Source: Fibrobacterota bacterium
GTDB lineage: Bacteria; Fibrobacterota; Fibrobacteria; UBA11236
DNA length: 64,000 nt
Reading direction: 5' to 3'
Assembly (NCBI GenBank): GCA_947466585.1
Contig: CANIEU010000005.1
Coordinates: 64,412-128,411 of the forward strand
Made by a program: the position numbers and the translations under genes
Shown here: one piece after another, positions 1-64,000 of the stretch
Position numbering within the stretch: the first letter of the stretch is position 1
Layout of the letters: each line of letters starts with the position of its first letter
Notes under the pieces: generated by a model
What the model was told of the DNA's origin: nothing
The model's input: only the letters and a program-made list of their open reading frames with translations
Database searches by the model: none

Positions 1-887
1 CGCGCCCGTATCACGAATACCTCGGCTGGAACGGCGGCACCGACTTCGACACGCAAATCGTCGCCAAGATCAACGCGCCGGAACTGTTGGAGAAGGAACT
101 TTCGAAACCCTCATGGAAGGGCGACTCCATCGTTTTCTCCGGCGTCACGGATTGTTATCAACCCGCCGAAAGCGCGCTGAAAATCACCCGACGCTGCCTC
201 GAGGCTTGTCTGCGCCACGACACGCCCGTGGGCATCATCACCAAGTCGGTTCTGATTCTACGCGATCTCGATATTCTAGAGCAACTCGCGCATCTTGAAA
301 CCGGGCCCGGCGCCACCGCCTGCATCTCCATTCCGTTCTGGGATCCGAAAGACGCACGCGGCATGGAACCGTTCGTGGCGCCGCCCGAGGCGCGCTTTCG
401 CGCCCTCGAAAAACTTTCCGCTGCGGGCCTCCGTACCGGCATTTCGGTGAGCCCCATCATTCCCGGCTGGAACGATGCCGACATTCCCAAGATTTTAAAA
501 AGGGCGGGGGAGTGCGGTGCGTCTTTCGCGTTCTACACCTTGTTGCGGTTGCCTGGCGCCGTGGAACCGGTTTTCCTGTCGCGTCTCCGCCGCGATTTTC
601 CAGACCGTGCGGGCAAGGTGGAGCATCATCTGCGCGAGACGCACGGGGGAGAGCTCAAGCATCAGGGCTTCGGCGACCGCATGCGCGGCACGGGGAAAAT
701 GGCGGACGTGATTTCAGACCTGTTCAAGCTACACGTCCGCAAGAACGGCCTCGACTGCGGAGAACCGGGGAACATGCGCATCCCGCGACCTTCCCGGAGC
801 GGCGCGGCCTTTCCGCCGCTGGCGCTGGATAAGGCCGAAAAGTCGGAAAATCCTCAAATCCAGACGGATTTGTTTGGTCCGGTTTAA
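1..887 (+). CDS. radical SAM protein, SplB/DNA-photolyase-like family (3' part; 5' end lies outside window)
   Basis: Frame-3 ORF is open to the first base of the window (RPYHEYLGWNGGTDFD... before the listed TTG start). VTDCYQPAE and downstream residues resemble the SplB-like radical SAM family. The CxxxCxxC cluster would lie upstream and is not visible. Confidence 0.55.
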   Translation, partial: RPYHEYLGWNGGTDFDTQIVAKINAPELLEKELSKPSWKGDSIVFSGVTDCYQPAESALKITRRCLEACLRHDTPVGIITKSVLILRDLDILEQLAHLETGPGATACISIPFWDPKDARGMEPFVAPPEARFRALEKLSAAGLRTGISVSPIIPGWNDADIPKILKRAGECGASFAFYTLLRLPGAVEPVFLSRLRRDFPDRAGKVEHHLRETHGGELKHQGFGDRMRGTGKMADVISDLFKLHVRKNGLDCGEPGNMRIPRPSRSGAAFPPLALDKAEKSENPQIQTDLFGPV

Positions 888-2074
888 TCGAGAGAAAGGC
901 TCAACCGTTTCAACCCTTCCCGAAAAATCTCTGGCTCGGGTAAAAGGCTGATCACGATCGTTTCATCATCTTCGAAGTCGAAGAAGTATCCCGGCTGTAC
1001 GAGCACACCCTGCTCTTCCACCAGCCGGATCGCGAATTCCTCGTCGTCTTGGATTCCCTCACAACGCACGGGCAGACACCAACCGCCCTGCGGCCACAGG
1101 GGTTTGAGTCGGCTGTTCGCCGCGGCGATTTCCCGTAGCGCCTGAAGATTCTCAGCGATACGCTCGCGGATCGGCCCCTGAAATTCTCCACGACGCCGCA
1201 AGAGTTCCGGAGCCGCAAGCTGCGGCGCCGTGCCCGCGCTGAGATGCGCGTCACACATCCACTCCAAAAGATCCTTGGCCTTCCCAGTATCCGCTGCGTT
1301 GCCCGCCACATGGATCCACGCCAGCTTGAGTTGCGGAAGGCCCACCAGTTTCGAAAGGCCGTTGAGCGTGAACACCAACGGCCCGTCGGAATTGAGCAAT
1401 GCCGTCCGTGCTTCCGTGTTCAGGTAATCCGCAAACACCTCGTCCACGATCACCGCGAACCCGTGTTTGGAAGCGATATCGAGCAACCAGGCTGCGTCTT
1501 CGGGCGAAAGAATATTTCCCGTGGGATTATTGGGTTGCACCACGCAGAGAACGCGGAAGGTATGAGAAGGATCGGTGATCTGCGCGGTCAGGCTCTTCCG
1601 GTCGATACTCCAGGAAACGGTTCCTGCGTCCTCCCGCAGAATCAGTGGATACGTGTCGAACGCAAGCCCGGCCAGGTCCGCCAACGTTTCGAGCAGGGGA
1701 TAGGAAGGGCGTGGCACGAGGATCGTATCTCCCGGCTCGCAGAGCAGTTTGAACAAGTGGGCATAGGCCTCGGACGTGCCTGCTGTCAAAAACAAATCGT
1801 CCGGTTTAACGGACTCGCCCCGATCGGAGTAGTAGCCCGCGAGAGCGTCCCGAACGGAGCGCAAGCCTTTGGGGTCGGGATCGTAGCGACGGAGGGAATC
1901 TCCGACCAACAATCCCGTCCAATCCTCCGGGAATGTGATTCCGACGGCGGTGGGATTGGAAACGTTCAGGTCGAGAAGATCGGCTCCTGCGGCCTTGCGC
2001 GCTGCCAAAGCTTCAGAAAGCGGATTGGGGCCGTGATCGCGCCCCTCCCATCGGGCCGGGAAACGAAAGGACAC
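884..2074 (-). CDS. PLP-dependent aminotransferase, class I/II
   Basis: 396 aa with fold-type I aminotransferase architecture, including an SK...K lysine region (LSKLVGLPQLKLAW). Shares a 4-nt overlap with the convergent upstream gene. Confidence 0.7.
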   Translation of the reverse strand: MSFRFPARWEGRDHGPNPLSEALAARKAAGADLLDLNVSNPTAVGITFPEDWTGLLVGDSLRRYDPDPKGLRSVRDALAGYYSDRGESVKPDDLFLTAGTSEAYAHLFKLLCEPGDTILVPRPSYPLLETLADLAGLAFDTYPLILREDAGTVSWSIDRKSLTAQITDPSHTFRVLCVVQPNNPTGNILSPEDAAWLLDIASKHGFAVIVDEVFADYLNTEARTALLNSDGPLVFTLNGLSKLVGLPQLKLAWIHVAGNAADTGKAKDLLEWMCDAHLSAGTAPQLAAPELLRRRGEFQGPIRERIAENLQALREIAAANSRLKPLWPQGGWCLPVRCEGIQDDEEFAIRLVEEQGVLVQPGYFFDFEDDETIVISLLPEPEIFREGLKRLSLSLD

Positions 2075-2093
2075 GGCGCCGGATTCCGTGGGA

Positions 2094-2987
2094 TCAGGCC
2101 GTGGTGCGTTCGCTGCGCACGAGATGCCCGAGGGCGCGCAGGTTCTCTGTGATACGCATCACGGAAGCGTGCTTGTTCAGGCAGTACAGGTGCAGACCGG
2201 CGACACCACCGCGCAACAATTCGTCGCACTGGCGCGTGGCATAAGCGACGCCGCGGTCGACCACGTCTTCGCCCTCGACGATTTCGCCGAGGAAGGCGGG
2301 GAGATCGGCCGGAATCCTGCATCCGGAGAGTTCTTCGAAGCGCGGGAGCTGTTTGATGTCGAGCACCGGCATGATACCGGCAACGAGAGGAAGGTCGATG
2401 CCCATCGCAACAGCGCGGTCGCGGAAGTGGAAAAAGTTCGCGTTTTCGAAAAAGAGTTGGCTGACCGCGAAGTCGGCACCATTGTCCTGCTTGAGTTTGA
2501 GCGCGTTCATGTCGGCCTCGAGTGAGGAGGCCTCAAGATGTTTCTCGGGGTAAAAGGCGCAACCGAGGGTGAAATCGAAGTTGTCCTTGATGAACCGGAT
2601 CAGGTCGCTCGCGTGGGCGAAGCCCTCGGGGTGAGGTTTGAAGCTGGTATCGCCCTTGGGCGGATCGCCGCGCAAGGCGAGAACGTGCCGGATGCCAGAG
2701 TCCCAGAGCTGTTGGAGGATGCCGTGAAGCTCGTCGCGTGAGTGGCCCACGCAGGTGAGATGCGCCATGGCCTCGATGCCCAGTTCACCCTGGATACGCC
2801 CCACCAGGTCGAGCGTTTTGGAGCGGGTGGATCCGCCGGCGCCGTAGGTCACCGAAACGAAATCGGGAGCCTGCTTGAGAGTTTCGCCAAGGGTCGAATA
2901 CAACGATGCCCAACCCGCCGGATTTTTGGGAGGGAAGAACTCATAAGAGAGGGTCGGGCCCTGGCGTAATTTTTCCAGAATAGACAT
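2094..2987 (-). CDS. metF: 5,10-methylenetetrahydrofolate reductase
   Basis: 298 aa counted from the internal ATG at 2985-2987 (MSILEKLRQGPTLSYEFFPPK...). Full-length MetF-like sequence of the expected size. The longer six-frame ORF reaching 3311 is judged non-coding. Confidence 0.85.
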   Translation of the reverse strand: MSILEKLRQGPTLSYEFFPPKNPAGWASLYSTLGETLKQAPDFVSVTYGAGGSTRSKTLDLVGRIQGELGIEAMAHLTCVGHSRDELHGILQQLWDSGIRHVLALRGDPPKGDTSFKPHPEGFAHASDLIRFIKDNFDFTLGCAFYPEKHLEASSLEADMNALKLKQDNGADFAVSQLFFENANFFHFRDRAVAMGIDLPLVAGIMPVLDIKQLPRFEELSGCRIPADLPAFLGEIVEGEDVVDRGVAYATRQCDELLRGGVAGLHLYCLNKHASVMRITENLRALGHLVRSERTTA

Positions 2988-3041
2988 GGCGGGAAAGGTA
3001 CAAGCTTGCCCGGTAATTTTCGAAGGGCCGAAGGGTCGGTA

Positions 3042-3824
3042 ATGAGAATGACGGCACCGAAAACCGTGTATTTTTCCTTCATGCAATCCCAACCCTCCCG
3101 CCCTCGTGCTGGGCTCAATCCTCTCTTCCTGCTGATCCTGCTGACCTTCAGCGTGGTTCTCGGCGTCGTTAACAACCTGGTCAACCCCGACGGTACCGAC
3201 TGGGTCGGTAGTCCGCGGGTACTGCCGAAACCGCTGGATTGGCCGAGCCTTTCTGCTTCTGAGGGCTTCTCGGCCGGAGCCAAGTTCGCCTGGAGCGGTT
3301 TGTTGCAACATGCGCTTTGGGTGGCAGGAGCTTTGCTGGTGCTCGCCTTGGGGGCGGCCATGCTGCGCCAGCGTGCATCAGGACCTGCTCGTTGGGTCAT
3401 GAGCTGGCTGCGCGTTTTCTTCGGCGTCCTATTTTTGGCCGCCGCTTTTCCGAAATTCACCGACCCCGAAGGCTTCGCCATGATGGTGGCGCAATATCAA
3501 ATGCTGCCGGCCTTCGCCGTGAACGCGTTTTCGGTCTGGTTGCCGGCTTTGGAAATTACCGCGGGTCTCTCCTTGCTGTTGCTCCCTTGGGAGCGTGAAT
3601 CCACCGCCTTGGTGGGGCTTTTGATGGTAATGTTCATTGTGGCTCTGGCCCAGGCTCTCGGTCGTGATTTGGGCATCGCCTGCGGGTGCTTTGACATCAA
3701 AGGCGCCACTGATGCCGGGGAGACCTGGTTCGCCCTCTTGCGCGACGTGGTGTTGCTGGTCCCCATTTTTTGGATGTGGTGCCGGGCCGACCGCCGTCCC
3801 TTATGGCGCTTGTGGCGGTTCTGA
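3042..3824 (+). CDS. MauE/DoxX-like integral membrane protein
   Basis: Multi-TM hydrophobic protein. FPKFTDPEGFAMMVAQYQMLP resembles the methylamine-utilisation MauE family. Start is ambiguous (3006, 3042 or 3078). Confidence 0.5.
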   Translation: MRMTAPKTVYFSFMQSQPSRPRAGLNPLFLLILLTFSVVLGVVNNLVNPDGTDWVGSPRVLPKPLDWPSLSASEGFSAGAKFAWSGLLQHALWVAGALLVLALGAAMLRQRASGPARWVMSWLRVFFGVLFLAAAFPKFTDPEGFAMMVAQYQMLPAFAVNAFSVWLPALEITAGLSLLLLPWERESTALVGLLMVMFIVALAQALGRDLGIACGCFDIKGATDAGETWFALLRDVVLLVPIFWMWCRADRRPLWRLWRF

Positions 3825-4255
3825 AGGCCCGTTTGACCAAGAAAGAACGGCTATTCGATCCGGTGCGGGGGAAGTCCGTGCGTGCGCTCCCTGAAGAGCG
3901 CGTGCGGCTGCAACTGGCGGACTGGCTGATCAAAACGGTGGGGGTTCCCCAACGTCTACTGTCTGTCGAATACTCTTTGTCGCAACTCGATCCCCGAAGC
4001 CGGAAGCGTGCCGATCTGGTGGTGTGGAGGCCCGCGCTCGCTCATGCCGGGGAAGGGGGAGTGCTTCCGTGGTTGCTGGCCGAGTGCAAAGCTCCCGGTG
4101 TCGCATTAACCCAAGGTGTTGCCGATCAGGTACGCGGCTACGCGGAAAAGATTCGGGCGGAATACGTGGTGCTCACCAACGGGGTGGAAACGCGGTATTT
4201 CCAGTCTCGGGAAGGACGGTTTTTTGAGATCGTGAACCTTCCAAGCTTTGGCTGA
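3803..4255 (+). CDS. stand-alone HsdR N-terminal-domain (HSDR_N-like) protein
   Basis: About 150 aa. Pattern E..VR..L...L....GVP......E..........RADLVVW.....PWLLAECK resembles the N-terminal domain of type I restriction R subunits. Overlaps the upstream gene by 22 nt. Confidence 0.5.
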   Translation: MALVAVLKARLTKKERLFDPVRGKSVRALPEERVRLQLADWLIKTVGVPQRLLSVEYSLSQLDPRSRKRADLVVWRPALAHAGEGGVLPWLLAECKAPGVALTQGVADQVRGYAEKIRAEYVVLTNGVETRYFQSREGRFFEIVNLPSFG

Positions 4256-4271
4256 AACTATTTGAAGAGAC

Positions 4272-4310
4272 AAAAAAAAGAGGAGGCTTTCGCCTCCTCT
4301 TTTTTTTTCA
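4272..4310. terminator. bidirectional intrinsic terminator
   Basis: A8-AGAGGAGGC-TTTC-GCCTCCTCT-T9: a perfect 9-bp GC-rich hairpin with an A-run on one side and a T-run on the other, sitting between convergent genes. Confidence 0.85.
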
Positions 4311-4324
4311 TCCGACAGTGCGGA

Positions 4325-6310
4325 TTATTTCTGCGGGAACGCTGCCACGCCTGTTTGGAAGGGCAGGTAGTTCGTGTTGAGGTCTTCGCCGTACTTGGCC
4401 CAGACCCGTTGAGCGTTGTCGGTTACCGTGACATATTCACAGTTTCCGCCGCGGAGTTGGACCTTGCTCATGTTGAAGGCGTTCGGCAAGGTGAAGTGCT
4501 CGTACACCGTCCAAGTGGTGAAGTCGATAACGCGTAAATAGGCCGATCCAGCGAGGTAGGCAAATTTGTCGCCGCAAATATCGATATCTTCGGGTGAGTT
4601 CATGGCATCCGGACCATACCACCAAGACCCCGGAAGTCCACCGACGTGAATCGCCGCGCGACCCGTCGAGGAGCCAGTGGGAATGGTGTAGATCGAGAAA
4701 ATCTGGTCACCCAATTTCACGTTCTGTGCAGGTCCCGCAGTTTCCGGCGAGTACAGGGTATACCACGCTCCACTGGTTCCTTGCTTGGCAAAGACAGTAC
4801 CGCCGTCGAGCACAATCAGAAGACCATTTCGAACGGCAAAGTCCGTCATGGAAGTCGCCGCCGGTGATACCCAATCTGTGGACCAAACACTCGGGTTGCT
4901 GGCAAGATACTTCGACCGAAGGCTCGGGTTGGTCCAATCCGGAACGCGCATCGTGAGGCGTTCGCCATCCTGACGGAAGTTGGAAATTCCCGCAATCCAT
5001 TGGTTCACCCAAGCGCCCGTAGGTGTTTTGGTGTAGAGGTTTCCATCGGTACTTTTGGCGGTCATATAACCACGGCTGTACTGGAATAACGTGACCGTAC
5101 CACTCGTTCCGGATCCAGGCCAGATCTGAACGTTCGATCCACCTGCTCCAAGGCGGCGATAGACATAGCCGTTGTTTTTGGAGAAGATGAGAGTGTCGCC
5201 TTCGGTAAAGAATTGATTCACATCCGTTGCGATCGTGTTGTAACCTTCATACCCAACGATCGACAGGTTGTTGTTGGTCAGCTTGACCGTGAGACCATGT
5301 GTTGGGTACAGAGTGCTGAAAGCCTTGAGGTCACCCGCCGTCAGGTTCGGGGTCGAAGAAGTCGTCGTGCCGTAGGTGAGAATCGAACTTCCCGGAGTCC
5401 AAGCGTCGCCATCGTTCACCGGCGTTCCGGGAATGTTGATGAGGCTTCCCATGTTCCAATAAAGGCCTTCCATACCTGTAAAGCCAACGTTTGTGGCCAA
5501 GGCGAAAAGGCTCATGACGACGGTCGTTTTTTGGTTTTGCGGGATGTTGCTCTCGTAACCCGTGTTCACCCACAGCGAAATGCCATCGGGTTCGACCAGT
5601 TCGTCGGGCGTAAGAACGGCGGTGCTGGTGTTCGTACCGTCAGGACCGATGCCGTACGAGCCGCGGATGGAAACGTCGTGGTTCGTGGATGAAGAAGTTT
5701 CGACAAACGAAATGGCAGTGCCTTTGGCCTGTGCGTTCCAGTTGGCGATGGCGGCACGCGCGGCGGATTGCCAGTTCGGGCCAATGCGGCCGGCGCCGGT
5801 TGTGTAGATGTAAACCTTGATCTGGTATACTTCCGGCAGCGCTTTGACATCAAACAAGCCGCTCCAGTAATCCCAACGCGTGTGCGCTTTCTTGGCGCCG
5901 GTCAAAAGATCGACTCCGCCCTTGTCCAGCTCGTTTTTCTTCCAGCGTGCGCGCAATTCACGCACCGTCTTGGCGCGCAAGCTAATGCTGTTGCGACGGG
6001 TGCCCTTGGTCTTGTCATTTTCCGAAAGGGTCGGGGTCATCATGTACAAGGTGTCGACACCAGCGGAGTCGAGTGTCGACACTCCGGAGAGCGCTGCCGG
6101 GGAGGCGGGATCGACATAGGACACGTAAATCATTTCACGCGCGACCCCGAGGGTATCCACGAGAAAGGAAAGCAGCGGATCACCGGTACCTGCTGAAGTC
6201 TTAACCGCACCTGAACTTGTGGTCGGGGTCTCGTTGAGACAACCGGTCAATAGGAGGGTAACGAACGTAAACGCCGCTGCAAAGATGCGGTAAAATTTTT
6301 GAGACGTCAT
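4325..6310 (-). CDS. large Thr/Ser/Gly/Asn-rich lipoprotein of unknown function
   Basis: 661 aa. Signal peptide plus lipobox (LLLTGC). No recognisable catalytic motif. GC content is visibly lower than the neighbouring genes. AT-rich 276-bp upstream region. Confidence 0.6.
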   Translation of the reverse strand: MTSQKFYRIFAAAFTFVTLLLTGCLNETPTTSSGAVKTSAGTGDPLLSFLVDTLGVAREMIYVSYVDPASPAALSGVSTLDSAGVDTLYMMTPTLSENDKTKGTRRNSISLRAKTVRELRARWKKNELDKGGVDLLTGAKKAHTRWDYWSGLFDVKALPEVYQIKVYIYTTGAGRIGPNWQSAARAAIANWNAQAKGTAISFVETSSSTNHDVSIRGSYGIGPDGTNTSTAVLTPDELVEPDGISLWVNTGYESNIPQNQKTTVVMSLFALATNVGFTGMEGLYWNMGSLINIPGTPVNDGDAWTPGSSILTYGTTTSSTPNLTAGDLKAFSTLYPTHGLTVKLTNNNLSIVGYEGYNTIATDVNQFFTEGDTLIFSKNNGYVYRRLGAGGSNVQIWPGSGTSGTVTLFQYSRGYMTAKSTDGNLYTKTPTGAWVNQWIAGISNFRQDGERLTMRVPDWTNPSLRSKYLASNPSVWSTDWVSPAATSMTDFAVRNGLLIVLDGGTVFAKQGTSGAWYTLYSPETAGPAQNVKLGDQIFSIYTIPTGSSTGRAAIHVGGLPGSWWYGPDAMNSPEDIDICGDKFAYLAGSAYLRVIDFTTWTVYEHFTLPNAFNMSKVQLRGGNCEYVTVTDNAQRVWAKYGEDLNTNYLPFQTGVAAFPQK

Positions 6311-6586
6311 TTGAAAAACTCATTCTTGGACACCAGAAAATGCCACGGAATTTCAAACAATCAAACAGCCGTTCGTGGCCGGCGTGATAAAACCCCTATC
6401 GGACTTGTACAATATAATGACCTAAATATGCCTTGTGTGAACATGCTTTGTTACACAATTACCCCGTTCTGTCACTTACCTTCCCTAATAGTTAAAACAC
6501 AGTAAATTAATCAATTTTCAACTCAAAAAATGCCATTTTATGGCCGGTGTAAACACATGCAGCCCCTTATAGGGGCACATCAGGCC

Positions 6587-7765
6587 TTAAATTTTGGAAC
6601 AAATGGCAAATTTAAGGTATTTGCCCTCCGGAAACGCAAAATTATAGGGGTGATCGAAGGGTTGCTCTCTGCTTTCCAGCAATTTCAACCCGCATTTAGC
6701 TTGGACGGAAGCGTAGTGCAAAATCGAGAGAAAGGCGGGGCTGTCCAGATGGGTTGTACACGATGAGCTTACCAGAAGCCCACCTTCGGGCAAAGCATTG
6801 AGTGCACATCGATTGAGCGCCGTGTAGGCCTTCAAGGCATTCTTGAGCTGCTTTTGACTTTTAGCCATGGAGGGTGGGTCGATGATGATGCAATCGAACT
6901 CGCCCGGCTTGAGGTTCGCGAGGGCTTCGAAAGCATCTTCCGTCCGAAATTCAGACGCCGGATAGTCGAATCCGTTTGCGGCGAGGTTGCGCCGGCATAA
7001 TTCCATGGCCGGGCCGGAAGCGTCGAGGCTCACGACGCGCCTTGCGCCCGCAGTGGCGGCATACACCGAAAACCCGCCGGAGTAGGAGAACACATTGAGT
7101 ACCGACCTGCCCTTGCACCAACGTTGCAACGCAAGGCGGTTTTCCCGTTGATCGAGAAAGAAGCCGGTCTTTTGGCCCTTGAGAAGGTCTGCGATGAAGG
7201 TGCGTCCGTTCTCGCGGAAGGTGACTTCCCCGTCGCATTTTCCATACACCACGCCTACGGGTTGATCGACCATCCCCTCCATGCGCCGAACGGCGAGGTC
7301 ACTGCGTTCGATCACCGCCTGTGGCTGATGCACCTGCACCAGAGCATTCAAAATCGGTGTGCGCAGCAGGTCCATACCCTTGGTGTGGAGTTGAAAGACG
7401 AGGTGGCCTGCGTAATGATCGACGATTAGTCCCGGACAGCCATCCGCTTCGGCGAAGGCCACGCGCCAGGCATCCGTGTCGCCGGGCAGCCAGGCGGCGC
7501 GTTCGGCTTTCAACCGTTCGAACAGGCGCACGAAAAAGCCTTCGTCGACGGTTTCGTCACGCCGGGAAAGCATGCGCACGGCAATGTCTGTCCGGGAGTT
7601 GTAATAACCGGTTCCGAGGATTTCATTGTCACAGGTGACGGTAACGAGCGCTCCGTCGGGCACCTGCGGTGCCTCCATCAGGGCCCGGGAAAAAATCCAC
7701 GGGTGACCGGCAAGAATGCTTTTACGACGTTCGGGGCGCAGGCGGGCGACAGGATAATGCGGCAT
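6587..7765 (-). CDS. rlmI: 23S rRNA m5C methyltransferase RlmI-like (PUA + class I SAM MTase)
   Basis: 392 aa. N-terminal PUA-like region, then a Rossmann MTase with a DPPS region. Size and architecture match RlmI. Confidence 0.7.
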   Translation of the reverse strand: MPHYPVARLRPERRKSILAGHPWIFSRALMEAPQVPDGALVTVTCDNEILGTGYYNSRTDIAVRMLSRRDETVDEGFFVRLFERLKAERAAWLPGDTDAWRVAFAEADGCPGLIVDHYAGHLVFQLHTKGMDLLRTPILNALVQVHQPQAVIERSDLAVRRMEGMVDQPVGVVYGKCDGEVTFRENGRTFIADLLKGQKTGFFLDQRENRLALQRWCKGRSVLNVFSYSGGFSVYAATAGARRVVSLDASGPAMELCRRNLAANGFDYPASEFRTEDAFEALANLKPGEFDCIIIDPPSMAKSQKQLKNALKAYTALNRCALNALPEGGLLVSSSCTTHLDSPAFLSILHYASVQAKCGLKLLESREQPFDHPYNFAFPEGKYLKFAICSKI

Positions 7766-7844
7766 GGGCGTCGGAAGTTAGCTAACCGGGCGCGGCGGGG
7801 GTTTGTCGGCGGTATATTTCCGGCAACGTCCGCCCGAGGTTGCC

Positions 7845-9638
7845 ATGATCAGCAAGAACCGTTCAAACTCACCCGGATATTCCGTTTGGCAACGCCTCGC
7901 GAAGGGCGCGTGCGCCTTCGTGTGCATTTGCGCGCTGGGATGGCCGGCTACGGCGCATGCGCAGGATCCGCCGCTGACGCAGTATCAGGCGACCGTGTTG
8001 TCGCGCGGCTTGTCGAACCCCACCAGCATCGCCTTTCATCCAGACGGTCGCATTTACATCACGCAAAAGAGTGGGCGCATCCGCCTAGTCAACCCCGTGA
8101 CCGGCGATAGCACCATCGCCGCCACGCTGCCGGCGGCCAACGTACGTGAGGACGGCCTCCAAAGTCTCGTGCTGGATCCGAATTTCGCGATCAACAGGTG
8201 GGTGTATGTCCTGTTTTCGGAACGGATGACTGGAGATAGTTCGCTTGTAGTGGCCCGCTACGTTACCGACTCAGCCACCGGCGCACTGCTGACCGGAACC
8301 CGGGCGACCTTGCTGAAAATTCCCTACACCTTGAACAGCAGCACCGCCGAGCACACCAACGGCTATTTGGCCTTCGGGCCAGAGGGTAATCTTTATGTCG
8401 CGCTCGCGGACAATACTCAAAACATCTTTAGCGGGACGGGCGCGGGATACGCCCCGCGCGACCCGACGCGCCCGCTGTACGACGCGCAACGCAGCGCCGC
8501 GAACACGAACGATTTGCGTGGCAAAATCCTACGTATTCACCCCGAGGCGAACGGCACGTACTCGATCCCCGCGGGTAACCTGAAGGACTCGATCAACAAT
8601 CCCGCGTTCAACCCGAATTGGAAGACTTCCGAGGACACGCTGTCGAAGGTGAGGTCCGAGATTTTCGTGATGGGGTTGCGTCATCCGTTCCGGATCACCG
8701 TCGATGCGCAAACCGGTTGGTTGTATTGGGCAGAGCCCGGCCCGAACGCATCCGCCGATAATGCCTCGCAAGGCCCGCGCGGTTATGAAGTGGTGGGGTT
8801 GGCGAAGGGGCCGGGCAATTACGGCTGGCCTTATTGCCGCGGCAACCCCGCCTTGATCCAAAAGGCTTCCGGAGTTACAGGAAAATTCTGTTACACCGCC
8901 TACAATTATTCCGGTTCGGGTACTGCGGGTGCGATGTACAATCCCGACAGCCTGCGCAACACGTCGATCAACAACACCGGCATCACGAACCTTCCACCCA
9001 TGCGTACGCACGCGGTGTGGTACGCTTACAATTCCACCGGTTCATCCTTTCCCATCTTCGGGAGCGGGAACGGATCCAACGCCGGCATGCTGGGGCCGAT
9101 CTACAACTACAACCCTTCCGGCAGCTCCTCGCGCCTTCCCTCGGTTTTCGATCGTCACGTTTTCATCGTGGAATGGCAGCGCAACCTTCTTTATGTGGCC
9201 CGGGCCGATTCGGCGGGGGGCATCGGCGGTTTGCGCCCCTTCCGCAATGTCAGTGGTGCGCGCGACAGCGTGGTGAATGGGCCGATCGACATCAAGATCG
9301 GGCCGGACGGCGCGCTCTATTTCCTGAACTGGGTGGGCAACAACTACACCAACAATTCCGGTAACGGCACCTTGGTTCGCTTCGCGTACACGGGAACGCA
9401 GACCGGAATCGCCCACCCGTATGGAGTGAGGGGGATCGGGAACGTCTCGGGGCAACTCTACGTTGCGGGTACCGGTGGCGTCCTCGCCTGGCCGGGCGGT
9501 GCCCTGCGGGCCGACTTTTACGCGCTCACCGGGGAACGCATCGGCAGCACCCGCCGCGCCGACCTGACGGGCACCCCGGTTTTACGCTACCCGGAAAGCG
9601 TCCGGGGCGTCGTCCGCGTAAGGTTTGAAGGCCGCTGA
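7845..9638 (+). CDS. PQQ-dependent soluble glucose/sorbosone dehydrogenase (GSDH family) with T9SS-type C-terminal domain
   Basis: Signal peptide (CICALGWPATAHA). GSDH beta-propeller motifs (IFVMGLRHPFRITVD). The last ~70 aa resemble a Por/T9SS sorting domain (FYALTGERIG...GVVRVRFEG). Confidence 0.7.
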   Translation: MISKNRSNSPGYSVWQRLAKGACAFVCICALGWPATAHAQDPPLTQYQATVLSRGLSNPTSIAFHPDGRIYITQKSGRIRLVNPVTGDSTIAATLPAANVREDGLQSLVLDPNFAINRWVYVLFSERMTGDSSLVVARYVTDSATGALLTGTRATLLKIPYTLNSSTAEHTNGYLAFGPEGNLYVALADNTQNIFSGTGAGYAPRDPTRPLYDAQRSAANTNDLRGKILRIHPEANGTYSIPAGNLKDSINNPAFNPNWKTSEDTLSKVRSEIFVMGLRHPFRITVDAQTGWLYWAEPGPNASADNASQGPRGYEVVGLAKGPGNYGWPYCRGNPALIQKASGVTGKFCYTAYNYSGSGTAGAMYNPDSLRNTSINNTGITNLPPMRTHAVWYAYNSTGSSFPIFGSGNGSNAGMLGPIYNYNPSGSSSRLPSVFDRHVFIVEWQRNLLYVARADSAGGIGGLRPFRNVSGARDSVVNGPIDIKIGPDGALYFLNWVGNNYTNNSGNGTLVRFAYTGTQTGIAHPYGVRGIGNVSGQLYVAGTGGVLAWPGGALRADFYALTGERIGSTRRADLTGTPVLRYPESVRGVVRVRFEGR

Positions 9639-9768
9639 CGCGGGGGTGGTTCTTCCCGCTTCTTTTTGGGATAATACCCGCTCAAAGAGTTATTTTAGCC
9701 CCTCATTCCTGCGTTCGGCGGGTGTGAACAAGCGAGGTTTCGTGCGACAGGTGATCAGCGTGAACAAG

Positions 9769-10569
9769 ATGCCGCGGCTCAAAATTGCCGGCTGGCTTCC
9801 CGTGTTATCCATGTGTGTTCTGGCGGTTTCCGCAACGGCTGCCAATCCCTTGCAGGCTTCGGAAGGTACGCCTTCGAAGTCGACGCTCGCCGCCGTTTCG
9901 CCGTTTACGGAAGCGGTTTCTCCACTCGCATCTTTGGCCGCACCAGGCATGCCGCGCGACTGGATGGCGCCCGACAACACCATCTTTTATGATCATCCGC
10001 TCATTCTGCGCCAGTGCGGTTACGGCGTGCTCACCGGTTTGGTCGCGGGGTCGCTCGGATTCTACATCGGAAACGCTTTTGAAGGGATGATCTTCGATCA
10101 CAACTCGCACAAAGGCTATCTGAGCTTTACCGGCATTCGCTACGAACACAGTCGGCGCTTTTTGGGCATGCCGGCGGGAGGCCCGTTCCTCGGAGGAACG
10201 ATCGGTCTGTTGGGTGGCAGTTCGCTGATGGTGTTTTTTACGGGCGACGCCGATGAGGAGCCCGGCAGTGTATTCTGGACCGTTGCAGGTGGTGCGCTCA
10301 CCACCGTGGCTGCGCTGGCCTTGGCTGATGTGGCGGGAGTGGGTGAGGATCGTGGCATGCTTCCCTTCATTCCGCTGTTGGCCTTGCCGCCGATCGGCGC
10401 CGTGGGTGGTTATCATGTTTCGCGTTGGTTCAACGATGCCAAGCGGCATCGCATCACGGAACCCGGCAGATCGGCCACGGGTCCGGTTTTCTACGGTCCG
10501 CGTGTGGGCATGACCCCGGGCCCCGACGGAATGGTGACGCGCCTCGAAGCGCTGCGCCTGACATTTTGA
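9769..10569 (+). CDS. hypothetical Gly-rich secreted/membrane protein
   Basis: Signal peptide MPRLKIAGWLPVLSMCVLAVSATAA. Glycine-zipper-like hydrophobic stretches. No identifiable domain. Confidence 0.45.
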   Translation: MPRLKIAGWLPVLSMCVLAVSATAANPLQASEGTPSKSTLAAVSPFTEAVSPLASLAAPGMPRDWMAPDNTIFYDHPLILRQCGYGVLTGLVAGSLGFYIGNAFEGMIFDHNSHKGYLSFTGIRYEHSRRFLGMPAGGPFLGGTIGLLGGSSLMVFFTGDADEEPGSVFWTVAGGALTTVAALALADVAGVGEDRGMLPFIPLLALPPIGAVGGYHVSRWFNDAKRHRITEPGRSATGPVFYGPRVGMTPGPDGMVTRLEALRLTF

Positions 10570-10592
10570 AACCGCTTCATCCACTCCTCGCC

Positions 10593-12725
10593 ATGCGCTT
10601 TCCTGTCGCCCTGATTCTCGCCGTCGGCGGGCTCCTTTCCACGGGATCGGCGGCGGTTGCGCCGGCCTCCGGTGGTCGCGATCGCGATGTGGCGATCGCA
10701 CGGCTGCATAATCGCAGCCTGTTCTCCTGGCATTACGCGCCTCCCGCGCTCGACAACGCCTTTTCAAACCGCGTGTTCGACCTGTATTTAAAACGACTGG
10801 ATCCGCAAAAGCGGTTTTTGCTGAAGTCCGATGTGGATTCGCTCGCGCGTTTTCGCAATCTACTCGACGACCAGATGCGCGCAGGCGACTTCACCTTCGT
10901 CGATGCCGCCAATACGGTGCTCGACCGGCGCGTCACCGACGCGCGTGCCCTGGCCCGCGAGTTGATCAAAGCCGGCGTAGATCTGGATGCTCCCGATTCG
11001 ATCGCATCCGATTTGCGCAAGTTCCAATACGCGGCCGACACCAAGGCGAGACGTCAGCAGTGGAGCCGTCTGCTCAAGTTGCAAATCCTCTCCCGTCTCG
11101 AAAGCCGCGGGCGCGAGTTCAAGGTGGATGACGAAGAAGAGGAAGAGACCGAAGCTTCCCGCGCGAAACCCTTCGCACGCCCCGATAGTGCCGCCCTGCG
11201 CGAGGCCCGCGCCTACGTGGAGCGCAGCCTCGACCGCAGTTTCGCGCGCATGATCCGCGAAGACAAGTTCGAGCGCGTCGCCATTTATCTCGACGCCGTG
11301 GCCAACGTGGCTGATCCGCATACGTCGTACCTCAAACCCGAGGGACGTGAAGAGTTTAACATGACCATGAGCGGCACGCTGCAAGGCATCGGCGCCACGC
11401 TGCGCGAAGACGACGGTTTCATTCGCGTGGTGGCGATCATTCCCGGCAGTGCGTCGTGGCGGCAACGTCAGCTGAAAGCCGAAGACAAAATCCTCAAGGT
11501 CGCGCAGGGTTCCGACGAGCCCGTCGATTTGGCCGATGCCAGCGTGCAGGAGGCCGTGCGCCTGATCCGTGGGCCCAAGGGCACCGAGGTGCGCCTCACG
11601 GTGCAGAAACCCGACGGCCAGATCAAGGTGATTTCCATCATCCGCGATGTGGTGGTGGTCGAGGAAAGCTACGCCAAGTCCGCCCTGCTCGAGACGCCGG
11701 GGTCGGCGCTCAAGGTGGGTTACATCACCCTTCCCGCCTTCTACCACGATTTCCAGAACCCCAAGGGCCGCAGCAGCGCGACGGACGTGCGCCGCGAACT
11801 GGAACGCCTCAAGGCGCAAGGCGTAGGCGCGGTGGTGCTCGATCTGCGCGGCAACGGCGGCGGCTCCCTCGACGATGCCGTCAAAATGGCCGGGCTCTTT
11901 CTGCCATGGGGCCCGATGGTGCAGGTGCGAGACCGTCAGGGTGCCGGTAACGTGCTCGAAGACATGGATCCTTCGGTGGTGTTCGACGGCCCGTTGGCGG
12001 TGCTCGTGAATACGTTCAGCGCTTCGGCCTCGGAGATCATGGCCGCCGCCATGCAGGATTACGGCCGCGCGGTGATTTTCGGAACGGACACCACCTTCGG
12101 CAAGGGCACCGTGCAAACCCTCATCGATCTCGACAACCTTGCCGCACCCTCCGAGGCCGCCTACAAGCCGATGGGTACCCTCAAGCTCACCATTCAGAAG
12201 TTCTACCGCGTCAACGGAGGCTCCACCCAATTCTTGGGCGTTGTTCCCGACATTCTGATTCCCGACGGCTACACGAACCTCGATGTTGGGGAGAAGAGCC
12301 TCGAGTATCCGCTGCCATGGGATTCGGCGCGCCCGCTTCGCATCCAACGCTGGTACGCACCGCCGCCGCTCTCCGATTTGCAGGCGAAGAGCCGCGGGCG
12401 CGTGGCGGCCAGCCCGTATTTTACACGTTTGCATTCGACGCTCCGCGCGCAGGCCTTACGCAAGAACGATTTCGTTCCACTGTCGCTCGACCGGTATTTC
12501 GCCGAGCGGGAACGCAATCGAATCGAAGGCGATTCGCTCGAGGTGCTGCAAAAGCAAAAAGCCGGTTTGACCGTCACACCGCTTATTTCGTTGAACGCTG
12601 CGTTCGCCGCGGATTCGGTGGAACAGCGCAAGGCGAACGATTGGAAGGAACAGCTCGGCAAGGACTTTTACTTGCGCGAGGCGGTCGACGTTTTGTGTGA
12701 TTGGGCCGGCGCCGCGAAGAAGTAG
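10593..12725 (+). CDS. prc: tail-specific C-terminal processing protease, S41 family
   Basis: 710 aa counted from ATG 10593. Signal peptide, PDZ domain, and an S41 catalytic region (VLDLRGNGGGSLDDAV). Confidence 0.8.
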   Translation: MRFPVALILAVGGLLSTGSAAVAPASGGRDRDVAIARLHNRSLFSWHYAPPALDNAFSNRVFDLYLKRLDPQKRFLLKSDVDSLARFRNLLDDQMRAGDFTFVDAANTVLDRRVTDARALARELIKAGVDLDAPDSIASDLRKFQYAADTKARRQQWSRLLKLQILSRLESRGREFKVDDEEEEETEASRAKPFARPDSAALREARAYVERSLDRSFARMIREDKFERVAIYLDAVANVADPHTSYLKPEGREEFNMTMSGTLQGIGATLREDDGFIRVVAIIPGSASWRQRQLKAEDKILKVAQGSDEPVDLADASVQEAVRLIRGPKGTEVRLTVQKPDGQIKVISIIRDVVVVEESYAKSALLETPGSALKVGYITLPAFYHDFQNPKGRSSATDVRRELERLKAQGVGAVVLDLRGNGGGSLDDAVKMAGLFLPWGPMVQVRDRQGAGNVLEDMDPSVVFDGPLAVLVNTFSASASEIMAAAMQDYGRAVIFGTDTTFGKGTVQTLIDLDNLAAPSEAAYKPMGTLKLTIQKFYRVNGGSTQFLGVVPDILIPDGYTNLDVGEKSLEYPLPWDSARPLRIQRWYAPPPLSDLQAKSRGRVAASPYFTRLHSTLRAQALRKNDFVPLSLDRYFAERERNRIEGDSLEVLQKQKAGLTVTPLISLNAAFAADSVEQRKANDWKEQLGKDFYLREAVDVLCDWAGAAKK

Positions 12726-12736
12726 GCGGTTGGTGG

Positions 12737-13555
12737 TTAACCACCAACCGCGATTTTTCCGTACGACCAGTTGTATTGTTCCGGCGCTCGCGTGAGCGCC
12801 TTTTCCATCTCCACGGATAGATCTGCGCGCAGGGCCTCGGGCCGCACGCGCGTGAAGCGGAACACGGTATCGTGCGCTCCTTCCAGAACCACCGATACCG
12901 CTAGGCATTCCGGCCGCCGCGCCCCGATCCAATCCAGCAAGCGGGTGGGTATGGGTATGCGGACCCGACCCTTTTGAAAGGTCATCCAGTTTTCGGTCTG
13001 ACCGGGAACCTGGTCGATCATCAAGGCCAGCACTCCGGGACCGCTTTCGCACCGTGCCCAGCCCCGCAGCAAGGCCGTGTCTCCCGGCCGGATCACAGTC
13101 ACGCCGCTGATCCGTCTGCCTCGCGACATCCATTCCGCCAGCTCGGGAGAAAAGGCCGAGGCAGTCATCAGGAAGAAAGGGTGAGCGGGAGCATTCCTTG
13201 CAGGGATTTGATGGAGCAATTCCACGGGCCCTTGGTGCCAGCCAAACAGCACCACGGGATTCCCGGAGGCCAGCGCGTCGGCATAGAGACTCGACCCCTC
13301 GATCCGAATGGTGCTTCCGTCGTACCTTCCGTTAAAATGTTGCAGCGACTGCAAGGCAAGACGCAACCGCATGCGGTAGTAGGTACGTGCGGAAACCGGT
13401 GGCTGCAAACGGACGAGGCGTCGCCGGGTCCGTTTCCGGATGAGTGCGTACACGGGCAACGTGGCTTCACCGAGAATGGTCGCAACAATCGGAGGGAGGC
13501 GACCGATGGCCTTCAACAGAAGTACCGCGAACGCTCCGATGATGCGCTTCAACAT
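12737..13555 (-). CDS. LpxL/HtrB-family lipid A late acyltransferase-like protein
   Basis: 272 aa counted from the internal ATG at 13553-13555. N-terminal TM helix, HQGPVE (HX4E) acyltransferase motif, and a C-terminal PEQYNWSYG. Separated from the upstream gene by 3 nt. Confidence 0.6.
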   Translation of the reverse strand: MLKRIIGAFAVLLLKAIGRLPPIVATILGEATLPVYALIRKRTRRRLVRLQPPVSARTYYRMRLRLALQSLQHFNGRYDGSTIRIEGSSLYADALASGNPVVLFGWHQGPVELLHQIPARNAPAHPFFLMTASAFSPELAEWMSRGRRISGVTVIRPGDTALLRGWARCESGPGVLALMIDQVPGQTENWMTFQKGRVRIPIPTRLLDWIGARRPECLAVSVVLEGAHDTVFRFTRVRPEALRADLSVEMEKALTRAPEQYNWSYGKIAVGG

Positions 13556-13557
13556 GG

Positions 13558-14949
13558 TCACGCAGAAAGAATCGTGCGTGTGGCATCCTCGTGGAAGGCG
13601 TCCGGAGCGAGGCCTTCTCCGGCGTAGGAGGTGAGCGGAGAGACTTCGACTTCCTTCTCCGCGAGCCGGGACTCCGGGAGACCCGCTTGCTGCGCCCACA
13701 GTCGGTGCAGGTCGAGAATCAGGGCGCGGGCTGTGGCCGGGCTGTCGGAAACACCTTCGCCGGAACGGTTTTTGACCGGGGCGAATTCGGCAGCGCGTTC
13801 GACTTCGAGCACGGCCATATCGGGAGCCATCGGGAATAGGTCGAACATGAAGAGTTCGAACTTCCACGCGTTCGGCGATGCGGGGGAGACGAGAGCGCCT
13901 TCCGCATCGACATGGGGGATTTTCTTGTGAGCGACGTGCCAAGGCAAGGCGGCATCAGCGTGCTGTTCGAGGAAGTCGCGCCGGAAAAGATGCACGGCGA
14001 TGTTCGCGGCACCATAGAGAAGCACACCCTCCGCACTGTCGTTCGCGCGTGCGGCACACATTTCGGGGGGCATTTCGCTGTACTCGATCACCGAAGGTTT
14101 GCCATCGCGGCGGCAGAATACGCCCACGCGCTCTTCGGGAGAAACCTTGGGCACGGCCTTGCTGGCGGCCGGAAGACCGGATTTCAATGCGAACCCGAGA
14201 AACTCCGGGTCGCAGACGCGTACGAGGGCGTTGTCGACGCTATAGAAGAACAACCACTCCACACCGCGGCGGCGCATGTCGTCTAACGCTCCCGAAGCCT
14301 TGAGTGCGGGAAAGCAGCCGCCGTTGCCGTTGGGGCCGAGCGCGATGCGCCCCTTATCCGAAAGCAGGATTTTCCCGGTGTCGTCGGTAAGCGGAAATTC
14401 GGCTTGGGGAAAGAAGGCAATTTGGTTTTCGGGAAGGCCGAAGAAGGCGTGTTGGCTGAAAAAGCCGGTGGTGGCTGCGTGGTTTTCGCGGCTCGTCATG
14501 ATGTACCACGGAACGGGTTTACCACACAAGGTTCCGATACGCAGCAACCGTTCGGCCTGCAATTGGAACAGTGATTTGTGCGAGGGCAGGCCGATGTCGA
14601 ATACGCCCTTGGGGCCGTCGTGTCCGAGGCGCGTGCCTTGTCCGCCTGCGACTAAAAACGCGGCGCATTTCCCTTCCGCCAAAGCAGCAAGTCCGAGTCG
14701 GCGGTATTCCGCGCTCACATGCGGGGCGGGGTTTTGGCCCGGCAAGGGTTCGATGCGTGCGGTTGCCGAAGCCTCCGGAGCAGGATGGGTCACCAAGGTG
14801 CGATGCAGTTTTGCGACCGTGTCGAAATCGATTGCGGAGATGTCGGAAAGCAACCCGGCCCGGCTTTCCGCATCGAGCTCTTCCCAGAAGCGGAGGAGGT
14901 GGGATTGACCGTGGAGGGCGAGAAGGGCTTGCGCGGATTCGAAAGTCAT
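13558..14949 (-). CDS. UDP-sugar pyrophosphorylase, eukaryotic-type UDPGP/UAP1 family
   Basis: 463 aa. LVAGGQGTRLG nucleotide-binding loop and overall UAP1/AGX1-like sequence. Confidence 0.7.
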   Translation of the reverse strand: MTFESAQALLALHGQSHLLRFWEELDAESRAGLLSDISAIDFDTVAKLHRTLVTHPAPEASATARIEPLPGQNPAPHVSAEYRRLGLAALAEGKCAAFLVAGGQGTRLGHDGPKGVFDIGLPSHKSLFQLQAERLLRIGTLCGKPVPWYIMTSRENHAATTGFFSQHAFFGLPENQIAFFPQAEFPLTDDTGKILLSDKGRIALGPNGNGGCFPALKASGALDDMRRRGVEWLFFYSVDNALVRVCDPEFLGFALKSGLPAASKAVPKVSPEERVGVFCRRDGKPSVIEYSEMPPEMCAARANDSAEGVLLYGAANIAVHLFRRDFLEQHADAALPWHVAHKKIPHVDAEGALVSPASPNAWKFELFMFDLFPMAPDMAVLEVERAAEFAPVKNRSGEGVSDSPATARALILDLHRLWAQQAGLPESRLAEKEVEVSPLTSYAGEGLAPDAFHEDATRTILSA

Positions 14950-14961
14950 GCCCGGCTCACC

Positions 14962-16113
14962 TTACCGCAGTTTGAAGAACACCAGCAAACCGAGAATCAG
15001 CGCCAGGATCGACACGAGGTGGAAACGCCAGATCAGTTTGGAATTCAGTGCTTGGATGCTCGGGAACCGGTCTTTCCATTTGAATTGGTAATGGTGATGC
15101 AGCGGTGCGCGCAGAAAGATGCGGCGGCCCTGTTTGTCGCCCGAGAAGTTTTTGGTGAGCTTAAATCCGCTGATCTGCAAAACCACCGAGGCCATTTCCA
15201 ACACGAGGACGAGACCCACGATGGGAAGAAAAAATTCGATTTTGAGCAGAACGAACATCACGCCGACCGCGCCGCCCAGACCGATGGCTCCCGCATCGCC
15301 CATGTAGATCTCGGCGGGAGGACTGTTGTACCACAGGTAGGCTAGTAGGCCACCAACCATGGCAGTACAGATGGGAGTGAGTTCGTCGCCCCCGGGAATG
15401 TGCGGGATGAGGAAGTATTTCGCGAGGATGGCATTGCCCGAGATGTAGGCGACCAATCCCGCGAACAGGGCGGTGGTTATCAGCGGCACGCTGACGAGCG
15501 AATCCATGCCGTCGGTGAAGTTGGCGCCGTTGGCGGTGGAGGCGATCACCAGGCAGATCAACCCGATGAAGGCCCAGTTCGGAAGATGGGGGAACCACAA
15601 CTCGGGCTTGATGAACGGGACGGTAACGTGGCCGGAGAGTCCCGGAATGAATTTGTACGCGAAGACCGCGACCACTAACGAGAACAGAAAGTACAGGAAC
15701 AGGCGCAGCCGTGCGGAAATACCGTCGGCCTTGGCCTGGTAATCGGCGCGGGTGATTTTACCCAAGGCGACGAGGCGCTTGTTGCGCACCTTCATGAGAT
15801 CATCGACGCCCCCAATGGCGGCATAGGCGATGAGAATCACGAGGGTGGACACGGAGTATGCATTCCACTTCGAGAAGGTCAGGCTCGCGATGATTACCGC
15901 CAGGACGACCAGCATGCCTCCGAGGATGGGCGGCGGCGGGGTTTTGCCGTGGTCGAAATCGGCGGTCGCGTCGACCCGGCGAAGATAAGCGATGAACCCG
16001 GGCATGAACACGAACACGATGAGAGCGGCAAAAAGGGAGGAGGCTCCGGCCCGAAACAGGCGGTCCTGGAACAGTTGGATGCCGGTCAAATTGAAAAGCA
16101 GAATCGAAAGCAT
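14962..16113 (-). CDS. MraY-family polyprenyl-phosphate sugar-1-phosphate transferase (MraY-like paralog)
   Basis: 383 aa, about 10 TM helices. Carries DD (GGVDDLMK), NGANFTDGMD and PLHHHYQ motifs as in MraY. The context is not a dcw cluster. Confidence 0.7.
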   Translation of the reverse strand: MLSILLFNLTGIQLFQDRLFRAGASSLFAALIVFVFMPGFIAYLRRVDATADFDHGKTPPPPILGGMLVVLAVIIASLTFSKWNAYSVSTLVILIAYAAIGGVDDLMKVRNKRLVALGKITRADYQAKADGISARLRLFLYFLFSLVVAVFAYKFIPGLSGHVTVPFIKPELWFPHLPNWAFIGLICLVIASTANGANFTDGMDSLVSVPLITTALFAGLVAYISGNAILAKYFLIPHIPGGDELTPICTAMVGGLLAYLWYNSPPAEIYMGDAGAIGLGGAVGVMFVLLKIEFFLPIVGLVLVLEMASVVLQISGFKLTKNFSGDKQGRRIFLRAPLHHHYQFKWKDRFPSIQALNSKLIWRFHLVSILALILGLLVFFKLR

Positions 16114-16114
16114 T

Positions 16115-17110
16115 TCAGACCTTGATAGGGGCGGGAGCTGTTGCGACGACCGTTGGCCCAGGCGCGCCGCGGGTTTTAATTTCGGCGTACAGATCGCGAA
16201 GGCTGTCTTCCAACGAGATCATGGGCTTCCAACCGGTAAGTGCCATGAATTTTTCGGGAGAGCCTGCGAGCAGGGGAATATCGAGCGCCCGCTCCAGCGA
16301 AGGATCGATGCGGATTTCGATCGGACAACCGGACAGCTGGATCAGGAACTGGACCAGATCCCGGATGGTGCGCACCTTGCCTGAACAGATGTTGTAGGTC
16401 TCGCCGGTGTTGCCGCGCTTCATCAAGAGGGCGAAGGCGCGTGCTTGATCGCGCACGTCGATGTAGTCGCGCGACACGTCGAGGTTTCCGGTGTAGATCG
16501 CGGTTTCTCCGTCGTTCAATTCGATGGAGGCGATTTGCGAAGCCGTAGAGGACAATACGAATTTTTCAGGCTGGTGCGGTCCCGTCACGCCGAAGGGGCG
16601 GGCCGTTACCGTGTCGAGACCGTGGGCGACGGTGAACTGGCGGGCGATCAATTCGCACGAAGCCTGCGCCGTGGCATAAGGCGAGAGCGGAAGGAAGCGG
16701 TCGGTTTCGTGATGGAGGATATCCATCGCTCCCTTGCGGCCACCGTAAATTTCCGAAGAAGATGCCAGTACCACGCGGGCTTTGGGCACCGATTGGCGCA
16801 CCGATTCGAAGAGATTGTACGCTCCGGAGGTGAAGAACTGGTAGAGCGCAGCGGGCTTCATTCCCGGCATGCCCAGCGAGAACTCCTGCGACACAAGATG
16901 ATAAACTTCGGCCGGCCTCCAAGTGTTCATCAGGGAAAGCGTCTGCTTGAAATCGGAAAGATCGGACCCCACGTAGGTCACGTGGGAAAGGCGCAAACGC
17001 TCGGGTACAGGCTCGGAAGTTACGGCAACAATGTCGCCGCCATCGTGCGGCAACAGGTTCAGCAGGTGATACCCGAGGGTGCTGTTGCAGCCGGTGACGA
17101 GAATGCTCAC
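16115..17110 (-). CDS. NAD-dependent epimerase/dehydratase (extended SDR)
   Basis: 331 aa with an N-terminal Rossmann fold (ILVTGCNSTLGYHL). Shares a 4-nt overlap with the aroKB start region. Confidence 0.7.
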   Translation of the reverse strand: MSILVTGCNSTLGYHLLNLLPHDGGDIVAVTSEPVPERLRLSHVTYVGSDLSDFKQTLSLMNTWRPAEVYHLVSQEFSLGMPGMKPAALYQFFTSGAYNLFESVRQSVPKARVVLASSSEIYGGRKGAMDILHHETDRFLPLSPYATAQASCELIARQFTVAHGLDTVTARPFGVTGPHQPEKFVLSSTASQIASIELNDGETAIYTGNLDVSRDYIDVRDQARAFALLMKRGNTGETYNICSGKVRTIRDLVQFLIQLSGCPIEIRIDPSLERALDIPLLAGSPEKFMALTGWKPMISLEDSLRDLYAEIKTRGAPGPTVVATAPAPIKV

Positions 17111-18789
17111 GCGCCCGCTCCCGGAGTGGTTTCAGCGGGTGAATCCGAGGCCGTAGGAGGATGTTCCAGAACGCTGTAGAAGGCCGCCAGCACGTCGGCT
17201 TTGGGCGGGTTGACCACGGTTTCCACGGCGCCGATACGGCGGGGCAGAATGAACACGCGCTTGTTTTGTTCGGCCTTCTTGTCGCGCCCCGTGGCTTCCC
17301 ATGCTTTTTCTGCGTCGAAGCGGCCCCGGAAATACCGCGGCAGTTCGAGGCGGTCGAGCAGCGCGTTGTGACGGATTTCGTCTTCCGCGGTGAACATGCC
17401 GAGGCGCACCGCGAGTCGCGCGGCGCAGCGCATCCCGAGAGCTACGGCCAGGCCGTGGGGCAAGTCGCGATAATTGGCGAGGTATTCGAAAGCGTGTCCG
17501 AAGGTGTGCCCGTAGTTCAGCACCGCGCGTCCGCCTTCTTCGCGTTCCCGTTCGTCACGACCCACCACTTCGGCCTTGATGGCGCACGAGGTGCGGATCA
17601 CACGGCGCAGCGTTTCAGGATCCTTCGCCAACACCGCAGCGGCGTTTTGGTCGAGATCGGCGAATAGCCCGTTGTCGCGGATCACAGCATACTTGGCCAC
17701 CTCTGCGAGGCCCGCGAGAAACTCGCCGTGCGGCAGGGTGGAAAGTGCGGACAGACTGATGATCACGGCGCGCGGTTGATGAAACGCGCCGACCAGGTTT
17801 TTCCCCAACGGATGATTCACGCCGGTTTTTCCACCCACGCTCGAGTCGACCATCGACAACAAGGTGGTGGGCACCTGCACGAATTCCACGCCCCGCATGA
17901 AGATGGAGGCGGCGAAGCCGGCCATGTCTCCGGTCACGCCGCCGCCGACTGCGTACACCGTGGTCTTCCGCGAGCAGTTTTTACGCAACATCCAGGTGAT
18001 GAGTTTCTGCACCGAGGCGAGGGATTTTTCCTGTTCGCCGCCGCGCCAATAAAACGCCGGAGCGCCCCGCAAGGCGTGGCGCAGTTGTTCGAGCATCGTT
18101 CCTTGCGCGGCCTTGATCATCTGATCCGAGGCGATAACGGAATGGCGGGGACAATCGGTCTTGTCGGCGATGGCGTCCGCATGCCCTGAAAGGTCTTCTT
18201 CGATATAGATCGGATAGCGGCGCTCGCCCAGTTCGACCCAAAGCGGATCGAGTTGCTCCACTTGCAATCGGTGGATGATGCGCCGGGTGATCGAATGATG
18301 CGGGGTGTCTTCGCCCGACTCGAAGCGGAAGTCGGCCAGGTCGTACACCGGTTTGCGTTCGGTCAGCATGGCCTTGATCTTCACGAGCTTGGCCGCGTCG
18401 TCGAGCCCGGCCAGCAGCGGGCGCGAGTCCTGTTTACGGTTCACGCGCTCGAGAATGACTTCGGGTCGCGCGTACAGATTGATGAGCACGCCGTTTTGAC
18501 GCACCAGTTCGAGCGCTCCGGGATTGAGCAGGGTCCCGCCGCCCAGCGCGGCCACCATGGGACCGCCCTCGCAGATTTCTCGCAGCACTTCGACTTCCAT
18601 CGCCCGAAAGGCGGGCTCGCCTTGCTCCGCGAAAATTTCGGGAATGGTTTTTCCGGCACGCTCTTCGACGAGGCGGTCGGTGTCGAAAAATTTCCAGCCC
18701 AGCGAGGCCGCTGTCAGCGAGCCGATGCGGCTCTTGCCGGTCGCCATGAAACCGGTGAAGAAAATGCTGCGGGTCAACGGGATCTTCAT
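17107..18789 (-). CDS. aroB: bifunctional shikimate kinase / 3-dehydroquinate synthase (AroK-AroB fusion)
   Basis: 560 aa counted from ATG 18787-18789. N-terminal P-loop shikimate kinase (FTGFMATGKSRIG) fused to a DHQ synthase (AVGGGVTGDMAGFAA, HTFGHAFE). ATGA overlap with aroE. Confidence 0.85.
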   Translation of the reverse strand: MKIPLTRSIFFTGFMATGKSRIGSLTAASLGWKFFDTDRLVEERAGKTIPEIFAEQGEPAFRAMEVEVLREICEGGPMVAALGGGTLLNPGALELVRQNGVLINLYARPEVILERVNRKQDSRPLLAGLDDAAKLVKIKAMLTERKPVYDLADFRFESGEDTPHHSITRRIIHRLQVEQLDPLWVELGERRYPIYIEEDLSGHADAIADKTDCPRHSVIASDQMIKAAQGTMLEQLRHALRGAPAFYWRGGEQEKSLASVQKLITWMLRKNCSRKTTVYAVGGGVTGDMAGFAASIFMRGVEFVQVPTTLLSMVDSSVGGKTGVNHPLGKNLVGAFHQPRAVIISLSALSTLPHGEFLAGLAEVAKYAVIRDNGLFADLDQNAAAVLAKDPETLRRVIRTSCAIKAEVVGRDEREREEGGRAVLNYGHTFGHAFEYLANYRDLPHGLAVALGMRCAARLAVRLGMFTAEDEIRHNALLDRLELPRYFRGRFDAEKAWEATGRDKKAEQNKRVFILPRRIGAVETVVNPPKADVLAAFYSVLEHPPTASDSPAETTPGAGA

Positions 18790-19745
18790 GCGCGTTTCCC
18801 GGAGTTCTGGTCGAGTTCCATTTTTTGTTGCAGTCGAATTCCTTCGTAGAAGTGCGCAGGATCGGGTTCTTTCCCGGTCCACAGCCGGAACGAGGCGATT
18901 CCCTGATGTACCAGCATCCCGAGCCCGCCGACGGTCGAACATCCCTTGGCCCGTGCAGCCTGAATCAAGGCTGTTTCCTCGGGATTGTACACGATGTCGT
19001 AGACGATTTGAGACGGCTTCAGGAGGTCGCCGGGCAGCGGACTCGCGCTCACGTTCGGATGCATGCCCACCGGTGTGGTGTTCACGATGACGTCAAAATC
19101 GCCGTGGGTATGTTGCGCCGTGGCATAGTCGTCCAGCGCAATGGCCCGGATGTCGAATTGGGGAGCGGCGGCTTTTACTTCGGCGATGAGGTCAGTGGAT
19201 TTTTCGGGAGCGCGCGCCACCAAGGTTGCGGTGCGAGCGTGCGTCAAGAGAGCCAAGGCGAAGGCGATGGTGCGGGCGGAACCGCCGTTGCCAAGAATGG
19301 CCACGGACTTGCCGTCAAAGCTATGACCGGCATCACGGAAGGCGTTGATGAAACCTTCGGGGTCGGTGGTGGTGCCGTGGAGTTTCCCATCGCGATGCAC
19401 GATGGTATTGACAGCGCCCATCACTCGCGAAATATTCGAGATGGTGTCGCACAGAGGCACCACCGATTGTTTGTGCGGCATGGTCACGTTGACGCCGAGA
19501 AATCCGACCGCCTTCAAAGCCTTCAGCAGGTTGGCGAGTCCAGAGGTCTCTACCGGAAAGGGGACGTATACCAGATCCAAGCCGAGTCCCTGGATTCCGC
19601 CGTTGTGCATGGCGGGCGAGTACGAGTGCGACAGAGGGTTGCCGAAAATGCCGAGCAACCGTGTCGATCCGCGAATCAGGCTTGAAGGCCCTGACTGCTC
19701 TAAAGGCAAAACGGGAAGGTCGGACTGTTGCGACGGTGTCGGCAT
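18786..19745 (-). CDS. aroE: shikimate dehydrogenase
   Basis: 319 aa with LLGIFGNPLSHSYSP and VTMPHK motifs. Has a ~30 aa N-terminal extension, so the true start may be downstream. Confidence 0.8.
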   Translation of the reverse strand: MPTPSQQSDLPVLPLEQSGPSSLIRGSTRLLGIFGNPLSHSYSPAMHNGGIQGLGLDLVYVPFPVETSGLANLLKALKAVGFLGVNVTMPHKQSVVPLCDTISNISRVMGAVNTIVHRDGKLHGTTTDPEGFINAFRDAGHSFDGKSVAILGNGGSARTIAFALALLTHARTATLVARAPEKSTDLIAEVKAAAPQFDIRAIALDDYATAQHTHGDFDVIVNTTPVGMHPNVSASPLPGDLLKPSQIVYDIVYNPEETALIQAARAKGCSTVGGLGMLVHQGIASFRLWTGKEPDPAHFYEGIRLQQKMELDQNSGKRA

Positions 19746-19763
19746 TTGGAGGGCTTTACCCGG

Positions 19764-21893
19764 TTAGTACTTCCGGGGTTCCGATGGGTTTGGAGGTTTC
19801 GTGAGATTCGAAAGATTTGTAAGGCGAAGTGAGACCACGCCTTCCGCGAAAAGTAACAACGCGGCGATTCCCAACAGGACCGAACGGAGTCGGACGCCCC
19901 CGTAAAGCTTCCGCCAATCTTCATCTGCGTCCAGGAGCAAGGTTTGCCTCCCGGCCGTTTCGCCCAGAAGCTCGCGGAATCGTACCCGATCGGAGGCCTG
20001 AAACGGTGGGGGAGGTTCGGCGAGAGTCGCGGCGAACCAGGTGGTATCGTGTGCGGATTCGACGCGGTAGACGCCCTGTCGGTTGAACGGTCCGAGGATC
20101 CATCCTCCAGGTTCACCGCGCATCTCTCTGAACCTGTCGCCTTGGGGCCCGAATACCCGCAAAGTACCCTCCCCGACATCTTCTCCTTCGCCCTTGTCCG
20201 CGTCTGCGATCACGAGTTGGGAGTCGGTGTCTATGGACCGAGATTCGATGCCTGCGGCCCAGGCTTTCGCGAGAATCGCCTGATGGGCCAGTGCGGCCCA
20301 CGGGCCAAGACCGATATCGCTCCACGTTGGTTCGGAGAGCGAGGTGGTCCATAACAGGATCTCGCCGCCTCCCACTGCCCGTTCTACCAGCAGGGGAAGG
20401 GGTTTGGTGCCCTTCAGGGCATCTCCGGTGCGGGATTCCGTCGTCAGCAGGACGGTCGTTCCGGTTGCGGGCTGAAATCCGAAAGCCGTAGTCACCTTAC
20501 CCGGCGCACCCCAACGCTCCGCGCGTATTCCCACCGTTGCGAGGCCTGCAGCAACCGGGTAGGCGGCAACCGGAGACCGAGAGGCCGCAACCGGGCCGGC
20601 CACGGTCAGGCGCCCGAGGCCCAGCGGTACGAGCAGATTCCGGTTCCATAAAACCGGATCGGTGTGGGGACCTGTTTCCAGAATCACCTTACCACCACTG
20701 CGAATCACAGCCGCAGCGCGTGCCAGCAGCGCTGCGTCCGCATTCGGCGGGTTCGCGAGGTAGAGCAGTTTGCAATCGGTCCAATCGGTAGTCATGCCGA
20801 GATTTTCAGGGACGAGAGAGCGGATGCGCAGGCGCTGGCCGCCCTCACCGAGCGTCGCGAGGGATGCTGCAGCCCCACGTGGGCCCACGTGGCAAAGTGT
20901 GGCCGGCGGAGGAACCCGAAACACGGCCGACACCGAAGCGAAAGCGACCTTATTCCGTGCCGAATCCGCGTCTTGGAGAGTGAACGTCCCTGAGATCCAT
21001 TGCGTCCCACGTTGCTCAGAAAGCGGGATCACCACTTCGACTCGGGTAACGCCCCCGCCTGTTTTCACGGAAGCTGGTCGTTGCGTGCGGGCGGTGCTCC
21101 ATCGTGGCGGTTGTTGTGCGGCGGCACTAGGCGCATGGAGCGTGACCATCCCTTCCTTCGTGAAGTCCGCGACGACGGGTCCAAAGGCGCGCAAACGTGC
21201 GGCTGTGCTGCCGTAATCGGTCACGATCAGACGCGCCTCGGGATGCGCTTCGAGCCATGGCCGTGCTGCTTTGGCGAGTGCATCGGCCTCGCGGGTATCG
21301 AATATCGGAACGAATACATGCAAGGTTCCCTGTCTACCGGACCGGCGTGCGGCGTAGGCCCCGTTATGCAACAGGCGTGTGTACCCTTCCGCCGGAGAGC
21401 CGAACCGTGCAACGAACGGTGTCATCGACACATCGTTCTCGGTGTTCTTACCGACGGTCGCACCAGGGATTCCTTCGTCGGGAATCAGGCGTTCGACGTA
21501 GGTATTACCGCCCGTGAGCGAATCCAGTTGCCGGTGCAAGGCGTTCTGCTGGTCGAACAGAGGCTCCCCCGTGCCGGGCGAGGGCAAGGCGGCGTACGCT
21601 CCGTTGTGGAGCAGGAGTATAGCGGATCCCGGAGGTTGCAAAAGGGAGTGGCCCCGCCACACCGGACCGGCAGCTGCCAGCAATAAAAAGAGAATCGCCA
21701 GTGTGCGCAAAATGAGTTGCAACCAGTTTTTGAGCCGATGCTTGCGCATGGCGCGCTGCAACGACTCCCGCACCGGCAACAGACTGGGGAAGTCGCGGGT
21801 CTTCGGCTGGGCCCGCCCCATCAGGGCGATGGCCAAAGGCACGGCGAGCAGCGGCGCGAGCCAAAAGAGTGCGGGGGTGAGGAAGGAGAACAT
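19764..21893 (-). CDS. BatA-like large membrane protein with N-terminal double-TM anchor
   Basis: 709 aa. N-terminus MFSFLTPALFWLAPLLAVPLAIAL...LAILFLLLAAAGPVW resembles the double-TM domain of BatA-type proteins. A C-terminal TM helix is present. Lies immediately downstream of a DUF58 gene. Confidence 0.5.
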   Translation of the reverse strand: MFSFLTPALFWLAPLLAVPLAIALMGRAQPKTRDFPSLLPVRESLQRAMRKHRLKNWLQLILRTLAILFLLLAAAGPVWRGHSLLQPPGSAILLLHNGAYAALPSPGTGEPLFDQQNALHRQLDSLTGGNTYVERLIPDEGIPGATVGKNTENDVSMTPFVARFGSPAEGYTRLLHNGAYAARRSGRQGTLHVFVPIFDTREADALAKAARPWLEAHPEARLIVTDYGSTAARLRAFGPVVADFTKEGMVTLHAPSAAAQQPPRWSTARTQRPASVKTGGGVTRVEVVIPLSEQRGTQWISGTFTLQDADSARNKVAFASVSAVFRVPPPATLCHVGPRGAAASLATLGEGGQRLRIRSLVPENLGMTTDWTDCKLLYLANPPNADAALLARAAAVIRSGGKVILETGPHTDPVLWNRNLLVPLGLGRLTVAGPVAASRSPVAAYPVAAGLATVGIRAERWGAPGKVTTAFGFQPATGTTVLLTTESRTGDALKGTKPLPLLVERAVGGGEILLWTTSLSEPTWSDIGLGPWAALAHQAILAKAWAAGIESRSIDTDSQLVIADADKGEGEDVGEGTLRVFGPQGDRFREMRGEPGGWILGPFNRQGVYRVESAHDTTWFAATLAEPPPPFQASDRVRFRELLGETAGRQTLLLDADEDWRKLYGGVRLRSVLLGIAALLLFAEGVVSLRLTNLSNLTKPPNPSEPRKY

Positions 21894-21942
21894 GGGGGAA
21901 AACGGTTTGTGCGAGGAGTCTCAGTACGTGGGTTGAGAAGGA

Positions 21943-22845
21943 TTACGGAAGGATTCTTCTAAGGGCCCCATCCAACGGCTCGTCTGTGCGGACGGTGACG
22001 AGACGCAGGTTGAGCTTGGAACAAGCGGCGGCCATCCGCAACGCGTGTTCCTTGAGCGCGGCGGTGTAGGCCGGTCGGGATTGTGCGGCGGCGATCTCCA
22101 GCGTTTCGCCTGATTCCATATCGCGTAAGCGAAAGGTTCCGTCTCCGAAAAATTCCTCTTCGTCCCTGGTGCGCAGCTGAACCACTGTGGCCGCCCGGCT
22201 TTTTCGGCGGATGCGCCGCAGCCCCGCCGCAACGGCATCGGCATCTTGCCACAGGTCGGTGAAGAGGAATACGAAGCTCTGTCCGGTAATGCGGGCCGCC
22301 TCTTGGACGAACAGTGTTTCGAGGTCGGTTTGGCCCGCATTCCGCAGCGCATCGAGGCGCGCGAGCACTTCAGAAGTCGCGCGCGGGCCGCTGGCGGGAG
22401 GAAGAAAGGATTCCAGACGTTCACCCCCGGTTGCCAGCGAGACGGCATCGCGCTGCCGTTCGGCGAGCACGGTCAGCGCGGCCGCAAGCACGCGCGCGGC
22501 ATCGAGTTTGGAAAGCCCGGTCTCGGTGTTCACCGCGTCTGCGGTGTAGCCCATCGAGGCGGATGTATCGAGCAGCAGATGCACCCGTGTATTGGTCTCG
22601 TCACGGTATTGACGGGTGACCAGTTGGTCGCGCCGACCGTACACCTTCCAGTCGAGATGGCGCAGATCGTCGCCAGGCACGTAGCCTTTGAACTGCGCGA
22701 ACTCGGAGGAGTAGCCGTGAAACGGCGAGCGGTGCGTGCCGGCGAGAGCGCCTTCGAGCACGATCTTCGCACGCAGCTTTAGGCCCAGCACGCGGGCGAG
22801 AAGATCCGGAGACAGGGCCGGCGAGGCAGAGGTCGGGGTTTGCAC
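21943..22845 (-). CDS. DUF58 domain protein (MoxR-associated, vWA-like)
   Basis: 300 aa. DUF58-type sequence (SPFHGYSSEFAQFKGYVPGDDLRHLDWKVYGR). Confidence 0.65.
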   Translation of the reverse strand: MQTPTSASPALSPDLLARVLGLKLRAKIVLEGALAGTHRSPFHGYSSEFAQFKGYVPGDDLRHLDWKVYGRRDQLVTRQYRDETNTRVHLLLDTSASMGYTADAVNTETGLSKLDAARVLAAALTVLAERQRDAVSLATGGERLESFLPPASGPRATSEVLARLDALRNAGQTDLETLFVQEAARITGQSFVFLFTDLWQDADAVAAGLRRIRRKSRAATVVQLRTRDEEEFFGDGTFRLRDMESGETLEIAAAQSRPAYTAALKEHALRMAAACSKLNLRLVTVRTDEPLDGALRRILP

Positions 22846-22888
22846 GGTTACAAGATAAACGGTCGCAAGAGGCGTCTACCCGGTGGGC

Positions 22889-24073
22889 TCACTCGAAATG
22901 AAGGGTCGGCTTGAAGGAGGGACTTTCGAGCCGCGCGGCTTCGGCCTGGGTTTCTTTCCACGCCGCGTGCTCACATCCGGCCCTTAGTTTCTCCCGCAAT
23001 TCCTCAAGGCCGATTTTCTTTTCGGCCGAGATGAAGGTCGCATCGGAGTAATGTGCGCGCAGTCCTTCGAGCTGTTCGGGTTCGAGCCGGTCGATTTTGT
23101 TGAAAACCGTCAGGCGCGGCGTTTCGGTGATTCCGAGTTCGGTGAGAATGCGGGCCGTGATTTCCATTTGTTCTTCGAAGTCGGGAGACGAGGCATCCAC
23201 GACGTTCAGAATGTGGGTGGCCTGCGCCGCCACGCTGAGCGTGCTTTTAAAGGAGGTAACCAAGCCGACCGGAAGTTTGCGGATGAACCCCACCGTATCC
23301 GAGAGCACCGCTTTTTGGCTGCCGCCGAGCCAGAGTTGGCGTGTCGTGGGATCGAGCGTGGCGAAAAGTTTGTCGACCGCTTCTACGCCCGCCTGTGTCA
23401 GCGCGTTCATCAAGGTCGATTTGCCCGCGTTGGTGTAGCCCACCAGCGCCGCGTGAAAGGTGGGACGGCGACGGTCGCGTTGCGAGGTCCGGATGCTTTC
23501 GACTTTTTGGAGTTTCTTTTTCAGGTCGGCGATGCGTTTGCGGATCGCCCTTCGGTCGGTTTCGAGTTGGGTCTCACCGGGTCCGCGCATGCCGATGCCG
23601 ACACCGCCCGCTTGCCGCGAAAGGTGCGTCCAGGCGCGGGTGAGGCGGGGGAGCATGTATTCGAGTTGCGCAACCTCGACCTGGATCTTGGCTTCGGCTG
23701 TGCGCGCATGCTTGGCGAAGATATCGAGGATGATACCGCTGCGATCCATGATCTTCACCTTGAGGATCTCTTCAAGCTTTTTGATCTGGGATCCGGAAAG
23801 ATCTTCGTCGAACAGGACGATATCGGCTTCGTATTGTTCCACTAAGGCGGCGACTTCACGGGCCTTGCCTTCGCCGATCATGGTGGTGGCGTCAAAGGAC
23901 GGGCGGCGTTGCAGCACGCGATCGACGACCACCGCACCGGCGGTTTCAGCAAGCCGTTCCAATTCTTCCAAATGTTCGCGGGCTTGCCGCGGTGTGACCT
24001 CGCGCGTGGCCACGCCGACGAGGATGGCTTTTTCGGGGCCTTTGCGAGTTTCTTTTTTCGAGTCGTTTTCCAT
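22889..24073 (-). CDS. hflX: GTPase HflX
   Basis: 394 aa counted from ATG 24071-24073. HflX N-terminal domain plus G-domain (VGYTNAGKSTL, DTVGF, NKID). Confidence 0.85.
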   Translation of the reverse strand: MENDSKKETRKGPEKAILVGVATREVTPRQAREHLEELERLAETAGAVVVDRVLQRRPSFDATTMIGEGKAREVAALVEQYEADIVLFDEDLSGSQIKKLEEILKVKIMDRSGIILDIFAKHARTAEAKIQVEVAQLEYMLPRLTRAWTHLSRQAGGVGIGMRGPGETQLETDRRAIRKRIADLKKKLQKVESIRTSQRDRRRPTFHAALVGYTNAGKSTLMNALTQAGVEAVDKLFATLDPTTRQLWLGGSQKAVLSDTVGFIRKLPVGLVTSFKSTLSVAAQATHILNVVDASSPDFEEQMEITARILTELGITETPRLTVFNKIDRLEPEQLEGLRAHYSDATFISAEKKIGLEELREKLRAGCEHAAWKETQAEAARLESPSFKPTLHFE

Positions 24074-24107
24074 GGAGTGCGAAAGGTACAAAGCAGGGGG
24101 GCTCACC

Positions 24108-24728
24108 TCAGTCCAGTCGCACCGCTTTGTGTGTTACTGAGGAAGTTTTCCCGTTGGCCGACGCAACAATACGCACGGTGTACATTCCGCTCGAGACCCG
24201 GTGGCCGTTTTGGTCTTTGCCGTCCCAAGTCAATTCGCGAATGTCCGCAGGTGGATCGAGCCCTTGGCGCCAAACCTTTCGGCCTGAAAGGTCAGAAAGG
24301 GTTACCGATACCTATTCGGTGTTCGCATCCAAGACAGGAAGCGGCAACACATACTGCATAGCATAGCCGGTCACTCGAATCGAAAAGGATTCCGTTTCGC
24401 CCGGGCCCAATTTGCCAAGCGGTGTAGTGGTCGCGATGCTCACCGCCATGCTATCGGATAAGCCGTTGAAATCGTTGTCCACGATCGCGGCGAACAGGCT
24501 TCCGTTCCAGGCGACATCCTGAATGGCGCGCAAGGTGCCGACGCCCGCATCGCGCTGCGTCCACGTAATTCCGTCCGGGGAGTTGACGAGCGCGCCCCGC
24601 ATGCCGACGGCGACATAAACGCTGCAGTTCCAGCTGACGGCTTTGAATTCCGTTGACCCGTCCAAAACTCCTTGGGCCCTCAACGGCATCGGGTGCATAA
24701 AAAACAGGGACACAAAAAGGAGCGACAT
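24108..24728 (-). pseudogene. small secreted T9SS-cargo-like protein interrupted by an in-frame TAG
   Basis: A signal-peptide ORF (24315-24728, MSLLFVSLFFMHPMPLRAQG...) stops at TAG (24312-24314). The next 68 codons in the same frame (24108-24311) encode a T9SS/FlgD-Ig-like C-terminal domain (VSVTLSDLSGRKV...LTWDGKDQNGHRVSSGMYTVRIVASANGKTSSVTHKAVRLD), ending at TGA 24108-24110. Confidence 0.6.
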
Positions 24729-24970
24729 GAAGCGAACCGAAATCTGGACATTGGAACCAGACAACAGGTTGAATCCGGATATGCGATGACCCGATCGTTG
24801 AAAAATGATAATGAACTAGTTGGGAATAACCCGTCAAAGTTTTTTAATTATCAGATAATGGACAAATTGAAACACGGAAATAAAGGTGTCAATGGGACGT
24901 CATCGCTTCAATAAAAATCTGCTAGCCGGCGCTCTTTAAAAGGGCAGGGTATTCACAAGCCATTGAGAAG

Positions 24971-25090
24971 GCTCGCAATGGCTCGCAATGGCTCGCAATG
25001 GCTCGCAATGGCTCGCAATGGCTCGCAATGGCTCGCGACGACTTGTAATTGATTGTAATGTCTTGTGAAGGTGGGGAATAGCTTGTGATG
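24971..25090. repeat. 10-bp minisatellite (GCTCGCAATG x6.6 plus ~5 decaying copies)
   Basis: Perfect head-to-tail copies span 24971-25036. They are followed by GCTCGCGACG, ACTTGTAATT, GATTGTAATG, TCTTGTGAAG, and a more diverged copy (GCTTGTGATG) after a short gap, to about 25090. Confidence 0.9.
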
Positions 25091-25108
25091 CCTATCCCGG
25101 AACCTGAA

Positions 25109-26893
25109 CTATTCCCACTCGATCGTGCCGGGTGGCTTGTGCGTCACATCGTATAACAACGCACCTGCACCGAGCGCTCTCAATTCCTTCCACAGCGCAT
25201 CGAGCAAGGCGAAAGGTAGTTCCGCAAAACGCGCCGTCATGGCCTCGCTCGAGGAAACGGGCCGCAACACGAAAACCGGTCCGCCGCCCTTGGTCAACGG
25301 CAGAAGTACGACCGGCATTTGCCAAACAGCCGCATACAGGTTCTCGCGTTTGAGCGCCGCCGTGCAAAGAGCGTCGGCCTCTCGTAACAGGTTCAGGCTG
25401 TCCGATTCGCAGTACAAGGGGATGGGCGTATAAGCTCCCTCCGCCGCGTGCGTTTCCAGCACGATGCGGTTCACCGCACGCACGCGGTTGAGCACCACGG
25501 TGGCGGTTTCGTCCGCAAGCTTCCATTCCCGGGTGCCCCGGATCAATCCCGGATGCGCGTAGGTGCGGGCATCGCCCTGCACGCCCACGCTCTTGATGGG
25601 TAGAATCTCTCCCGTCAGGCCCGCAGCCGCAAGGATCGGAGCGATCGCAGCGCTGTCTTTTTCCGAAGCTGGTTCGCCATCGCCGTTCGAACAAAGAAGG
25701 CGTACGCCAAGCCCCGGGCCAGGGAAGGGGTGGCGGTCGAGCAACGGATCGGGAATGCCGAGACGGCGACCCAGTTCGCGCACTTCATCCTTGTACAGTT
25801 CCGCAAGGGGCTCTACCACCATGCCTTGCGCCATGAGGTCCAGAATACCCTGCACACGATTGTGGTGGGTCTTGATCACCGCTGCGTGCGCCGTGCCGCC
25901 GCTCTCGATCGTGTCGGGATAAATGGTGCCCTGTGCGAGCATCCACTCGGTCGGGTCCAGATTCAGTTCCGCGATCGCCACATCCTTCACATGCAGGAAG
26001 GTTTCGCCGATCACCTTGCGCTTGGCTTCGGGTTCGGTCAGGCCGAGGAGATTGTCCAAAAAGCGATCGGTTGCATCCGCGATTTTCAGATTATCAAAAC
26101 CTTGCGCATGCATGAACGCGAGTACCTCGGCACTTTCGTCCTTGCGCATCAGACCGTTGTCGATGTGCAGGCCCAGCACGCGGTCGGGGCCGAGCGCGCG
26201 GTTGAGCAGTTCAAACGCCACGGTGGAATCGACTCCGCCGCTGACGAGGAGGAACACCTTCTTGCCTGCGCACTGTTTGCTGAGTTGTTCCTGAATCGTT
26301 TGCACGTAATGATCCATGTTCCAGTCGAACGCGCAGCCGCAGATCGACAGGAAGTTGCGCAGCATCGTTTGCCCTTCGAGGCTGTGCGTCACTTCGGGGT
26401 GGAACTGCATCCCGTAAAACTTGCGGGCGTCGTCACCCACCGCGGCCTGGGCGCAATCGGAGGTCGAACCGATGTTGCGGAAACCGGGAGCGGGGGAGGA
26501 GACCTCGTCGCCGTGGCTCATCCACACAATGCTCTCGGCGGAAATATCACGGAACAGAGCGTGACCAGCCTCGGCACGCAATGCGGCGGGGCCGAACTCG
26601 TGCACCAGACCGCGCTTCACTTCGCCGCCCAAGGTCTTCGCCATCAATTGATGCCCGTAACACAGGCCGAGTACCGGCAATCCGAGCGCGAAGATGCCCA
26701 GCTCGCATTGCGGGGCCCCGGGCTCATACACCGACGACGGACCCCCGGAAAGTATGATTCCCTTGTAACCGACCAATTCTTCAGGTTTTACATGAGCCGG
26801 AACCACTTCCGAGTAAACCCCGAGTTGCCGGATGCGGCGGGCGATGAGGTGGGTGTACTGGCCGCCGAAATCCACAACTGCGATCTTTTCCAT
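25109..26893 (-). CDS. guaA: GMP synthase (glutamine-hydrolysing)
   Basis: 594 aa. GATase domain (CYGHQ) plus ATP-PPase (LLVSGGVDSTV) plus dimerisation domain. Carries an insertion of ~70 aa relative to typical enzymes. Confidence 0.9.
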   Translation of the reverse strand: MEKIAVVDFGGQYTHLIARRIRQLGVYSEVVPAHVKPEELVGYKGIILSGGPSSVYEPGAPQCELGIFALGLPVLGLCYGHQLMAKTLGGEVKRGLVHEFGPAALRAEAGHALFRDISAESIVWMSHGDEVSSPAPGFRNIGSTSDCAQAAVGDDARKFYGMQFHPEVTHSLEGQTMLRNFLSICGCAFDWNMDHYVQTIQEQLSKQCAGKKVFLLVSGGVDSTVAFELLNRALGPDRVLGLHIDNGLMRKDESAEVLAFMHAQGFDNLKIADATDRFLDNLLGLTEPEAKRKVIGETFLHVKDVAIAELNLDPTEWMLAQGTIYPDTIESGGTAHAAVIKTHHNRVQGILDLMAQGMVVEPLAELYKDEVRELGRRLGIPDPLLDRHPFPGPGLGVRLLCSNGDGEPASEKDSAAIAPILAAAGLTGEILPIKSVGVQGDARTYAHPGLIRGTREWKLADETATVVLNRVRAVNRIVLETHAAEGAYTPIPLYCESDSLNLLREADALCTAALKRENLYAAVWQMPVVLLPLTKGGGPVFVLRPVSSSEAMTARFAELPFALLDALWKELRALGAGALLYDVTHKPPGTIEWE

Positions 26894-27316
26894 GGGCGGT
26901 AAAAGTAGCTACGCGGGCGGGATTCTTCGGGGTGGAGATGTGGGATTTACCGGGATTCCCTACGTACATCGCCCCATCGAAAATGCTCAGGGTGAGGCCT
27001 AAATTCAAGTACGCCCGGAACAATGATGTGTTCGGAACCACGGAGCTCGCAATGCCAGAACCACTATCCCCAGACATTCTCCTTCCGAACCTCGCCTCCC
27101 AGGGAGTATCCGATTCGTTTGAGCATATCAGCCGTGGAGCGCACGGACGCTTTGGAATCGAAGAAGAGAGGCTTCGCGGCCGATTCGGGAGATGTTCCAG
27201 ATGCCCAAAACACCCGACGAGATCGCTCGCGACGCCGCCCGGAATACGGAAATCCGCAAAACCGGGGAGAATCTCGGCATCTAGGTTAGCGAAGTTCCGG
27301 GAACGTCCCGTTTTGC

Positions 27317-28798
27317 TTAGGCCAGCTTCCGCGCCATTTCAATCAACGTTTTCAGGCCGAAGCCCGTCGCGCCCGATTTCACATATTTCCAAGGCGAAGT
27401 CACGAAAGCCGTGCCGGCGATATCCCAGTGCGACCACTTCGCGCCTTCGGGCACAAACTCCTGCAGGAACAGTCCCGCCGTGATGGCGCCCGCTTCGCCC
27501 TTGCTCGTAACGTTCTTCATGTCGGCGGTCGGGTCGTCCATCCACTCGCGGTACTCGGCTTCGAGCGGCAGCTCCCAGAACTTTTCACCGTGCGCAGCAC
27601 CCGCCTTGCGGATCGCCTTTGCAAAGCCTTCGTCGTTGGCGAACAGTCCGGTCATGGCCGTACCGAGCGCACGCACCACCGCGCCGGTCAGAGTCGCGAG
27701 GTTGATGATGTGCGTAGCGCCGAGCGTACCAGCCTCGTAGAGACCATCCGACAACACCAGTCGGCCTTCCGCGTCGGTGTTGTCCACCATTACGGTTTTG
27801 CCGTTGCGCGCCTTAAAGATGTCGCCGGGCAGCACAGAGGCGTTGCCCGGGCGGTTCTCGGCGAGGCACAGCACCGCGCTCACGTTGGCGGGGATCTTCA
27901 GGTCCGCGATGGCGCACAAGGCGGCGAGTGTGGTGGCCGCACCCGCCATGTCGCATTTCATTTCCCACATGCTGGTCGGGGGTTTCAGGCTGATACCGCC
28001 CGTGTCGAACGTCACGCCCTTGCCGACGATGCACAATTTGTCCGTCGCCTTGCCCTTCTTCGCGCCCTTGTATTCCAAGGTCACCATGCGCGGCGGGCGA
28101 TCGGAACCTTTGCCCACGGTCCACAAGCCGAGATAGCCTTCGGCCTGCAATTGCTTTTCGTCGCGCACCTTCACGGTGAGTCCGTGCTTCTTGGCCATTT
28201 TCACGGCGATGGCGGCGAAGGCCACCGGATCGAGATCCGAGCCCGGCGTGTTCACCCAATCGCGGAGGTTGCGCATATGCGCGAAGGTGATTTCGGTTTC
28301 CGTCAGGGCGGCGAGCGCCGACTTTCGTTCCGAGTCTTTCACGCGGACCACGACTTCCGTTTCGATCCTCTTGGCAGGCTCGCTCTTGTAGGCGTTGAAC
28401 GCGTAGTCTGCGTAGTACAGCCCCTCCAGTAGGGCGCGGACGTCGTCCGCTCCTGCGCGGTCGAGGAGCAGTGTCACTGACGCAGCCGCGCGGGAGCGCG
28501 CCGCCTCGTAGGCATGGCCCGCGGCGATGCGCAGACGTTCGCCGCGATCGAGTCCCTTGCGTTGCGGGACGCGGGTCACCAGAAGGCGGCGCGCGCCGTG
28601 CTGGAACCATTCGGAATCGACACTGATCGACTTGTCTTGTTGCCCCGCCAGCAATGCGTTTACGGAAGCGGACCAAACGGCAGAGTCATCGGGGGAGAGG
28701 CCGCCCAATAATTTCTTGTCTTCACTCCAGAGAACCTGAAGTGCGGGGGATTTTGATTTCGTGTCGAGGCTACCGAAGCTTTGGATGCGGATTTTCAT
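27317..28798 (-). CDS. pepA: leucyl aminopeptidase (M17)
   Basis: 493 aa counted from ATG 28796-28798. NTDAEGRLVL motif with M17 catalytic-domain conservation. Confidence 0.85.
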   Translation of the reverse strand: MKIRIQSFGSLDTKSKSPALQVLWSEDKKLLGGLSPDDSAVWSASVNALLAGQQDKSISVDSEWFQHGARRLLVTRVPQRKGLDRGERLRIAAGHAYEAARSRAAASVTLLLDRAGADDVRALLEGLYYADYAFNAYKSEPAKRIETEVVVRVKDSERKSALAALTETEITFAHMRNLRDWVNTPGSDLDPVAFAAIAVKMAKKHGLTVKVRDEKQLQAEGYLGLWTVGKGSDRPPRMVTLEYKGAKKGKATDKLCIVGKGVTFDTGGISLKPPTSMWEMKCDMAGAATTLAALCAIADLKIPANVSAVLCLAENRPGNASVLPGDIFKARNGKTVMVDNTDAEGRLVLSDGLYEAGTLGATHIINLATLTGAVVRALGTAMTGLFANDEGFAKAIRKAGAAHGEKFWELPLEAEYREWMDDPTADMKNVTSKGEAGAITAGLFLQEFVPEGAKWSHWDIAGTAFVTSPWKYVKSGATGFGLKTLIEMARKLA

Positions 28799-29026
28799 GG
28801 AGGGACAAGGTAGGAAGCTGCGGGGGAAAGCTCCGAATGCGGCGGGGAGCGAACAGGGCCGCCGCGTTGAGAACGGATAGGGAGATCCAGAACGAATCGT
28901 ATGGATGTCCCCCCCCCTCCGAGGTGCAATCACAGGACGGCTGCCACACCGACACCGCATTGGAACGCCATTTGCTCTAAATTGATTGACAATGGCTAAA
29001 AAGGTTCAAACCGGACGGGTTGTCTT

Positions 29027-29056
29027 AACAAAACGACCTGAAAGTGACATTTAGTT
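29027..29056. promoter_or_regulatory. three 10-bp-periodic direct repeats (TGACATTTAG / TTTACATTAG / TTGACAAAAA) upstream of the sigma-54 activator gene
   Basis: Direct repeats with one-helical-turn spacing, containing TTGACA-like hexamers, lying 10-40 nt upstream of the 29065 start. Confidence 0.4.
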
Positions 29057-29064
29057 TACATTAG

Positions 29065-30735
29065 TTGACAAAAATGGCTTTGGTTTTGGTAAAAGTTGTA
29101 GGTAACGAAGGGGCTGCTGTGAAAGATTTTATGGTACACCAGGCCAGAACTCTGGCCGCTCTGACCGAAATCAGCAAGCTGTTCAGTTCCTCCTTGGACT
29201 ATACCGAGGTGGCGAAGCAGTGCCTGTACCTGCTTTCGGACATTCTGGACCTCGAGCGCGGCACCCTTTTGATGCCGACTCCCGACCGTAAATATCTCGC
29301 CATCCGCGCCAGCGTCGGGTTCACGCCCGAAGAAATTCGCGAGGCGGTTTATGAGATCGGTCGTGACTTCGTGGGCAAGGTATATAGTAGCGGCATGCCC
29401 ATGGCGCTGCCCGATGCTGACGACGTGGAAGGCGTTCCGATTCCCAAGGTCAACGCCGATGACTTCAACTTATACCGTATCGGCTTCATCGCCGTGCCGG
29501 TGACTCTCGACGGCCATCCGGTCGGCGTGCTCACCGCGCATCGCACGACCCATTCGACCACCATGGTGGACGAAGACATCAAGGTGATGAAGATCGTGGC
29601 CTCGCTCCTGTCGCAGACCTTGCGCATCGCGGAGATGATCCGCGAAGAGAACAGCCGTCTCGTGCAAGAGAACAAGGAGCTGCACCTCGAACTTGAGGAA
29701 CGCTTCAACCCCGAGAACATGATCGCCGATTCGTCGGCGATGGCGAAAACCTTGGAAATGGTGCGCCGCGTTGCGGGCACCGACGCGACGGTGCTGTTGC
29801 GCGGAGAGAGCGGAACGGGCAAGTCCCTGCTGGCGCGCAGCATCCACTTTTCGAGCCCGCGCAAGCGTGCTCCCTTCGTGATCGTGAACTGCGCCTCGTT
29901 ACCCGCCACCTTGATCGAGAGCGAACTTTTCGGCCACGAGAAGGGCGCCTTCACGGGTGCGTTCATCCAGCGTACGGGCCGCTTCGAAGCGGCCGACGGC
30001 GGCACACTCTTCCTCGATGAAATCGGTGAGCTGCCCATGGAGACGCAGGCCAAGCTGCTGCGCGTGATCCAGGACCGAACCTTCGAACGCGTGGGTTCTT
30101 CCAAGACCATGACGGTGAACGTGCGTTTGATCTGCGCGACCAACGCGAATCTGGAACAGCAAATCCGCGACAAAGAGTTCCGCGAAGATCTGTATTACCG
30201 CCTGATGGTGGTGCCGGTGCAGGTTCCGCCGCTGCGCACGCGTCGCGAAGACATCTTGCCGCTGTGCAACTACTTCCTTAAGAAGTTCACCACCAAGTAC
30301 GGCAAGCGCGTTTCGATTTCGCGCGAGGTGATGGAGTTTCTCGAAAGCTACACGTGGCCCGGCAACGTGCGCGAATTGGAGAACACCATCGAACGCACGG
30401 TGGTGCTGGCAGGCGGGGAGACCCTGACGCCGCGCGACATTCCCATTCTGGAGACCTTGGTGGCCGCACCGGCGGCGCCTTTTGTGAGCGCCATGCCGGA
30501 GGTTTCTGAACCGGCGCCCGCACCGGGGATCGTGACCTTCGGGCCGATGCAAGGCCGCGCGCGCGAGCGCCAGCCCTACGAGCGCGTACCACTGCGGGAG
30601 AAGGATATCCGTGAGGCGATGCACAATGCCGGAGGCATTCAGACGCACGCGGCACGGATGCTCGGCGTGTCGCTGCGCCAACTGCGCTACGCGCTCACGC
30701 GCTTCGAGATCAAGGCGACGGAGTTTAAGTATTAG
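29065..30735 (+). CDS. sigma-54-dependent transcriptional activator with N-terminal GAF domain (NifA/FhlA-like)
   Basis: GAF domain, AAA+ sigma-54 activation domain ([29 protein letters not shown]) and a C-terminal Fis-type HTH. Alternative start at 29131. Confidence 0.85.
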
Positions 30736-30860
30736 GGAAGGGGTGGGTAAGAGTGATTAGGGGATAGCAACACAAGACACGTTTGATTGCACCTCACTCG
30801 TCGCTATCCACTATCCACTATTCACTATTCACTATCCACTTTTTCCTACTTCCTACTTCT
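30734..30860. repeat. heptamer-array element: degenerate AGKGRWK units then (ATYCACT)x5 and (TACTTCY)x2
   Basis: ATCCACT at 30806-30812 and 30813-30819, ATTCACT at 30820-30826 and 30827-30833, ATCCACT at 30834-30840, then TTTTCC-TACTTCC-TACTTCT. Upstream, overlapping the TAG stop of the regulator, sits a degenerate inverted partner (AGGGAAG, AGTGATT, AGGGGAT, approximating AGTGGAT). Confidence 0.7.
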
Positions 30861-30863
30861 TCG

Positions 30864-32882
30864 TTACCACTCACCGCGGGGAGGTCTCTTCGCTCCCGGT
30901 TTCCCGCTTTTCAACTGCGCGTTCTTCGATCCCTTGCGAAAATCCTTGTCGTCGCCGAACTTTGCAGGACCGCGCTTTTCGCTGCTCGCATGGGATGTTT
31001 TCGAACTGCCGGGGCGGAAGGGTTTCTTCTTGCGAGCCATATCCGACCCTGTATCCCATTTCTCCCAGTCTTGCTTGGGGCGCGAAGATTTCGTGTGGGA
31101 ACCTTCCTTGGGCGGCGAAACTTCTTTCGGACGGAGCCCGGTTTTCTGCCGGTACCCACCGGTAGATCGCGCCGAGCGCTCTGTTGAACGCGCGGACCGC
31201 TCGGGTGCCCGGGCGCGGACCTCTTCCTTGGTATTCCTGGCTTCTAAAGCCTCTCGTGCTTTTTCCGAACGCGGCTTCACATGGGCTTCGTGACGCGCGG
31301 TGCGGGCGTTGATTTCCGCCTCGGCTTCGTCCACCGGATCGACCTTCGGCTTTTTGCGGTTGAGGATGCCGTACTTGTCGGGGAGCAATACCACGAGCAT
31401 TTCGATGTTGTTCGTGCCCGGGAACATGTCGAAGGGGACCGCCTTGGCCACCATGTAGCCCTGCTTGCGCCAGCGGGTGATTTCGGCGGGCATGGTGTTC
31501 ATGTCGCAGAACAGGTAGGCTACGCGGCGCGGCTTGCGCTCGGCCAGCAACGGGATCACGCCCGGCGCGGTGCCCTGGCGCGGCGGATCGAGCAGCAGCA
31601 CTTCGGGAGTGCCGTCGACGGGGGGCAGCAGTTTGGCCAAGGTCTTCGCGTCGATGCGCGAGGCGATGAAGCGCGTGTTGCGTAGCAGGGCCGGGCCCGC
31701 AGAGCCTGCCGCGCGTTGGGCGGCGTCGATGGAAACCGGCGAGCCTTCGATGCCGATGGCGCTGGCACATACTTCGGCGGCCGGCAAGGTGAATAACCCG
31801 CAGCCGCAATACAAATCGATGAGACGATCGGTTTTCTGGGGCTTGAGAGCGTTTTGCACTTCGGCCATCACGCGCGGCAAAATGGACGGGTTAACCTGGA
31901 AGAATCCCGTGGGATGGAGCAGATAGCGACGGTTGTCGATCTGCATGGGCAAAAACTCGGGGCCGAAAAGCTTCTTCACGCGGAAGGCGCCTTCCGAAAC
32001 GCGAGCCTCGAGGTAGTAGTCCGAACGCGTCTTGTCGTAGAAGATGTGTGCCGCCACGACCTTGCCGCCCTGCATCTTGCTCAGGTGCTCCGCCAGCAAT
32101 CCGGCCTTGCGCACCACATCGGCGTTGAGACGGAACACGTTGAAAATCACCATGAGGTTGGGATAACCGCGCACGATCAGGAAGTTGAGCGCATTGGCCA
32201 GCGGGCGATAGGAGTCTTCGTTGAGCTTGGCTAGCGCAGTTTTGTAAACGGCGTCGTGCGAAGCGGGTTCGAGCAGATCGATGCCGCCCTTGGCCTCGCC
32301 GCCGAGGCGTTCGAGGAAGAAGTCCCACTTCCAGCCGCCGTTCTTGAACACGAGGCGGCGCTTGGTGGTGGAGCGGTAATGGCGCGGCTCGGGCGAACCG
32401 ACAACGCGGGTGGGCTTGTCGGGGAGCGCGTGCTGCGTCCACCATTTGCGGACGGCAAGCGTCTTCAGCTCGATTTCGGCGTCATAATCGAGCAGCGCGA
32501 GCGGCGCAGGTTCGGGGTCGAGTTTGTCGAAGAGTCCCGCTTCACCGGCGGTCTGACGGATAAGCGTCGAAAACGCGTCCTTGACCGGGACGGCCGCTTC
32601 CGCCGCATCGCGCAGCACGCCGCGCTTGTCGCGCGGGTCACGCGTGGGACGTGGGCCCTCCGCGCCTTGGGGTTGTCCGCGTCCGCTGCGGCCGGTAGGG
32701 GCGGGCAGTCCGCGCTTGTTCTTGCCTTCGTATTGCTTCCCGACCTTGCCCGGTGCGGCGCGGCGATCGCCGCGCGTGGCGTCCTTGTAGGCATCCTGTT
32801 TTTCTTCGCGTTCCACGGCGCGCGCGTCGCGGCGTTTCTGTTTGCTGACGCTGGTATCGGTCTTGAATTGAAAACGGGTCAT
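30864..32882 (-). CDS. class I SAM-dependent RNA (uracil-5) methyltransferase, RlmD/TrmA-like, with long basic terminal extensions
   Basis: 672 aa. MTase motifs LIDLYCGCGLFTL and LLLDPPRQG. A ~130 aa Lys/Arg-rich N-terminal tail and a ~180 aa Lys/Arg/Glu-rich C-terminal tail. No Cys cluster is evident. Confidence 0.6.
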   Translation of the reverse strand: MTRFQFKTDTSVSKQKRRDARAVEREEKQDAYKDATRGDRRAAPGKVGKQYEGKNKRGLPAPTGRSGRGQPQGAEGPRPTRDPRDKRGVLRDAAEAAVPVKDAFSTLIRQTAGEAGLFDKLDPEPAPLALLDYDAEIELKTLAVRKWWTQHALPDKPTRVVGSPEPRHYRSTTKRRLVFKNGGWKWDFFLERLGGEAKGGIDLLEPASHDAVYKTALAKLNEDSYRPLANALNFLIVRGYPNLMVIFNVFRLNADVVRKAGLLAEHLSKMQGGKVVAAHIFYDKTRSDYYLEARVSEGAFRVKKLFGPEFLPMQIDNRRYLLHPTGFFQVNPSILPRVMAEVQNALKPQKTDRLIDLYCGCGLFTLPAAEVCASAIGIEGSPVSIDAAQRAAGSAGPALLRNTRFIASRIDAKTLAKLLPPVDGTPEVLLLDPPRQGTAPGVIPLLAERKPRRVAYLFCDMNTMPAEITRWRKQGYMVAKAVPFDMFPGTNNIEMLVVLLPDKYGILNRKKPKVDPVDEAEAEINARTARHEAHVKPRSEKAREALEARNTKEEVRARAPERSARSTERSARSTGGYRQKTGLRPKEVSPPKEGSHTKSSRPKQDWEKWDTGSDMARKKKPFRPGSSKTSHASSEKRGPAKFGDDKDFRKGSKNAQLKSGKPGAKRPPRGEW

Positions 32883-32919
32883 GGGAACTTTCGGATTTGA
32901 CTCAGGCAGTAACGGTGCG

Positions 32920-33300
32920 CTAGGGGAGGTTGTCGGCGTTCAAGGTTTTAGCGATCAGGTCGGCGAAACCGGGCAGACGATAGAGGTAAGGTTCAAGCTC
33001 GAAGGTGACGCCGGGATGGCGGGCGCGCAGGCGGTCTAGTTCGGCCGGAACATCATCGATCATGTGACGACCGATAAAAACGAGGAGTGGGAGCACGCGG
33101 ATCACCGTGCAACCGGCGTCGACCAATCTGTCCACCGCGGGTTCGAGTTTCGGTTCCTGGTTCAGGAAGGCGTAGGCGAAGCGGCGGTCGGGAGTGGCGG
33201 ATGCAAGGGTAGCGCATAAGGCCTTGATTTCAGCCTCGGTACCGGGTTCGCGGCTGCCGTGGCCGAGCAGGACGGCACCATAAATAGGGGATGAAGTCAT
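32920..33300 (-). CDS. CbiX-like small sirohydrochlorin chelatase
   Basis: 126 aa, similar to CbiX(S)-type class II chelatases (AVLLGHGSREPG). Confidence 0.55.
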   Translation of the reverse strand: MTSSPIYGAVLLGHGSREPGTEAEIKALCATLASATPDRRFAYAFLNQEPKLEPAVDRLVDAGCTVIRVLPLLVFIGRHMIDDVPAELDRLRARHPGVTFELEPYLYRLPGFADLIAKTLNADNLP

Positions 33301-33307
33301 GGGGTAA

Positions 33308-33448
33308 AGGTAGGAACAGTAGGTAGTCGGTAGACGGTAGTAGGTAGAGAACGCGAGGATGGCGGGTTTCCAAGACTGCCGAATTCCCCAAATCCATACC
33401 GAATGAAGCCCTCTACCGTCTACCGACTACCTACCACCGTCTACTATA
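33308..33448. repeat. heptamer-array inverted repeat (GTAGGTA-GTCGGTA-GACGGTA ... TACCGTC-TACCGAC-TACCTAC)
   Basis: The 21-mer GTAGGTAGTCGGTAGACGGTA (33319-33339) has its exact reverse complement at 33414-33434. The 74-nt spacer lies in the divergent cbiX/gcvT promoter region. Additional degenerate 7-mers flank both arms. Confidence 0.9.
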
Positions 33449-33457
33449 TTCCCCGCC

Positions 33458-34600
33458 GTGAATACCACCGAAATCAAACAGACTCCGCTGCACGCCTGGC
33501 ATGTCGCCCAGGGTGCCAAAATGGCCCCGTTCGCGGGCTTTTCCATGCCCATCCAGTACTCCGGCATCCGTCAGGAACACGACGCCGTGCGGACGCGCGC
33601 GGGCATGTTCGACGTGTCCCACATGGGCAACTTCACCGTGCGCGGCCCCGGAGCGCTTGCCTACCTGCAGCGCTTGACGGTCAACAACGTCGCCAAGCTC
33701 GCACCCGGCGACGTGCAGTACTCCGCCCTTTGCCGGCCCGATGGTGGGGTGATCGACGACATTCTGGTGTATTGCGTGGCGCAGAACGACTATATGGTCG
33801 TGGTCAACGCCGCCAACATCACCAAGGACTGGAACTGGTGCGCCGACCATCACAAAAAATGGGAAGTGGATTGCGAAATGGAAAACGTCAGCGAGGCGAT
33901 CTCCATCCTTTCATTGCAAGGCCCAGCCGCCGAAGCGATCTTCCGCGCCGTCGCACCCGATTACGAAGGCACGCTCAAGACCTATCAATGCGCCACGCTC
34001 GCTGTGAATGGTGTCTCTATGCTATTGGGCCGCACGGGCTACACCGGCGAAGACGGTTTTGAATTCTACCCCAAGTCCCAAGACACCGAAGCCCTTTGGT
34101 TGGCGTTGCTGGCTGCGGGGGAGGCGCACGGCATTTTGCCCATCGGTCTCGCCGCTCGCGACACGCTCCGCCTAGAATCAGGTTATTCGTTGTACGGACA
34201 CGAACTCACCGACAGCATCAATCCGCTCGAAGCTGGCTTGGCCTGGATCACCGATCTCGATAGCGAGAATAAGGGCGATTTTATTGGTCGAGACGCCCTG
34301 CTGACCATTCGTGATGTCGGACCCGTGCGGAAGCTCACCGGCCTCCTCATGGAAGAACTCGCTATTCCGCGCGAAGGCTGCCCCGTGCTCAAGGACGGCA
34401 AGGTTGTGGGCGCGGTGACTTCGGGAACGCTTTCGCCCACGCTGGGCAAGGGCATCGCGCTGGCGCTGGTCGAACCTTCCGCCGCCGAGCACGACACAGC
34501 GCTGGCCGTTGAAATCCGCGGCGCGGCGAAGCCGGCCAAGGCCGTCGGGCGTGCGTTCTATAAACGGCCCAAGGCGCAGGTACAGGAAACCGTCGCGTGA
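33458..34600 (+). CDS. gcvT: glycine cleavage system T protein (aminomethyltransferase)
   Basis: 380 aa with full-length GcvT conservation. Confidence 0.9.
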   Translation: MNTTEIKQTPLHAWHVAQGAKMAPFAGFSMPIQYSGIRQEHDAVRTRAGMFDVSHMGNFTVRGPGALAYLQRLTVNNVAKLAPGDVQYSALCRPDGGVIDDILVYCVAQNDYMVVVNAANITKDWNWCADHHKKWEVDCEMENVSEAISILSLQGPAAEAIFRAVAPDYEGTLKTYQCATLAVNGVSMLLGRTGYTGEDGFEFYPKSQDTEALWLALLAAGEAHGILPIGLAARDTLRLESGYSLYGHELTDSINPLEAGLAWITDLDSENKGDFIGRDALLTIRDVGPVRKLTGLLMEELAIPREGCPVLKDGKVVGAVTSGTLSPTLGKGIALALVEPSAAEHDTALAVEIRGAAKPAKAVGRAFYKRPKAQVQETVA

Positions 34601-37515
34601 AGTTCTTCCGGAAGCTTCGGAAAGGATCCAAGGCGGGAGGCCGAACGGCCGCAAGGCTTGCGGCCAAAGCCAAAGGGAAGACCACCAAACCGCGCGGCAA
34701 GGCCCGCGGGTCCAAAGAGGAAGACGAAGAGGAGAGCGCTCCCGTCAGCCGCGAAATTCCCGGACTGATTCTGCTTTCGGTCGTACTCGTCACCTTCATC
34801 GCACTGATTTCGGAATTCGTCCAAGCGGAAGGAAACCTCCTCGGGCCGTGGCTCGGCAGTTGGTGGGCGAGCGCTCTCAGCGGCGCCTTCGGTGGCCTTC
34901 CGATTTTGGTGTACCTCGTTGCGCTCGCCCTCGTGGGCGTGCAATGGACCTTTGACCGCGCCGGATGGCGCGCCGTATCGATCACGGCCAGCATCGGATT
35001 TTTATTGGGGCTGTTGCTCAGCATCCAGCATCTGGGTGTCGAGGGGCTGATCCGTTCTGACTATCAGTTCTCGGGCGGATGGGTGGGCAACTTCCTGGCG
35101 CAGCAGATCTTCCTGCCCGTTTTCGGCTCCGGTAAATTCGGGCCGTATCTCGTCACAAGCCTGCTGATCTTCGTGCTCGCGGTGTGGGGTTTTCAGCTCA
35201 GCGTGGCCGCGTGGGTCAAGCGCGGTGCGTTTGCCGCCGGTGCAGTGGGCCGCACCATCGCCGAGGGCTGGCGCAGCGTCGAACCGGCCGACCGCAACGG
35301 CGGTGCGGAGGGCGAGGAGGACTACTTGGAGGAAGAGGACGGGGAGTACGAAGATGCGATCGTGCCCGCGACTCCGCTCAAGGTCGCCCGCAAATCCCGG
35401 AGCCGCAAAGCCACGGAGGCGGCGGAAGAAGATGCGGATGCGGACCTGATCCCCACCGCCGAAGACAGTCCCGAAGTGGAAAAGGCGAAGTTGGCTGCGC
35501 TGCTGGAACGTGGCAGCCTCGAAGGTTTGGATCCGTTGACCATTCGCAAATTGCGCGATCTGGAACAAGAGCGTCAGCGCGTCACCGAGCTGAACGATTG
35601 GGAAGAGAAGACGCGCGACACCGAGATCGGCGGCCTGCTTGGCCGCACCAAGAAAACGCAGGCAAAGGGTCCCGCCGAAGTGGTGACGCCGAAGGAACCC
35701 GACCTACTCGATTCCGATTCGGATTTTCCCGAAGAGGATGCGGACGATTTTGACTCTGCCTCCGACGCCGACGTGGATGCCGATGATTTGATTCCGCCCG
35801 TACCAAAGAAAAAGGCGGGGAAGGGCAAGCCCGCCGCACCTAAGGCTCTCGCCAACCGTGCGCCCTGGGATTCTGTCGAAGGATCCGAAGGCCCGGGCCG
35901 CATCGGCGACGACGGTTCGCTGGCTCCTTCCACCATGGTTTACGACGCGTACCACTTGCCCGAACTCGATGCGATTTTTCCGACTCCGCCGGTGCAGGCG
36001 CTAGAGTTCACCGAAGAAGAGTTGTTGGAACAAAAGCAGTTGCTCGAAGCGCAGCTCAACAACTTCAAGGTGCGCGGCAAGGTGACGGGCATTCATCCCG
36101 GTCCGGTGATCACGCGCTACGAAGTGGAGCTTGCGCCCGGTGAAAAGGTGAACCGCATCAGCGGGCTCGCCGACGACCTCGCTTTGGCCTTGCGCGCCAA
36201 GAGCATCCGCATTCTCGCGCCCATTCCGGGAAAGTCGCTGGTGGGCGTGGAAGTGCCGAACCGTAAGGCCCAGATCGTCTACATCAAGGAAATTCTCGGG
36301 TCGGAGAAGTTCCTCGTGGAAAACGATACGCTCAAGGTGGCGCTCGGCAAAAACATTTCGGGCGATCCGTATGTGGCCGATCTGACGCGGGCCCCGCATT
36401 TGCTCATCGCCGGTCAGACCGGGTCGGGTAAATCGGTATGCATCAACAGCATTATGGCTTCGCTGCTGGCGAGCAAGTCGCCTGCGCAACTCCGCATGAT
36501 CCTGATCGACCCGAAGGTGGTCGAGCTCAAGCCTTACGAGAACATTCCGCATTTGCTCGGCCCGGTGATCACCAATCCCGAGACCGCTGTGCAGGCTCTC
36601 AAGTGGGCAACGCTGAAGATGGACGAGCGCTACGACAAACTCGCCAAGAGCGGCGTGCGCAACATCAAGGGCTTCAATGAGAAGGTGCGCGCGGGCGTGA
36701 TTCGCGAAGACCACCTCTACCACCAATCCGAAGAATTCGGAGATGGCGTGGTGGTGCGCTACACCGACGATATTCCGGAGGACGGAGAGGATTCCGAAGC
36801 CCCGGCGCCGAAAGCTTCGGGCGAAGAAATGCCCTACATCCTGATCGTCATCGACGAGCTCGCCGACCTGATGATGGTTGCCGGCAAGGAAGTGGAAACC
36901 AATATCGCGCGCATTGCCCAGAAGGCGCGCGCGGTGGGCATCCACCTCATTCTCGCCACGCAGCGTCCCTCGACCAACGTGATCACGGGCACCATCAAGG
37001 CGAACCTGCCCACGCGCATCGCCTTCCAGGTGGCAAGCCAGATCGACGCGCGCACCATTCTCGACCGCCAAGGCGCGGAGAAGCTGCTGGGCCGCGGCGA
37101 CATGCTTTTCCGTCCCATCGAGTCGCCCGAGCCCGAGCGTCTGCATGGCTGCTTCCTCGACGACGCGCAGTGCGAAGCCATCGCCGAGGCCTGCTCTTCG
37201 CAGAACGTGAACTTCCCGAAGGTGCGGACCTTCAATGTGGAAGAGGAAATGGCCGGCGGGGGAAGCCACGACGAGGAGCGCGACGAGAAGTTCATCGACG
37301 CGGCCGAACTCGTGGTGCAGCTCAAGCAGGCATCCGTCTCGCTGCTGCAGCGCCGCCTGGGCGTTGGATATGCGAAGGCGGGCCGCATCGTCGACCAGCT
37401 TGAGCGCGCGGGCATCGTGGGCCGCGAACGGGGCTCCAAGCCGCGCGAGGTGCTGATGAACGAGGAAGAGCTATACAGCTTCCTGCGGTCCCACGAAGCG
37501 ACCGACGGGCTCTAG
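34597..37515 (+). CDS. ftsK: DNA translocase FtsK/SpoIIIE
   Basis: 972 aa. N-terminal TM domain, acidic/Pro-rich linker, motor domain (LIAGQTGSGKS, ILIVIDELADL) and a C-terminal gamma domain. 4-nt overlap with gcvT. Confidence 0.9.
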   Translation: MKFFRKLRKGSKAGGRTAARLAAKAKGKTTKPRGKARGSKEEDEEESAPVSREIPGLILLSVVLVTFIALISEFVQAEGNLLGPWLGSWWASALSGAFGGLPILVYLVALALVGVQWTFDRAGWRAVSITASIGFLLGLLLSIQHLGVEGLIRSDYQFSGGWVGNFLAQQIFLPVFGSGKFGPYLVTSLLIFVLAVWGFQLSVAAWVKRGAFAAGAVGRTIAEGWRSVEPADRNGGAEGEEDYLEEEDGEYEDAIVPATPLKVARKSRSRKATEAAEEDADADLIPTAEDSPEVEKAKLAALLERGSLEGLDPLTIRKLRDLEQERQRVTELNDWEEKTRDTEIGGLLGRTKKTQAKGPAEVVTPKEPDLLDSDSDFPEEDADDFDSASDADVDADDLIPPVPKKKAGKGKPAAPKALANRAPWDSVEGSEGPGRIGDDGSLAPSTMVYDAYHLPELDAIFPTPPVQALEFTEEELLEQKQLLEAQLNNFKVRGKVTGIHPGPVITRYEVELAPGEKVNRISGLADDLALALRAKSIRILAPIPGKSLVGVEVPNRKAQIVYIKEILGSEKFLVENDTLKVALGKNISGDPYVADLTRAPHLLIAGQTGSGKSVCINSIMASLLASKSPAQLRMILIDPKVVELKPYENIPHLLGPVITNPETAVQALKWATLKMDERYDKLAKSGVRNIKGFNEKVRAGVIREDHLYHQSEEFGDGVVVRYTDDIPEDGEDSEAPAPKASGEEMPYILIVIDELADLMMVAGKEVETNIARIAQKARAVGIHLILATQRPSTNVITGTIKANLPTRIAFQVASQIDARTILDRQGAEKLLGRGDMLFRPIESPEPERLHGCFLDDAQCEAIAEACSSQNVNFPKVRTFNVEEEMAGGGSHDEERDEKFIDAAELVVQLKQASVSLLQRRLGVGYAKAGRIVDQLERAGIVGRERGSKPREVLMNEEELYSFLRSHEATDGL

Positions 37516-37637
37516 TCCAAGGTGGCTTCAATTTTACACGGGCGACGGATGGCTTTTAGGGCCAACTGGCGCTTCACTTCTATTCAGACCACCGACGGGC
37601 TTTAGCCCGACCACCAGAAAACCCACATTTTACTCGA

Positions 37638-37713
37638 AAAATCCACTTGAAAGGGCTTTTCGACCTTAAATCCATTTAGTCCACAGACTTGATATTCTAA
37701 ATCCCACTAAGTA
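37638..37713. promoter_or_regulatory. three direct repeats AAATCCAYTW spaced ~30 bp apart upstream of the peroxiredoxin gene
   Basis: AAAATCCACTTGAAAG (37638), TAAATCCATTTAGTCC (37667) and TAAATCCCACTAAGTAC (37697), lying 60-130 nt upstream of ATG 37770 in an AT-rich leader. Confidence 0.4.
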
Positions 37714-37769
37714 CTTTATTCCTCGTTCGGATCAAACGGACGCGATCATTTTTCAACCCGGAGGCTCCC

Positions 37770-38411
37770 ATGAGCGACCTGCATATCGGATCGATTGCCC
37801 CTGACTTCACCCAGAATTCCAGCTTGGGCCCCATCCATTTTCACAAGTATATCGAAGGAAGCTGGGTTGTGTTTTTCTCGCACCCGGCCGACTTTACGCC
37901 CGTTTGCACCACGGAGCTCGGCGAGACGGCGAAACTCGCACCCGAATGGAAGAAGCGCAACGTCAAAGTGATCGCGCTATCGGTGGATAGCGAGGAGTCG
38001 CACAAGGGTTGGATTCCGGACATCAACGAGACACAGAATTGCACGGTGGATTTCCCCATCATCGCGGATGAGGACAAGTCGGTCTCTATCGGATATGGCA
38101 TGTTTCAGCCGACCGCGAACGATAAATTCACGGTGCGTTCCGTGTTCTTTATCGACCCGAGTAAGAAGATCCGTGCGATCATCACCTATCCCGCTTCGAC
38201 GGGCCGCAACTTCGCCGAGATTCTGCGCGTGATCGATTCGCTGCAGCTCACCGACGGCTACAAGGTGGCCACGCCGGTGAACTGGAAAGACGGCGAAGAC
38301 GTGGTGATCGCCCCTGCCCTGCAGGATCCCGAAGATCTGAAGGCGCGCTTTCCGAAGGGGTATAAGATCATCAAGCCGTACCTGCGTTTGACGCCGCAGC
38401 CGAATAAGTAG
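37770..38411 (+). CDS. 1-Cys peroxiredoxin (Prx6 family)
   Basis: 213 aa with the FTPVCTTELG peroxidatic cysteine motif. Confidence 0.85.
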   Translation: MSDLHIGSIAPDFTQNSSLGPIHFHKYIEGSWVVFFSHPADFTPVCTTELGETAKLAPEWKKRNVKVIALSVDSEESHKGWIPDINETQNCTVDFPIIADEDKSVSIGYGMFQPTANDKFTVRSVFFIDPSKKIRAIITYPASTGRNFAEILRVIDSLQLTDGYKVATPVNWKDGEDVVIAPALQDPEDLKARFPKGYKIIKPYLRLTPQPNK

Positions 38412-38432
38412 GCGGGGTGGGTTTGGTCAGGT

Positions 38433-38713
38433 AGCCGGGCTGTGACCGTCGCTCTAGAGTGTCGCCTTCCGTCGCGAGGCTACCAGCCTCGGTGGCTCGC
38501 GCCATCGGCGCTCACGCTATCAGATCGGTGCAGGCAACATTCGACCCTCCTCAGGCTCCTACTAGAGCTTGGTCTCGCTCCGGCTGTGCTTTAGCATTGA
38601 GTTCTTTATGTATGAACCAAAAAAAGGCGGCCCCGCAAGGAGTGGCCTTTTTCTTTGTTCATGAAATTCTCAATGCCGGAGCGACACCCTAGAGCGGCGG
38701 TCGCAGCCCGGCT
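38433..38713. repeat. 281-bp structured element bounded by 33-bp imperfect terminal inverted repeats (MITE-like or sRNA/terminator module)
   Basis: AGCCGGGCTGTGACCGTCGCTCTAGAGTGTCGC (38433-38465) pairs with its reverse complement at 38681-38713 (30 of 33 match). The interior holds a nested hairpin ATGAAC-A7GGC-GGCC..GGCC-T5-GTTCAT at about 38608-38665, plus several smaller GC hairpins. Confidence 0.6.
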
Positions 38714-39354
38714 TATTTCTTTTTAAACGCGTGCGCCACCATCCCCATATAGGGATACTGCGATTCGGAGGCGATGGAGGTCACGGCACCCCCGTTTTCG
38801 ATTTGACGGATCTGGCCGGCGCCCTGCGGGTATTCGATGCCGGTGTAGGTGGCGTAAATGATATGCGTCGCGCCGATCCACATGCCGCGTTCAATGGCCG
38901 CATAGGCGAGGTTCCGTTTCCGTTCCTCAAGTCTGATGGCCGAGTTGGAGGTTTCGTAGAAGCAGAAATAGGGGAGGGGCGTGGCGCCGAGCGTGAAAAG
39001 GCTGCCGTACATCAGCGTCATGATGGGCGGGCAATAAAAGCGGCGCCAGGTTTCGTTGAAATCCACGAATCCGAGCCGCCAGTTGTCGAAGTTGCGCCGC
39101 ACGTAGATCTTGCCGAGGTATTCGTATTTGGATTTGTCGTAGCGCACCACGCCATCGGTACCCAAGGTGAAATCGTCGGGTGCGTTTTCAACGAAGAGGT
39201 GCGGGGTGACGTCGGTCGGCGTGACTTCGCTGTGTTTGTAGAAATCGCCGGCGCGGTCTGCGCGAGCTTCGAACACGGTGCTTGCACATCCCCCTAAGAT
39301 CGAGGCGCCGAGCAGGCTTCCAACGATGGTACCAAGTACAACGAGTCGCTTCAT
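38713..39354 (-). CDS. hypothetical lipoprotein
   Basis: 213 aa. Signal peptide plus lipobox (SILGGCAS). Confidence 0.55.
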   Translation of the reverse strand: MKRLVVLGTIVGSLLGASILGGCASTVFEARADRAGDFYKHSEVTPTDVTPHLFVENAPDDFTLGTDGVVRYDKSKYEYLGKIYVRRNFDNWRLGFVDFNETWRRFYCPPIMTLMYGSLFTLGATPLPYFCFYETSNSAIRLEERKRNLAYAAIERGMWIGATHIIYATYTGIEYPQGAGQIRQIENGGAVTSIASESQYPYMGMVAHAFKKK

Positions 39355-39378
39355 GCTGAGGTCTCCGGGTCCGTGTGA

Positions 39379-39420
39379 ATTTCGGTGGAACTAGGTGAAT
39401 CCGGTCGAATTTCAGGTGCG
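39379..39420. promoter_or_regulatory. 10/11-bp periodic direct repeats (GTGAATTTCGG / GTGAATCCGG / TCGAATTTCAG) just upstream of the lipoprotein gene
   Basis: Three to four copies spaced one helical turn apart, 25-65 nt upstream of the minus-strand ATG at 39354. Confidence 0.4.
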
Positions 39421-39604
39421 GGTTTTGGGGCATATAATAGCTTCACGGGCGAATTCCCCAAAAAGGGGGGGCGAAGTGTATCCCCTCGATCCGGCTGTTT
39501 CCGTATCCCGGGGGCTCACGGGGTGTTACCTTCGACCTTCTACCGCTGCGTAGCCTTTCCGGCAACCCAGCAATCTCAGAAATCCTAGGAATCCCAGAAA
39601 TCTT

Positions 39605-40015
39605 ATGGCCCGTTCATCTTCAAGCAGCGACGAACCCACCTACGAGGGGCTCCGCAAGGAGTGTACGGCGGCGAGCGAGTACACCACCAAGCTGGATCTG
39701 ACGTTCGGGACGGTGGGGTGTCGCTTCAATCTGCGCCGCAAGTCGGCGCGCATCGACATCAACCTCGAACCGACCCTCTACAACATCATCCCCGATCGTT
39801 GGCGCGAAATCGCGAAGCAGCACGATGAATACGTGAAGGTGAGCTTCGCCCGGGTGGACTGGAAAGACATGACCGCCCAGATCCGCACCGACGGCCTCTG
39901 CATCGATGTGCTCCGCGAAGACGTGGAGGAGTGGTTTCAGATGCTTTACGCGCGGCTGAACGCGCAAGAGGGCATGACCGGCATCAGCCCGAATCAGCGC
40001 AAACGCGGGTGGTAG
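39605..40015 (+). CDS. hypothetical protein
   Basis: 136 aa with no recognised motif. Ends 5 nt before the yaiI-like gene, so the two are probably co-transcribed. Confidence 0.45.
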   Translation: MARSSSSSDEPTYEGLRKECTAASEYTTKLDLTFGTVGCRFNLRRKSARIDINLEPTLYNIIPDRWREIAKQHDEYVKVSFARVDWKDMTAQIRTDGLCIDVLREDVEEWFQMLYARLNAQEGMTGISPNQRKRGW

Positions 40016-40019
40016 TCCG

Positions 40020-40496
40020 GTGATGACAATTTACGTGGATGCGGATGCGTGTCCGGTAAAGGATGAGGTGTATCGCGTTGCCGCGCGCCATGCAGTGGCG
40101 GTGATCGTGGTGGCCAACTCGCTGATGCGCATGCCGGTGGGAGCAGAGGCCGCACTGGTGCGCCTCGAAGTGGTCGGCAATGCCTTTGATGAGGCGGACG
40201 ATTGGATCGCCGAACGCGCCAAGGCGGGCGATATTGTGATCACCTCCGACATTCTACTGGCGGGGCGCTGCATCAACGTGGGCAGCGGCACCGGTGCCTT
40301 TGTGCTCAGCCCGACCGGGAAGCCCTTTACGGAAGACAACATCGGCACGGCGACGGTGACGCGCGAACTCATGGCGGACATGCGCGCCATGGGCGAAATC
40401 CGCGGCGGTCCATCACCGTTTCAGAAAAAGGATCGTGGGATTTTTCTGCAGGAGTTGGAGAAGGCTGTAGTGAAGGGGAAAAGGGTGAAAGGGTAA
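40020..40496 (+). CDS. yaiI: UPF0178/YaiI family protein (DUF188)
   Basis: 158 aa. Hallmark N-terminus MMTIYVDADACPVKDEV. Confidence 0.75.
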   Translation: MMTIYVDADACPVKDEVYRVAARHAVAVIVVANSLMRMPVGAEAALVRLEVVGNAFDEADDWIAERAKAGDIVITSDILLAGRCINVGSGTGAFVLSPTGKPFTEDNIGTATVTRELMADMRAMGEIRGGPSPFQKKDRGIFLQELEKAVVKGKRVKG

Positions 40497-40523
40497 GGCC
40501 CGATGTTTGGCCCATAGTGCTTC

Positions 40524-41549
40524 TTAAAGCAACCCCACCTGCTCCGTCCCAGCAGCCGGTGGCATCAGCCCCAAATGCCGATACGCATTCGCCGTCGCAA
40601 CGCGCCCGCGCGGCGTTCGCTTCAGAAACCCGATCTGCAGCAGGTAGGGTTCGTAAACCTCCTCCACCGTCTGCTCTTCCTCACCAATCGACGCCCCGAG
40701 CGTAGACAAACCCACCGGTCCGCCTTCGAACTTGGTGATGATGGTCCGCAGAATCACACGGTCCATCTCGTCGAGGCCTAGCGCATCGATCCCCAACATT
40801 TGCAGCGTCCGCTCGGCCGTGGCCGCATCGATGACGCGGATGCCCTTGACCTGCGCCACGTCGCGGCAGCGGCGCAGCACGCGGTTGCCGATGCGCGGCG
40901 TGCCGCGGCAGCGTGCGGCCAGGAGGTCGCGTCCCTCGGAGGAGAGTTCCATTCCCAGAATCTTCGCCGAGCGTGTCAGGATGCGCTTCATCTCGGCTTC
41001 GGTATACATCTCCAAACGGAAGCTCAGGCCGAAGCGGTCGCGCAGGGGAGAGGTGAGCATGCCCGTGCGGGTTGTCGCCCCAATAAGAGTGAAGCGCTTG
41101 AGCGGCAGATTGATGCTCTTCGCCGACGGCCCGGGTTCGAGCAAAATGTCGATCTTGAAATCTTCCATGGCCGGGTAGAGGAATTCCTCGATGACCCGGT
41201 TGAGGCGGTGGATTTCGTCGATGAAGAGTACGTCGTGCGAGTCGAGGTTGGTGAGCAGACCCGCGAGTTCCGAGGGCTTCGACAGCGCCGGGCCGGAGGT
41301 GATCTTGAGGTTCGCGCCCATTTCTTTGGCCACGATGTGGGCCAGGGTCGTTTTGCCGAGGCCTGGCGGTCCGGCGAGTAGAATGTGATCGATGGGTTCG
41401 TTGCGCTGCTTGGCGGCTTGCAGAAAGATCGAGAGGCTTTCCTTCAGCTTTTCCTGACCGGTAAAGTCGGAAAGCGTGGAAGGACGCAGGCTGATATCGC
41501 CCTCGGGGTCGTCGCCCAATTGCTGGGGAGCGATGATGCGTTCAGCCAT
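40524..41549 (-). CDS. ruvB: Holliday junction branch-migration helicase RuvB
   Basis: 341 aa counted from ATG 41547-41549. Walker [15 protein letters not shown], with full-length RuvB conservation. Confidence 0.9.
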
Positions 41550-41625
41550 GGTACAAAGATAGATCGGGGCGTTGATCCGTGGATACTGCACAAGATCCCC
41601 TACCAAGATAGGGAAGGGCCCGTTC

Positions 41626-42228
41626 TTAGGCTTCTTGGAGGGCCTGGGCGATCAGCGCGCCGGCAGCCGCCTCCGCGCCCAGCTTGGCCGAGGCCTTGCG
41701 GACGGCTTCCTGCGCCGCAGTATCCTTGACTCCAAGCGAGATCAGCGCCATCACCGCATCGCGGAAGGTCGTGCCTTCGGCGGAGGATTCGGCACTCGCG
41801 CCTTCCTCGTGCGGCAGGTCGAGTTTGGAAAGGCCCGAGCGCAGCGAGGCAATGAGCACCTCGGCGGTTTTTTTGCCCACGCCCTTGAGCGCGGTGAGGC
41901 CTTGCACGTCGCCGTGCAGAATCATATCGGCCAGCTTTTGCGGGCTCACGGCGGAGAGAATGCGTAGCGCCAGTTTGGGACCTACGCCTGATACACCGAG
42001 CAGTTTGAGAAAGAGCGCGCGTTCGGCGGCATCGGAAAACCCGTACAGGTCGAGGGCCTCTTCGCGCACATGCAGGTAGGTAAGGATCTCGACCTGATCG
42101 CCGGGGTTGCCCGCGCGCTCGGCGGTCCGCAGGGACACATCGAGGCCAAAGCCCACGCCGCCGCCCACTTCGATCACGAGGCGCGTGGCGTGCTTTGCGG
42201 CGAGACGACCGCGCAGAAACTCGATCAC
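41626..42228 (-). CDS. ruvA: Holliday junction DNA-binding protein RuvA
   Basis: 200 aa. HhH motifs ([12 protein letters not shown]). Confidence 0.85.
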
Positions 42229-42274
42229 GGAATCACCCGCAGGGCGTTAATCGATCTGATTTTCGGGCAAGGTT

Positions 42275-42763
42275 TCATAAGGTTTTCTTTGCGGACTTTG
42301 CATGTAAAAGATGGCAAAATGCGACCGCGAGAGCGTCGGCCGCGTCGGCGGGTTTGGGCAGATCGCGGAGCTTGAGGTGGGATTGCATCAGGGCGGCCAC
42401 TTGCTCCTTGGAAGCGCCGCCATGGCCGACCGCGGCCTTTTTAACGAGACGTGGGGCATATTCTTCCACGGCGACACCGCGCGATTGGGCGGCCACCATG
42501 ATGGCGCCGCGCGCATGGCCGAGAATAAGGGCCGACTGCGGGAACTTGGCGAGGAAGATGGATTCGAGCGCCAGCACCTTGGGGCTGTACGTGTCGATGA
42601 GCACACCCAGTTCGCGATGGATTTTTTCAAGACGGCGGGGGAGAGGATCGGAGGCTCGACTGCGGACGACGCCGTATTCGAGTACGGTGATTTTGCCCGC
42701 GCGCTCTTCGAGGAAGGCGTAGCCGGTGACCGCGGTGCCCGGGTCCACTCCGAGCACGATCAT
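42275..42763 (-). CDS. ruvC: crossover junction endodeoxyribonuclease RuvC
   Basis: 162 aa. N-terminus MIVLGVDPGTAVTGYAFLE. Confidence 0.9.
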   Translation of the reverse strand: MIVLGVDPGTAVTGYAFLEERAGKITVLEYGVVRSRASDPLPRRLEKIHRELGVLIDTYSPKVLALESIFLAKFPQSALILGHARGAIMVAAQSRGVAVEEYAPRLVKKAAVGHGGASKEQVAALMQSHLKLRDLPKPADAADALAVAFCHLLHAKSAKKTL

Positions 42764-42806
42764 TGGGGTCCTGACCCCTGTGCGATCACCGCAGCCTCCC
42801 GGTCAA

Positions 42807-43559
42807 TCAGAGATTTTCGATCTCGTCGGGATCGAACTCGGCGTTGGTGTGCACGTTCTGCACGTCGTCGAGATCGTCGAGAATTTCGAGCAGCGCCATG
42901 GCGCGCGCGGCGTCGGCACCGGTGACCTTGATCATGTTGTCAGCGACCTTGACCAGTTCGGAACTGGAGGGCTCCAGACCCTTCTTGGTCAAGGCGTCCA
43001 CCAGCGAATGGAAGTGCTCGGGCTCGACGCGGATTTCATATTCGTCACCGGAGGCGTCGAAATCTTCGGCCCCGTTTTCGGTGGCGAATTCGAACAACGC
43101 ATCTTCGCCGATCTTGTCCTTGGGCACGGTGATGATACCCCGGCTCTTGAACATCCAACCCACGGAGCCTTCTTCGCCCATGTTGCCACCGTGCTTACTG
43201 AAGGCGTGGCGCACTTCGGCGACCGTGCGGACGCGGTTGTCGGTGACGGTGTCGACGAGAATGGCAGTGCCACCCGGGCCGTAACCCTCGTAGGTGATTT
43301 CGAGATAGTTGACGCCCTCGAGTTCGCCGGCACCCTTGGCGATGTTGGTCTCGATGTTCTTCTGCGGCATGTTGGCCGCCTTGGCCTTGATCACCGCCGC
43401 GCGCAGACGGGGGTTGCCGTCGGGGTCGGAACCGCCCGCGCGGGCGGCTACCGTGAGCTCACGGATGATGCGGTTGAAGACCTTGGCGCGGGCCTGGTCG
43501 ATGCGCGCCTTTTTGCGTTTGGTGGTTGCCCATTTTGAGTGGCCGGACATGGAAAAACC
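42807..43559 (-). CDS. YebC/PmpR family DNA-binding regulator
   Basis: 250 aa counted from ATG 43557-43559 (MSGHSKWATTKRKKA...). The longer six-frame ORF upstream is rejected. Confidence 0.85.
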   Translation of the reverse strand, partial: GFSMSGHSKWATTKRKKARIDQARAKVFNRIIRELTVAARAGGSDPDGNPRLRAAVIKAKAANMPQKNIETNIAKGAGELEGVNYLEITYEGYGPGGTAILVDTVTDNRVRTVAEVRHAFSKHGGNMGEEGSVGWMFKSRGIITVPKDKIGEDALFEFATENGAEDFDASGDEYEIRVEPEHFHSLVDALTKKGLEPSSSELVKVADNMIKVTGADAARAMALLEILDDLDDVQNVHTNAEFDPDEIENL

Positions 43560-43632
43560 TCGAAGGAGTGAGGGAGAATAATAGCTAAGCGGGACGGTCG
43601 GAGCGGTTACCGGTTCTCTGCCGTAGGATGCA

Positions 43633-45354
43633 TCAATACCGCAGGGTGATTTCGCCGAAGAAGGTCGGGGTGCTGAGCGAAACGCTGGGATTCCCTTGAT
43701 AATTCTCCACCCATAATCCGCCGGTACCGAGCTTGAAGAGGGTGTAGCGCTGCCATTGCCACGAGGCGGCGAAGTCGAGGGTTTGCCGGGTTTCCACGTC
43801 CTGTTCGAGGAACGCTTTTTCGTCTTCGGAGGGACTGCTCGGGGCATCATCGAAAATCGAACTGCCGGCCGAACGAAAATCGCGTTGTCGGATGTTGTAG
43901 GCGAGCGAGCCTTCTGCAGAGGCCGGTAGCGGGAAAACCGCCTCGAGCCAGACGGCCTGCGAGTTGGGAGGAAGGGCCGAGCCCAGCAAGGCACCATAGT
44001 GCTGCATGGCGGTGTTGTAGCGCCGATGGCCATACACCCACGGATCGACATGCGCATATTCCGCATGGAGTTCAGCCGGAAGACCGAAAGGGTCTTGCCA
44101 CGAACCTCCGAACATCCAGGCGAATTTATTGCCCCAGTAACTCAGCGGCGGACCGCTGTAATCGTCCATCAGAAATTCGCCGTACACCCGCCCGTGTCCG
44201 TGAAGCGTGTATTCGGCATCAAAGGACATTATTGAGTTGTCGCGATCGCCGTCGTCGTGTTCGGAGATTTTAAGGGGAATACCCGGGAGCAACAGGATCG
44301 GGGTCATGTCGCGAGTGCCGATTGCGAGCATCTCCGTGGATCCCAAGGTTACGGGGCCGAGGCGAATCTGCAGACGATGGGCGACTAACGTTGCCGAGGA
44401 ATCGGAATCGAGTCCCTTGCGCTTCGCAATGACTTTCACGTATTCCCAATCCTTGCCGTGAACGACCAGACGGATCTGTTGCATGGGAGCGGATTCGCCG
44501 GGAAAGCGATATCCGTGGCGGGGTTCGCGGCGATCGCTGGGGAGGATGCCTTGGTAACCGGTTACGGAATTCGGATTGCCGTAATCGCTGCTCGAACGCA
44601 ACGAATCCCCGACCCAGAAGAAGGGATGCGAACCGAGGGTGGGATGTTGCCAATGACCCGGTCCCCATTGGTTCCAGTCTTGCCCGGCCTCGATGTGAAA
44701 GAGGGAGTGCTGATAACCCATGATCGCCCGATACCCGTCGAAGGTTGTGGCATCGTGCATGCGCCCACCCTCGGTCCGTGCGGAGTTGTGGGGCATTCCA
44801 TTTTGCGGATCGTAATCGGCTGCGTATTCGCGGTGGATGCTGCGTTCCATGGCGAGTGTGGGAGCCAGCGAGAAGTATCCGTGATCGAGAAACAGGGCTT
44901 CCACATGGGGGGTCAGGCTGCCGAGGGCCCAAAGGTGGTATCGGGGGATGGAATCCGCGGAGTAGATCCCCGTGAAATATTCCACATCGGCGATCAGTTT
45001 GAGTTGGGGCGTTTCGCGGTGGAGACGCGTGCCGCGCAGCCGCCGTTCGGGTTCGAATTCGTTTAGGTATCGCTCGAGCTTGCGGCGATCCCAAGAGGAG
45101 AGTTCTATGCCGGAGGAACGGGTCGCGCCTTGAGTTTGCGCGTTGGCCCGTGCCAAAGCCTGCACCAGCGCGGCCGCCACCTCGGACTGATCGCGCGGCA
45201 AGGTGCTCCAAAACCCCGGAGAGATCAGGCCCTTCTCTTCGAGTCGACGCAGAAATGGGACCACCGGGTGTGAAACTTCGACCGGCACCACGGAGGCGTA
45301 TCCGGTTGCCCACCCCAAGGCGAGCACGAAAATCAGACGGTGGAAGCGGCGCAT
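43633..45354 (-). CDS. outer-membrane beta-barrel protein (possibly Wzi-like capsule-assembly family), paralog 1
   Basis: 573 aa. Signal peptide and a C-terminal aromatic residue (TLRY). About 45% identical to the adjacent paralog. The Wzi assignment is tentative. Confidence 0.5.
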   Translation of the reverse strand: MRRFHRLIFVLALGWATGYASVVPVEVSHPVVPFLRRLEEKGLISPGFWSTLPRDQSEVAAALVQALARANAQTQGATRSSGIELSSWDRRKLERYLNEFEPERRLRGTRLHRETPQLKLIADVEYFTGIYSADSIPRYHLWALGSLTPHVEALFLDHGYFSLAPTLAMERSIHREYAADYDPQNGMPHNSARTEGGRMHDATTFDGYRAIMGYQHSLFHIEAGQDWNQWGPGHWQHPTLGSHPFFWVGDSLRSSSDYGNPNSVTGYQGILPSDRREPRHGYRFPGESAPMQQIRLVVHGKDWEYVKVIAKRKGLDSDSSATLVAHRLQIRLGPVTLGSTEMLAIGTRDMTPILLLPGIPLKISEHDDGDRDNSIMSFDAEYTLHGHGRVYGEFLMDDYSGPPLSYWGNKFAWMFGGSWQDPFGLPAELHAEYAHVDPWVYGHRRYNTAMQHYGALLGSALPPNSQAVWLEAVFPLPASAEGSLAYNIRQRDFRSAGSSIFDDAPSSPSEDEKAFLEQDVETRQTLDFAASWQWQRYTLFKLGTGGLWVENYQGNPSVSLSTPTFFGEITLRY

Positions 45355-45386
45355 TGGAACCCGTGTCGAAACTTAGTAGCGCTGCG

Positions 45387-47069
45387 TTAGTAGTGAAGGG
45401 TTACTTCGGTGAACCCCGTCGGGGTCGCCAGCGGCACGCCCGGGTTGCCGCGGAAGTTTTCCACCCACAATCCCCCCGCTCCCACGCGCAGTTGGGCATA
45501 GCGTTTCCAGTTCCACGACGCGGCGACCTCCACCGCATTGCGGGTTTCCACATCGCGCTCGAGAAAGGCCTTGGTCGTGGACTCGGGTGGCGGGCCGATG
45601 TCGTACACGTTGAAGATCGAACTGCCACGAGACTTGAGGTCGCGCTGGCGAAAGCGCCATTCCACGGATGCGTCGATATTGCGGGGAAGTGGGAACTCAG
45701 CCGAGGCCGAAAGCGCGCGAGAGTTGGGCGGCAGCGAGCTGCCCAGCAAGGCACCGTAATGCTGCATCGCGGTATTGCGCAGGTGGTGACCGTAAGTCCA
45801 CGGATCGACGCTCGCGTATTCTACGTGCAACTCGGCGGGCAGGTCGAAGGGATCCTGCCAAGCGCCGCCGACCACAATCGCAAATTTGTTGCCGCGGAAA
45901 TCGAATGGGGGGCCGCTGTAATCGTCTACCAACAATTCACCGTAGGCGCGTCCGTGGCCGGTCCAGGTCCACTCGACATCGGCGGAGATTGCGGAGTTGT
46001 CTTTGTCGCCGCCCGAGTGCTCGGCGAACTTCAAGGGAATGCCGGGAACCATCAGCAGCATGTCGGGGCCCTTGGTGCCGATGGTTAAAAGTTCCGAAGC
46101 ACCAAACTTCCAGTCACCGAGACGCAGTTGCACGCGATGGGCCACGAGATATACGGCAGAGTCGGCGGAAAGGCCCGTGCGCTGGGCCACGATCTTCACA
46201 TATTCCCAGCGATCGCCGCCGATGCGCAATCGGATCTGCGGCAGCGGTGCGTTTTCACCGGGATAGCGGTACCCCCGCCGGGCTTTCCAGAAGGTGTTTT
46301 CGGTACCCTCGAATCCCGAAAGGCTGTCGGCTGCGAGGGAATCCATCGCCCAAAAATGCGGGCGGGCACTGAGTGTGGCGTGTTGCCAGTGGCCCGGTCC
46401 CCATTGATTCCAGTCCTGGCCGGCATCTAGCGACAGACGCCCGTCGGTGAACCCGATCAGCGTGCGGAATCCGTCGAAGGTGGATACCGGCTGCGGAATG
46501 CCGGGCACCGGCTTTCCATCCCGACCCGTGCCATACGGCATGCCGCGTTGCGGGTTGTAATTCTCGATGAAGCGACCGTGGGTGTTGCGCTCGCTGCCGA
46601 TTGTCGCCTGGGCCGAAAAATAAACGTGCTCGCGATAGGTCCCTTGCACGCCGGGCGTCAAACTTCCGAACGCAAATGCCTGTGCATGCGGAACCGAATC
46701 TTGCGCATACACGCCGGTGAAATATTCCACCGTGCCGCGCAACTTGAACAGACTGTCGGAGAAGTGCAGGCGCGTGCTGCGCCACCGACGTTCCGGATCG
46801 AACTCTTCGAGGTAGCGTTCCACGCGCCGTTTGTCCCAAGGTGAGAGGTCGGCACCGTTGCCGTGCGCGGAGTCGATGGCGGATGCCAGTGCGGCGGCGA
46901 CTTCGCTTTCGGCGCGGGGGAGGGTGCTCCAAAATCCCGGATGGATGGCGCCCTTCTCTTCAAGCCGCCGCAGCAGGTTCGCGACGGGGTGGGTGACCTC
47001 GACCGGCATGGCCGGTGTGAGGGTCGGGACACTCAAAAGCAGGGCTGTGAATAGCGGAATCAGGCGCAT
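45387..47069 (-). CDS. outer-membrane beta-barrel protein, paralog 2
   Basis: 560 aa counted from ATG 47067-47069 (MRLIPLFTALLLSVPT...). Ends ...TLHY. Shares conserved blocks with paralog 1 (DWNQWGPGHWQH, NTAMQHYGALLGS). Confidence 0.5.
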   Translation of the reverse strand: MRLIPLFTALLLSVPTLTPAMPVEVTHPVANLLRRLEEKGAIHPGFWSTLPRAESEVAAALASAIDSAHGNGADLSPWDKRRVERYLEEFDPERRWRSTRLHFSDSLFKLRGTVEYFTGVYAQDSVPHAQAFAFGSLTPGVQGTYREHVYFSAQATIGSERNTHGRFIENYNPQRGMPYGTGRDGKPVPGIPQPVSTFDGFRTLIGFTDGRLSLDAGQDWNQWGPGHWQHATLSARPHFWAMDSLAADSLSGFEGTENTFWKARRGYRYPGENAPLPQIRLRIGGDRWEYVKIVAQRTGLSADSAVYLVAHRVQLRLGDWKFGASELLTIGTKGPDMLLMVPGIPLKFAEHSGGDKDNSAISADVEWTWTGHGRAYGELLVDDYSGPPFDFRGNKFAIVVGGAWQDPFDLPAELHVEYASVDPWTYGHHLRNTAMQHYGALLGSSLPPNSRALSASAEFPLPRNIDASVEWRFRQRDLKSRGSSIFNVYDIGPPPESTTKAFLERDVETRNAVEVAASWNWKRYAQLRVGAGGLWVENFRGNPGVPLATPTGFTEVTLHY

Positions 47070-47131
47070 GGAGGCGAATAGTAACCAACCCTGTGGCGCC
47101 GTGCCTTCTCTCGGGAGGCTATCTTTAACCC

Positions 47132-47686
47132 ATGATCCTCGCAATAACCTCGCTCGGAAAAGAGCCCAGCTCCCTCCAATTATCAGGGAATCCTTCTGAT
47201 TTCGTCGAATTCGCCGATTCGGGTATTTCCACCCCTATCCGGCTGAATCTGGATGTGACCCCTCTTTCCGGTGATTCGCATCTGGTGCAAGGCCGGGCCG
47301 TGGGAGCTTTGGCTGCCGAATGTGGTCGCTGCGTCGAGCCGATCACCCTCCCTTTCTCTGTGCATTTCAACCTCTTACTCGATCGCCAAGACCCGGTCGG
47401 GGTGGAGTGGGTCGATGACGACCATCAGGGCGTAGAGGACTATCAGGCCCATCTGGGGCCCGATGTGACGGAAATTCCTCTGCAATCCATCATTGCGGAA
47501 CAGCTCGTTTTGAACTATAATTTGCACCCTCTTCCGGATCTTGACGCGGCAGGCCGCTGCGTGCAATGCGGTCGGACTCCCATTGCGGTGGCCGAACCCA
47601 AGAAAAAGGATGAGGGAGTGGACCCCCGCTGGGCGAAACTCGAAGGTTTAAAGGGTTCTAGTGGTTTAGAAGGTTCGAAAGAGTAA
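47132..47686 (+). CDS. yceD: YceD/DUF177 family protein (large-subunit rRNA accumulation protein)
   Basis: 184 aa. Contains paired CxxC-like GRCVEP...RCVQCGR motifs. Occupies the conserved position upstream of rpmF. Confidence 0.7.
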   Translation: MILAITSLGKEPSSLQLSGNPSDFVEFADSGISTPIRLNLDVTPLSGDSHLVQGRAVGALAAECGRCVEPITLPFSVHFNLLLDRQDPVGVEWVDDDHQGVEDYQAHLGPDVTEIPLQSIIAEQLVLNYNLHPLPDLDAAGRCVQCGRTPIAVAEPKKKDEGVDPRWAKLEGLKGSSGLEGSKE

Positions 47687-47853
47687 GGGTCGATGGCCCT
47701 GCCGACGGTTCTCTGAAACCGGTACGGTGGCCAGCAGTCCTTCGCTCTTCGAATATCAAACTGACAAAGCTGAAATTGGATTGCGGTAAAGCACCATTTT
47801 CAATGAGCTTACAAAGAGTATCTGATTGTTCTGAGGATTTTAAGGGAGTTATC

Positions 47854-48033
47854 ATGGCAGTACCCAAACGGAAAACTTCGACGGCTCGCCGCGACAAGCG
47901 CCGGACCCACTGGAAGCTGGAGGCCGCTGCGGTTTCCAAGTGCACCCACTGCGGCCAAAACAAAATCGCACACCGCGTTTGCGGCAACTGCGGTTTTTAC
48001 GGTAACGCCGAGGTCCGCCAGCCGGCGGAGTAA
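47854..48033 (+). CDS. rpmF: 50S ribosomal protein L32
   Basis: 59 aa. N-terminus MAVPKRKTSTARRDKRR. Confidence 0.9.
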   Translation: MAVPKRKTSTARRDKRRTHWKLEAAAVSKCTHCGQNKIAHRVCGNCGFYGNAEVRQPAE

Positions 48034-48045
48034 CCCAACCCGCGA

Positions 48046-49011
48046 TTGATGATTAAGGTTGCACTGGACGCCATGGGCGGGGATAATGCCCCCGAAGCCG
48101 TGGTGGAGGGCGCAGTACTCGCAGCGCGCGAAGCGGCGGGGCGGTACGGTATTGTCCTGACGGGCCCCGAAGAGGTCGTCACTCCCCTGATCGCAAAATA
48201 CGGCGGGGCAGATCTCGGGATCGAAGTTTTTCATGCGCCCGATATCGTGGCCATGGACGACTCCCCGGCCGCCGTTTTGAAAACCAAACCCAATTCCGGT
48301 CTCGTCGCCTGCGTCGCCCTGCAAAAGGCCGGCAAGGTGCAGGCTAGCATATCCGCCGGCAACTCCGGTGCGATGATGGCCGCCTGTCTCATGATCCTGG
48401 GGCGCGTGGGTCAGATTTCCCGTCCTGCCATCGCCTGCGTAATGCCTTCGCTGAACAAGCCCACTGTGGTGCTCGATTGCGGCGCCAACGTCGACGAAAA
48501 GCCGGCCACACTGGTGCACTTCGGCATTTGCGGTTCCGTGTTCGCCGAAGCCGTTTTGGGACGTACCAACCCCAAGGTCGGCTTGCTGAACATGGGCGAA
48601 GAAGAGAAAAAGGGTCCCGAGACCCTGCAAGAAGCCCACCAACTGCTCAAGCAAGCTCCGCTGAACTTCACCGGCAACGTCGAAGGTCGCGACCTCCTCA
48701 AGGGCGAAGTCGACGTGGTGGTGACCCCCGGTTACACGGGCAATGTGGTGTTGAAGTTGATGGAGGGTTTTCACGAGTACCACCTCAGCCTGTTCGGACA
48801 GATCGACTCCCCCGCGGGCCGTCAGTTCGAAAACGACTGGGATTACTCGAACATCGGTGCGGCCTTGTTGCTCGGCCTCAATGGCGCGGGCCTCATCACC
48901 CACGGTCGTGCCGACGCCAAGGCCATCAAAAACGGTGTGGAAGCCGCGTATCAGCAGGCTGCTGCGGGCGTCGCCGAAAAAATTGCCGCGAAGCTGACAC
49001 AGGTCGCTTGA
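48046..49011 (+). CDS. plsX: phosphate acyltransferase PlsX
   Basis: 321 aa. N-terminus MMIKVALDAMGGDNAP. Confidence 0.9.
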   Translation: MMIKVALDAMGGDNAPEAVVEGAVLAAREAAGRYGIVLTGPEEVVTPLIAKYGGADLGIEVFHAPDIVAMDDSPAAVLKTKPNSGLVACVALQKAGKVQASISAGNSGAMMAACLMILGRVGQISRPAIACVMPSLNKPTVVLDCGANVDEKPATLVHFGICGSVFAEAVLGRTNPKVGLLNMGEEEKKGPETLQEAHQLLKQAPLNFTGNVEGRDLLKGEVDVVVTPGYTGNVVLKLMEGFHEYHLSLFGQIDSPAGRQFENDWDYSNIGAALLLGLNGAGLITHGRADAKAIKNGVEAAYQQAAAGVAEKIAAKLTQVA

Positions 49012-49077
49012 TTCGCTCGATTCCACGGTCGCCTGCGGGCGAACCGCGCGAGTCTTAAAAAATCCCGAAGGAGTATC

Positions 49078-50028
49078 ATGGGTGCCATCATCTCCGGCTT
49101 GGGAATCTCCCTTCCCGACAATGTGCTGACCAACGCCGATCTCGAGCGGATGGTGGACACCTCCGACGAATGGATTCTTACGCGCACCGGCATTCGTGAA
49201 CGGCGCATTCTTCCCAAAGACAGTCCTCTGCTGGCTTCCGATCTCGGAGCCGCCGCCGCCTTGCAGGCGTTGCAACGCGCCGGTGTTCGCGCCGATCAGG
49301 TCGGAGCGATTCTGGTAGGCGGTATCGTACCGGACATGCAGTTCCCGTCCACAGCGTGCATCATCCAGGAAAAAATCGGCGCCAAAAACGCCTTCGCGTT
49401 CGATATCACCGCCGCCTGCGCAGGGTTCGTCTACGGCGTGAACATGGCCTCGCTTCTGATCGACTCGGGACAGTGCGACCATGTGCTCGTGATCGGCGCG
49501 GAAACACTTTCACGCGCGGTCGACTGGACCGATCGCAACACTTGCATTCTCTTCGGGGACGCAGGCGCCGCCGCGGTGCTCAGCCGTGGCCCGAAGGATC
49601 GCGGCGTGATCCGCTCGTTGCTACGCAGTGACGGCGGCGCTGCCGATATTCTCAAGCTCGGCAATCTCGCGCACGGCACAGCATGCATCAACATGGACGG
49701 CAAGCACGTCTTCAAGCTTGCGGTCTCTGAAGTGTCGCGTGTGGTGGTGGACACGCTTGCGCTCGAAGGGCTGACAGCGGCCAACCTCGATCTGTTTGTC
49801 GCCCATCAAGCCAACGTGCGCATTCTCAACGCCATCGGCGAAAAGCTCGGCCTACCCGAAGAGAAGGTGATGGTGAACGTGCAGCGCTACGGGAACACCT
49901 CCTCGGCCTCCGTTCCGCTCGCCTTGTTTGAGGCGGAAGCGGAGGGCCGCCTCAAGCCCGGTATGCTCGTGGGCCTCGCCGCCGTGGGCGGCGGTATGGC
50001 GTGGGGATGCAATTTGGTGCGGTGGTGA
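49078..50028 (+). CDS. fabH: 3-oxoacyl-ACP synthase III
   Basis: 316 aa with the AACAGF active-site Cys region. Confidence 0.9.
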   Translation: MGAIISGLGISLPDNVLTNADLERMVDTSDEWILTRTGIRERRILPKDSPLLASDLGAAAALQALQRAGVRADQVGAILVGGIVPDMQFPSTACIIQEKIGAKNAFAFDITAACAGFVYGVNMASLLIDSGQCDHVLVIGAETLSRAVDWTDRNTCILFGDAGAAAVLSRGPKDRGVIRSLLRSDGGAADILKLGNLAHGTACINMDGKHVFKLAVSEVSRVVVDTLALEGLTAANLDLFVAHQANVRILNAIGEKLGLPEEKVMVNVQRYGNTSSASVPLALFEAEAEGRLKPGMLVGLAAVGGGMAWGCNLVRW

Positions 50029-50117
50029 TCCCACTGTAGCACCTGAACGCGGTATATTCCTTGAAATTCCATCGAATCCCAGAAAAGCACTGATACGCAA
50101 AAAGGATTTTTCCGGTC

Positions 50118-51029
50118 ATGAGCAAACGCATCCTTCTCTTTCCCGGCCAAGGTTCCCAATACCTCGGTATGGGCAAAAAACTTTCCGAATCCCATGCAGG
50201 CGCCAAGCGCATTCTTGACGAAGCGAATGCGGTGCTCGGATTCGATCTTTCCGACATTCTGTGGAACGGTCCCGAAGAGAAGCTGACCTCCACCGACAAT
50301 ACCCAGCCGGCATTGTTCACCGTGTCGATGATGGCGTATGAGTGGTTGAAGGAACATCATCTTTCGGCTGATTACGCCGCCGGTCATTCGCTCGGCGAAT
50401 ATTCTGCCCTGTGCGCGGCAGGTGTGTTCTCCTTCGCCGACGGCTTGCGTCTGGTGCGCCTGCGCGGCGAATTGATGGCCAAGGCCGGCGTGGCCAAACC
50501 CGGCGCCATGTCCGCCATTCTGGGGCTCGAGCGCGACAAGCTCGAAGAGGCGCTCGCGGGCGCGGCTTCCGCAGGCATCGTGGTTGCGGCCAACTTCAAC
50601 AGCACCACGCAAATCGTGATCTCGGGCGAAAGCGCAGCGGTGGAAGCCGCTGAAAAACTCTCCACCGAACTGGGCGCGAAAAAAGTGGTGCGTCTCGCCG
50701 TGAGCGGCGCGTTCCACTCGCCGCTGATGGGCTATGCCGTAGACGGATTGGGCGCTGGTCTCGAATCGGTGGCCTTCGCCGCGCCGAAGATTCCGATCAT
50801 CAACAACGTGGATGCACACACCGAAAGCGATCCCGCCGCGCTCAAGGATGGATTGCTCCGTCAGCTTACCTCGCCGGTGCGCTGGGTCGAATCGATGCAG
50901 TTCGCCGCCGCACAAGGCGTCACCGAAGGACTCGAAGTGGGCGCCGGCAAGGTGCTTATGGGTCTCTTGCGCGGCATCACGCGCGACATCAAGGTCACGC
51001 CGGTGGAGAATCCTGAGGACTTGGCTTAA
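50118..51029 (+). CDS. fabD: malonyl-CoA:ACP transacylase
   Basis: 303 aa with GHSLGEY. Confidence 0.9.
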   Translation: MSKRILLFPGQGSQYLGMGKKLSESHAGAKRILDEANAVLGFDLSDILWNGPEEKLTSTDNTQPALFTVSMMAYEWLKEHHLSADYAAGHSLGEYSALCAAGVFSFADGLRLVRLRGELMAKAGVAKPGAMSAILGLERDKLEEALAGAASAGIVVAANFNSTTQIVISGESAAVEAAEKLSTELGAKKVVRLAVSGAFHSPLMGYAVDGLGAGLESVAFAAPKIPIINNVDAHTESDPAALKDGLLRQLTSPVRWVESMQFAAAQGVTEGLEVGAGKVLMGLLRGITRDIKVTPVENPEDLA

Positions 51030-51047
51030 CTTTACCCGTACTCCTAG

Positions 51048-51104
51048 TCGTACTTCGTACTCGTAATCGATCTTCGTTTCGTAAAAACCGAGTACGAGTA
51101 CGAT
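51048..51104. repeat. heptamer-array hairpin (TCGTACT)x2 ... (AGTACGA)x2 between fabD and fabG
   Basis: TCGTACTTCGTACTCG (51048-51063) pairs with CGAGTACGAGTACGA (51089-51103), giving a 15-bp stem with a one-nt bulge and a 25-nt loop. Confidence 0.85.
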
Positions 51105-51126
51105 AAATTAGAGAGAGGATTTACAC

Positions 51127-51861
51127 ATGATCGACCTCAAAGGACAAACCGCTCTCGTCACCGGCGCCAGCCGCGGACTGGGCTACGCCATCGCGCACCG
51201 TCTCGCCACTCAGGGGGCCATCGTGCACCTGGTGGCACGGGGAGCCGCCGGGGTGGAGGAGGCCGCGCAAAAGATCGCTGCCGAAACCGGGGCGACCACG
51301 GTTGCACACGCGGCCGACATCGCCGACGCAGCGGCCGTACAGGGAGTTTTCGACGCAGTCCCCGATCTCGATATTCTCGTCAACAATGCCGGCATTACCC
51401 GCGACGGTTTGTTGATGCGCATGAAGGAGGAGGATTTTGACGAGGTGATCCGCGTCAATCTGCGTTCCGTGTTTTTATGCTCGCGTGCTGCAGTGAAGGC
51501 GATGATGAAGCGCCGTTACGGCCGCATCGTGAACCTCACATCCATTGTGGGGGTGCATGGTCAGGCGGGGCAGACCAATTACGCGGCCTCCAAGGCCGGT
51601 ATCATCGGGTTTACCAAAGCCACTGCCAAGGAAGTTGCGACACGCGGAATAACCTGCAACGCGATCGCCCCGGGTTTCATTGAATCCGACATGACCTCGG
51701 TCCTGAGCGAAGCCCAAAAGACCGGGATCCTGGCATCCATTCCGCAGGGACGCATGGGCCAACCCACAGAAATAGCCGACCTGACGGCCTACCTCTGTTC
51801 GCGGGAATCGGCCTATATTACCGGCCAGGTTCTCTCGATCGACGGGGGAATGGGGATTTAG
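51127..51861 (+). CDS. fabG: 3-oxoacyl-ACP reductase
   Basis: 244 aa. [12 protein letters not shown], and a YAASKAG catalytic tetrad region. Confidence 0.9.
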
Positions 51862-51871
51862 GGGGGCGCCT

Positions 51872-52001
51872 ACAGCGGACAGCGGACAGCGGACAGCTTA
51901 CAGCCAACTCCCGGACAAAACCTGCTTCAAGGCAGGCTTCCGGGGGAAAGTTTTTGTTGTTCACTGTTCACTGTACGCTTTACGCTGTAAGCTCATCGCT
52001 C
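51872..52001. repeat. heptamer-array element (KACAGCS)x5 ... terminator-like hairpin ... (CRCTKTW)x6 in the fabG-acpP spacer
   Basis: TACAGCG-GACAGCG-GACAGCG-GACAGCT-TACAGCC spans 51872-51906. A spacer containing CCCGGA..TCCGGG / CCTGCTTCAAGGCAGG hairpins is followed by GTTTTTGTT. Degenerate inverse units (CACTGTT, CACTGTA, CGCTTTA, CGCTGTA...) span 51960-52001, ending 37 nt before the acpP ATG. Confidence 0.8.
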
Positions 52002-52037
52002 TTTGCTATACTTTTCCAACCTTTCAAGGAGAATCAA

Positions 52038-52274
52038 ATGTCCGACGACATGCTGCAGAAAATCACCAAGGTGATCGTTGAAAAATTGGGTGTCACCGAA
52101 GACAAGGTGAAGCCCGAAGCCGCCTTTGTGGAAGACCTCGGCGCCGACTCTCTCGACCAAGTCGAGTTGGTCATGGCTCTCGAAGACGAGTTTGATCTCG
52201 AGATTCCCGACGAAGACGCGGAGAAGCTCAAGAAAGTGGGAGACGTCATCTCCTACATCTCGTCGAAGAGCTAA
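52038..52274 (+). CDS. acpP: acyl carrier protein
   Basis: 78 aa counted from ATG 52038, preceded by an [25 protein letters not shown] phosphopantetheine site. Confidence 0.9.
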
Positions 52275-52298
52275 GGTTTTTCGCCTTCCTTCGGTTCA

Positions 52299-52345
52299 AT
52301 ACGGGCACTGCGCGCAAGCGGCGGTGCCCGTATTGCGTTGAAGGG
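52299..52345 (+). terminator. stem-loop downstream of acpP (putative terminator/attenuator)
   Basis: AATACGGGCAC-(15 nt)-GTGCCCGTATT: a perfect 11-bp stem followed by only a weak T-run (GGGTTTTC). Confidence 0.5.
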
Positions 52346-52376
52346 TTTTCACGATTCCTTCACGAAAATCTTTTCG

Positions 52377-53129
52377 ATGCTTTCCTTTCTGAAAAACCTT
52401 TTTCGCGCCGGTACTCCCGGCTGGAAGCGTCCCGCGCGCCTTGAAAAGGTCATGGATTACCGCTTCAGCGATCCGCGCCTGCTCAAGATGGCGCTGTCGC
52501 ACCGCTCCTGGGTGAACAACGTCACGCGCGGTTCCCGACCTCCTTCCAATGAACGACTGGAGTTTTTGGGCGACAGCGTGATGAACGCCATCATCACCGA
52601 TACGCTGTATCGACGCTTTCCCGATTGCGACGAGGGCGAACTTTCCAAAATGAAATCGCTCGTGGTCAGCGCCAAGGTGCTGATCCCCTGTGCGGCGCTG
52701 CTCGACTTGGGCGAATACATGCTGCTCAGCAAATCCGAAGAAAAGTCGGGCGGGCGCACGCGTCCCAGCATTCTCGCAGACGCTTACGAAGCCATGCTCG
52801 GTGCGGTTTATCTCGACGGCGGTTACGAAGCCGTGCGCACCTTGATGAAGCGCACGCTCATCCAGATCATGGACGAGATTTTGCTCGACGCCAGCTTGGC
52901 CAATTATAAAAGCCTGTTGCTCGAATTCACCCAGTCGCGCGGGCTCGGCACGCCGCATTACGACGTGATCCGCGCCAGCGGTCCCGAACACCGCAAAGCC
53001 TTCGTAGTCGCCGCGATTGTGCGCGGCGAAGAGTGGGGGCGCGGTGCCGGCGGCACCAAGAAAGAAGCGGAGCAGGCCTGCGCCCGCGCCGCCCTCGAAA
53101 ACCGCGGCGCCTTGTTGGAGTCGGGTTAG
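52377..53129 (+). CDS. rnc: ribonuclease III
   Basis: 250 aa counted from ATG 52377. RNase III signature ERLEFLGDSV, with a C-terminal dsRBD. Confidence 0.85.
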   Translation: MLSFLKNLFRAGTPGWKRPARLEKVMDYRFSDPRLLKMALSHRSWVNNVTRGSRPPSNERLEFLGDSVMNAIITDTLYRRFPDCDEGELSKMKSLVVSAKVLIPCAALLDLGEYMLLSKSEEKSGGRTRPSILADAYEAMLGAVYLDGGYEAVRTLMKRTLIQIMDEILLDASLANYKSLLLEFTQSRGLGTPHYDVIRASGPEHRKAFVVAAIVRGEEWGRGAGGTKKEAEQACARAALENRGALLESG

Positions 53130-53142
53130 TCCCGTCGCCGGC

Positions 53143-53997
53143 ATGGGCGCGCGTCCCTGGCGGATACTGATCGACGGGCGTCTTTCCGGAGCCCGCAACA
53201 TGGCCGTGGATGCGGCCATCCTGCGTGCCGTTGAGGCCGGAGAGTCACCACCGACCCTGCGCTTTTACGGATGGTCGCCCTGGTGCGTCAGCTTGGGGCA
53301 TTTTCAAAAACCAGAACGTGAACTCGATGCTGCGGCTCTACGGGAGGGCGGCTGGGATTTTGTGACGCGCCCGACGGGCGGCCGTGCGGTGCTGCATGCC
53401 GAAGAGATCACCTATTCGATTCTCGCACGTAAGGACGAGGCACCCTGGTGCGAAACGTTGGCGGTGTCCTACGAGCGCATCGGTTCCGCCTGGGCCGCCG
53501 CGCTCGACGGCTTCGGCCTCGATATGGTGCGAGGCGTATCCGGTATGTCCGACGAATTTGCGCCGCTGCGCGAAGGCGATTCGCCCGCGCCGCCGTGTTT
53601 CGCTTCCTCCGCACGTTCGGAACTCGCCTTCGGGGCACGCAAGGTAGTGGGGTCGGCACAGCGTCGTACGCGCGAAGCCTTTGTGCAGCACGGTTCCATT
53701 CCCGTCACACCCGATCACGAACGATTGGTGGAAGTTCTTCCTCTGGATGCTGCGGGGCGGAGCGAATACCTCCGTGTTCTGCGTACGCACGCCATTTCCC
53801 TCGGCGAAATTACCGCCCTGCCAGGCGCAGTGGATTCGGTGGACTGGACCGTTTGGGAACGGCGCATGGCCGCGACCCTTTTGGTCGAACTCGGAGTCAC
53901 CGGTTCGGAAGGCGCGCTGACTGCTGAAGAATCCGCCTTCGCCGACCGGCGCGAAGCGGAGCACCGGGACAAGCAGCGGGTGTTTTTAGGAGAGTAG
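53143..53997 (+). CDS. lipoate-protein ligase / octanoyltransferase family protein (BPL_LplA_LipB)
   Basis: 284 aa counted from ATG 53143. LplA/LipM-like catalytic domain (RPTGGRAVLHAEEITYS, KVVGSAQRR). Confidence 0.7.
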   Translation: MGARPWRILIDGRLSGARNMAVDAAILRAVEAGESPPTLRFYGWSPWCVSLGHFQKPERELDAAALREGGWDFVTRPTGGRAVLHAEEITYSILARKDEAPWCETLAVSYERIGSAWAAALDGFGLDMVRGVSGMSDEFAPLREGDSPAPPCFASSARSELAFGARKVVGSAQRRTREAFVQHGSIPVTPDHERLVEVLPLDAAGRSEYLRVLRTHAISLGEITALPGAVDSVDWTVWERRMAATLLVELGVTGSEGALTAEESAFADRREAEHRDKQRVFLGE

Positions 53998-54088
53998 GGA
54001 AGAGCAAGGGGTTCGTTGGTCCCTTGGTCCGTTTTTCAGTCGGTCAGGTTCGTGGCCTTCTGAAATAAGGATCACTGACAGACTTCCC

Positions 54089-54319
54089 TTAGTCAAGTCC
54101 CAACTCGTCCAACCGCTCTTCCACACCGGTTTCGGAAAAGAGCGCACTGAGGTTTGGGTCATCGGAATCGACGTCGCCGTCTTCCGCCAAAAAAGAGTGA
54201 CGGCTGCGATGTTCGGTTTTCAGGGAGCGGTTCGGATCGTTGGCCGCATCTTTTTCGGGAAGATCTTCGTTTGCATCGTCATCACGGGGTTCGGGTGCAG
54301 GTAGTTTGGGCTGTTTCAT
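54089..54319 (-). CDS. small acidic hypothetical protein
   Basis: 76 aa with pI far in the acidic range (Asp/Glu-rich). Codon third-position GC is consistent with coding. Divergent from the XPB gene. Confidence 0.4.
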   Translation of the reverse strand: MKQPKLPAPEPRDDDANEDLPEKDAANDPNRSLKTEHRSRHSFLAEDGDVDSDDPNLSALFSETGVEERLDELGLD

Positions 54320-54660
54320 GGTGGTCTCCGGTTCCGGGGAACAACGGGTTCTTCACTCCGAATATACGCCCTTCGCCGGGTGCAGGGTGGGGATGAAAAA
54401 TCCGATGTCGGTTCGCTGTCTCGCAAACGAAAGGTCAATCCGGGGAGGAGACCGAAAAGGGCTTTGCGTTCAAATCCAGCGGATTCGATCGGATGGGAAG
54501 CGGGTCGGCGCAAGCACCCCGAACGGAGGGCGGACGGCAGGGACTTCCTCGCCTTAACTTCGCCCGTACTTTACCCTAACCTTCCCAAATACCGTTGGTT
54601 AGGAATTTGGTTCCTGCGGCTCGAAAGAGTTAAATTTCCCCAATTCCCGAGGTATCGCTT

Positions 54661-56451
54661 TTGCAAGAATCTCCCGTCGCGCCCGCTCCAGAAACTCCCT
54701 CCACTGCAGGCTTGCCCTTGATCGTTCAGGGCGATATGACCGTGCTGCTCGAGGTCAACCACCCGATGCACGATGAGGCCCGCGATGCGATCGCCCCGTT
54801 TACGGAGCTGGTCAAGAGTCCGGAGCACGTGCACACCTACGCGATCTCCCATTTGTCCCTGTGGAATGCGGCGTCGGCCGGGCACAGCTCGACCGAGGTG
54901 TTGACCATTTTGCGTGGGTTGTCGCGGTACGCGTTGCCCGCCAACGTGGTTTTCGAGATCGAGAGCTTCATGGACCGCTACGGCATGGTGCGCTTGCGCC
55001 GCGTGCCCGAAGGCCTCGTGCTCGAAGCGGATGATGCCGGGCTGCTCGCCGAGATTTGCAAGCATCGCGAAGTGGCGCTGCATTTGGCCGATCCGGCAGA
55101 GAGCGAGCCGGTGTCGCAGCCCGAGACGGGTTCGCGCGTACTGCTTCTGCCTCATGCCCGCGGTCCGGTGAAGGTCGCGTTGACCCAGATCGGGTTTCCT
55201 GCAGAAGATTTGGCCGGTTATGCCGAAGGCCATCCGCTCAAGGTTTCCCTGCGCGAGACCACGCTCGACGGCAAACCCATGGGGTTGCGCGATTATCAAG
55301 ATGCCGCTTCGCGCGTGTTCCATGCCGGCGGTTCGGAAAAGGGCGGCTCCGGCGTGATCGTGTTGCCTTGCGGTGCCGGCAAAACCGTGGTGGGCTTGGC
55401 GACCATGGTGCGCTGCCAGTGCCATACGCTAGTGCTGACCACCAACGTCACGGCGGCACGCCAGTGGATCCGCGAGATTCTCGACAAGACCACGCTGACG
55501 TCCGACCAGGTGTCGGAGTATACCGGCGACAGCAAGACCATCGCGCCGGTGACCGTGGCCACCTACCAGATTCTGACCTACCGCAAACGCAAGACCGAAG
55601 AGTATCCGCATTTCGGCATCTTCGCCCAAAATTCTTGGGGCCTCATCCTGTATGATGAGGTGCACCTGTTGCCCGCGCCGGTGTTCCGCATTTCGGCGGA
55701 TATGCAAGCCACGCGCCGCCTCGGCCTTACGGCCACGCTGGTGCGCGAAGACGGCAAGCAGAAGGAAGTCTTCTCGCTCATCGGCCCCAAGCGCTTCGAG
55801 GTTCCCTGGAAGCAGTTGGAGGCGCAGGGCTGGATCGCCACGGCGATCTGCACCGAGATCCGCGTACCGCTGCGCAATAGCGAGCGCCTGACCTACGCGT
55901 TGGCCGACTTGCGCGAAAAGACCATGCTGGCTTCCACCAACCCCGAGAAAATCGCGGTGGTGCGTGAGCTGCTCAACCGTCACAAGAACGACCGCGTGCT
56001 CATCATTGGGCAGTATCTCAGCCAGCTCGATCTCTTGCGCGATCTACTCGGCTTTCCGCTCATCACCGGTTCGACGCCGAATTCGGAACGTGAGCGCTTG
56101 TTCGGAGCCTTCCGTTCCGGTGAGATCACCACGCTGATCGTTTCGAAGGTCGGTAACTTCGCCGTCGATATCCCTGACGCGAACGTGTTGATTCAGGTTT
56201 CGGGTACCTTCGGAAGCCGTCAGGAAGAGGCCCAGCGCCTCGGCCGCGTGCTGCGTCCCAAGGCCAACGGCTCGCTGGCCCACTTTTACACGCTGATCAC
56301 CCGCGACACCAAGGAGCAGGAGTTCGGCATGAACCGCCAGTTGTTCCTGATCGAACAAGGTTACAGCTACGACGTACGGGAGTGGAAGGACTTTCTGGTG
56401 AACGGGGAGACGGATGCGCCTGGAGAAACGGTCGCTCCGGAAAACCCGTAA
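54661..56451 (+). CDS. XPB/Ssl2 (ERCC3-like) superfamily-2 DNA helicase
   Basis: 596 aa (TTG start as listed, so the start is uncertain). Motif I VLPCGAGKT, motif II DEVH, an XPB-specific RED motif (TATLVREDGKQ), and a C-terminal RecA2 domain. Confidence 0.8.
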   Translation: MQESPVAPAPETPSTAGLPLIVQGDMTVLLEVNHPMHDEARDAIAPFTELVKSPEHVHTYAISHLSLWNAASAGHSSTEVLTILRGLSRYALPANVVFEIESFMDRYGMVRLRRVPEGLVLEADDAGLLAEICKHREVALHLADPAESEPVSQPETGSRVLLLPHARGPVKVALTQIGFPAEDLAGYAEGHPLKVSLRETTLDGKPMGLRDYQDAASRVFHAGGSEKGGSGVIVLPCGAGKTVVGLATMVRCQCHTLVLTTNVTAARQWIREILDKTTLTSDQVSEYTGDSKTIAPVTVATYQILTYRKRKTEEYPHFGIFAQNSWGLILYDEVHLLPAPVFRISADMQATRRLGLTATLVREDGKQKEVFSLIGPKRFEVPWKQLEAQGWIATAICTEIRVPLRNSERLTYALADLREKTMLASTNPEKIAVVRELLNRHKNDRVLIIGQYLSQLDLLRDLLGFPLITGSTPNSERERLFGAFRSGEITTLIVSKVGNFAVDIPDANVLIQVSGTFGSRQEEAQRLGRVLRPKANGSLAHFYTLITRDTKEQEFGMNRQLFLIEQGYSYDVREWKDFLVNGETDAPGETVAPENP

Positions 56452-56480
56452 TTATGGAAGCAGAAACCGGTGCAGCCCGA

Positions 56481-58131
<1,651 letters not shown>

Positions 58132-58135
<4 letters not shown>

Positions 58136-59652
58136 AGTCCCATCTGCCGTTCGGTTTTCGTTGTGGACGCGCGCTGTCGATGGCCCTCGCCTTGGTGGGA
58201 ACGTTCGTCCTTGCAAACTCTGTTTCGGCGAAGAGTCCCGGAAAATCCGGTTCTCCTCAGGGGATCCCGACCCACTACTCCGGCATTTCCATTCCGGTGG
58301 ATGTGTATGAGCCGCCCTATCCGGGCGATGCGCGTGTGATGCTCTCCGGTTGCGCGACGGCCTATCTGGTGCCCGATAGTACGCTCGACCTGGTGCGGCT
58401 GTTTGTCTACGCTCCCGGCCCCATGCTGCCGGCAAAGCCGCAGGATGCCGTGCGCCAGCGGTTTTACTCCGCACTACTCGGCGACGGTGGCACGCGATCG
58501 CTCACACCGGCGCGCCTGCAAGACAGTCTGGAGTTCATTGCGGCCTCACTCGATGCGGGGCGCGGAGCCTGGCAGGGGGACGCCTCCTTTGACGCGCTCA
58601 GCAAGGACGCCGATGCGATGCTGGGTTTGCTCGCCGACGTGCTTTTGCAACCCCGCTTCGACGGTGAGATTTTCAAGGTCACGCAGCGCGGCATGCTGGA
58701 AGGCAACAAGCACCGCTATTCCACGCCGGGTAGCGTTTTGGGTGCGGCCACCGAGCGCGTGCTCTTCGGCAGCCATCCCGTGAACTGGGGCGTCACGGAT
58801 GCGGAGATTTTGTCGGCCACGCCGCAGTCGCTTAAACCGATGGCGGGTTCCGGATTCGCACGCAACCGACTCGTGCTCGGTGTCGCAGGCCGTTTCGACC
58901 GCGCACAAATGATCCGCAAGCTGGAAGCCTTTGTGGCGAAGTTTCCCCTGGCCGATTCGGTTTCTGCCGTGCCGCCATTTCGCGGCTCGCAGGCACCCGG
59001 GGTGTATCTCGTCGACAAGCCCTTTACGCAAGCTTCGATCCGCATGGCCGCGCCCGGCGTGCAACGTCCGCATCCCGATTACTACCGCTTGCTGGTGGCC
59101 AGCGAGATTTTCGGCGGAGGCAGCTTCACGTCGCGCCTGTCGCAAAAGGTGCGCAGCGACGAAGGCCTAGCCTACAGCGTCAGCAGCGACGTGCAGAGCG
59201 ATTACAACCGCCGCGGTCTCGTGATTGCCGGTTTGCAGACCAAGGCCGCTACCGGCGCTTTCGCGATCCGCATTGTGCGCGACGAGATGCGCCGCATGGC
59301 CGCCGACGGCATTACCGACGAAGAGTTCGAGCGCGCCCGCGATGGCCTGCTCAAAAGCCTTCCGGCGCTGTTCGACTCGCCGGCTTCGACCGCACGCGTG
59401 TTCGCGCAGAGTGCGGCGTGGGGACGTTCCCCGGAACATTTCCGCGAATACCGCAAGGCGCTCGAGAACATGAAGCGCGCCGAAGTGGAAGACGCCTTCC
59501 GCCGCTACTTCGTGGCCGATTCATTGCGCATCGTGGTGGTGGGCCCCAAGGCGGAGCTGCTTAAAAAAGACGCGGCGCATGGCGGCGTATCGCTTTCCGA
59601 CTTCGGCAAGATCACGGAGATCACCGAGGCGGATTTGGACAAACGCGAGTAG
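58132..59652 (+). CDS. M16 family peptidase (non-catalytic-type partner subunit)
   Basis: 506 aa. Signal peptide, M16-like fold, no HxxEH motif. Confidence 0.7.
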
Positions 59653-59703
59653 TCGAAGCGCATCCCTTAACCAGCTTTTTTAAAGTTTTTTACGGAGAGA
59701 CCC

Positions 59704-60945
59704 ATGAAAAGAGTCGTCATCACCGGTATCGGCACCGTCAATCCGCTCGGCCTCACGGTCGCGGAGTATTGGACCAATCTGGCCGCAGGCAAATCGGGCA
59801 TCACGCGCAATACTCGCTTCGATGTTTCCACCTTCTCGAGTCAGATCGCGGGCCTCGTTCCCGATTTCGATCATGTGCCGCTTTTCAAGGATCAGAAGAT
59901 GGCGCGTCGGCTTGACAAGGCCATCATCTATGGTGTGGTCGCCGGCAATGATGCCGTTAAAGATTCCGGTCTTGCAACGGGCAACTACAATCCCGAGCGC
60001 GTGGGCGTGTACCTCGGCAGCGGCATGGGCGGCGTAGGCACTTTCGAGGCCGAGACGGAAGTCAAGGCGGCACGCGGTCACAAGCGTGTGAACCCGTTCT
60101 TCGTGCCCATGATTCTGCCCAATACGGCCTCGGGCTATCTCAGCATCGAACACGGATACATGGGCCCCAACTACACGGCGGTGTCAGCCTGCGCGAGCGC
60201 GAATCACGCGATGGGGGAGGCCTTCCACGCCATTCAACGCGGCGACGCCGACGTGATTTTTGCCGGCGGCACCGAGGCCGCAGTGGTTGAGGTGGTCGTG
60301 GCCGGCTTCGCCAACATGAAGGCTCTTTCGGGCCGCAGCGACGACCCGGAAGGCGCCTCGCGTCCCTGGGACAAGGGCCGCGACGGCTTCGTGATTGCCG
60401 AGGGTGCGGCGGTACTGTGCCTCGAAGAGCTGGAGCATGCGAAGGCGCGCGGTGCAAAGATCTATGCCGAGTTCGCCGGGTTCGGGCAGAGCAGCGACGG
60501 GTATCACATCACCGCGCCGCATCCCGAGGGCGCGGGCGGCGCGCTGGCCATGAAGGCCGCGCTGCGCAGCGCGAAGCTGAATCCCGAAGACATCGATCTG
60601 GTAAACGCCCACGGCACCTCTACACCGCTGGGCGACCGCGGCGAGACCATGGGTGTGAAGAAATGCTTCGGCGAGCACGCCAAAAAGCTGATGATGCACT
60701 CCACCAAATCGATGATCGGGCATACGCTCGGCGCGGCGGGTGCGGTCGAGGCCGTGGCGGCCATTCTGGCGCTCGACAAGGGCATCGTGCATCCCACTCG
60801 CAATCTTTACGAAGCGGACCCGGAGTGCGATCTGGATTACGTAGCGAACGTGGCTCGTGAGGCGAAGGTGCGCGCGGTGTTGTCGAACTCGTTCGGCTTC
60901 GGCGGGCACAATGCGACGGTGATCTTGAAAAGTTTCGTAGGCTAA
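59704..60945 (+). CDS. fabF: 3-oxoacyl-ACP synthase II
   Basis: 413 aa with KAS II active-site Cys (AVSACASANHA) and a His-His region. Confidence 0.9.
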   Translation: MKRVVITGIGTVNPLGLTVAEYWTNLAAGKSGITRNTRFDVSTFSSQIAGLVPDFDHVPLFKDQKMARRLDKAIIYGVVAGNDAVKDSGLATGNYNPERVGVYLGSGMGGVGTFEAETEVKAARGHKRVNPFFVPMILPNTASGYLSIEHGYMGPNYTAVSACASANHAMGEAFHAIQRGDADVIFAGGTEAAVVEVVVAGFANMKALSGRSDDPEGASRPWDKGRDGFVIAEGAAVLCLEELEHAKARGAKIYAEFAGFGQSSDGYHITAPHPEGAGGALAMKAALRSAKLNPEDIDLVNAHGTSTPLGDRGETMGVKKCFGEHAKKLMMHSTKSMIGHTLGAAGAVEAVAAILALDKGIVHPTRNLYEADPECDLDYVANVAREAKVRAVLSNSFGFGGHNATVILKSFVG

Positions 60946-60951
60946 CCTGTG

Positions 60952-61114
60952 GAAATGAGAAATGAGAATTGAGAAATGAGAAATGAGAAATGAGAAATGA
61001 AGGTTTGGCATTCGGAGGGGCATTCGACCAAGCTTCAAAAATCAGGAAATAATGGGGAATCCGCTGGCGGTGTTCCTCTTTTTTTCTCATTTCTCATTTC
61101 TCAATTCTCATTTC
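60952..61114. repeat. heptamer-array inverted element: (GAAATGA)2-GAATTGA-(GAAATGA)4 ... (TCATTTC)2-TCAATTC-TCATTTC
   Basis: Left array 60952-61000, right array 61087-61114, 86-nt spacer. Even the variant unit (GAATTGA / TCAATTC) is mirrored. Starts 7 nt after the fabF stop. Confidence 0.9.
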
Positions 61115-62004
61115 GGTTTCTCGCCTACTCTCTGGTCTCCTTCACTTCCCTTTCGTTCGCCGCATCGAACACCGTCATCACGGTGCCGGGCGATCAGGGC
61201 AAACCGAAGGCGCTCGAAATCAGCCCGGCGCTGCGCGATTACTGCGGCCTGATCTACGCCTGCGGGCTCAAGGTGCGCGCGGGTACCTGCCCCGCACCCA
61301 AGGACCTCGGGCCGCCCGCGCCGTTTTCGCCGCAGGGCGAACGTTGCGTCGAAGCCCGCGAGCTGGAAACGCGCGGTTTGCGCGCGGATAACCCGGAGTA
61401 TGGATTCCGGCTGTTCCGGTTGTTGGGATTCGAATACCGTGTCGTTTATCACATTCCCGATACGGTGGAAATTTCACGCGCGCGTCTCGAGTATTTACTG
61501 AACGATATTCCGCTGTCGGCCAAACTGATCTCTCATTACCGGCAGACCCCCTACAAGGCCGAGTATGTGAACGCCGCGCACACCCAATTCAAAGGCGAGA
61601 AGGGGACACGCTTGCGCGGCGAGGCCCGTTTGATATCCGGATCCTACGCGGAACGTCGTCTCATTTATCTGGGAACCGGCGTGGCCGAAATCGCCTTCTG
61701 GACGCTGGTCGGCCCGGGCATGATGGATTTCAATTACCGCGAGCTTCCGGCGACAGGCAAAATTCCGGAGCGCATCGTGTACGATCTCAAGGTGGTGGTG
61801 TTTCCCGGAAACGGCATGATCAACTCCATCATGAATCTGGGACTGTTCCGCAACGTGGTCTCCGACAAGGTGCGCGGCGTACTGACCGACATCACCGAGA
61901 CTGCGAAATTGTTGAAGGCCGATCAGGGCAAACAGCTCTTGAAAAACATGGAATGGTCGGCAGACGAGCGGAAGAAAATCGAAACTTTGTTGAAGCTGGA
62001 GTGA
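60997..62004 (+). CDS. hypothetical protein (start uncertain)
   Basis: 335-aa six-frame ORF. Its first ~40 codons are translation of the heptamer arrays (FFSFLISQFSFRF), so the true start is probably downstream of ~61120. The remaining ~290 aa show good codon bias and end 2 nt before trmH. Confidence 0.45.
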   Translation: MKVWHSEGHSTKLQKSGNNGESAGGVPLFFSFLISQFSFRFLAYSLVSFTSLSFAASNTVITVPGDQGKPKALEISPALRDYCGLIYACGLKVRAGTCPAPKDLGPPAPFSPQGERCVEARELETRGLRADNPEYGFRLFRLLGFEYRVVYHIPDTVEISRARLEYLLNDIPLSAKLISHYRQTPYKAEYVNAAHTQFKGEKGTRLRGEARLISGSYAERRLIYLGTGVAEIAFWTLVGPGMMDFNYRELPATGKIPERIVYDLKVVVFPGNGMINSIMNLGLFRNVVSDKVRGVLTDITETAKLLKADQGKQLLKNMEWSADERKKIETLLKLE

Positions 62005-62006
62005 AC

Positions 62007-62705
62007 ATGTCCGATCTTCCCTTGTTGCCCGAAGCCACTGCTGTGACCGACGCTCTGGTCCGCGACGCCATTCAGACTTACGGCGCCAAACTGACGGATG
62101 CCCGTCGCGCCCTGCTGCACAAGGTGGTTTCGGAACGTACCCGGCATTTCGCGATGGTGCTCGAAGACCTCAAGGATCCGCACAACATCAGCGCGGTGAT
62201 CCGCACCAGCGAAGTGTTCGGTCTGCAAGACGTGCATGTCATCAATGAGGTGAATCCGTATCGCGTCACCAAATCGGTACTCAAGGGCAGCTACAAGTGG
62301 CTCGACATTCATTGCCATGCACGCCGCATGGGTTGCTTCGACGCGCTCAAAGCCAAGGGATACCGTATCGCCGTGGCCTCCACCAACCACAGCCAGTCGC
62401 TATTCGATCTCGACCTTTCCATTCCCACGGCCTTTTATCTCGGGTCCGAAGTGATGGGGAATCATCCAGAAACGCTGGCCCGCGCCGATGTGCGCTTTAT
62501 CATTCCGCAGCATGGCCTGACCGAAAGCCTCAACGTTTCCGTTTGTGCGGGTGTGATTCTGGCGACGGTGGACCGCTTTTTACGTGAGCAAGGTCGAGAT
62601 CGTTTCGGGCTGTCCCCGGAGGATCGGTCCGCCTTGTTGGCCACGTATTACGAGCGCAGCGCGGTCGGCATCGATCGCAACTCGCCCGTGCATTACTGGG
62701 ATTAG
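62007..62705 (+). CDS. trmH: SpoU-family tRNA/rRNA 2'-O-methyltransferase (TrmH-like)
   Basis: 232 aa counted from ATG 62007. SpoU motifs (EDLKDPHNISAVIRTSE, YLGSE, PQHGLTESLNVSVCAGVIL). Confidence 0.75.
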   Translation: MSDLPLLPEATAVTDALVRDAIQTYGAKLTDARRALLHKVVSERTRHFAMVLEDLKDPHNISAVIRTSEVFGLQDVHVINEVNPYRVTKSVLKGSYKWLDIHCHARRMGCFDALKAKGYRIAVASTNHSQSLFDLDLSIPTAFYLGSEVMGNHPETLARADVRFIIPQHGLTESLNVSVCAGVILATVDRFLREQGRDRFGLSPEDRSALLATYYERSAVGIDRNSPVHYWD

Positions 62706-62723
62706 ATCAGGTCCCCTCTTCGT

Positions 62724-63737
62724 CTACGCAACAACGGGTTTCGCGGCTTCGGTGGGAACGCCGACCAAAGGTTGCCCATTTTGCGCATACCATTCCAGAA
62801 TCGAGTCCCACGCCTCGCGGGCCGACTCCGCATACCGAAACAGGTGTTTATCACCGGGGTCGATCACACCTTCCTCGATCAACGCGTCCACGTTGAAGAC
62901 CTTGTTCCAGAAGGCCTTGCCGACAAGCACCACCGGGCGTGAACGGGTCTTGCGCGTTTGCACCAAGGTGAGGATTTCGAACAGTTCGTCGAGCGTTCCG
63001 AACCCACCGGGAAAGGCCACCAGCGCCTTGGCACGCATGACGAAATGCAGTTTGCGAATTGCGAAATAGTGGAAGTTGAAGCAAAGCTCGGGCGTGATGT
63101 ACGGGTTGGGCCATTGCTCGTGGGGGAGTGAGATGTTCAGCCCCACGTTGGGTGCCTTGGCGTCGAACGCGCCGCGGTTGGCCGCCTCCATGATGCCGGG
63201 GCCGCCGCCGGTGATGATGACCAAGCGCGGACCAGGGCCCTTGGCGCCCTCTTCGCTGACCAGTTTTCCAAGATCACGCGCCATATCGTAGTAGCGGCTG
63301 TTGTGGACGACCCGTTTGGCGCGCTCCACTTCGGCTTTGAGTTTGGGGCTTGCGGGTTTCGCCTTGAGCGCTGCCTCCACCTGCTTGAGGCGGCGTTTGG
63401 CTTCTGACGGTTCGGGTGTGCGAGCGCTGCCGAACACCACGATACCACCGCCGATGCGGTGTTCGCGCATGATCACTTCGGGTTTGTAATAGTCGAGTTG
63501 TAAGCGGACGCCCCGGGTGAGCGGGTTTGCGAGGAAGGTCGGGTCGTCATCCGCAGCGCTTTTGTAACTCGGGCTGTTTCGCACTCCATCCAGCATGGCC
63601 GCAAGGGGGGGCAGCCCGGGGTCCCGAGTAGGAATTTTCCGAGAAACCGGTTTTTTTGGGGATAATTTGCGCGATGGCGATTTTTTCATGCCTTGAAAAT
63701 AGGTTTCCCATCCGTTTAGGGTCCTTAATGGGTACAC
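62724..63737 (-). CDS. LOG family protein (cytokinin riboside 5'-monophosphate phosphoribohydrolase-like, TIGR00730)
   Basis: GGGPGIMEA and PGGFGTLDE motifs. The N-terminal extension and the start are uncertain. Confidence 0.75.
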   Translation of the reverse strand: MYPLRTLNGWETYFQGMKKSPSRKLSPKKPVSRKIPTRDPGLPPLAAMLDGVRNSPSYKSAADDDPTFLANPLTRGVRLQLDYYKPEVIMREHRIGGGIVVFGSARTPEPSEAKRRLKQVEAALKAKPASPKLKAEVERAKRVVHNSRYYDMARDLGKLVSEEGAKGPGPRLVIITGGGPGIMEAANRGAFDAKAPNVGLNISLPHEQWPNPYITPELCFNFHYFAIRKLHFVMRAKALVAFPGGFGTLDELFEILTLVQTRKTRSRPVVLVGKAFWNKVFNVDALIEEGVIDPGDKHLFRYAESAREAWDSILEWYAQNGQPLVGVPTEAAKPVVA

Positions 63738-64000
63738 TTTCTATAAAAAGTCAAATGACAATATTTGTTTTTTCTTATTTTGCGCAATTCTCTATTTTTT
63801 AAGGAATTTCGTATTTGAGACGTCCTTTTTTACGATAAAAGCGGGTTGCTCCAAACTAGCATTAGTACTAAAACATCAATTTTTGTTTCTGGTCATTTTG
63901 CGCAACATCTTCGGGAAAGTCCCCCTATATTCAATTTCCGGGCAGTCGTTTGACGTCCGTGATGCCATAGGCGATCGCGACTTTTTTCGAACTGGTTCTG

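Follow-up and report, generated by a model that had tools for sequence, protein, structure and literature searches.

The guaA-hflX interval and its interrupted reading frame

The window, by which we mean the whole 64-kb stretch of DNA that was analysed, contains a conserved housekeeping array comprising pepA, guaA, hflX, DUF58 and batA. Between guaA and hflX lies a spacer that carries an interrupted open reading frame (ORF) on the minus strand, along with the further features collected in Table 1. The ORF runs from an ATG at 24728, or from a TTG at 24764, to the TAG at 24314-24312, and so comprises 138 or 150 codons before the stop, depending on the start; the alternative start would add 12 amino acids, one Arg among them. 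The N-terminus was judged by eye to be a putative signal peptide, in which a hydrophobic LLFVSLFF is followed by ...PLRA/QG.

Table 1. Features of the guaA-hflX interval, in window coordinates.
Feature	Position	Strand	Remarks
Lineage-specific guaA-hflX spacer, ~1035 nt	24074..25108	-	Holds interrupted ORF, promoter-like match and tandem repeat
Perfect 10-bp tandem repeat GGCTCGCAAT x6.7	24970..25036	.	Degenerate 10-bp periodicity over 24950-25089
Sigma-70-like promoter match (TTGACG, 18 nt, CATTAT)	24808..24837	-	AT-richer stretch upstream of ORF
Putative Sec signal peptide	24675..24728	-	Residues 1-18 from ATG 24728, by eye
~1.5 propeller-like 'W.G..F.AVG...SPDGITWT' repeats	24480..24650	-	Residues 27-83
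Pre-stop part of C-terminal module	24315..24473	-	Residues 86-138; He_PIG-type Ig tail, linker, predicted β-strands 1-2
In-frame amber codon TAG	24312..24314	-	Position 139 of fused protein, predicted strand 2-3 loop
Post-stop 67 codons	24111..24311	-	Predicted strands 3-7 of FlgD-Ig / T9SS-CTD-like sandwich
TGA closing the full-length frame	24108..24110	-	34 nt ahead of hflX ATG at 24073

Translation of the minus strand reads ...PLPVLDANTE*VSVTLSDLSGRKVWRQGLDPPADIRELTWDGKDQNGHRVSSGMYTVRIVASANGKTSSVTHKAVRLD*, the frame remaining open past the TAG for 67 sense codons, up to the TGA at 24110-24108. The initial annotation of this DNA had described an amber codon splitting a single frame and a single domain, and this is borne out both by the translation and by a Pfam FlgD_ig match that spans the TAG. 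The downstream peptide that it quoted, LTWDGKDQNGHRVSSGMYTVRIV, is indeed present in frame after the stop, and the C-terminal domain is preserved there as claimed, every residue invariant in the family being retained in the post-stop segment when aligned to homologues. Its numbers need slight correction: the open frame that it gave as 68 codons has 67 sense codons before the TGA, and the fused protein is not 207 residues long but 206 from the ATG, or 218 from the TTG.

The length of the downstream run is unremarkable in itself, the probability of 67 open codons at ~60% GC being estimated at about 0.09, and several other post-stop runs in the window are equally long. What makes the run significant is its FlgD_ig content rather than its length. 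Internal restart at a TTG at 24233 was considered as a means of expressing the downstream part, but it would yield an ORF of 41 amino acids holding only part of the sandwich, an implausible product.

For comparison, 17 related Fibrobacteria loci were retrieved through HflX, which assigns the organism to Fibrobacterota, the best matches being Fibrobacteria MAGs with 62-88% HflX identity. The guaA-to-hflX distance is 10 to ~390 nt in every one of these relatives and no gene intervenes. Searching with the fused protein by tblastn found a homologue of the interrupted ORF between guaA and hflX in 0/17 of them, whether at protein or DNA level, and alignment of the DNA itself is limited to the 3' end of guaA. 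Since the gap in relatives is both short and free of homologues, the ORF is a lineage-specific insertion into the housekeeping array. A search for mobile-element boundaries around the 1-kb spacer turned up no persuasive terminal repeats, whether direct or inverted, and the window contains no paralogue of the ORF. The promoter search returned one site against 0.8 expected by chance, and the match listed in Table 1 is accordingly a weak one; the GC content of the stretch containing it is 45%, compared to about 60% around it.

The C-terminal module and its full-length relatives

The FlgD_ig family (PF13860) matches the fused protein with a score of 35.2 bits, against a cutoff of 27, over residues 133-191. 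The match therefore starts six residues ahead of the stop and crosses the TAG. The 67 residues after the stop score 33.4 bits on their own, again above the Pfam gathering cutoff of 27, and about 25 codons ahead of the TAG combine with these 67 to encode the β-sandwich as a whole. In order to find homologues, residues 85-206, with X at the position of the stop, were compared with 1.84 billion representative proteins using HMMER. Of 971 hits, 30 align in one unbroken stretch covering the query on either side of the stop, and in each of the 30 the module ends no more than 17 amino acids from the protein C-terminus, indicating that this piece of ~115 amino acids is a conserved C-terminal module. 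Word-index protein searches with the fused protein and with its C-terminal half had returned essentially only the query itself, the homologues surfacing in the full HMMER scan.

The initial annotation had suggested checking whether relatives are uninterrupted, and so they prove to be: all 30 modules are continuous across the column of the TAG, where Arg (7 sequences), Gln (6), Asn (4), Lys, Ala and Glu (3 each), Ser (2), Leu (1) and Asp (1) are found and where no stop occurs. These diverged homologues, with sense codons throughout at that column, are paralogue-level relatives rather than orthologues. The closest are P0007 (63% identity) and P0010 (54%), in both of which the sequence is ...DANTE-N-V..., AAC standing in place of the TAG of the window. 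Their matches begin at residues 5 and 2, respectively, of the HMMER query (residues 85-206), while that of P0019, a much larger protein discussed below, begins at residue 8. We considered whether the homologues of ~200 amino acids (P0010, P0007 and others) might be genuine small members of the family, and rejected the idea in favour of their being contig-edge fragments of large Ig-repeat proteins, since L170 is interrupted by a scaffold gap and has further Ig repeats upstream, and since L171 is a contig of just 600 nt.

An AlphaFold2 model of the fused sequence, built on a shallow alignment of 12 rows, predicts that residues 111-206 form a seven-strand sandwich (strands 114-119, 125-129, 141-145, 151-156, 165-168, 181-191 and 194-205) with block-mean pLDDT values of 70-91, those of the post-stop part being 74-91. 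Position 139, the site of the stop, therefore falls in the predicted loop that links the second of the seven strands to the third. The full-length frame ends one residue past the last predicted strand, placing the module at the extreme C-terminus. For residues 1-110, pLDDT is below 40 and no fold is predicted. Foldseek comparison of the model with the PDB gave Porphyromonas gingivalis PorU (PDB code 6za2) as the best match, with an E-value of 1.4e-3, followed by FlgD Ig domains, all these matches being weak (E >1e-3).

The sandwich resembles the C-terminal domains (CTDs) of type A cargo of the T9SS in several respects. Each occupies about 95 residues at the extreme C-terminus; the seven strands predicted here recall the seven-strand, 3+4 sandwich of the solved CTDs (PMC11285876); and the module carries a G-x-Y motif, and a Lys in its last strand. 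Among the NCBIfam models, those of PorZ (E 2.8e-6) and PorU (E 4.9e-5) are matched in part, at their CTD ends, and T9SS-type CTDs have been reported for Fibrobacterota (PMC6851124, PMC11285876), including Fibrobacter (PMC6851124). It differs from the CTDs of RgpB, PorU and PorZ in that the match to TIGR04183 (T9SS type A sorting) reaches 17.3 bits with the fused protein and 16.9 with the post-stop part alone, below the cutoff of 23, in that Por_Secre_tail (PF18962) is absent among Pfam hits to the fused protein at E <= 1, and in the weakness of the structural matches. Pfam scans of the 64-kb window found none of the T9SS machinery (SprA/Sov, PorV, PorU, GldK/L/M/N). The T9SS label proposed initially thus does not reach the family cutoff, yet it is probably right as a description of the module, judging from the position at the extreme C-terminus, the CTD-like predicted fold, the affinity to the CTD ends of PorU and PorZ and the membership of the phylum in the FCB group. 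Export of proteins bearing the module would then depend on the T9SS, and 'T9SS cargo' is a reasonable description of how it probably works in intact relatives.

With the hook-cap protein FlgD the module shares its fold, Foldseek aligning it to the Ig-like domains of 7eha and 3osv with rmsd values of 3-4 Å over about 77 residues. The fused protein is nonetheless not a flagellar hook-cap protein: it scores about 20-32 bits against the NCBIfam FlgD equivalogs (best 31.7, through the Ig domain only), whose cutoffs are 230 or higher. Since the domain here ends secreted proteins with He_PIG repeats, the FlgD_ig name denotes fold rather than function, and a FlgD_ig module in such a position should be annotated as a C-terminal domain of sorting type and not as flagellar FlgD.

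The N-terminal part of the ORF also has relatives. Its 'W.G..F.AVG...SPDGITWT' repeat is present in 5-30 copies in many metagenome proteins, one of which hits DUF6242, and the repeats of the window ORF match the blades of P0019 (41% identity, E 9e-10) as well as P0002. The C-terminus of P0019 is in turn matched by the module (46% identity, E 9e-27). P0019 (1409 amino acids) and P0027 (1231 amino acids) each have a signal-peptide-like N-terminus, about 13 propeller-like repeats, about seven He_PIG domains (PF05345) and a C-terminal FlgD_ig domain; both are encoded on JGI contig Ga0606640_0000750, in arrays of paralogues beside glycosyltransferase genes. A JGI metagenome scan found relatives of the N-terminal repeats only, none with the C-terminal module and none of the same strain. 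The window ORF shares with large He_PIG / DUF6242-like surface proteins both the type of N-terminal repeat and the C-terminal module. It differs from P0019 and P0027 in lacking about 1100-1200 residues, in containing an in-frame TAG and in standing alone between housekeeping genes. What it retains is a signal peptide and ~1.5 repeats, followed by the last Ig-domain strand and then the C-terminal module. Because both halves match, the ORF represents the two ends of a P0019-like architecture, joined in frame near residues 83-86. The N-terminal part would be too short to fold, given 1.5 repeats where the family has 5-30, and given the pLDDT values mentioned above.

Origin and fate of the interrupted gene

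These results lead us to regard the ORF as most probably the relic of a gene for a large secreted surface protein, bearing two lesions: an internal collapse and a recent nonsense mutation. Like P0019 and P0027 today, the ancestor would have had a signal peptide followed by about 13 propeller-like repeats, some seven He_PIG Ig domains and a FlgD-Ig / T9SS-CTD-like sorting module of ~100 amino acids. The collapse would have left only the two ends, fused in frame, and a later point mutation would have turned a codon of the variable loop between strands 2 and 3 into TAG. CAG, AAG and GAG are each a single step from TAG. Translation would now end after 138 amino acids, and the product, if made at all, would be unable to fold and would lack a sorting signal, remaining in the periplasm or being degraded. 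Only two of the seven strands would be retained in it, and in RgpB the loss of even the last two residues blocks export (PMC11285876), so that the truncated product should not be sortable by the T9SS. A recent nonsense mutation was among the options raised by the initial annotation and is the best supported of them. The description as a T9SS cargo gene is to be amended: the CTD-like module stands, with its T9SS assignment probable, whereas the gene around it is not an otherwise intact cargo gene but, as we read it, a collapsed remnant within a lineage-specific insertion.

On this interpretation it is the youth of the mutation, relative to the divergence of the homologues, that makes the downstream 67 codons look intact, rather than any continuing translation of them. 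How and in what order the collapse took place is inferred, as is the loss of function of the gene; the collapse itself is deduced from the architecture and not directly observed, the parent gene of the stump not having been found. The frame is nevertheless open through the presumed collapse and its TGA comes only 34 nt short of hflX; given the promoter-like site upstream as well, a mini-gene that is still expressed is conceivable.

The proposed relic has much in common with bacterial pseudogenes formed through nonsense mutation and internal deletion: two independent lesions, a non-essential and lineage-specific gene, a frame that is still recognisable and neighbouring essential genes that are intact. 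Compared with ordinary examples it is unusual only in the cleanness of the post-stop domain. A young pseudogene in an uncultured Fibrobacteria lineage would be an ordinary thing, of little weight for wider biology. It does have a consequence for annotation, in that the 138-residue product, public as the 'hypothetical protein' P0001, ought to carry a flag marking it as the 5' portion of a gene that has been disrupted.

Comparison of substitution rates across the stop is informative only up to a point. Against the two closest homologues, from the loci L171 and L170 introduced above, pN is 0.19-0.23 for the post-stop part and 0.34-0.35 for the pre-stop part, but synonymous sites are saturated (pS 0.62-0.79), so that the comparison shows only that the stop is young relative to the divergence of these paralogues. 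The low pN and the lack of visible decay suggest that the post-stop part has been under purifying selection for nearly all the time since that divergence; a recent mutation and continued translation fit the low value equally. GC3 of the post-stop part is 0.58, within the lowest 3.3% of 67-codon windows taken from the genes of the window, while that of the pre-stop part, at 0.73, is typical. The low figure hints, weakly, that codon selection has been relaxed or that the segment has a different origin.

The chief competitor to a decaying remnant is a truncation that is tolerated or even useful, in which the 138-residue product (about 120 residues when mature) would be secreted and functional in a new location, the downstream 67 codons being fresh debris. 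We consider this unlikely, although it has points in its favour. The allele is carried by every sampled assembly, the signal peptide is plausible and accompanied by the promoter-like site, and the pre-stop GC3 is that of the genome's genes in general. Yet little can be learned about selection from fixation in a population that is nearly clonal, and the 138 residues, consisting of 1.5 repeats, a partial Ig strand and two of the seven sandwich strands, contain no complete folding unit, as the AlphaFold2 pLDDT below 40 for residues 1-110 also indicates. Nor did the protein searches find any homologue having the same layout.

Read-through, recoding and the status of the amber codon

Programmed or leaky read-through of the UAG is a good deal less probable than a tolerated truncation. 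Translation would produce mostly a short periplasmic form and, through near-cognate Gln, Lys or Tyr tRNA, some of the 206-residue form, which would be sorted to the surface. Background near-cognate suppression would give only traces of the long form. The idea gains some appeal from the post-stop domain, which is intact and better conserved relative to homologues than is the pre-stop part, from the full-length frame, which ends just before hflX, and from the position of the stop in a variable loop that would tolerate any residue. Against this, the RNA shows no special structure: folding of a 121-nt stretch that includes the TAG and the region after it does not improve on shuffled sequence (z = -0.54), and a hairpin noted by eye downstream of the TAG, considered as a possible stimulator, was discarded on that result. 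Rfam yields nothing at the region or elsewhere in the window, and the window contains no tRNA gene, hence no suppressor tRNA. TAG is an efficient and frequent stop in this genome, and no other gene of the window shows the pattern. A diverged orthologue conserving the stop was not found, the stump has no obvious function to regulate and the low post-stop GC3 also counts against continued translation. The programmed read-through offered by the initial annotation thus receives no positive evidence from RNA folding, Rfam, tRNA genes of the window or a diverged orthologue that keeps the stop. Less probable still is the more specific proposal of an amber codon serving as a deliberate leaky stop and dividing production between a short periplasmic form and a rare read-through form that regains T9SS-type sorting and is displayed at the surface. 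Were it true, it would constitute a translational switch for the localisation of T9SS cargo in Fibrobacterota, and a first case of T9SS-type sorting controlled at the level of translation.

Decoding of UAG as an amino acid, whether organism-wide or confined to this segment, by way of a reassigned code, of pyrrolysine or of phage-style TAG recoding in an inserted phage gene, has almost nothing to commend it beyond the occurrence of the N-terminal repeat type in phage-tail-like proteins as well (L090) and the nature of the segment as a lineage-specific insertion. TAG ends 16 of the 45 long ORFs in the window, including those for a prc-like S41 protease, FtsK, a sigma-54 activator and GuaA, and does so at homologous C-termini: for the conserved guaA, alignments with relatives run up to the last residue of GuaA, 594, exactly at the TAG. 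None of the other ORFs of the window that terminate in TAG has a coding-looking extension beyond it. The insertion itself has one small ORF and host-like GC; phage genes were not found nearby, and the 64-kb window contains no tRNA(CUA). Phage-type recoding and pyrrolysine are thus rejected on stop usage and context, and the initial annotation was right to cite the protease, FtsK and sigma-54 regulator genes in judging global reassignment of UAG unlikely.

A sequencing or assembly error masking a sense codon, likewise raised at the outset, can be dismissed: it has only its prior plausibility for MAG data behind it, and the locus is available from nine assemblies, contributed by several projects and made with several assemblers. 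Three of these are ENA assemblies (ERZ27280169, ERZ27263727 and ERZ28612983) and six are Logan run assemblies (ERR12084923, ERR12084924, ERR12084926, ERR3761205, ERR3761214 and SRR6787039). The TAG is present, in identical surrounding DNA, in every one of the nine, and the full 223-nt segment from TAG to TGA is unaltered in eight; the remaining contig stops before the TGA. Since these loci come from independent assemblies, error is excluded as an explanation. The immediate context of the stop is GAA-TAG-G, and the site lies in neither a homopolymer nor a repeat. The TAG is therefore genuine, both as sequence and as a stop codon, and is shared by all the assemblies sampled. The 138-residue product is recorded in 15 contigs, and a search of a collection of 5.8 billion proteins found no uninterrupted 206-residue allele. 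The sampled copies are practically all one near-clonal strain, with at least 99.97% identity and 0-1 SNP per 1.2-3.7 kb, and therefore provide no evolutionary depth with which to distinguish a conserved from a transient stop.

Variation among these assemblies is seen in the copy number of the 10-bp tandem repeat between the ORF and guaA, four of them (L001, L006, L008 and L009) having a deletion of 30 nt, or three units, relative to the window. Five Logan contigs break within the array.

Tandem repeats around and beyond the interrupted ORF

The DNA separating guaA from the interrupted ORF contains GGCTCGCAAT, a 10-bp unit repeated perfectly in tandem within a degenerate array of the same period spanning 24950-25089. 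The perfect repeat is variable, being shorter by exactly 3 units in four independent assemblies of the same strain (loci L001, L006, L008 and L009), and contigs break inside it in five Logan examples. It is positioned just upstream of a promoter-like site and its period corresponds to one helical turn. This periodicity, together with copy-number variation near the promoter-like site, could be relevant to expression; alternatively, the array may be a plain repeat prone to slippage.

Short heptamer tandem repeats are present at several other sites in the window (see table). The guaA-hflX spacer of the closest relative has short tandem repeats of its own (L027, 4630-4700 and 4940-4970), and this Fibrobacteria lineage may tend to carry intergenic tandem repeats of 7-10 bp.

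Tandem repeats and ORFs without Pfam match in the window
Feature	Position	Strand	Context
GGCTCGCAAT x6.7	24970-25036		between guaA and interrupted ORF
CTATCCA x5.3	30804-30840		between called ORFs
TTCATCA x4.3	56566-56595		inside ORF 56414-58135
GAAATGA x7	60952-61000		between called ORFs
ORF	4325-6310	-	
ORF	38713-39354	-	
ORF	42726-43538	+	
ORF	45387-47144	-	
ORF	47809-49482	-	
ORF	49887-50915	-	
ORF	60997-62004	+	

The seven ORFs listed, of 213-661 aa and with gene-like GC3, are sizeable and yielded no Pfam match at E <= 1e-5 (the last was scanned at E <= 0.01 only); a rescan of four of the seven at E <= 0.01 again gave none.

Composition of the interrupted ORF

GC3 along the interrupted ORF is 0.79 for residues 1-84, drops to 0.65 over residues 85-138 and is lowest, at 0.58, beyond the stop, the comparison being between 24111-24311 (post-stop) and 24315-24728. 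The two halves of the chimeric ORF may differ in origin, or decay may already be under way.

Relatives and their settings

The guaA-hflX-DUF58 arrangement recurs in three MAG records, L010 (CAYQFG010000009.1), L026 (CAZRWX010000061.1) and L027 (CAZKRC010000081.1), titled 'uncultured Bifidobacterium sp.' or 'Bifidobacteriales'. Their HflX proteins are 62-88% identical to that of the Fibrobacteria window, L010 (83%) and L027 (88%) being the closest relatives found, and the taxonomic labels look wrong.

Repeats of the 'SPDGITWT / WNGS' type, as in the N-terminal part of the interrupted ORF, make up a 354-aa protein (locus L090, 1556-3657) whose neighbours, judged by eye, are phage baseplate- or tail-like genes. 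This DUF6242-like family seems to occur both in the tail proteins of phages and in the surface proteins of bacteria.

JGI contig Ga0606640_0000750 (L172 / L173, 16.2-36.5 kb) carries a run of four paralogous genes for surface proteins, all on one strand (871, 533, 1409 and 1231 aa), with one small glycosyltransferase gene on the opposite strand among them. All four products contain He_PIG repeats and three also the FlgD_ig C-terminal module. With glycosyltransferase, epimerase and TMEM260-like genes as neighbours, the array resembles an island of cell-envelope or adhesin genes.

Follow-up and report, generated by a model that had tools for sequence, protein, structure and literature searches.

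Contingency loci are classically found where repeats precede genes for secreted proteins. In an uncultured member of the Fibrobacterota, a perfect array of 10-bp units follows guaA on the minus strand and precedes, by about 200 nt, an interrupted gene for a secreted protein. The question that this locus raises is whether the copy number of the array varies and, if it does, whether the variation acts on a promoter. The original prediction, which placed the array correctly with respect to both genes, proposed that it does so, either by phase-variable promoter spacing or through cooperative binding of a regulator to units phased along the DNA. We analysed the array within a stretch of 64,000 nucleotides (GCA_947466585.1, CANIEU010000005.1:64412-128411), hereafter called the window, whose first letter is position 1. 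Loci and contigs that need to be told apart are designated by L numbers.

Host and gene context of the array

The host is an uncultured freshwater bacterium of the Fibrobacteria. At least two of the sequencing runs with matching DNA come from the Rimov reservoir; these runs, ERR3761204 and ERR3761205, contain identical sequence and belong to the Rimov reservoir metagenomes reported in PMC10244341. The GuaA protein is 82-89% identical to those of the best-matching GTDB species, which are Fibrobacteria, and 87% identical to the closest cluster in a large database.

The genes that flank the array are all on the minus strand (Table 1). The stop codon of guaA is the TAG at 25111-25109, and the core of the array starts 73 nt downstream of it. 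An AT-rich spacer, with a GC content of 40-41% vs ~60% for the window, separates the array from a small orphan ORF, which starts at TTG 24764 or at ATG 24728, with the array 206-242 nt upstream. The ORF product has no match in Pfam, and a search of 5.8 billion proteins for homologues, meant to date the insertion, retrieved the protein itself only. The 67 in-frame codons beyond its stop codon are the cut-off end of the same gene. The gene is thus interrupted as had been proposed, by an in-frame TAG followed by a FlgD_ig tail. Its description as T9SS cargo is only plausible, because the tail scores 17.3 against the T9SS sorting domain TIGR04183, below the cutoff of 23. The in-frame TAG is identical in all assemblies, and the small gene (24111-24728) appears from its sequence to be either a young pseudogene or a candidate for read-through.

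On the gene strand, no terminator-like site was found between guaA and the ORF (24765-25108). The GC-rich stem-loop with a direct U tract that characterizes intrinsic terminators is not present at the array; reading the sequence directly, we found the closest run of Ts (CCCTTTT) to begin ~12 nt past the stem, with its four Ts ~15 nt past it. The spacer also harbours a perfect 13-nt palindrome, ATTATCTGATAAT, at 24847-24859, between a perfect TTGACA (24887-24892) and the -35/-10-like pair. This palindrome is a possible regulator site.

Translation starts have a peculiarity of their own. Start codons are preceded by a pyrimidine- or C-rich tract (e.g. CTTTCCCCCCATGG) with no Shine-Dalgarno sequence. 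Such tracts are found in the window at 26893-26915 and ~24073-24095 (minus strand), and also before the guaA or hflX starts of L008, L009, L031 and L032. Several tandem arrays end right at these tracts.

Table 1. Features of the decamer locus, of the repeat-armed hairpins of the window and of the guaA junctions of relatives. Coordinates are window positions; the last four lines concern loci of relatives.
Feature	Position	Strand	Description
hflX (GTPase)	22889..24073	-	Pfam GTP-bdg_N, GTP-bdg_M, MMR_HSR1
FlgD Ig-like C-terminal tail, 67 in-frame codons past TAG	24111..24311	-	PF13860 (FlgD_ig) 35.2 bits, cutoff 27
Orphan ORF, 138 aa	24312..24728	-	signal-peptide-like N-terminus, one Asp-box-like motif (SPDGITW), ends at in-frame TAG
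AT-rich spacer, 185 nt	24765..24949	-	holds a single sigma-70-like site and a 13-nt palindrome
Sigma-70-like site	-35 TTGACG 24837-24832; -10 CATTAT 24813-24808	-	consensus match only; 1 site vs 0.6 expected in promoter scan
Short inverted arm	24950..24969	-	+ strand TATTCACAAGCCATTGAGAA, gene-sense CAAUGGCUUGUGA; complementary to array units; inverted repeats I1-I9
Perfect array core	24970..25036	-	+ strand (GGCTCGCAAT)x6.7; gene-sense (CATTGCGAGC)x6 + partial unit
Decayed in-register decamers, guaA side	25037..25089	-	GACTTGTAAT, TGATTGTAAT, GTCTTGTGAA, GGTGGGGAAT, AGCTTGTGAT
guaA (GMP synthase, 594 aa)	25109..26893	-	Pfam GATase 1.4e-40, GMP_synt_C 2.9e-17
Repeat-armed hairpin	30752-30767 with 30804-30840
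Repeat-armed hairpin	33318-33349 with 33407-33449
Looser 9-mer pair	~39370-39420 with 39566-39602
Repeat-armed hairpin	51033-51069 with 51087-51106
Repeat-armed hairpin (fabG-acpP)	51872-51897 with 51964-51989
Repeat-armed hairpin	56477-56509 with 56564-56597
Repeat-armed hairpin	60949-61003 with 61079-61119
L008 post-guaA hairpin			~27-bp stem, CATCACAG-type units
L009 post-guaA array	seven nt past stop codon		(GTTATGA)x3
L013 post-guaA arrays			(GCTCAAT)x2, 22-mer x2, (TTCATTC)x4.9
L032 post-guaA arrays			(GGGTGGTGGGGATT)x3, then (GGGTTGT)x3

A perfect core, a decayed flank and an inverted arm

Tandem Repeats Finder (TRF) assigned to the core of the array a period of 10, 6.7 copies, 100% matches and a score of 134, the highest in the window. 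This 67-nt perfectly periodic run is the sole source of repeated 31-mers in the 64 kb. Its head-to-tail organization, with a unit in the 5-11-nt range and a length greater than expected by chance, is that of a VNTR or long simple sequence repeat. The array lies in no ORF, and no ORF of at least 40 aa spans it, which rules out a coding repeat.

On the guaA side, the periodicity continues in degenerate form. The in-register decamers at 25030-25089 match the unit at 8, 7, 6, 5, 6 and 6 of 10 positions, and the five decamers at 25040-25089 together reach 30 of 50 matches, vs a mean of 13 and a maximum of 27 in a null distribution drawn from all window positions. Most of their mismatches are transitions. 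These decayed decamers are probably an older array, from which the core would have been amplified. The original description of a minisatellite with a homogenised core and a decaying edge is therefore borne out, with the decay restricted to one side; the opposite side of the core is occupied by an inverted degenerate unit.

This inverted arm is complementary to the perfect units over 11 nt (91%) and to decayed units over 13 nt and 12 nt (92%). Taken alone it is weakly significant, at ~0.014 per position. It amounts to ~1.7 units, making the two arms of the inverted repeat very unequal.

A solo perfect copy of the decamer, GCTCGCAATG, which had also been pointed out, is indeed present at 27045-27054 and proved to be a chance match: allowing at most one mismatch, we counted 5 matches outside the array in the whole window, vs 7.7 +/- 2.6 expected. 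The window holds no further copies above chance level, and hence no recurring candidate operator.

Copy number differs between near-identical genomes

We gathered the identical genome from many public assemblies by exact-protein look-ups and compared the sequences by BLASTN. The matching contigs jointly cover window positions 19079-64000. Over up to 45 kb, four of them are 100.000% identical to the window and another (L022) 99.996%. Across all the other assemblies, no more than three single-base differences from the window were seen (27129, 34025 and 51980), and the sole length difference in ~45 kb resides in the decamer array, which has 3.7 copies elsewhere vs 6.7 in the window. The shorter allele, with three full units, is shorter by 30 bp. 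It was found on seven contigs and in at least six independent assemblies (ERZ27280169, ERZ27277814, ERZ27263727, ERZ27263765, ERZ28612979 and GCA_947475575.1). Eight other tandem-array sites have the same length in every contig that spans them, consistent with an instability that grows with the number of perfect copies.

The way in which assemblies break at the array provided a second line of evidence. Seven Logan contigs, built at k=31, stop after exactly 30 periodic nucleotides at the array (in ERR12084923, ERR12084924, ERR3761204, ERR3761205, SRR6787038 and SRR6787039, and on the opposite side of the array in ERR12084924). In a de Bruijn simulation, a 30-nt tail arose whenever an allele of at least four full units was present, and a pure three-unit sample assembled straight through. 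As modelled in this way, alleles of at least 4.7 copies would be present in the seven Logan datasets. Furthermore, contig ends at the array are duplicated over 55 nt (L023); in the scaffold of ERZ28612979 they overlap by 55 nt across a gap of 100 Ns, as expected from a branch in a k=55 graph.

Because there are 3.7-copy contigs on the one hand and Logan breaks that need at least 4.7 copies on the other, at least two alleles must be present even if the window is disregarded, in apparently one natural population, and there are probably more than two. The evidence for these alleles is at the level of assemblies and of graph-break logic, not of reads. At that level, the length polymorphism anticipated in the original prediction was found in otherwise identical DNA, as befits a VNTR, and the array changes far faster than the sequence around it.

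We consider it very unlikely that the copy-number difference is an artefact, with the 3.7-copy contigs collapsed or the window over-expanded and the real array monomorphic. MEGAHIT and SPAdes both use a k within 29-37. The 37-nt periodic run of the shorter allele is the shortest traversal consistent with such k values, all the 3.7-copy records are short-read assemblies, and a scan of JGI metagenomes with 2.7 units gave no further allele. However, unitig construction does not create collapsed paths, and of the final k values, 141 is larger than the array and 55 nearly spans it. In addition, the 3.7-copy allele is present with both its unique flanks in MEGAHIT-type (k141) contigs, in a scaffolded assembly (the one with 55-nt overlaps) and in an NCBI MAG, and the Logan breaks require longer alleles.

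The JGI scan returned one unrelated contig, Ga0115013_10145508 (L024), which carries at 1030-1160 a degenerate array of GTTGCGAGCC/CATTGCGAGC-type decamers in a different context. Its decamers are alike by chance or convergence. Viral contigs did not contain the decamer array.

Some Logan contigs of ERR12084923 stop at other arrays as well. L020 ends at the last base of a 30-nt perfect TTCATCA run (56566-56595), and L003 breaks off after 30 nt of the CTATCCA array (30804-30833). These ends hint at minor length alleles at the TTCATCA and CTATCCA arrays too, though all consensus assemblies agree there.

The guaA-hflX junction in related Fibrobacteria

The decamer array is absent from all the relatives examined. 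In six of them (L007, L010, L011, L012, L016 and L031), hflX lies 0-60 nt past guaA, and the ~1-kb spacer of the window, with its array and its broken ORF, is therefore species-specific in these comparisons. No intermediate states of the array were recovered, because the nearest guaA relative, at 87% identity, is itself devoid of it.

At the guaA junctions of four other relatives (L008, L009, L013 and L032), we found other short arrays or, in L008, a hairpin built from repeats (Table 1). Homology of the CATCACAG units of the L008 hairpin with the CATCACAAGC unit of the window was considered and rejected, the match being too short to claim it.

Repeat-armed hairpins across the window and in relatives

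The decamer array is one of many. The window contains 12 arrays with a period of 6-11 and at least three copies, i.e. 19 per 100 kb, vs two weak arrays, both coding, in a 50-kb control from E. coli. In their common layout, an array and inverted copies of its unit flank a unique centre of 20-130 nt. When we scanned the window with probes of two units, against a background of ~50-260 matched nt per 64 kb, an inverted partner within 200 nt was detected at all six heptamer or hexamer sites and a separate direct partner at none of the six. The resulting hairpins, with stems of ~20-35 bp and minimum free energies of -25 to -76 kcal/mol, occur between convergent, divergent and co-oriented genes. We used the strand asymmetry of the folding of the heptamer hairpins as a test for selection at the RNA level, and it revealed no consistent direction.

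In this lineage the unit differs from site to site (examples are GGTAGAC, GAAATGA, TACTCG and ACAGCGG), and a consensus unit of the kind shared genome-wide in Xanthomonas was not found in the window. Similar hairpins are present in relatives, at other or orthologous junctions (L009 1297-1472, L011 3451-3511, L013 3128-3338 and L014 1538-1732), and at a given gene junction they turn over from species to species. In L011, a variant unit in one arm is mirrored in the other (TTAGGAC TTAGGAC TTGGGGC TTAGG / CCTAAG CCCCAAG TCCTAAG TCC), giving a perfect stem of ~22 bp. Such mirroring of unit variants between arms would imply either templated correction from arm to arm or selection on the stem as RNA or DNA.

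The centre of the fabG-acpP hairpin (51905-51955) harbours a nested stem that resembles a classic terminator (CCCGGA...CCTGC-TTCAAG-GCAGG...TCCGGG), with a T run after it, and the repeat arms at this site therefore flank an ordinary terminator or attenuator. One of the three single-base differences mentioned above, a T>G change at 51980 in L020, sits in an arm of this repeat hairpin (51872-51989). Elsewhere in the window, TGGAACGCCATTTGCT at 28961-28976 (+ strand) corresponds to the sigma-54 promoter consensus with one mismatch, ~90 nt upstream of a GAF/sigma-54-activator gene that starts at ~29065-29110.

Origin of the array

We think it probable that the array is a non-coding VNTR that expanded recently from one unit of an older degenerate array, the latter being the longer arm of an imperfect inverted repeat that can form a hairpin. 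According to this explanation, the older decamer array would have occupied the ~1-kb guaA-hflX spacer as the long arm of the inverted repeat, and one of its units would then have been amplified to the perfect core by replication slippage (slipped-strand mispairing) or unequal exchange, which in turn would ease further slippage. Slippage is the accepted mechanism for perfect tandem repeats, and we infer that it operates here. Each perfect 10-bp unit would offer a register for misalignment, and units would therefore be gained and lost far faster than nearby substitutions arise. A recent amplification of the core agrees with the core being the only length-variable array. The locus would thus be a lopsided member of the lineage-wide repeat-armed hairpins, in which about five decayed and six perfect units face a short inverted arm.

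The copy-number variation is probably near-neutral with respect to selection, because a fixed stop codon already truncates the orphan gene, promoter-like sequence lies at a distance from the array, the relatives lack the array and the spacer resembles decaying DNA. Any effect that the array has would be expected to arise through transcribed spacer RNA rather than through promoter geometry.

Possible roles of the copy-number variation

The strongest rival to a near-neutral VNTR is a role at the RNA level, which we regard as possible and rather unlikely. The array would be transcribed, by read-through from guaA or as part of a 5' leader, and would pair with the inverted arm, so that copy number would shift folding, processing (e.g. 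by RNase III) or the extent of read-through to the ORF and hflX. The lack of a terminator-like site on the gene strand from guaA to the ORF is compatible with this proposal, and CAAUGGCUUGUGA and the boundary unit are predicted to form a 13-bp stem with two G.U pairs that are specific to the gene-sense RNA, as they would become C.A mismatches in the antisense RNA. Pairing by hand suggests that internal units may pair with the arm similarly, using G.U pairs. Folding is 3.5 kcal/mol more favourable for the sense strand than for the antisense strand, and the 3.7-copy allele is predicted to form a well-defined hairpin (centroid -33.6 kcal/mol), the 6.7-copy allele a diffuse ensemble (centroid -6.5). 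Within the window lies a gene for RNase III (L019 7717-8469).

There is also a precedent. In the 5'-UTRs of hmw1A and hmw2A of Haemophilus influenzae, (ATCTTTC)n repeats make up the left arm of a hairpin, the right arm being complementary to them, and the hmw1A hairpin is cleaved by RNase III and needed for expansion and contraction of the repeats (PMC12721329). Both systems have a polymorphic tandem repeat upstream of the gene of a secreted or surface protein and repeats that pair with a complementary arm. However, the hmw arrays have a 7-nt unit in at least 11 copies, ~10 of which are paired, they are transcribed and their gene is intact (PMC12721329), whereas in our case the pairing is predicted over 13 bp, with ~1.3 units engaged with the arm at once, transcription of the array is hypothetical and a stop codon interrupts the gene. 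Moreover, the G.U asymmetry hangs on two to three positions, the fold z-scores are modest (-2.3, and -2.65 for the 3.7-copy allele), there are no homologues for covariation, and the gene immediately downstream appears to be a pseudogene. The array could matter for hflX if guaA and hflX belong to one transcript.

An extension of the RNA-level proposal, to which we give little credence, would make all the hairpins intercistronic RNA elements and the decamer array a runaway arm, the copy number of which would tune read-through or processing between guaA and hflX and thereby link GTP synthesis to a GTPase.

A contingency locus acting at the DNA level, the idea of the original prediction, appears improbable. 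Copy number would alter promoter geometry or the phasing of regulator sites and thereby the expression of the secreted-protein gene. The length polymorphism, the position of the array ahead of a gene that has both a signal peptide and a FlgD_ig tail and the AT-rich spacer with its palindrome are all in keeping with it. A 10-bp unit does keep the copies roughly on one helical face, as had been put forward, with a drift of ~17 degrees per unit vs a 10.5-bp helix. However, the array is located outside the single -35/-10-like pair (24837-24808) and not between its hexamers, ending 132 nt upstream of it, and it contains no hexamer pair of its own; phase-variable promoter spacing is thus not borne out. 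The gene that would be switched is not intact, a TAG identical in all assemblies parting its first 138 codons from the FlgD_ig tail, and it is therefore not obvious which gene would benefit from a contingency role. No recurrence of the decamer elsewhere suggests an operator, none of the relatives has the array, and 24700-25110 contains no sigma-54 promoter within two mismatches.

Several further candidates were examined and discarded: a promoter within the repeat (neither strand, when read directly, offers two hexamers at a usable spacing), a sigma-54 promoter or an upstream site for an enhancer-binding protein (TGGCAC-N5-TTGC; no match within two mismatches in 24700-25110, and a GG-to-GC spacing in the array that reads directly as 11, not 12), a replication origin with iterons (no GC-skew switch across the window and 12 DnaA-box matches vs 15.9 expected), a known RNA family (no Rfam match at the gathering score nor at E<=1) and a dispersed repeat such as a REP or MITE (no further copies in the window, none in viral contigs and one unrelated match in a JGI metagenome). 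The array is probably an ordinary slippage-prone repeat, not a promoter switch.

Comparison with other bacterial repeat families

As a slippage-prone VNTR, the array can be compared with several described classes. The long simple sequence repeats of prokaryotes have units of 5-11 nt (Mrazek et al. 2007, as summarised in PMC4679880). The decamer array resembles them in being head-to-tail, non-coding and intergenic, in its length far above chance and in its variable copy number between otherwise identical genomes. According to the same summary, heptamers dominate this class and 10-mers are less common; the present array differs in addition by being embedded in a decayed older array with an inverted arm.

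In Xanthomonas, arrays of the GGGAATC heptamer form 70-75 convergent inverted pairs per genome (Rehm et al. 2015, PMC4692102). They share with the Fibrobacteria sites the intergenic location, a nearby inverted array, the potential to form stem-loops or cruciforms and lengths that differ between related genomes. However, they are built on one G-rich consensus genome-wide, with G-quadruplex potential, unlike the Fibrobacteria sites with their individual units.

The TAACTGA heptamer repeats were described in Beggiatoaceae, cyanobacteria and Bacteroidetes (MacGregor 2015, PMC4679880). Like the arrays described here, they are short intergenic arrays found in some lineages, close relatives lacking them in the orthologous spacers, and contigs break at them. 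They consist of a single conserved heptamer, mostly located directly before start codons, for which a translational role was proposed (PMC4679880), whereas the array of the guaA-hflX spacer consists of site-specific decamers, with the next start codon more than 200 nt away.

Significance

The decamer array can serve as a natural marker of strains in a freshwater bacterium that has not been cultured. It also illustrates cleanly how a repeat can mutate much faster than the DNA around it, having changed by 30 bp in length with no substitutions over ~45 kb. It is also a repeatable cause of assembly breaks, with seven Logan contigs and one scaffold end or gap interrupted at this site. The repeat-armed hairpins, which are unusually abundant in this lineage, are of more interest than the decamer locus itself and deserve follow-up. 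If a census of the whole genome confirms them, the heptamer phenomenon known from Xanthomonas and cyanobacteria would extend to the Fibrobacterota, without a shared consensus unit. If so, the lack of a common unit would point to a structural or mutational cause of these repeats rather than to a sequence-specific binding factor.

Follow-up and report, generated by a model that had tools for sequence, protein, structure and literature searches.

Two spacers of the fabD-fabG-acpP fatty-acid synthesis cluster of an uncultured member of the Fibrobacteria contain heptamer repeats that face each other as inverted arms of predicted hairpins. The initial annotation of this DNA proposed that these structures set the stoichiometry between the fab enzymes and ACP as partial terminators or RNA-processing sites. 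Are they a device of this cluster, or part of something that extends over the genome? We put a probability of roughly 55% on the reading that both hairpins of the cluster belong to a set of paired inverted heptanucleotide repeats which is specific to this lineage, extends over the genome and grew in place by slippage. All coordinates refer to the window, i.e. the whole 64-kb stretch of DNA that was analyzed. Its repeat elements are labeled A to F, and they and their arms are given without strand assignment.

Heptamer arms in the fabD/fabG and fabG/acpP spacers

Element C occupies the fabD/fabG spacer. Its 5' arm (51036-51063) consists of degenerate TCGTACT-type units with two perfect copies at 51048-51061, and is followed by a loop with additional decayed TCGTAAn units (51064-51088). 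The 3' arm (51089-51104, with CGAGTACGAGTACGA at 51089-51103) pairs with the 5' arm. The earlier reading of two TCGTACT copies in the 5' arm stands, but the 3' arm is not (AGTACGA)2: Tandem Repeats Finder (TRF) detects a 6-nt period (GAGTAC GAGTAC GA), and the predicted stem of the minimum free energy (MFE) fold (51047-51063 with 51089-51104) is therefore limited to 16 bp with a 1-nt bulge at T51055. No U-run is present 3' of this stem.

Element D occupies the fabG/acpP spacer, where a re-reading of the sequence agrees with the earlier description: GACAGCG-type units, five in number, precede a GC hairpin and its T-run, and six degenerate units in inverse orientation follow. The 5' arm (51871-51905) reads TACAGCG GACAGCG GACAGCG GACAGCT TACAGCC, counted as three perfect and two variant copies. 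The centre (51906-51961, + strand) comprises a compound GC hairpin at 51906-51952 (AACTCCCGGA..CCTGC-TTCAA-GGCAGG..TCCGGGGGAAAGTT) followed by UUUGUUGUU, with GTTTTTGTTGTT at 51950-51961, 3' of the hairpin. This centre resembles a fabG terminator, and the predicted hairpin with its U-rich tail supports the earlier proposal of a terminator-like structure between fabG and acpP. The 3' arm (51958-52001) runs into the acpP promoter region with units of the form xGCTxxx in 7-nt phase, of which the six at 51960-52001 are TTCACTG TTCACTG TACGCTT TACGCTG TAAGCTC ATCGCTC; the last one ends 37 nt before the acpP ATG (52038).

Spacer alignments identify an extended -10 promoter-like site (TGCTATACT, 52004-52012, + strand) between this arm and the acpP Shine-Dalgarno sequence AAGGAG (52026-52031). 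The pattern TTGnTATAnT is kept upstream of acpP in all relatives, with arrays or without, and is consistent with the suggestion that acpP is transcribed separately. A hairpin 3' of acpP (52288-52344, + strand, core GGGCACTGCGCGCAAGCGGCGGTGCCC) is likewise conserved in all close relatives, and rnc lies directly downstream of acpP.

Paired heptamer arrays in the window and in related genomes

Seven period-7 arrays were observed in the window, whereas 0.1 are expected from block shuffles, and each of the other periods (4-6 and 8-12) yielded zero or one array. Besides C and D, four elements are present elsewhere between genes, and no two of them use the same unit. Element A (30742-30859), in the convergent spacer between a sigma-54 activator gene and a trmA-like gene, combines a decayed G-rich 5' arm with (CTATCCA)5 and carries an outer (TTCCTAC)2.4 remnant. 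Element B (33318-33444), in the divergent cbiX|gcvT spacer, combines GGTAG(A/T)C units with inverse copies and has a core that is complementary over 22 of 22 nt. Element E (56479-56595) separates a helicase gene from an M16 peptidase gene with GAATGAn units followed by (TTCATCA)4. Element F (60952-61114), downstream of fabF, consists of (GAAATGA)7 and (TTTCTCA)4.6 and encloses a hairpin (61054-61078) with seven T behind it. All have the same layout, namely (unit)n, a locus-specific centre and (inverse unit)m, but at least five unrelated units are used by the six elements within 64 kb, so that no single unit is fixed genome-wide. The same architecture was found in unrelated co-directional, divergent and convergent spacers and is therefore a genome-wide repeat phenomenon.

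Folding z-scores of the window elements lie between -3.8 and -10 on the + strand, with F at -10; the fabD/fabG and fabG/acpP spacers fold at z = -4.2 and -4.4 against shuffles. The folding and the period-7 enrichment exceed chance. The initial annotation is supported in that both fab spacers hold one recurring type of element, and both are predicted to form strong hairpins. The predicted stems measure approximately 35 bp in F, 26 bp in E and 22-26 bp in B, are interrupted in D and, as above, short and bulged in C. In elements D and F, RNAfold predicts a central GC-rich hairpin that is directly followed by a U-rich tail.

Pairing is nearly universal. The 180 kb of DNA sampled from this subclade contain 51 heptamer arrays, and for 49 of them an inverted partner that beats all 100 flank shuffles lies no more than 220 nt away. 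Flank shuffles served as the null model; a first null, drawn from random segments of the same loci, was contaminated by true partners and by arrays of the same family. A metagenome scan contributed only seven loci. The 36 elements collected from the relatives represent more than ten unit families. Variant units that seem to be mirrored between the arms (e.g. GAATTGA with TCAATTC in F) suggested that whole arms are copied, but a unit-order permutation test on 15 elements gave no signal (Fisher p = 0.89), and the idea was dropped.

The same sequence recurs in assemblies made independently from several samples (L011-L016, L027) and is no assembly artefact. L011 differs from the window by a single SNP in 6.7 kb, located at position 51980 in the 3' arm of element D, where it makes two adjacent units identical. 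No copy-number variation was seen among the sampled contigs of this species, which are 99.98-100% identical.

Orthologous spacers show rapid turnover. In the closest relatives L024 and L025 (FabG 94-95% identical) the fabD/fabG spacer measures 15 nt and has no element, and in more distant Fibrobacteria the two genes overlap. Elsewhere the units are different ones, namely GAGTTAC (L002), ATCTGAA (L003), AAATCGG (L004) and CGCAAAG (L001 and L026), and nested AAGAATT/ACGAATT units occur in L038. The fabG/acpP centre is common to the window, L025 and, in part, L026, with arms of GACAGCG, of GACCGCG/TACGGCG or none, and L024 has TTAGCTn arms around a different centre. L026, L002 and the outgroups have no arms in this spacer and still retain the central terminator-like hairpin and the promoter. 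Across relatives, then, the centre and the promoter are kept while the arms differ or are missing, and the view of the hairpins as a device of the fab cluster is not supported on this point: the heptamer arms are not conserved there and element C is absent from the nearest relatives. Four outgroups (L005, L007, L036 and L037; 63 kb) have zero period-7 arrays and compact spacers.

Other loci reveal how the arrays change and where they begin. The near-identical strains L034 and L035 differ over 21 kb by two SNPs and one 14-nt indel, i.e. two units, which affects a single arm. The cbiX|gcvT spacer of L033 is short and array-free and reads GGTAGCAGAAATGAGG; in the same spacer the GGTAGnC array of the window begins at GGTAG and the AATGAnC array of L032 begins at GAAATGA. 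Both the sigma-54|trmA and the cbiX|gcvT spacer hold elements across genomes with only 76% GcvT identity, a persistence that is compatible with a function.

Origin of the arrays

We propose that the arrays would start in place, by tandem 7-nt duplication through replication slippage on both flanks of a short inverted repeat that was already there and in many cases resembles a terminator hairpin. As the seeds on the two sides would already be complementary, the arrays would be complementary from their formation. The arms would then grow, shrink and decay independently and new unit variants would sweep through an array, so that orthologous spacers would come to differ in their units or to lack an element altogether. 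Within the fab cluster, arrays would be superimposed on older conserved signals, i.e. the fabG terminator-like hairpin and the extended -10 promoter of acpP. Only read-through transcripts would hold both arms, and their long stems could pause or terminate RNA polymerase, shield 3' ends or serve as RNase III substrates. Such effects on RNA are probably secondary, either by-products or weakly selected, and do not appear to constitute a dedicated device for the FabD/FabG/ACP ratio.

A stronger role for RNA can be envisaged, in which the arms lengthen terminator hairpins into selected modules that attenuate read-through, protect the 3' ends of upstream mRNAs or insulate transcription units as RNase III sites, and that tune FabD and FabG against ACP in the fab cluster. 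We consider this unlikely, in spite of several observations that agree with it. RNase III cleaves near-continuous double-stranded RNA of about 20 bp or more, a length that the strong predicted hairpins of B, E and F (22-35 bp) reach, and rnc adjoins acpP. Inverted pairing is near-universal, and some spacers keep their elements throughout the subclade. A T-run marks the 3' end of about 8 of 23 co-directional centres, including those of D and F, but the orientation of T-runs in the centres (12 versus 7) is not significant, and an equation of centre with terminator therefore applies to a subset only. Guanine is frequent in the 5' arm and scarce in the 3' arm of 26 elements, against 6 (p = 0.0005), which points to some selection, e.g. 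to keep start codons or Shine-Dalgarno-like sequences out of the DNA ahead of genes; the position of the G-poor arm beside downstream start codons suggests that this selection acts at the RNA or translation level.

Against such modules, and against RNA-strand-specific selection, the sense strand is no more stable than the antisense strand (9 versus 11, Wilcoxon p = 0.53, no difference in MFE), nor do the element stems display a G-U bias. Divergent spacers are filled as well (element B, and L026 at 813 and 5962), and a transcript with both arms would not arise there. Element C is missing in the nearest relatives and lacks a U-run, and the arms of D are missing in L026, L002 and the outgroups, which keep centre and promoter. 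A consensus promoter/terminator scanner, which is too strict here, calls no terminator in C to F and nothing at the elements, the acpP promoter or the acpP terminator. Finally, acpP mRNA initiated at its own promoter would be array-free.

Several observations count against purely local slippage: one unit can occur at several unlinked loci of a genome, arrays are hardly ever unpaired, period 7 itself is left unaccounted for, the uneven G content of the arms hints at selection, elements persist at certain spacers, and unit number does not vary among the (essentially identical) contigs of the window's species. An alternative is a mobile element, or a trans-acting or inter-locus copying process such as gene conversion between arrays or a template-directed enzyme, that sets heptamer units on both sides of a hairpin. 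Units are shared by 9 of 61 same-genome pairs compared with 23 of 569 between-genome pairs (permutation p = 0.004), although this statistic leans heavily on one genome (L026) and on non-independent pairs. In L026, GTACTCG is present at four of seven loci; GTTGTTG occurs twice in L001, GGGTACT twice in L034 and AAGAATT at two loci of L038. L001 and L002 differ at one and the same unit position (GTTGTT versus GTTGTC) at both fabH|fabD and rnc|lplA, and the single-unit families of Xanthomonas and the Beggiatoaceae likewise have no explained route of dispersal.

On the other hand, each locus has its own centre, which is passed on vertically even where the arms change, and the arrays begin from local sequence. 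The four GTACTCG loci of L026 have different centres and flanks and no target-site duplications, and neither such duplications nor common termini were seen among the elements. A Pfam scan of the approximately 48 open reading frames of the window detected no transposase, RAYT or reverse transcriptase. Dispersal or copying between loci is accordingly improbable in our judgment, and it is equally doubtful that a process of the subclade installs and homogenizes particular heptamer units on both hairpin flanks at many unlinked loci, through a trans-acting determinant or copying between loci. If it did, the heptamer unit would characterize the genome as a whole and would not be an accident of one locus, and the subclade, with its many unit families, fast turnover and array-free sisters, would lend itself to tracing what causes the long-noted bacterial excess of 7-nt repeats.

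Very improbable, lastly, is a role of the arrays in binding a protein that recognizes nucleic acid in 7-nt steps and whose specificity the units follow, such as RNA-binding cold-shock-domain proteins, one to each heptamer, or ribbon-helix-helix proteins that bind heptads of DNA: PMC4679880 cites a heptamer register for CspB binding, 3' arms lie 8-40 nt upstream of start codons and unit families are genome-specific, but a single genome uses at least six different units within 64 kb, the idea leaves the obligate inverted pairing unexplained and no candidate factor was found.

Relation to known heptanucleotide repeats

A literature search returned no description of such repeats in the Fibrobacteres/Fibrobacterota. 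Heptanucleotide repeats were first noted in cyanobacteria in 1990, with Xanthomonas, the Beggiatoaceae and others added later, and no other long simple repeat is as over-represented in bacteria. This excess has been attributed, as a proposal, to polymerase slippage (PMC4692102, PMC4679880).

Of the GGGAATC heptameric repeats of Xanthomonas, many are inverted pairs in convergent orientation (Rehm et al. 2015, PMC4692102). As in the present case, they are intergenic tandem 7-nt units, often in two close arrays on opposite strands with the G-rich array first, and they recur in the same spacers of related species with varying length and sequence. Xanthomonas, which belongs to a different phylum from these uncultured Fibrobacteria, uses one genome-wide unit with G-quadruplex potential, whereas the units here are many and unrelated and mostly devoid of G3 runs: TCGTACT, GACAGCG, GAAATGA, GGTAGAC and CTATCCA have none, and only GGGGACG of L001 does. 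Approximately three quarters of the Xanthomonas arrays are paired; here pairing is near-obligate and the centres are often terminator-like.

The cyanobacterial STRR repeats with GGGGAYT of Nostoc, and TAACTGA of the Beggiatoaceae, share the lineage-specific excess of intergenic 7-nt tandem repeats, often near start codons (PMC4692102, PMC4679880). Most of these arrays are direct and draw on a small number of fixed units, in contrast to the locus-specific units and the inverted arrangement that is the rule here; only few inverted pairs are reported for Nostoc and one indirect repeat among 170 sets for a Beggiatoa genome (PMC4692102, PMC4679880). The elements fit the heptanucleotide simple sequence repeat type in their head-to-tail tandem 7-nt units (TRF and period scan), their intergenic location and their length steps of whole units. 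They are best read as a variant of the Xanthomonas, Nostoc and Beggiatoaceae repeats.

Other classes of repeats agree less well. REP, BIME and REPIN sequences are defined by a conserved consensus of 20-40 nt across a genome and a cognate RAYT transposase. The present elements resemble them in being extragenic, hairpin-forming and species-specific, often near terminators, with proposed roles in 3'-end protection or termination. They differ in their internally tandem-repetitive arms, in having no genome-wide consensus (no shared palindromic 20-40 nt consensus was found among the window elements) and in the lack of a RAYT gene in the window. MITEs are near-identical copies with terminal inverted repeats and target-site duplications, whereas the same-unit copies of L026 differ in centres and flanks and lack such duplications. 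The centres of D and F resemble intrinsic terminators in their predicted hairpins and U-rich tracts, and the full elements are predicted to form long, almost perfect stems of RNase III size, but heptamer arms are needed for neither and relatives keep the centre without them. Rfam 15 covariance models gave no match at the gathering score anywhere in the window.

The subclade is unusually informative because near-obligate inverted pairing, many units per genome, visible local seeding, a unit-step indel and repeat-free sisters with compact spacers come together, which opens the origin and selection of 7-nt repeats to metatranscriptomics and to comparative genomics of genes gained or lost where the subclade arose. 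The fab cluster also serves as a caution that conspicuous hairpins within an operon are not necessarily regulators specific to that operon. On a practical level, such arrays disrupt short-read assemblies and misdirect gene callers on start codons. Logan unitigs stop inside arrays E and F, and while all elements lie between called genes, E and F overlap predicted N-terminal extensions, and only these, of their downstream genes.

The fab spacers and their relatives

The genes fabH (49078-50028), fabD (50118-51029), fabG (51127-51861), acpP (52038-52274) and rnc (about 52380-53129) all lie on the + strand, as assigned from ORFs, Pfam calls on identical contigs and sequence reading. FabD is 80-91% identical to proteins from uncultured Fibrobacteria MAGs, and several independent assemblies contain contigs with 100% identical proteins. 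The window thus comes from an uncultured member of the class Fibrobacteria, and its sequence did not arise as a one-off error of assembly. acpP and fabF (59704-60945) are not neighbours: rnc, an lplA-like ligase, an ERCC3/RAD25-type helicase and two M16 peptidase genes intervene (52274-59704), an order also kept in the outgroup Fibrobacteria L036 and L037.

Element C, in the fabD/fabG spacer, comprises a 5' arm of TCGTACT TCGTACT (51048-51061) and an inverse 3' arm CGAGTACGAGTACGA (51089-51103), whose 6-nt period leaves one bulge in the predicted 16-bp stem. Element D, in the fabG/acpP spacer, comprises five GACAGCG-type units (51871-51905), a centre in which GTTTTTGTTGTT follows a compound GC hairpin (51906-51961), and six degenerate inverse units that end at 52001, 37 nt 5' of the acpP ATG, and lead directly into TGCTATA in 7-nt phase (xGCTxxx). 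Both spacers fold far more stably than shuffles (z = -4.2 and -4.4), and the initial annotation described their sequence correctly except for the period of the 3' arm of element C.

The same spacers were compared in related contigs, a check proposed with the initial annotation. Relatives carry a fabD/fabG element with different units (CGCAAAG in L001 and L026, GAGTTAC in L002, ATCTGAA in L003, AAATCGG in L004, ACTCAGA in L017) or in decayed form (L006, L018), and the spacer is only 15 nt in L024 and L025, the pair of relatives nearest to the window (FabG 95% and 94% identical). The two genes overlap in the more distant Fibrobacteria L005, L007, L020 and L036. In L038 (GCA_050486505.1, 9793-9982) the element is a nested double one (AAGAATT/ACGAATT), with the AAGAATT sub-array outer and the ACGAATT sub-array inner on the 5' side, and the mirrored order on the 3' side (TCGTAAT inner, AATTCTT/AATTCCT outer). 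A further L038 locus (3209-3324) has AAGAATT-type units as well. Element C itself looks like a remnant of an older TCGTAAn array (compare the 3' arm in L002) with a short new inverse arm, which would explain why its 5' arm is pyrimidine-rich, as in few elements.

The fabG/acpP centre AACTCCCGGACAAAACCTGC...CCGGGG is common to the window and L025, whose arms are GACCGCG/TACGGCG; in L024 the arms are TTAGCTn/AGCTAAn and the centre is another one. Heptamers are absent from this spacer in L026, L002 and the outgroups, although L026 retains GCTTCCGGGGG...TTTTTTGTCG. In every genome compared, acpP is preceded by a TTGnTATAnT motif (TGCTATACT in the window, 52004-52012) and an AAGGAG Shine-Dalgarno sequence. 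What is conserved in this spacer is thus the terminator-like hairpin that follows fabG, together with an extended -10 promoter-like site belonging to acpP itself; the heptamer arms are an overlay.

A class of paired heptamer arrays

Seven period-7 arrays were counted in the window against 0.1 in block shuffles, with 0-1 for each of the periods 4-6 and 8-12. The two fab hairpins belong to a genome-wide class: beyond C and D, four further elements are built alike, each with its own unit, namely A (CTATCCA, 30742-30859) in a convergent spacer, B (GGTAGAC, 33318-33444) in the divergent cbiX/gcvT spacer, and E (GAATGAA, 56479-56595) and F (seven copies of GAAATGA, 60952-61114) in co-directional spacers, the latter after fabF. 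All are predicted to form long + strand hairpins (z = -3.8 to -10). Of the 51 period-7 arrays in 180 kb of the window and its in-clade relatives, 49 are accompanied within 220 nt by an inverted partner scoring above every one of 100 shuffles of that array's flanks, and only 2 have a weak second direct array. The statistics are based on 36 elements. All relatives are MAG or metagenome contigs, short-read assemblies are broken by arrays, and the grouping of contigs into genomes is uncertain. Same-strain Logan unitigs (L028-L031) start and stop exactly within arrays E and F (window 56566, 60988). The arrays break k-mer assemblies, so short-read MAGs probably contain too few such elements or cut them short.

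The hairpins had been proposed to act as partial terminators or RNA-processing sites. About 8 of 23 elements, with D, E and F among them, have their strongest T-rich window at the 3' end of the centre, T-runs exceed A-runs in centres by a non-significant 12:7, and a consensus terminator scanner made no calls at the elements. A terminator reading is therefore tenable for some elements, D and F included, but not for C. Strand-specific selection on RNA predicts that the sense strand is stabler through G-U pairs; no such excess was found among 20 co-directional elements (stabler in 9 and less so in 11; Wilcoxon p = 0.53). The regulatory reading is only partly supported: the hairpin after fabG and the acpP promoter are conserved, but the heptamer arms are not. 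fabG transcripts ending at the hairpin would contain at most one arm, as would acpP transcripts from the 52004-52012 promoter. The long stem would arise only in read-through RNA, where it could reinforce pausing, shield the fabG 3' end or serve as a substrate for RNase III, whose gene (rnc) adjoins acpP.

G exceeds C in the 5' arm of 26 elements, and the reverse holds in 6 (p = 0.0005). Because an inverted repeat is the same on both strands, the arm beside any downstream start codon is G-poor and therefore has few start codons and little Shine-Dalgarno-like sequence, plausibly a mark of selection.

Turnover and origin of the arrays

At cbiX/gcvT, L033 has a short array-free spacer, GGTAGCAGAAATGAGG...CTATATTCCCC. 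Seeding there is local: the GGTAGnC array of the window starts at GGTAG and the AATGAnC array of L032 at GAAATGA, while the unit in L034 is AAATCAG. Element B fills nearly all of the 157-nt spacer upstream of gcvT, and no Rfam family, including any glycine riboswitch upstream of gcvT, reached its gathering score in the whole 64 kb. L034 and L035 are 99.99% identical (2 SNPs in 21 kb) and differ by one 14-nt indel of exactly two units; it affects a single element, in its 3' arm, and leaves the 5' arm unchanged. Anecdotally, as a single event, 51980 T>G is the sole difference between L011 and the window in 6,735 nt; located within array D, it turns two adjacent units into identical copies. Different arms surround a related loop at x/yceD (GGGGACG in L001, GTACTCG in L026, GGAGGTA in L038) and a related TTTCAGC(G/T)TG at rnc/lplA (GTTGTTG, GTTGTCn, GTACTCn); centres are inherited vertically while arms change. 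The outgroups L005, L007, L036 and L037 (63 kb; FabG at most 81% identical) have very short spacers and no period-7 arrays.

Birth and death of arrays in place is the most likely reading and fits the data. Both halves of a pre-existing short stem would be duplicated in 7-nt steps, which yields complementary arrays automatically; the arms would afterwards expand, contract and decay independently, with new variants sweeping through each. The 7-nt step agrees with the slippage previously proposed for heptamer repeats generally, as cited in PMC4692102 and PMC4679880. A shared unit (at least 6 of 7 positions) was seen in 9 of 61 within-genome pairs of elements and in 23 of 569 between-genome pairs (permutation p = 0.004); the excess comes from L026 (GTACTCG at four loci), L001, L002 and L034, so the pairs are not independent. 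Simple local slippage does not account for this sharing. Hairpin-stimulated slippage, selection for pairing or copying between loci are possible explanations of the unit recurrence within a genome and the near-absence of unpaired arrays. A test for whole-arm copying gave no evidence of mirrored variant order between arms (p = 0.89). The elements do not fit the definitions of REP/REPIN, which would need a genome-wide consensus, or of MITEs, as they have neither shared copies nor target duplications, and they match no Rfam family.

The nearest known case is the GGGAATC heptamer repeat of Xanthomonas, with 70-75 convergent inverted pairs among about 185 arrays, conserved in position and variable in length across species (PMC4692102); the Nostoc/STRR repeats and the TAACTGA repeats of Beggiatoaceae are for the most part direct arrays (PMC4692102, PMC4679880). 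The Fibrobacteria elements share with these the tandem 7-nt unit, intergenic location and unit-step variation, but differ in that each genome has many units, pairing is near-obligate, centres are frequently terminator-like and G-quadruplex potential is lacking. A literature search found no description of such repeats in Fibrobacteres. Their main interest is as a comparative system for the origin of bacterial heptamer repeats.

Start codons and other repeats

An ATG lies in every GAAATGA unit of element F, and an ORF from ATG 60997 (60997-62004), the start chosen by gene callers, runs in frame across the entire element into the downstream gene; the resulting protein shows homology to the outgroup protein only from residue 75. 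In the M16 peptidase gene that follows element E (56531-58135), GTG 56531 and GTG 56552 are the sole in-frame canonical starts 5' of a signal-peptide-like segment. The (TTCATCA)4 arm could thus be part of the protein. In L026, a normal signal peptide results from a TTG immediately after the arm.

A direct 10-mer array, (GGCTCGCAAT)6.7 and then about five decayed GnCTTGTnAT units (24970-25066), lies downstream of guaA (25109-26893, minus strand), has no clear inverted partner and may be a related slippage product of different period. Four direct 9-mers, CCCAGCAAT CTCAGAAAT CCTAGGAAT CCCAGAAAT (39566-39602), stop 2 nt before ATG 39605, a position resembling that of the start-codon-proximal Beggiatoaceae TAACTGA repeats. 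L010, a Crocosphaera (cyanobacterium) sequence with a distant FabD match, has an STRR-type (AGGCAGG)5 array just upstream of fabD (5696-5732). The spacer after ahpC holds a 33-nt non-periodic inverted repeat (38433-38465 / 38681-38713, 91% complementary) enclosing 215 nt with a clear terminator, AAAAAAAGGCGGCCCCGCAAGGAGTGGCCTTTTT; in L033 and L034 this spacer has heptamer elements. Finally, a perfect 16-bp palindrome, AAAAAAAAGAGGAGGC/GCCTCCTCTTTTTTTT (4272-4307), lies between convergent genes and looks like a bidirectional terminator.

Follow-up and report, generated by a model that had tools for sequence, protein, structure and literature searches.

Six loci in a 64,000-nt stretch of DNA from a Fibrobacterota lineage (hereafter the window) carry tandem units of about 7 nt that are followed, 20-82 nt further on, by tandem units of the reverse complement. 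Heptamer arrays in this lineage almost always come with such an inverted partner, and in related genomes the architecture keeps its place in orthologous spacers while the unit differs. We somewhat favour an origin of these elements as self-renewing quasi-palindromes, which 7-nt slippage and hairpin-templated copying would have built around small pre-existing hairpins. The source is an uncultured soil bacterium, and the elements sit between housekeeping genes.

Inverted heptamer arrays at six loci

A sequence-only reading had assigned one shared architecture to the six loci, and repeat finders recovered arrays at every one of them. Four elements have clean arrays, and those at 30734-30860 and 51037-51103 are degenerate. 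The first of these two has a left partner in degenerate form only, and the second has an irregular period of 6-7 and is not strictly heptameric. The features are listed below by position in the window, with the strand where one was assigned; W1 to W6 denote the elements.

30735-30767: W1 left arm, degenerate and purine/G-rich, GGGAAGGGGTGGGTAAGAGTGATTAGGGGATAGC; pairs with 30804-30847 in the RNA fold (z -3.7)
30804-30859: W1 right arm, CTATCCA/CTATTCA x5.3 (30804-30840), then TTCCTAC x2.4 (30843-30859)
33318-33348: W2 left arm, GGTAGNN units, GTAGGTA GTCGGTA GACGGTA GTAGGTA
33409-33444: W2 right arm, CTACCGT CTACCGA CTACCTA CCACCGT CTAC, with variants that mirror the left arm
51037-51069: W3 left arm, decayed GTACTCN-type, GTACTCC TAGTC GTACTTC GTACTC GTAATC, period 6-7
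51084-51103: W3 right arm, CGAGTA CGAGTA CGA
51871-51904: W4 left arm, (G/T)ACAGCG x4.7, in the fabG-acpP spacer (fold z -6.4)
51905-51957 (plus strand): W4 core, a small GC hairpin CCCGGA..CCTGC..GCAGG..TCCGGG, then GTTTTTGTTG
51958-52007: W4 right arm, decayed GCTNNNN array, …GCTTTAC GCTGTAA GCTCATC GCTCTTT
56479-56506: W5 left arm, GAATGAG GAATGCA GAATGAT GAATGAA, downstream of an XPB-like helicase gene
56566-56595 (plus strand): W5 right arm, TTCATCA x4.3 (fold z -4.5)
60952-61000: W6 left arm, GAAATGA x7, one unit being the variant GAATTGA
60997-60999 (plus strand): ATG in the last unit of the W6 left arm, from the in-frame start list
61001-61082 (plus strand): W6 loop, 82 nt, with two small internal helices
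61083-61114 (plus strand): W6 right arm, TTTCTCA x4.6, with the mirrored variant TCAATTC

According to Pfam matches, the genes on either side of W1 converge on it: a sigma-54 activator gene ends at 30735 and a methyltransferase-like gene at 30864. Those flanking W2 diverge, with a CbiX-like gene that starts at 33300 on the minus strand and gcvT at 33458 on the plus strand. The fold z-score of W2 is -6.8. W3 occupies the fabD-fabG spacer (fold z -3.8), where its right arm stops 23 nt upstream of the fabG start codon and leaves the ribosome-binding site uncovered. The W4 core looks terminator-like by eye, and a simple terminator scan made no call on it. According to an alignment with the relative L169, the right arm of W4 merges into the conserved GCTATAC box of the acpP leader. 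The RNase III gene rnc (52338-53129) lies within the cluster that carries the hairpins. W6 begins 7 nt past the fabF stop codon and has a predicted folding energy of -73.5 kcal/mol (z -8.5). Over the window and relatives together, the hairpin folds were predicted with z-scores from -3.7 to -8.8.

Tandem Repeats Finder reported CTATCCA x5.3 at 30804-30840 and also TTCCTAC x2.4 at the W1 locus, GGTAGAC x3.9 (33322-33348) with TCTACCG x4.7 (33412-33444) at W2, and an array of period 6/19 at 51033-51103. ACAGCGG x3.7 (51872-51897) with TGTTCAC x2.4, GAATGAA x4 (56479-56506) with TTCATCA x4.3 (56566-56595), and GAAATGA x7 (60952-61000) with TTTCTCA x4.6 (61083-61114) were reported at W4, W5 and W6, respectively. 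An inverted-repeat finder paired 60959-60990 with 61083-61114 over 32 nt and 33319-33340 with 33413-33434 over 22 nt, both at 100% complementarity; weaker pairings were found at 56480 (26 nt, 88%), 51881 (24 nt, 75%) and 51055 (20 nt, 85%). Variant units in one arm had been described as mirrored in the other, and this is indeed the case: GAATTGA/TCAATTC falls within the perfect 32-nt pairing of W6, the variant units of W2 are mirrored within its 22-nt pairing, and in the relative L166 (19672-19736) GGGCTTA faces TAAGCCC in a perfectly complementary stretch. Such mirroring fits hairpin-templated copying.

Period-7 specificity and enrichment in the lineage

The head-to-tail units, in about three or more copies, are of the kind that defines STRR-type repeats and long simple-sequence repeats. 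A custom scan of the window found six arrays of at least three copies with period 7, and between zero and two for each other period from 4 to 15. Simulating the window 200 times with a second-order Markov model gave 0.04 arrays on average and not a single pair; chance, which the sequence-only reading had already discounted, is therefore excluded.

A total of 24 heptamer arrays were found in 151.6 kb of the lineage, and 22 of them have an inverted partner, corresponding to 14.5 per 100 kb versus 0.31 per 100 kb in unrelated bacteria. Paired arrays with periods 5, 6 and 8-12 were absent from the same 151.6 kb. Unpaired arrays are thus far from being equally common, and an inverted partner is almost obligatory for heptamer arrays in this lineage, where the elements occur at a density of about one per 3-10 kb. 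The control comprised 157 loci from FabF scans. Close relatives were represented by only two genomes, L001 and L002, in the FabF scan of the genome collection, and the FabF metagenome scan gave one moderately close relative (L081, 69%); the remaining relatives were gathered through homologues of FabG and of the protein encoded by ORF 60997-62004, and through exact-protein look-ups.

Turnover at orthologous spacers

Seven related genomes, from differing samples and assemblers, show the same architecture with other sequences. The spacer between the XPB-like helicase and M16 peptidase genes holds an element in all three genomes compared, with GAATGAW units in the window, GCGAAAA in L002 and GTACTCA in L166. 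In the fabD-fabG spacer an element is present in five of seven genomes (the window, L167, L170, L171 and L172), and no two of these use the same unit. When this spacer is aligned locally among L167, L170 and L172, the best matches lie outside the arms, in the loop core (GCGATTCCGGA.CCTG..CTCCGG). At the fabG-acpP spacer, the window and L169 share GCTNNNN arms flanking a terminator-like core, and L166 and L170 have a GC-rich, T-run-containing sequence without heptamer arms. Position is therefore conserved at these three spacers with varying length and sequence, and the orthologous-spacer alignments show a core that is conserved only locally. An apparent motif like GGCGGGTTTCC was noticed by eye in several loops.

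Whole elements are also present or absent as units, which the sequence-only reading had put forward for comparison of orthologous spacers. L001 has none after fabF, L168 has none in 20.7 kb, and L174 retains only a decayed two-unit version; more distant relatives have either no element or a decayed one.

Every locus had been said to use a different 7-mer. This is true within the window, where six different units occur in 64 kb, but across relatives the units form several recurring families rather than one. The GTACTCR family occurs at W3 (51037) and four times in L166, as GTACTCR/GTAGTCG at 813, 5962, 11956 and 16576, and GAATTAA occurs twice in L170 (3190 and 9794). GAAATGM-type and GGTAGGN-type units recur as well. 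A four-member arm family was found only in L166.

Overlap with predicted secreted-protein coding ends

The rough gene map of the window is about 90% coding, yet all six elements are centred in spacers and outside conserved coding sequence. The claim that all of them lie in spacers nevertheless needs qualification, since W5 and W6 (56479-56595 and 60952-61114) reach predicted 5' coding ends of secreted proteins and the elements are thus not purely intergenic. The left arm of W5 contains in-frame ATG codons at 56495 and 56498, and its right arm lies inside the sole open in-frame path to the signal peptide of the M16 peptidase, with the predicted translation LSSFIIHHSSF. At W6, no canonical start codon other than the ATG at 60997 lies in frame ahead of the signal peptide of ORF 60997-62004, a conserved secreted protein of 335 aa; independent gene calls on the same contig also use this ATG. 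If this ATG serves as the start, the W6 loop would be translated; the predicted translation of the right arm, FSFLISQFSF, is part of the hydrophobic N-terminus. A hairpin or array was found at the 5' end of the gene in at least 14 of 29 close homologues of this ORF, and such elements occur in homologues with identity as low as about 55%. The protein N-terminus of one distant homologue, P0148, resembles a translated GTACTCG hairpin.

Origin and possible roles

Under the favoured model, the starting point would be a small hairpin already present in a spacer, often terminator-like or leader-like. The nascent strand would switch template within the hairpin, so that one flank is copied in inverted form onto the other and the hairpin extends outwards, and the arms would grow in 7-nt steps by slipped-strand mispairing. 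Repeated rounds would homogenise the units within and between arms and give rise to mirrored variants; the heptamer at a given spacer would therefore drift or be replaced, while architecture and position persist. Elements would survive where sequence constraint is low, in spacers of any gene orientation and at the 5' ends of secreted-protein genes, where the pyrimidine-rich 3' arm, being free of stops, would encode an F/L/I/S-rich, signal-peptide-like sequence. Transcripts would form stems of 20-35 bp, long enough to act as RNase III substrates, as buffers between neighbouring cistrons or as a means of burying start codons. The elements probably modulate expression, either as a side effect or in a secondarily selected role.

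Several observations count against this model. No copy-number difference was seen among the same-strain assemblies, up to four per element, so the arrays show no sign of hypermutability on that timescale, and the model gives no reason for a step of 7 nt. Units of purely local origin should not recur at unrelated loci, so the four GTACTCR elements in L166 and the two GAATTAA elements in L170 also weigh against it; such families could reflect copying from one locus to another or the action of a sequence-specific factor. The long persistence of elements at the 5' end of the ORF 60997-62004 family and in the fabD-fabG spacer suggests selection over neutrality.

Selection is the core of an alternative that we find unlikely, in which the elements are cis-regulatory RNA structures (RNase III sites, cistron insulators or translation-occluding switches) and heptamers are the easiest way to build and tune a long stem. 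At W6 the start codon at 60997 and the adjoining upstream stretch, the would-be ribosome-binding site, form the top of a 35-bp stem. This alternative also accords with the conserved position in the fabD-fabG and XPB-M16 spacers, with the 5'-end elements in the ORF 60997-62004 family, with the embedding of rnc in the same cluster, and with the hmw precedent, in which RNase III acts on a long hairpin that contains a heptamer array (PMC12721329). However, the hairpin ends ahead of the ribosome-binding site for fabG, acpP and gcvT, elements also occur between convergent and divergent genes, and the operon works without elements in L168, L001, L169 and, at some spacers, L166. Nor is there a sign of selection on the sense strand: it is the more stable one in 7 of 15 co-directional elements (mean difference -0.7 kcal/mol) and shows no excess G-U usage in the same set, a sample of low power at n = 15.

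Scans for other RNA-level signals were largely negative. A consensus terminator scan made no call inside any element, and the idea that the elements are ordinary intrinsic terminators was therefore rejected. A consensus promoter scan gave one promoter-like site, in the W6 loop, which is no more than expected by chance. The whole window had no Rfam match at the gathering score of any family and no hit in a tRNA/tmRNA scan. Strand or replication bias was rejected as the cause of the purine-rich 5' arm, because the palindrome reads alike on either strand. In an informal tally the purine-rich strand tends to point inwards, in about 14 of 21 elements.

Spread as REP/REPIN-like non-autonomous mobile elements, with arms recognised by a RAYT or IS200-IS605-type transposase encoded elsewhere, is in our judgement decidedly unlikely. 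It would account for the near-identical arm families at unrelated loci of L166 and L170, for the presence of the GTACTCR family at a different locus in the window, and for the extragenic, hairpin-forming nature of the elements. GTAG or GTAC, which recalls the 5' tetranucleotide of REPs, occurs in many units. Against it, the loops of a single arm family are unrelated in sequence and length, as in the four GTACTCR elements of L166; no two of the six window loci share a unit, and orthologous spacers retain an element despite a change of unit. Target-site duplications were not observed, and no transposase or RAYT was found in a Pfam scan of the 40 larger ORFs of the window; the precomputed Pfam labels for 41127-64000 and the gene tables of the relatives likewise contain no transposase. 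The sequence-only reading had set the elements apart from REP/BIME, CRISPR and MITE layouts, and this is upheld: the window loci share no sequence and hence no single imperfect palindrome of 20-40 nt, the units are 7 nt long and contiguous with the two arrays inverted, and the internal sequences are unrelated between loci with no flanking direct duplications visible.

A more elaborate reading, to which we give little credence, sees the heptamer hairpins of this clade as a self-renewing layer of fixed position that combines operon-punctuating stems, which would serve RNase III or gate translation, with a start-codon/signal-peptide device. The 5' arm would both supply and hide the start codon, and the 3' arm, which is stop-free and hydrophobic in every frame, would be the signal peptide itself; a lineage-specific factor might prefer a few unit families (GTACTCG, GAAATGM and GGTAGGN). 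If true, it would represent a previously unrecognised route from microsatellite hairpins to coding sequence coupled to RNA-level control.

Phase variation, in which 7-nt changes shift the frame or the leader structure and toggle secreted-protein expression, is very improbable. The unit length is not divisible by three, the signal-peptide coding regions predicted for the M16 peptidase and ORF 60997-62004 contain arrays, left-arm ATG codons occur in several frames, and the CTCTT repeats of Neisseria Opa genes are a precedent for such a switch, as are the hmw heptamer repeats (PMC12721329). The arrays are, however, short (3-7 units) and broken by variant units, and most elements flank cytoplasmic housekeeping genes (fabG, acpP, gcvT) outside coding sequence. 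Moreover, repeat number does not differ between the window and the separately sampled assemblies L161, L173, L175 and L176, a comparison made at consensus level among up to four assemblies, depending on the element, of the same strain (at least 99.98% identity).

An assembly artefact of low-complexity reads is effectively refuted: although short-read Logan contigs stop inside the arrays (at window positions 56566, 56595 and 60988, the first two being the edges of the W5 right arm), L161/L175 (ENA ERZ27263765), L173 (Logan ERR12084924) and L176 (ENA ERZ28593229) traverse the elements that they cover at 100% or 99.99% identity, assemblies under separate ENA/Logan accessions are identical across the elements at 51037, 51871 and 60952 (with the left arm of the last identical in L161, L175 and L176), and the seven related genomes show the same architecture.

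To our knowledge, neither the 7-nt step nor the function of prokaryotic heptanucleotide repeats has an accepted explanation. This lineage offers a dense natural series in which gain, loss and unit replacement can be traced at orthologous spacers of a conserved operon. It allows direct tests of whether pairing into hairpins is an inherent part of how heptamer repeats behave, as the recent RNase III work in Haemophilus suggests, whether the stems punctuate operons in the manner of REPs, and whether signal-peptide coding sequence can arise by recruitment of repeat arrays. In practical terms, the elements break short-read assemblies and mislead gene-start prediction.

Comparison with known repeat systems

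REP, BIME and REPIN sequences are extragenic, hairpin-forming and very numerous, lie between operon genes and are thought to stabilise or punctuate mRNAs. A REPIN consists of two inverted units with a variable linker, and the REPs of one family have in common a conserved, imperfect palindrome of 20-40 nt and are associated with a RAYT transposase. The elements described here resemble them as hairpin-forming, extragenic inverted units separated by a variable linker. However, the arms are 7-nt-periodic and locus-specific, and no RAYT was found in the ORFs and labels scanned.

Among the long simple-sequence repeats of many prokaryotes, those with a 7-nt unit are the most frequent, and polymerase slippage has been suggested to cause them (Mrazek 2007, as cited in PMC4679880 and PMC4692102). 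Direct heptanucleotide repeats include the cyanobacterial STRR sequences, TAACTGA of Beggiatoaceae (PMC4679880) and elements of Geobacter metallireducens (PMC2700814). They share with our elements the intergenic 7-nt tandem units, the enrichment in particular lineages, the frequent position immediately upstream of start codons and a forward orientation rich in stop codons. In contrast, the published descriptions are of direct repeats that use one motif, or a few, throughout a genome, as in STRR1-3, TAACTGA and the GGGAATC repeats of Xanthomonas, whereas six units occur in 64 kb here. Locus-specific reverse-complement arms are not a described feature of the STRR, TAACTGA or Geobacter repeats; a single inverted case is given among 170 TAACTGA sets (PMC4679880).

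Quasi-palindrome template-switch mutation is established in Escherichia coli, where copying within a hairpin perfects imperfect inverted repeats (PMC7202029). The same process would explain the mirrored variants, though in E. coli it is a mutational mechanism at single reporter sites and not a genomic element family (PMC7202029). That template switching together with 7-nt slippage could build long repetitive stems is our inference.

In the 5'-UTR of hmw1A and hmw2A of Haemophilus influenzae, a run of ATCTTTC forms one arm of a long leader hairpin that is cut by RNase III, and this processing raises expression of the downstream adhesin (PMC12721329). Heptamer copy-number change in H. influenzae has been argued to depend on the RNA hairpin and RNase III and not on simple polymerase slippage (PMC12721329), a point that counts against the slippage step of the favoured model. 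As is predicted for W5 and W6, a heptamer array makes up one arm of a long hairpin close to the start of a gene for a secreted protein, and ATCTTTC resembles the TCATTTC and TTTCTCA units. The hmw system differs in that the opposite arm is a G-rich stretch instead of a reverse-complement array, and in that it comprises a single pair of phase-variable virulence loci with at least 11 repeats. Copy-number variation and RNase III cleavage are experimental findings there, whereas our elements are described from sequence, with copy number invariant in a few assemblies.

A further similar layout is that of Xanthomonas campestris and X. axonopodis, whose genomes each contain 70-75 convergent inverted pairs of GGGAATC arrays (Rehm et al. 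2015, PMC4692102). The layout therefore has precedents in the Xanthomonas pairs, in the hmw hairpin and in sporadic examples from unrelated Proteobacteria. Both the Xanthomonas repeats and our elements consist of tandem 7-nt units that are mostly intergenic, with opposite-strand arrays close enough for a stem-loop, a purine-rich strand pointing inward, and a location that related species share despite differences in length and sequence. The host phylum differs from Fibrobacterota, and the Xanthomonas repeats, which have been studied as a G-quadruplex former, use one G-rich unit genome-wide. Our 64 kb contain at least six units, the majority of which are not rich in G, and a GGGNATC unit able to form a G-quadruplex is not characteristic of them; four G-tracts are present only in the W1 left arm (30735-30767), and the other five units are GAAATGA, GAATGAW, GGTAGNN, GACAGCG and GTACTCN. 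Pairing also differs, with 22 of 24 arrays paired here against roughly three quarters of the Xanthomonas sites, where the 70-75 pairs are found among about 183-186 repeat sites (PMC4692102). The kind of repeat is thus already known in a few bacteria, and what appears to be new in this lineage is its unusual density, the many different 7-mers and, sometimes, its predicted use as secretion-signal coding sequence.

Architecture of the heptamer elements

All six elements in the window are composed of tandem units of about 7 nt (left arm), followed after 20-82 nt by reverse-complement tandem copies (right arm). The following arrays were delimited by Tandem Repeats Finder.

30734-30860: CTATCCA, 5.3 copies, and TTCCTAC, 2.4 copies; left partner degenerate
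33322-33444: GGTAGAC, 3.9 copies, and TCTACCG, 4.7 copies
51037-51103: GTACTC-type pair with an irregular period of 6-7 nt
51872-52007: ACAGCGG, 3.7 copies; right arm decayed
56479-56595: GAATGAA, 4 copies, and TTCATCA, 4.3 copies
60952-61000 and 61083-61114: GAAATGA, 7 copies, and TTTCTCA, 4.6 copies

The inverted-repeat finder showed 60959-60990 to be perfectly complementary to 61083-61114 over 32 nt. Inside this stem the variant GAATTGA faces TCAATTC, and the mirrored change at 60966/61101 is a transversion (A to T opposite T to A). Likewise, 33319-33340 and 33413-33434 form a 22-nt perfect complement containing three different variant units. The sequence-only reading of tandem 7-mers with inverted partners at six loci is confirmed, and its mirrored unit variants are seen in the 60952 and 33308 elements. 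RNA folding predicts one long hairpin for each window element, with z from -3.7 to -8.5.

Our own scan of the window for arrays of at least three copies found six of period 7 and 0-2 of each other period from 4 to 15, and 200 second-order Markov simulations of the window gave a mean of 0.04 arrays and no pairs. An assembly artefact is excluded, with virtually no probability left to it, by separately deposited ENA and Logan assemblies of the same strain, which match the window across the elements at 51037, 51871 and 60952 under separate accessions (L161 and L176 100% identical over the elements spanned, L173 99.99%). Logan short-read contigs (L162-L165, L173) start or stop exactly inside arms, at window 56566, 56595 and 60988, as real inverted repeats would be expected to make them do. 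Short-read assemblies are therefore fragmented by the elements, for which contig ends in the clade are enriched.

The window also contains repeats of other kinds. Downstream of guaA (25109-26893, minus strand), the spacer holds a 10-nt tandem array at 24953-25090, with 6.7 copies of GGCTCGCAAT and then some five degenerate units (…CTTGTAAT, …CTTGTGAA). One inverted copy, CACAAGCCATT, stands ahead of it at about 24955-24966; no other array of non-heptamer period in the window has a possible inverted partner. Imperfect repeats of 9-10-nt period at 39366-39420 and 39565-39602 (GAATTTCGGTG / GAATCCGGTC … CCCAGAAATC / CCTAGGAATC) flank a 250-nt divergent spacer between ORFs 38713-39354 (minus) and 39605-40015 (plus). 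The two sides show loose mutual complementarity and may represent an ancient, degraded version of the heptamer elements built on another period. A perfect 16-nt inverted repeat at 4272-4307 (AAAAAAAAGAGGAGGC / GCCTCCTCTTTTTTTT, loop 4 nt), between ORFs 3770-4255 (plus) and 4325-6310 (minus), resembles a textbook intrinsic terminator acting in both directions. A 24-nt imperfect inverted repeat between acpP and rnc (52288-52344, 79% complementary, 9-nt loop), without heptamer period, is likely an ordinary stem-loop or attenuator.

Genomic setting and density

The nearest FabF matches, L002 (88%) and L001 (81%), are soil metagenome-assembled genomes labelled Fibrobacteria bacterium, and additional FabG homologues carry the labels Fibrobacteria or Fibrobacterota. 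The elements are flanked by ordinary housekeeping genes (metF, aroB/K, aroE, hflX, guaA, pepA, gcvT, ftsK, ruvABC), among them the fatty-acid synthesis cluster plsX-fabH-fabD-fabG-acpP-rnc-lplA. Downstream of the lipoate-protein ligase gene come a small unannotated ORF, an XPB/ERCC3-type helicase gene, two M16 peptidase genes and fabF. The order from rnc to fabF is kept across the clade, with heptamer hairpins present or absent. The RNase III gene directly follows acpP at these positions.

Window 52338-53129: rnc
L166 11179-11943: rnc
L168 11212-11883: rnc
L174 1334-2086: rnc

A Pfam scan found no transposase among the 40 larger window ORFs, and the window contains no Rfam match or tRNA.

Nine related loci were collected through homologues of FabG and of ORF-60997, a conserved secreted protein. 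The window and seven relatives (151.6 kb) hold 24 heptamer arrays, 22 of them with an inverted partner within 160 nt. This corresponds to 14.5 paired arrays per 100 kb, and no paired arrays of period 5, 6 or 8-12 were found in the same sequences. The density is 47-fold higher than in 2.23 Mb of control sequence from 157 unrelated loci, mostly Proteobacteria, where 7 of 20 heptamer arrays are paired (0.31 per 100 kb). Six elements lie within the 20.7 kb of L166 (FabG identity 92%); their loops are short and their stems near-perfect, for example AGGACTT AGGGCTT AGGACTT … AAGTCCT AAGCCCT AAGTCCT. No elements were found in L168 (FabG identity 81%) or at the compact junction of fabF and the next gene in L001, and L174 (ORF-60997 homologue 66% identical) has only one unpaired array and one decayed two-unit hairpin. 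The burst is therefore limited to a subclade, with elements gained and lost as whole units. The unpaired L174 array (17969-18016, GTGACCG, 6.9 copies) and an L172 microsatellite upstream of a gene (4520-4560, four GCAAAT then two GCATCG) show that arrays without a partner exist, though rarely.

In the controls the paired arrays likewise consist of a heptamer run, a loop and an inverted run, so the architecture is not exclusive to the lineage, only greatly amplified there. Isolated outside examples were found in one Sulfuricella genome, in two genomes of gammaproteobacterial or Pseudomonadota origin and on two metagenome contigs.

L045 2935-3060
L051 16346-16419
L062 5764-5796 and 14079-14236
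L107 6408-6484
L139 7650-7735

Two outside arrays lie directly upstream of fabD, paired in L045 and unpaired (TAATTGG) in L062. With CAACTGA, the L045 unit differs little from TAACTGA, a repeat known from Beggiatoaceae.

Turnover at orthologous spacers and unit families

The XPB-M16 spacer carries GAATGAW units in the window, GCGAAAA/GAGAAAA in L002 and GTACTCA in L166. The fabD-fabG spacer holds an element in the window, L167, L170, L171 and L172, with a different unit in each; the best local alignments there (L167, L170, L172) exclude the arms and recover a loop core, GCGATTCCGGA.CCTG..CTCCGG. Between fabG and acpP, GCTNNNN-type right arms with complementary left arms surround a terminator-like core both in the window and in L169, the closest relative (95%), and the right arms merge into a conserved leader, GCTATA(C/G)TTTTCC…AAGGAGA. 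At the core position, L166 and L170 show a GC-rich sequence with a T run but no heptamer arms. These comparisons suggest that the arms are additions around pre-existing small hairpins. The arms change far more rapidly than the cores, and they do so in concert, inside each arm and from one arm to the other.

The claim of a different 7-mer at every locus holds for the six window units, but unit families recur across relatives. GTACTCR/GTAGTCG arms occur in four unrelated L166 spacers and, decayed, at window 51037; L170 has GAATTAA at two places; and AATGATG-type units are shared by the window (56566), L171 and L172. Between the arms of one family the loops are unrelated, which speaks against whole elements having been copied and pasted, though arms may have been copied or certain units favoured. 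REPIN-like spread through a transposase encoded elsewhere is quite unlikely.

Overlap with coding sequence

Although the flanking genes are housekeeping genes, as the sequence-only reading stated, the 56479 and 60952 elements are not confined to spacers and overlap predicted 5' coding ends. The mature M16 peptidase starts at about (A)DIQ/DIH/EIK…LPNGL, and every orthologue has a signal-peptide-like segment ahead of it. In the window, 56555 is the last canonical in-frame start before this segment, and from it the right arm (56566-56595) is predicted to be read as LSSFIIHHSSF. The only in-frame starts in L002 (1121, 1142, 1151) all lie within the left arm or at its end, and its right arm is predicted to encode the hydrophobic core SFAFLLSLFAFF. 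In L166, a TTG directly after the right arm leads into a normal signal peptide.

60997-62004, plus strand: ORF-60997, 335 aa, downstream of fabF

Upstream of the hydrophobic segment of this ORF the only canonical in-frame start is an ATG in the final left-arm unit (60997); if used, the loop and right arm would be translated. N-termini of 59 homologues were scored for a simple F-x-F-x-[IVL]-S-type pattern, which was found in 14 of the 29 closest (at least 55% identity), for example FLISDFIFLI, FMFLISSF and SHFAFRISHFSIRAF (among P0124-P0149). A few more are similar by eye, and two others read KYQVPSTRYE…WYLVLGTWYV. Such peptides are what TTTCNCA-type or GTACTCG-type arrays encode. Several homologues have no hydrophobic stretch other than the array-like peptide ahead of an AxA-like cleavage site; more distant ones carry ordinary Ala/Leu-rich signal peptides. 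As the start sites are predictions, translation of the arms at the M16 peptidase and ORF-60997 is likewise inferred. At fabG, acpP and gcvT the hairpin ends 13-31 nt before the start codon, at the first two upstream of a recognisable ribosome-binding site.

Origin of the elements

Stems kept for one transcript strand should fold better as sense, through G-U pairs. No such excess was seen: among 15 co-directional elements, the sense strand folded more stably in 7 (mean difference -0.7 kcal/mol). Elements also lie between convergent (window 30734; L170 3190) and divergent genes (window 33308; L166 813 and 5962; L170 5792). Both results weigh against hairpins selected primarily as regulatory RNA structures, which we regard as unlikely. 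Phase variation is very improbable.

Together with the mirrored transversion and the fast, concerted change of arms, these results are best fitted by a strand-symmetric DNA-level process. Template-switch extension and correction of quasi-palindromes, combined with 7-nt slippage on pre-existing spacer hairpins, is its most likely form, held with moderate confidence. Small hairpins already in the spacers would be the starting material, template switching inside them would extend and correct the quasi-palindrome, slipped strands would add or remove units in steps of 7 nt, and the products would be tolerated at low-constraint sites. Once transcribed, they would form 20-35-bp stems, which probably influence processing, stability or initiation. 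The hairpin-templated homogenisation proposed earlier fits the mirrored variants and concerted arm change, and the sequence-only interpretation as a whole is partly supported. Mutation by quasi-palindrome template switching is well established in E. coli (PMC7202029), and 7 nt is reported to be the predominant step of long microsatellites across many prokaryotes (Mrazek 2007, as summarised in PMC4679880 and PMC4692102).

Comparison with known systems

The layout had been judged distinct from REP/BIME, CRISPR and MITE, and this stands: the elements share no palindrome (REP/BIME), no core or target duplication (MITE), and lack the defining features of CRISPR, of intrinsic terminators and of every Rfam family. 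The Haemophilus hmw leader offers a concrete precedent: a heptamer array makes up one side of a long hairpin that RNase III cuts, and changes in repeat number depend on both hairpin and RNase III (PMC12721329). This dependence suggests why arrays here almost never lack a partner. An RNase III gene lies in the fatty-acid synthesis cluster described above. In Craterilacuibacter sinensis (L046 2177-2341), GGGAATA (5.4 copies) is followed 90 nt later by CCCGAGT (5.3 copies). These G-rich arrays, convergent on opposite strands and not mutually complementary, resemble the G-quadruplex-type pairs of Xanthomonas and not a hairpin. The closest described layout is that of Xanthomonas, with 70-75 convergent inverted pairs of GGGAATC arrays per genome at positions kept between species (PMC4692102). 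Unlike these, the present elements have many non-G-rich units varying from locus to locus, pair near-obligatorily and occur in a different host phylum. What stands out most is their density, their turnover in orthologous spacers, and the way repeat arms have apparently been co-opted to encode signal peptides.
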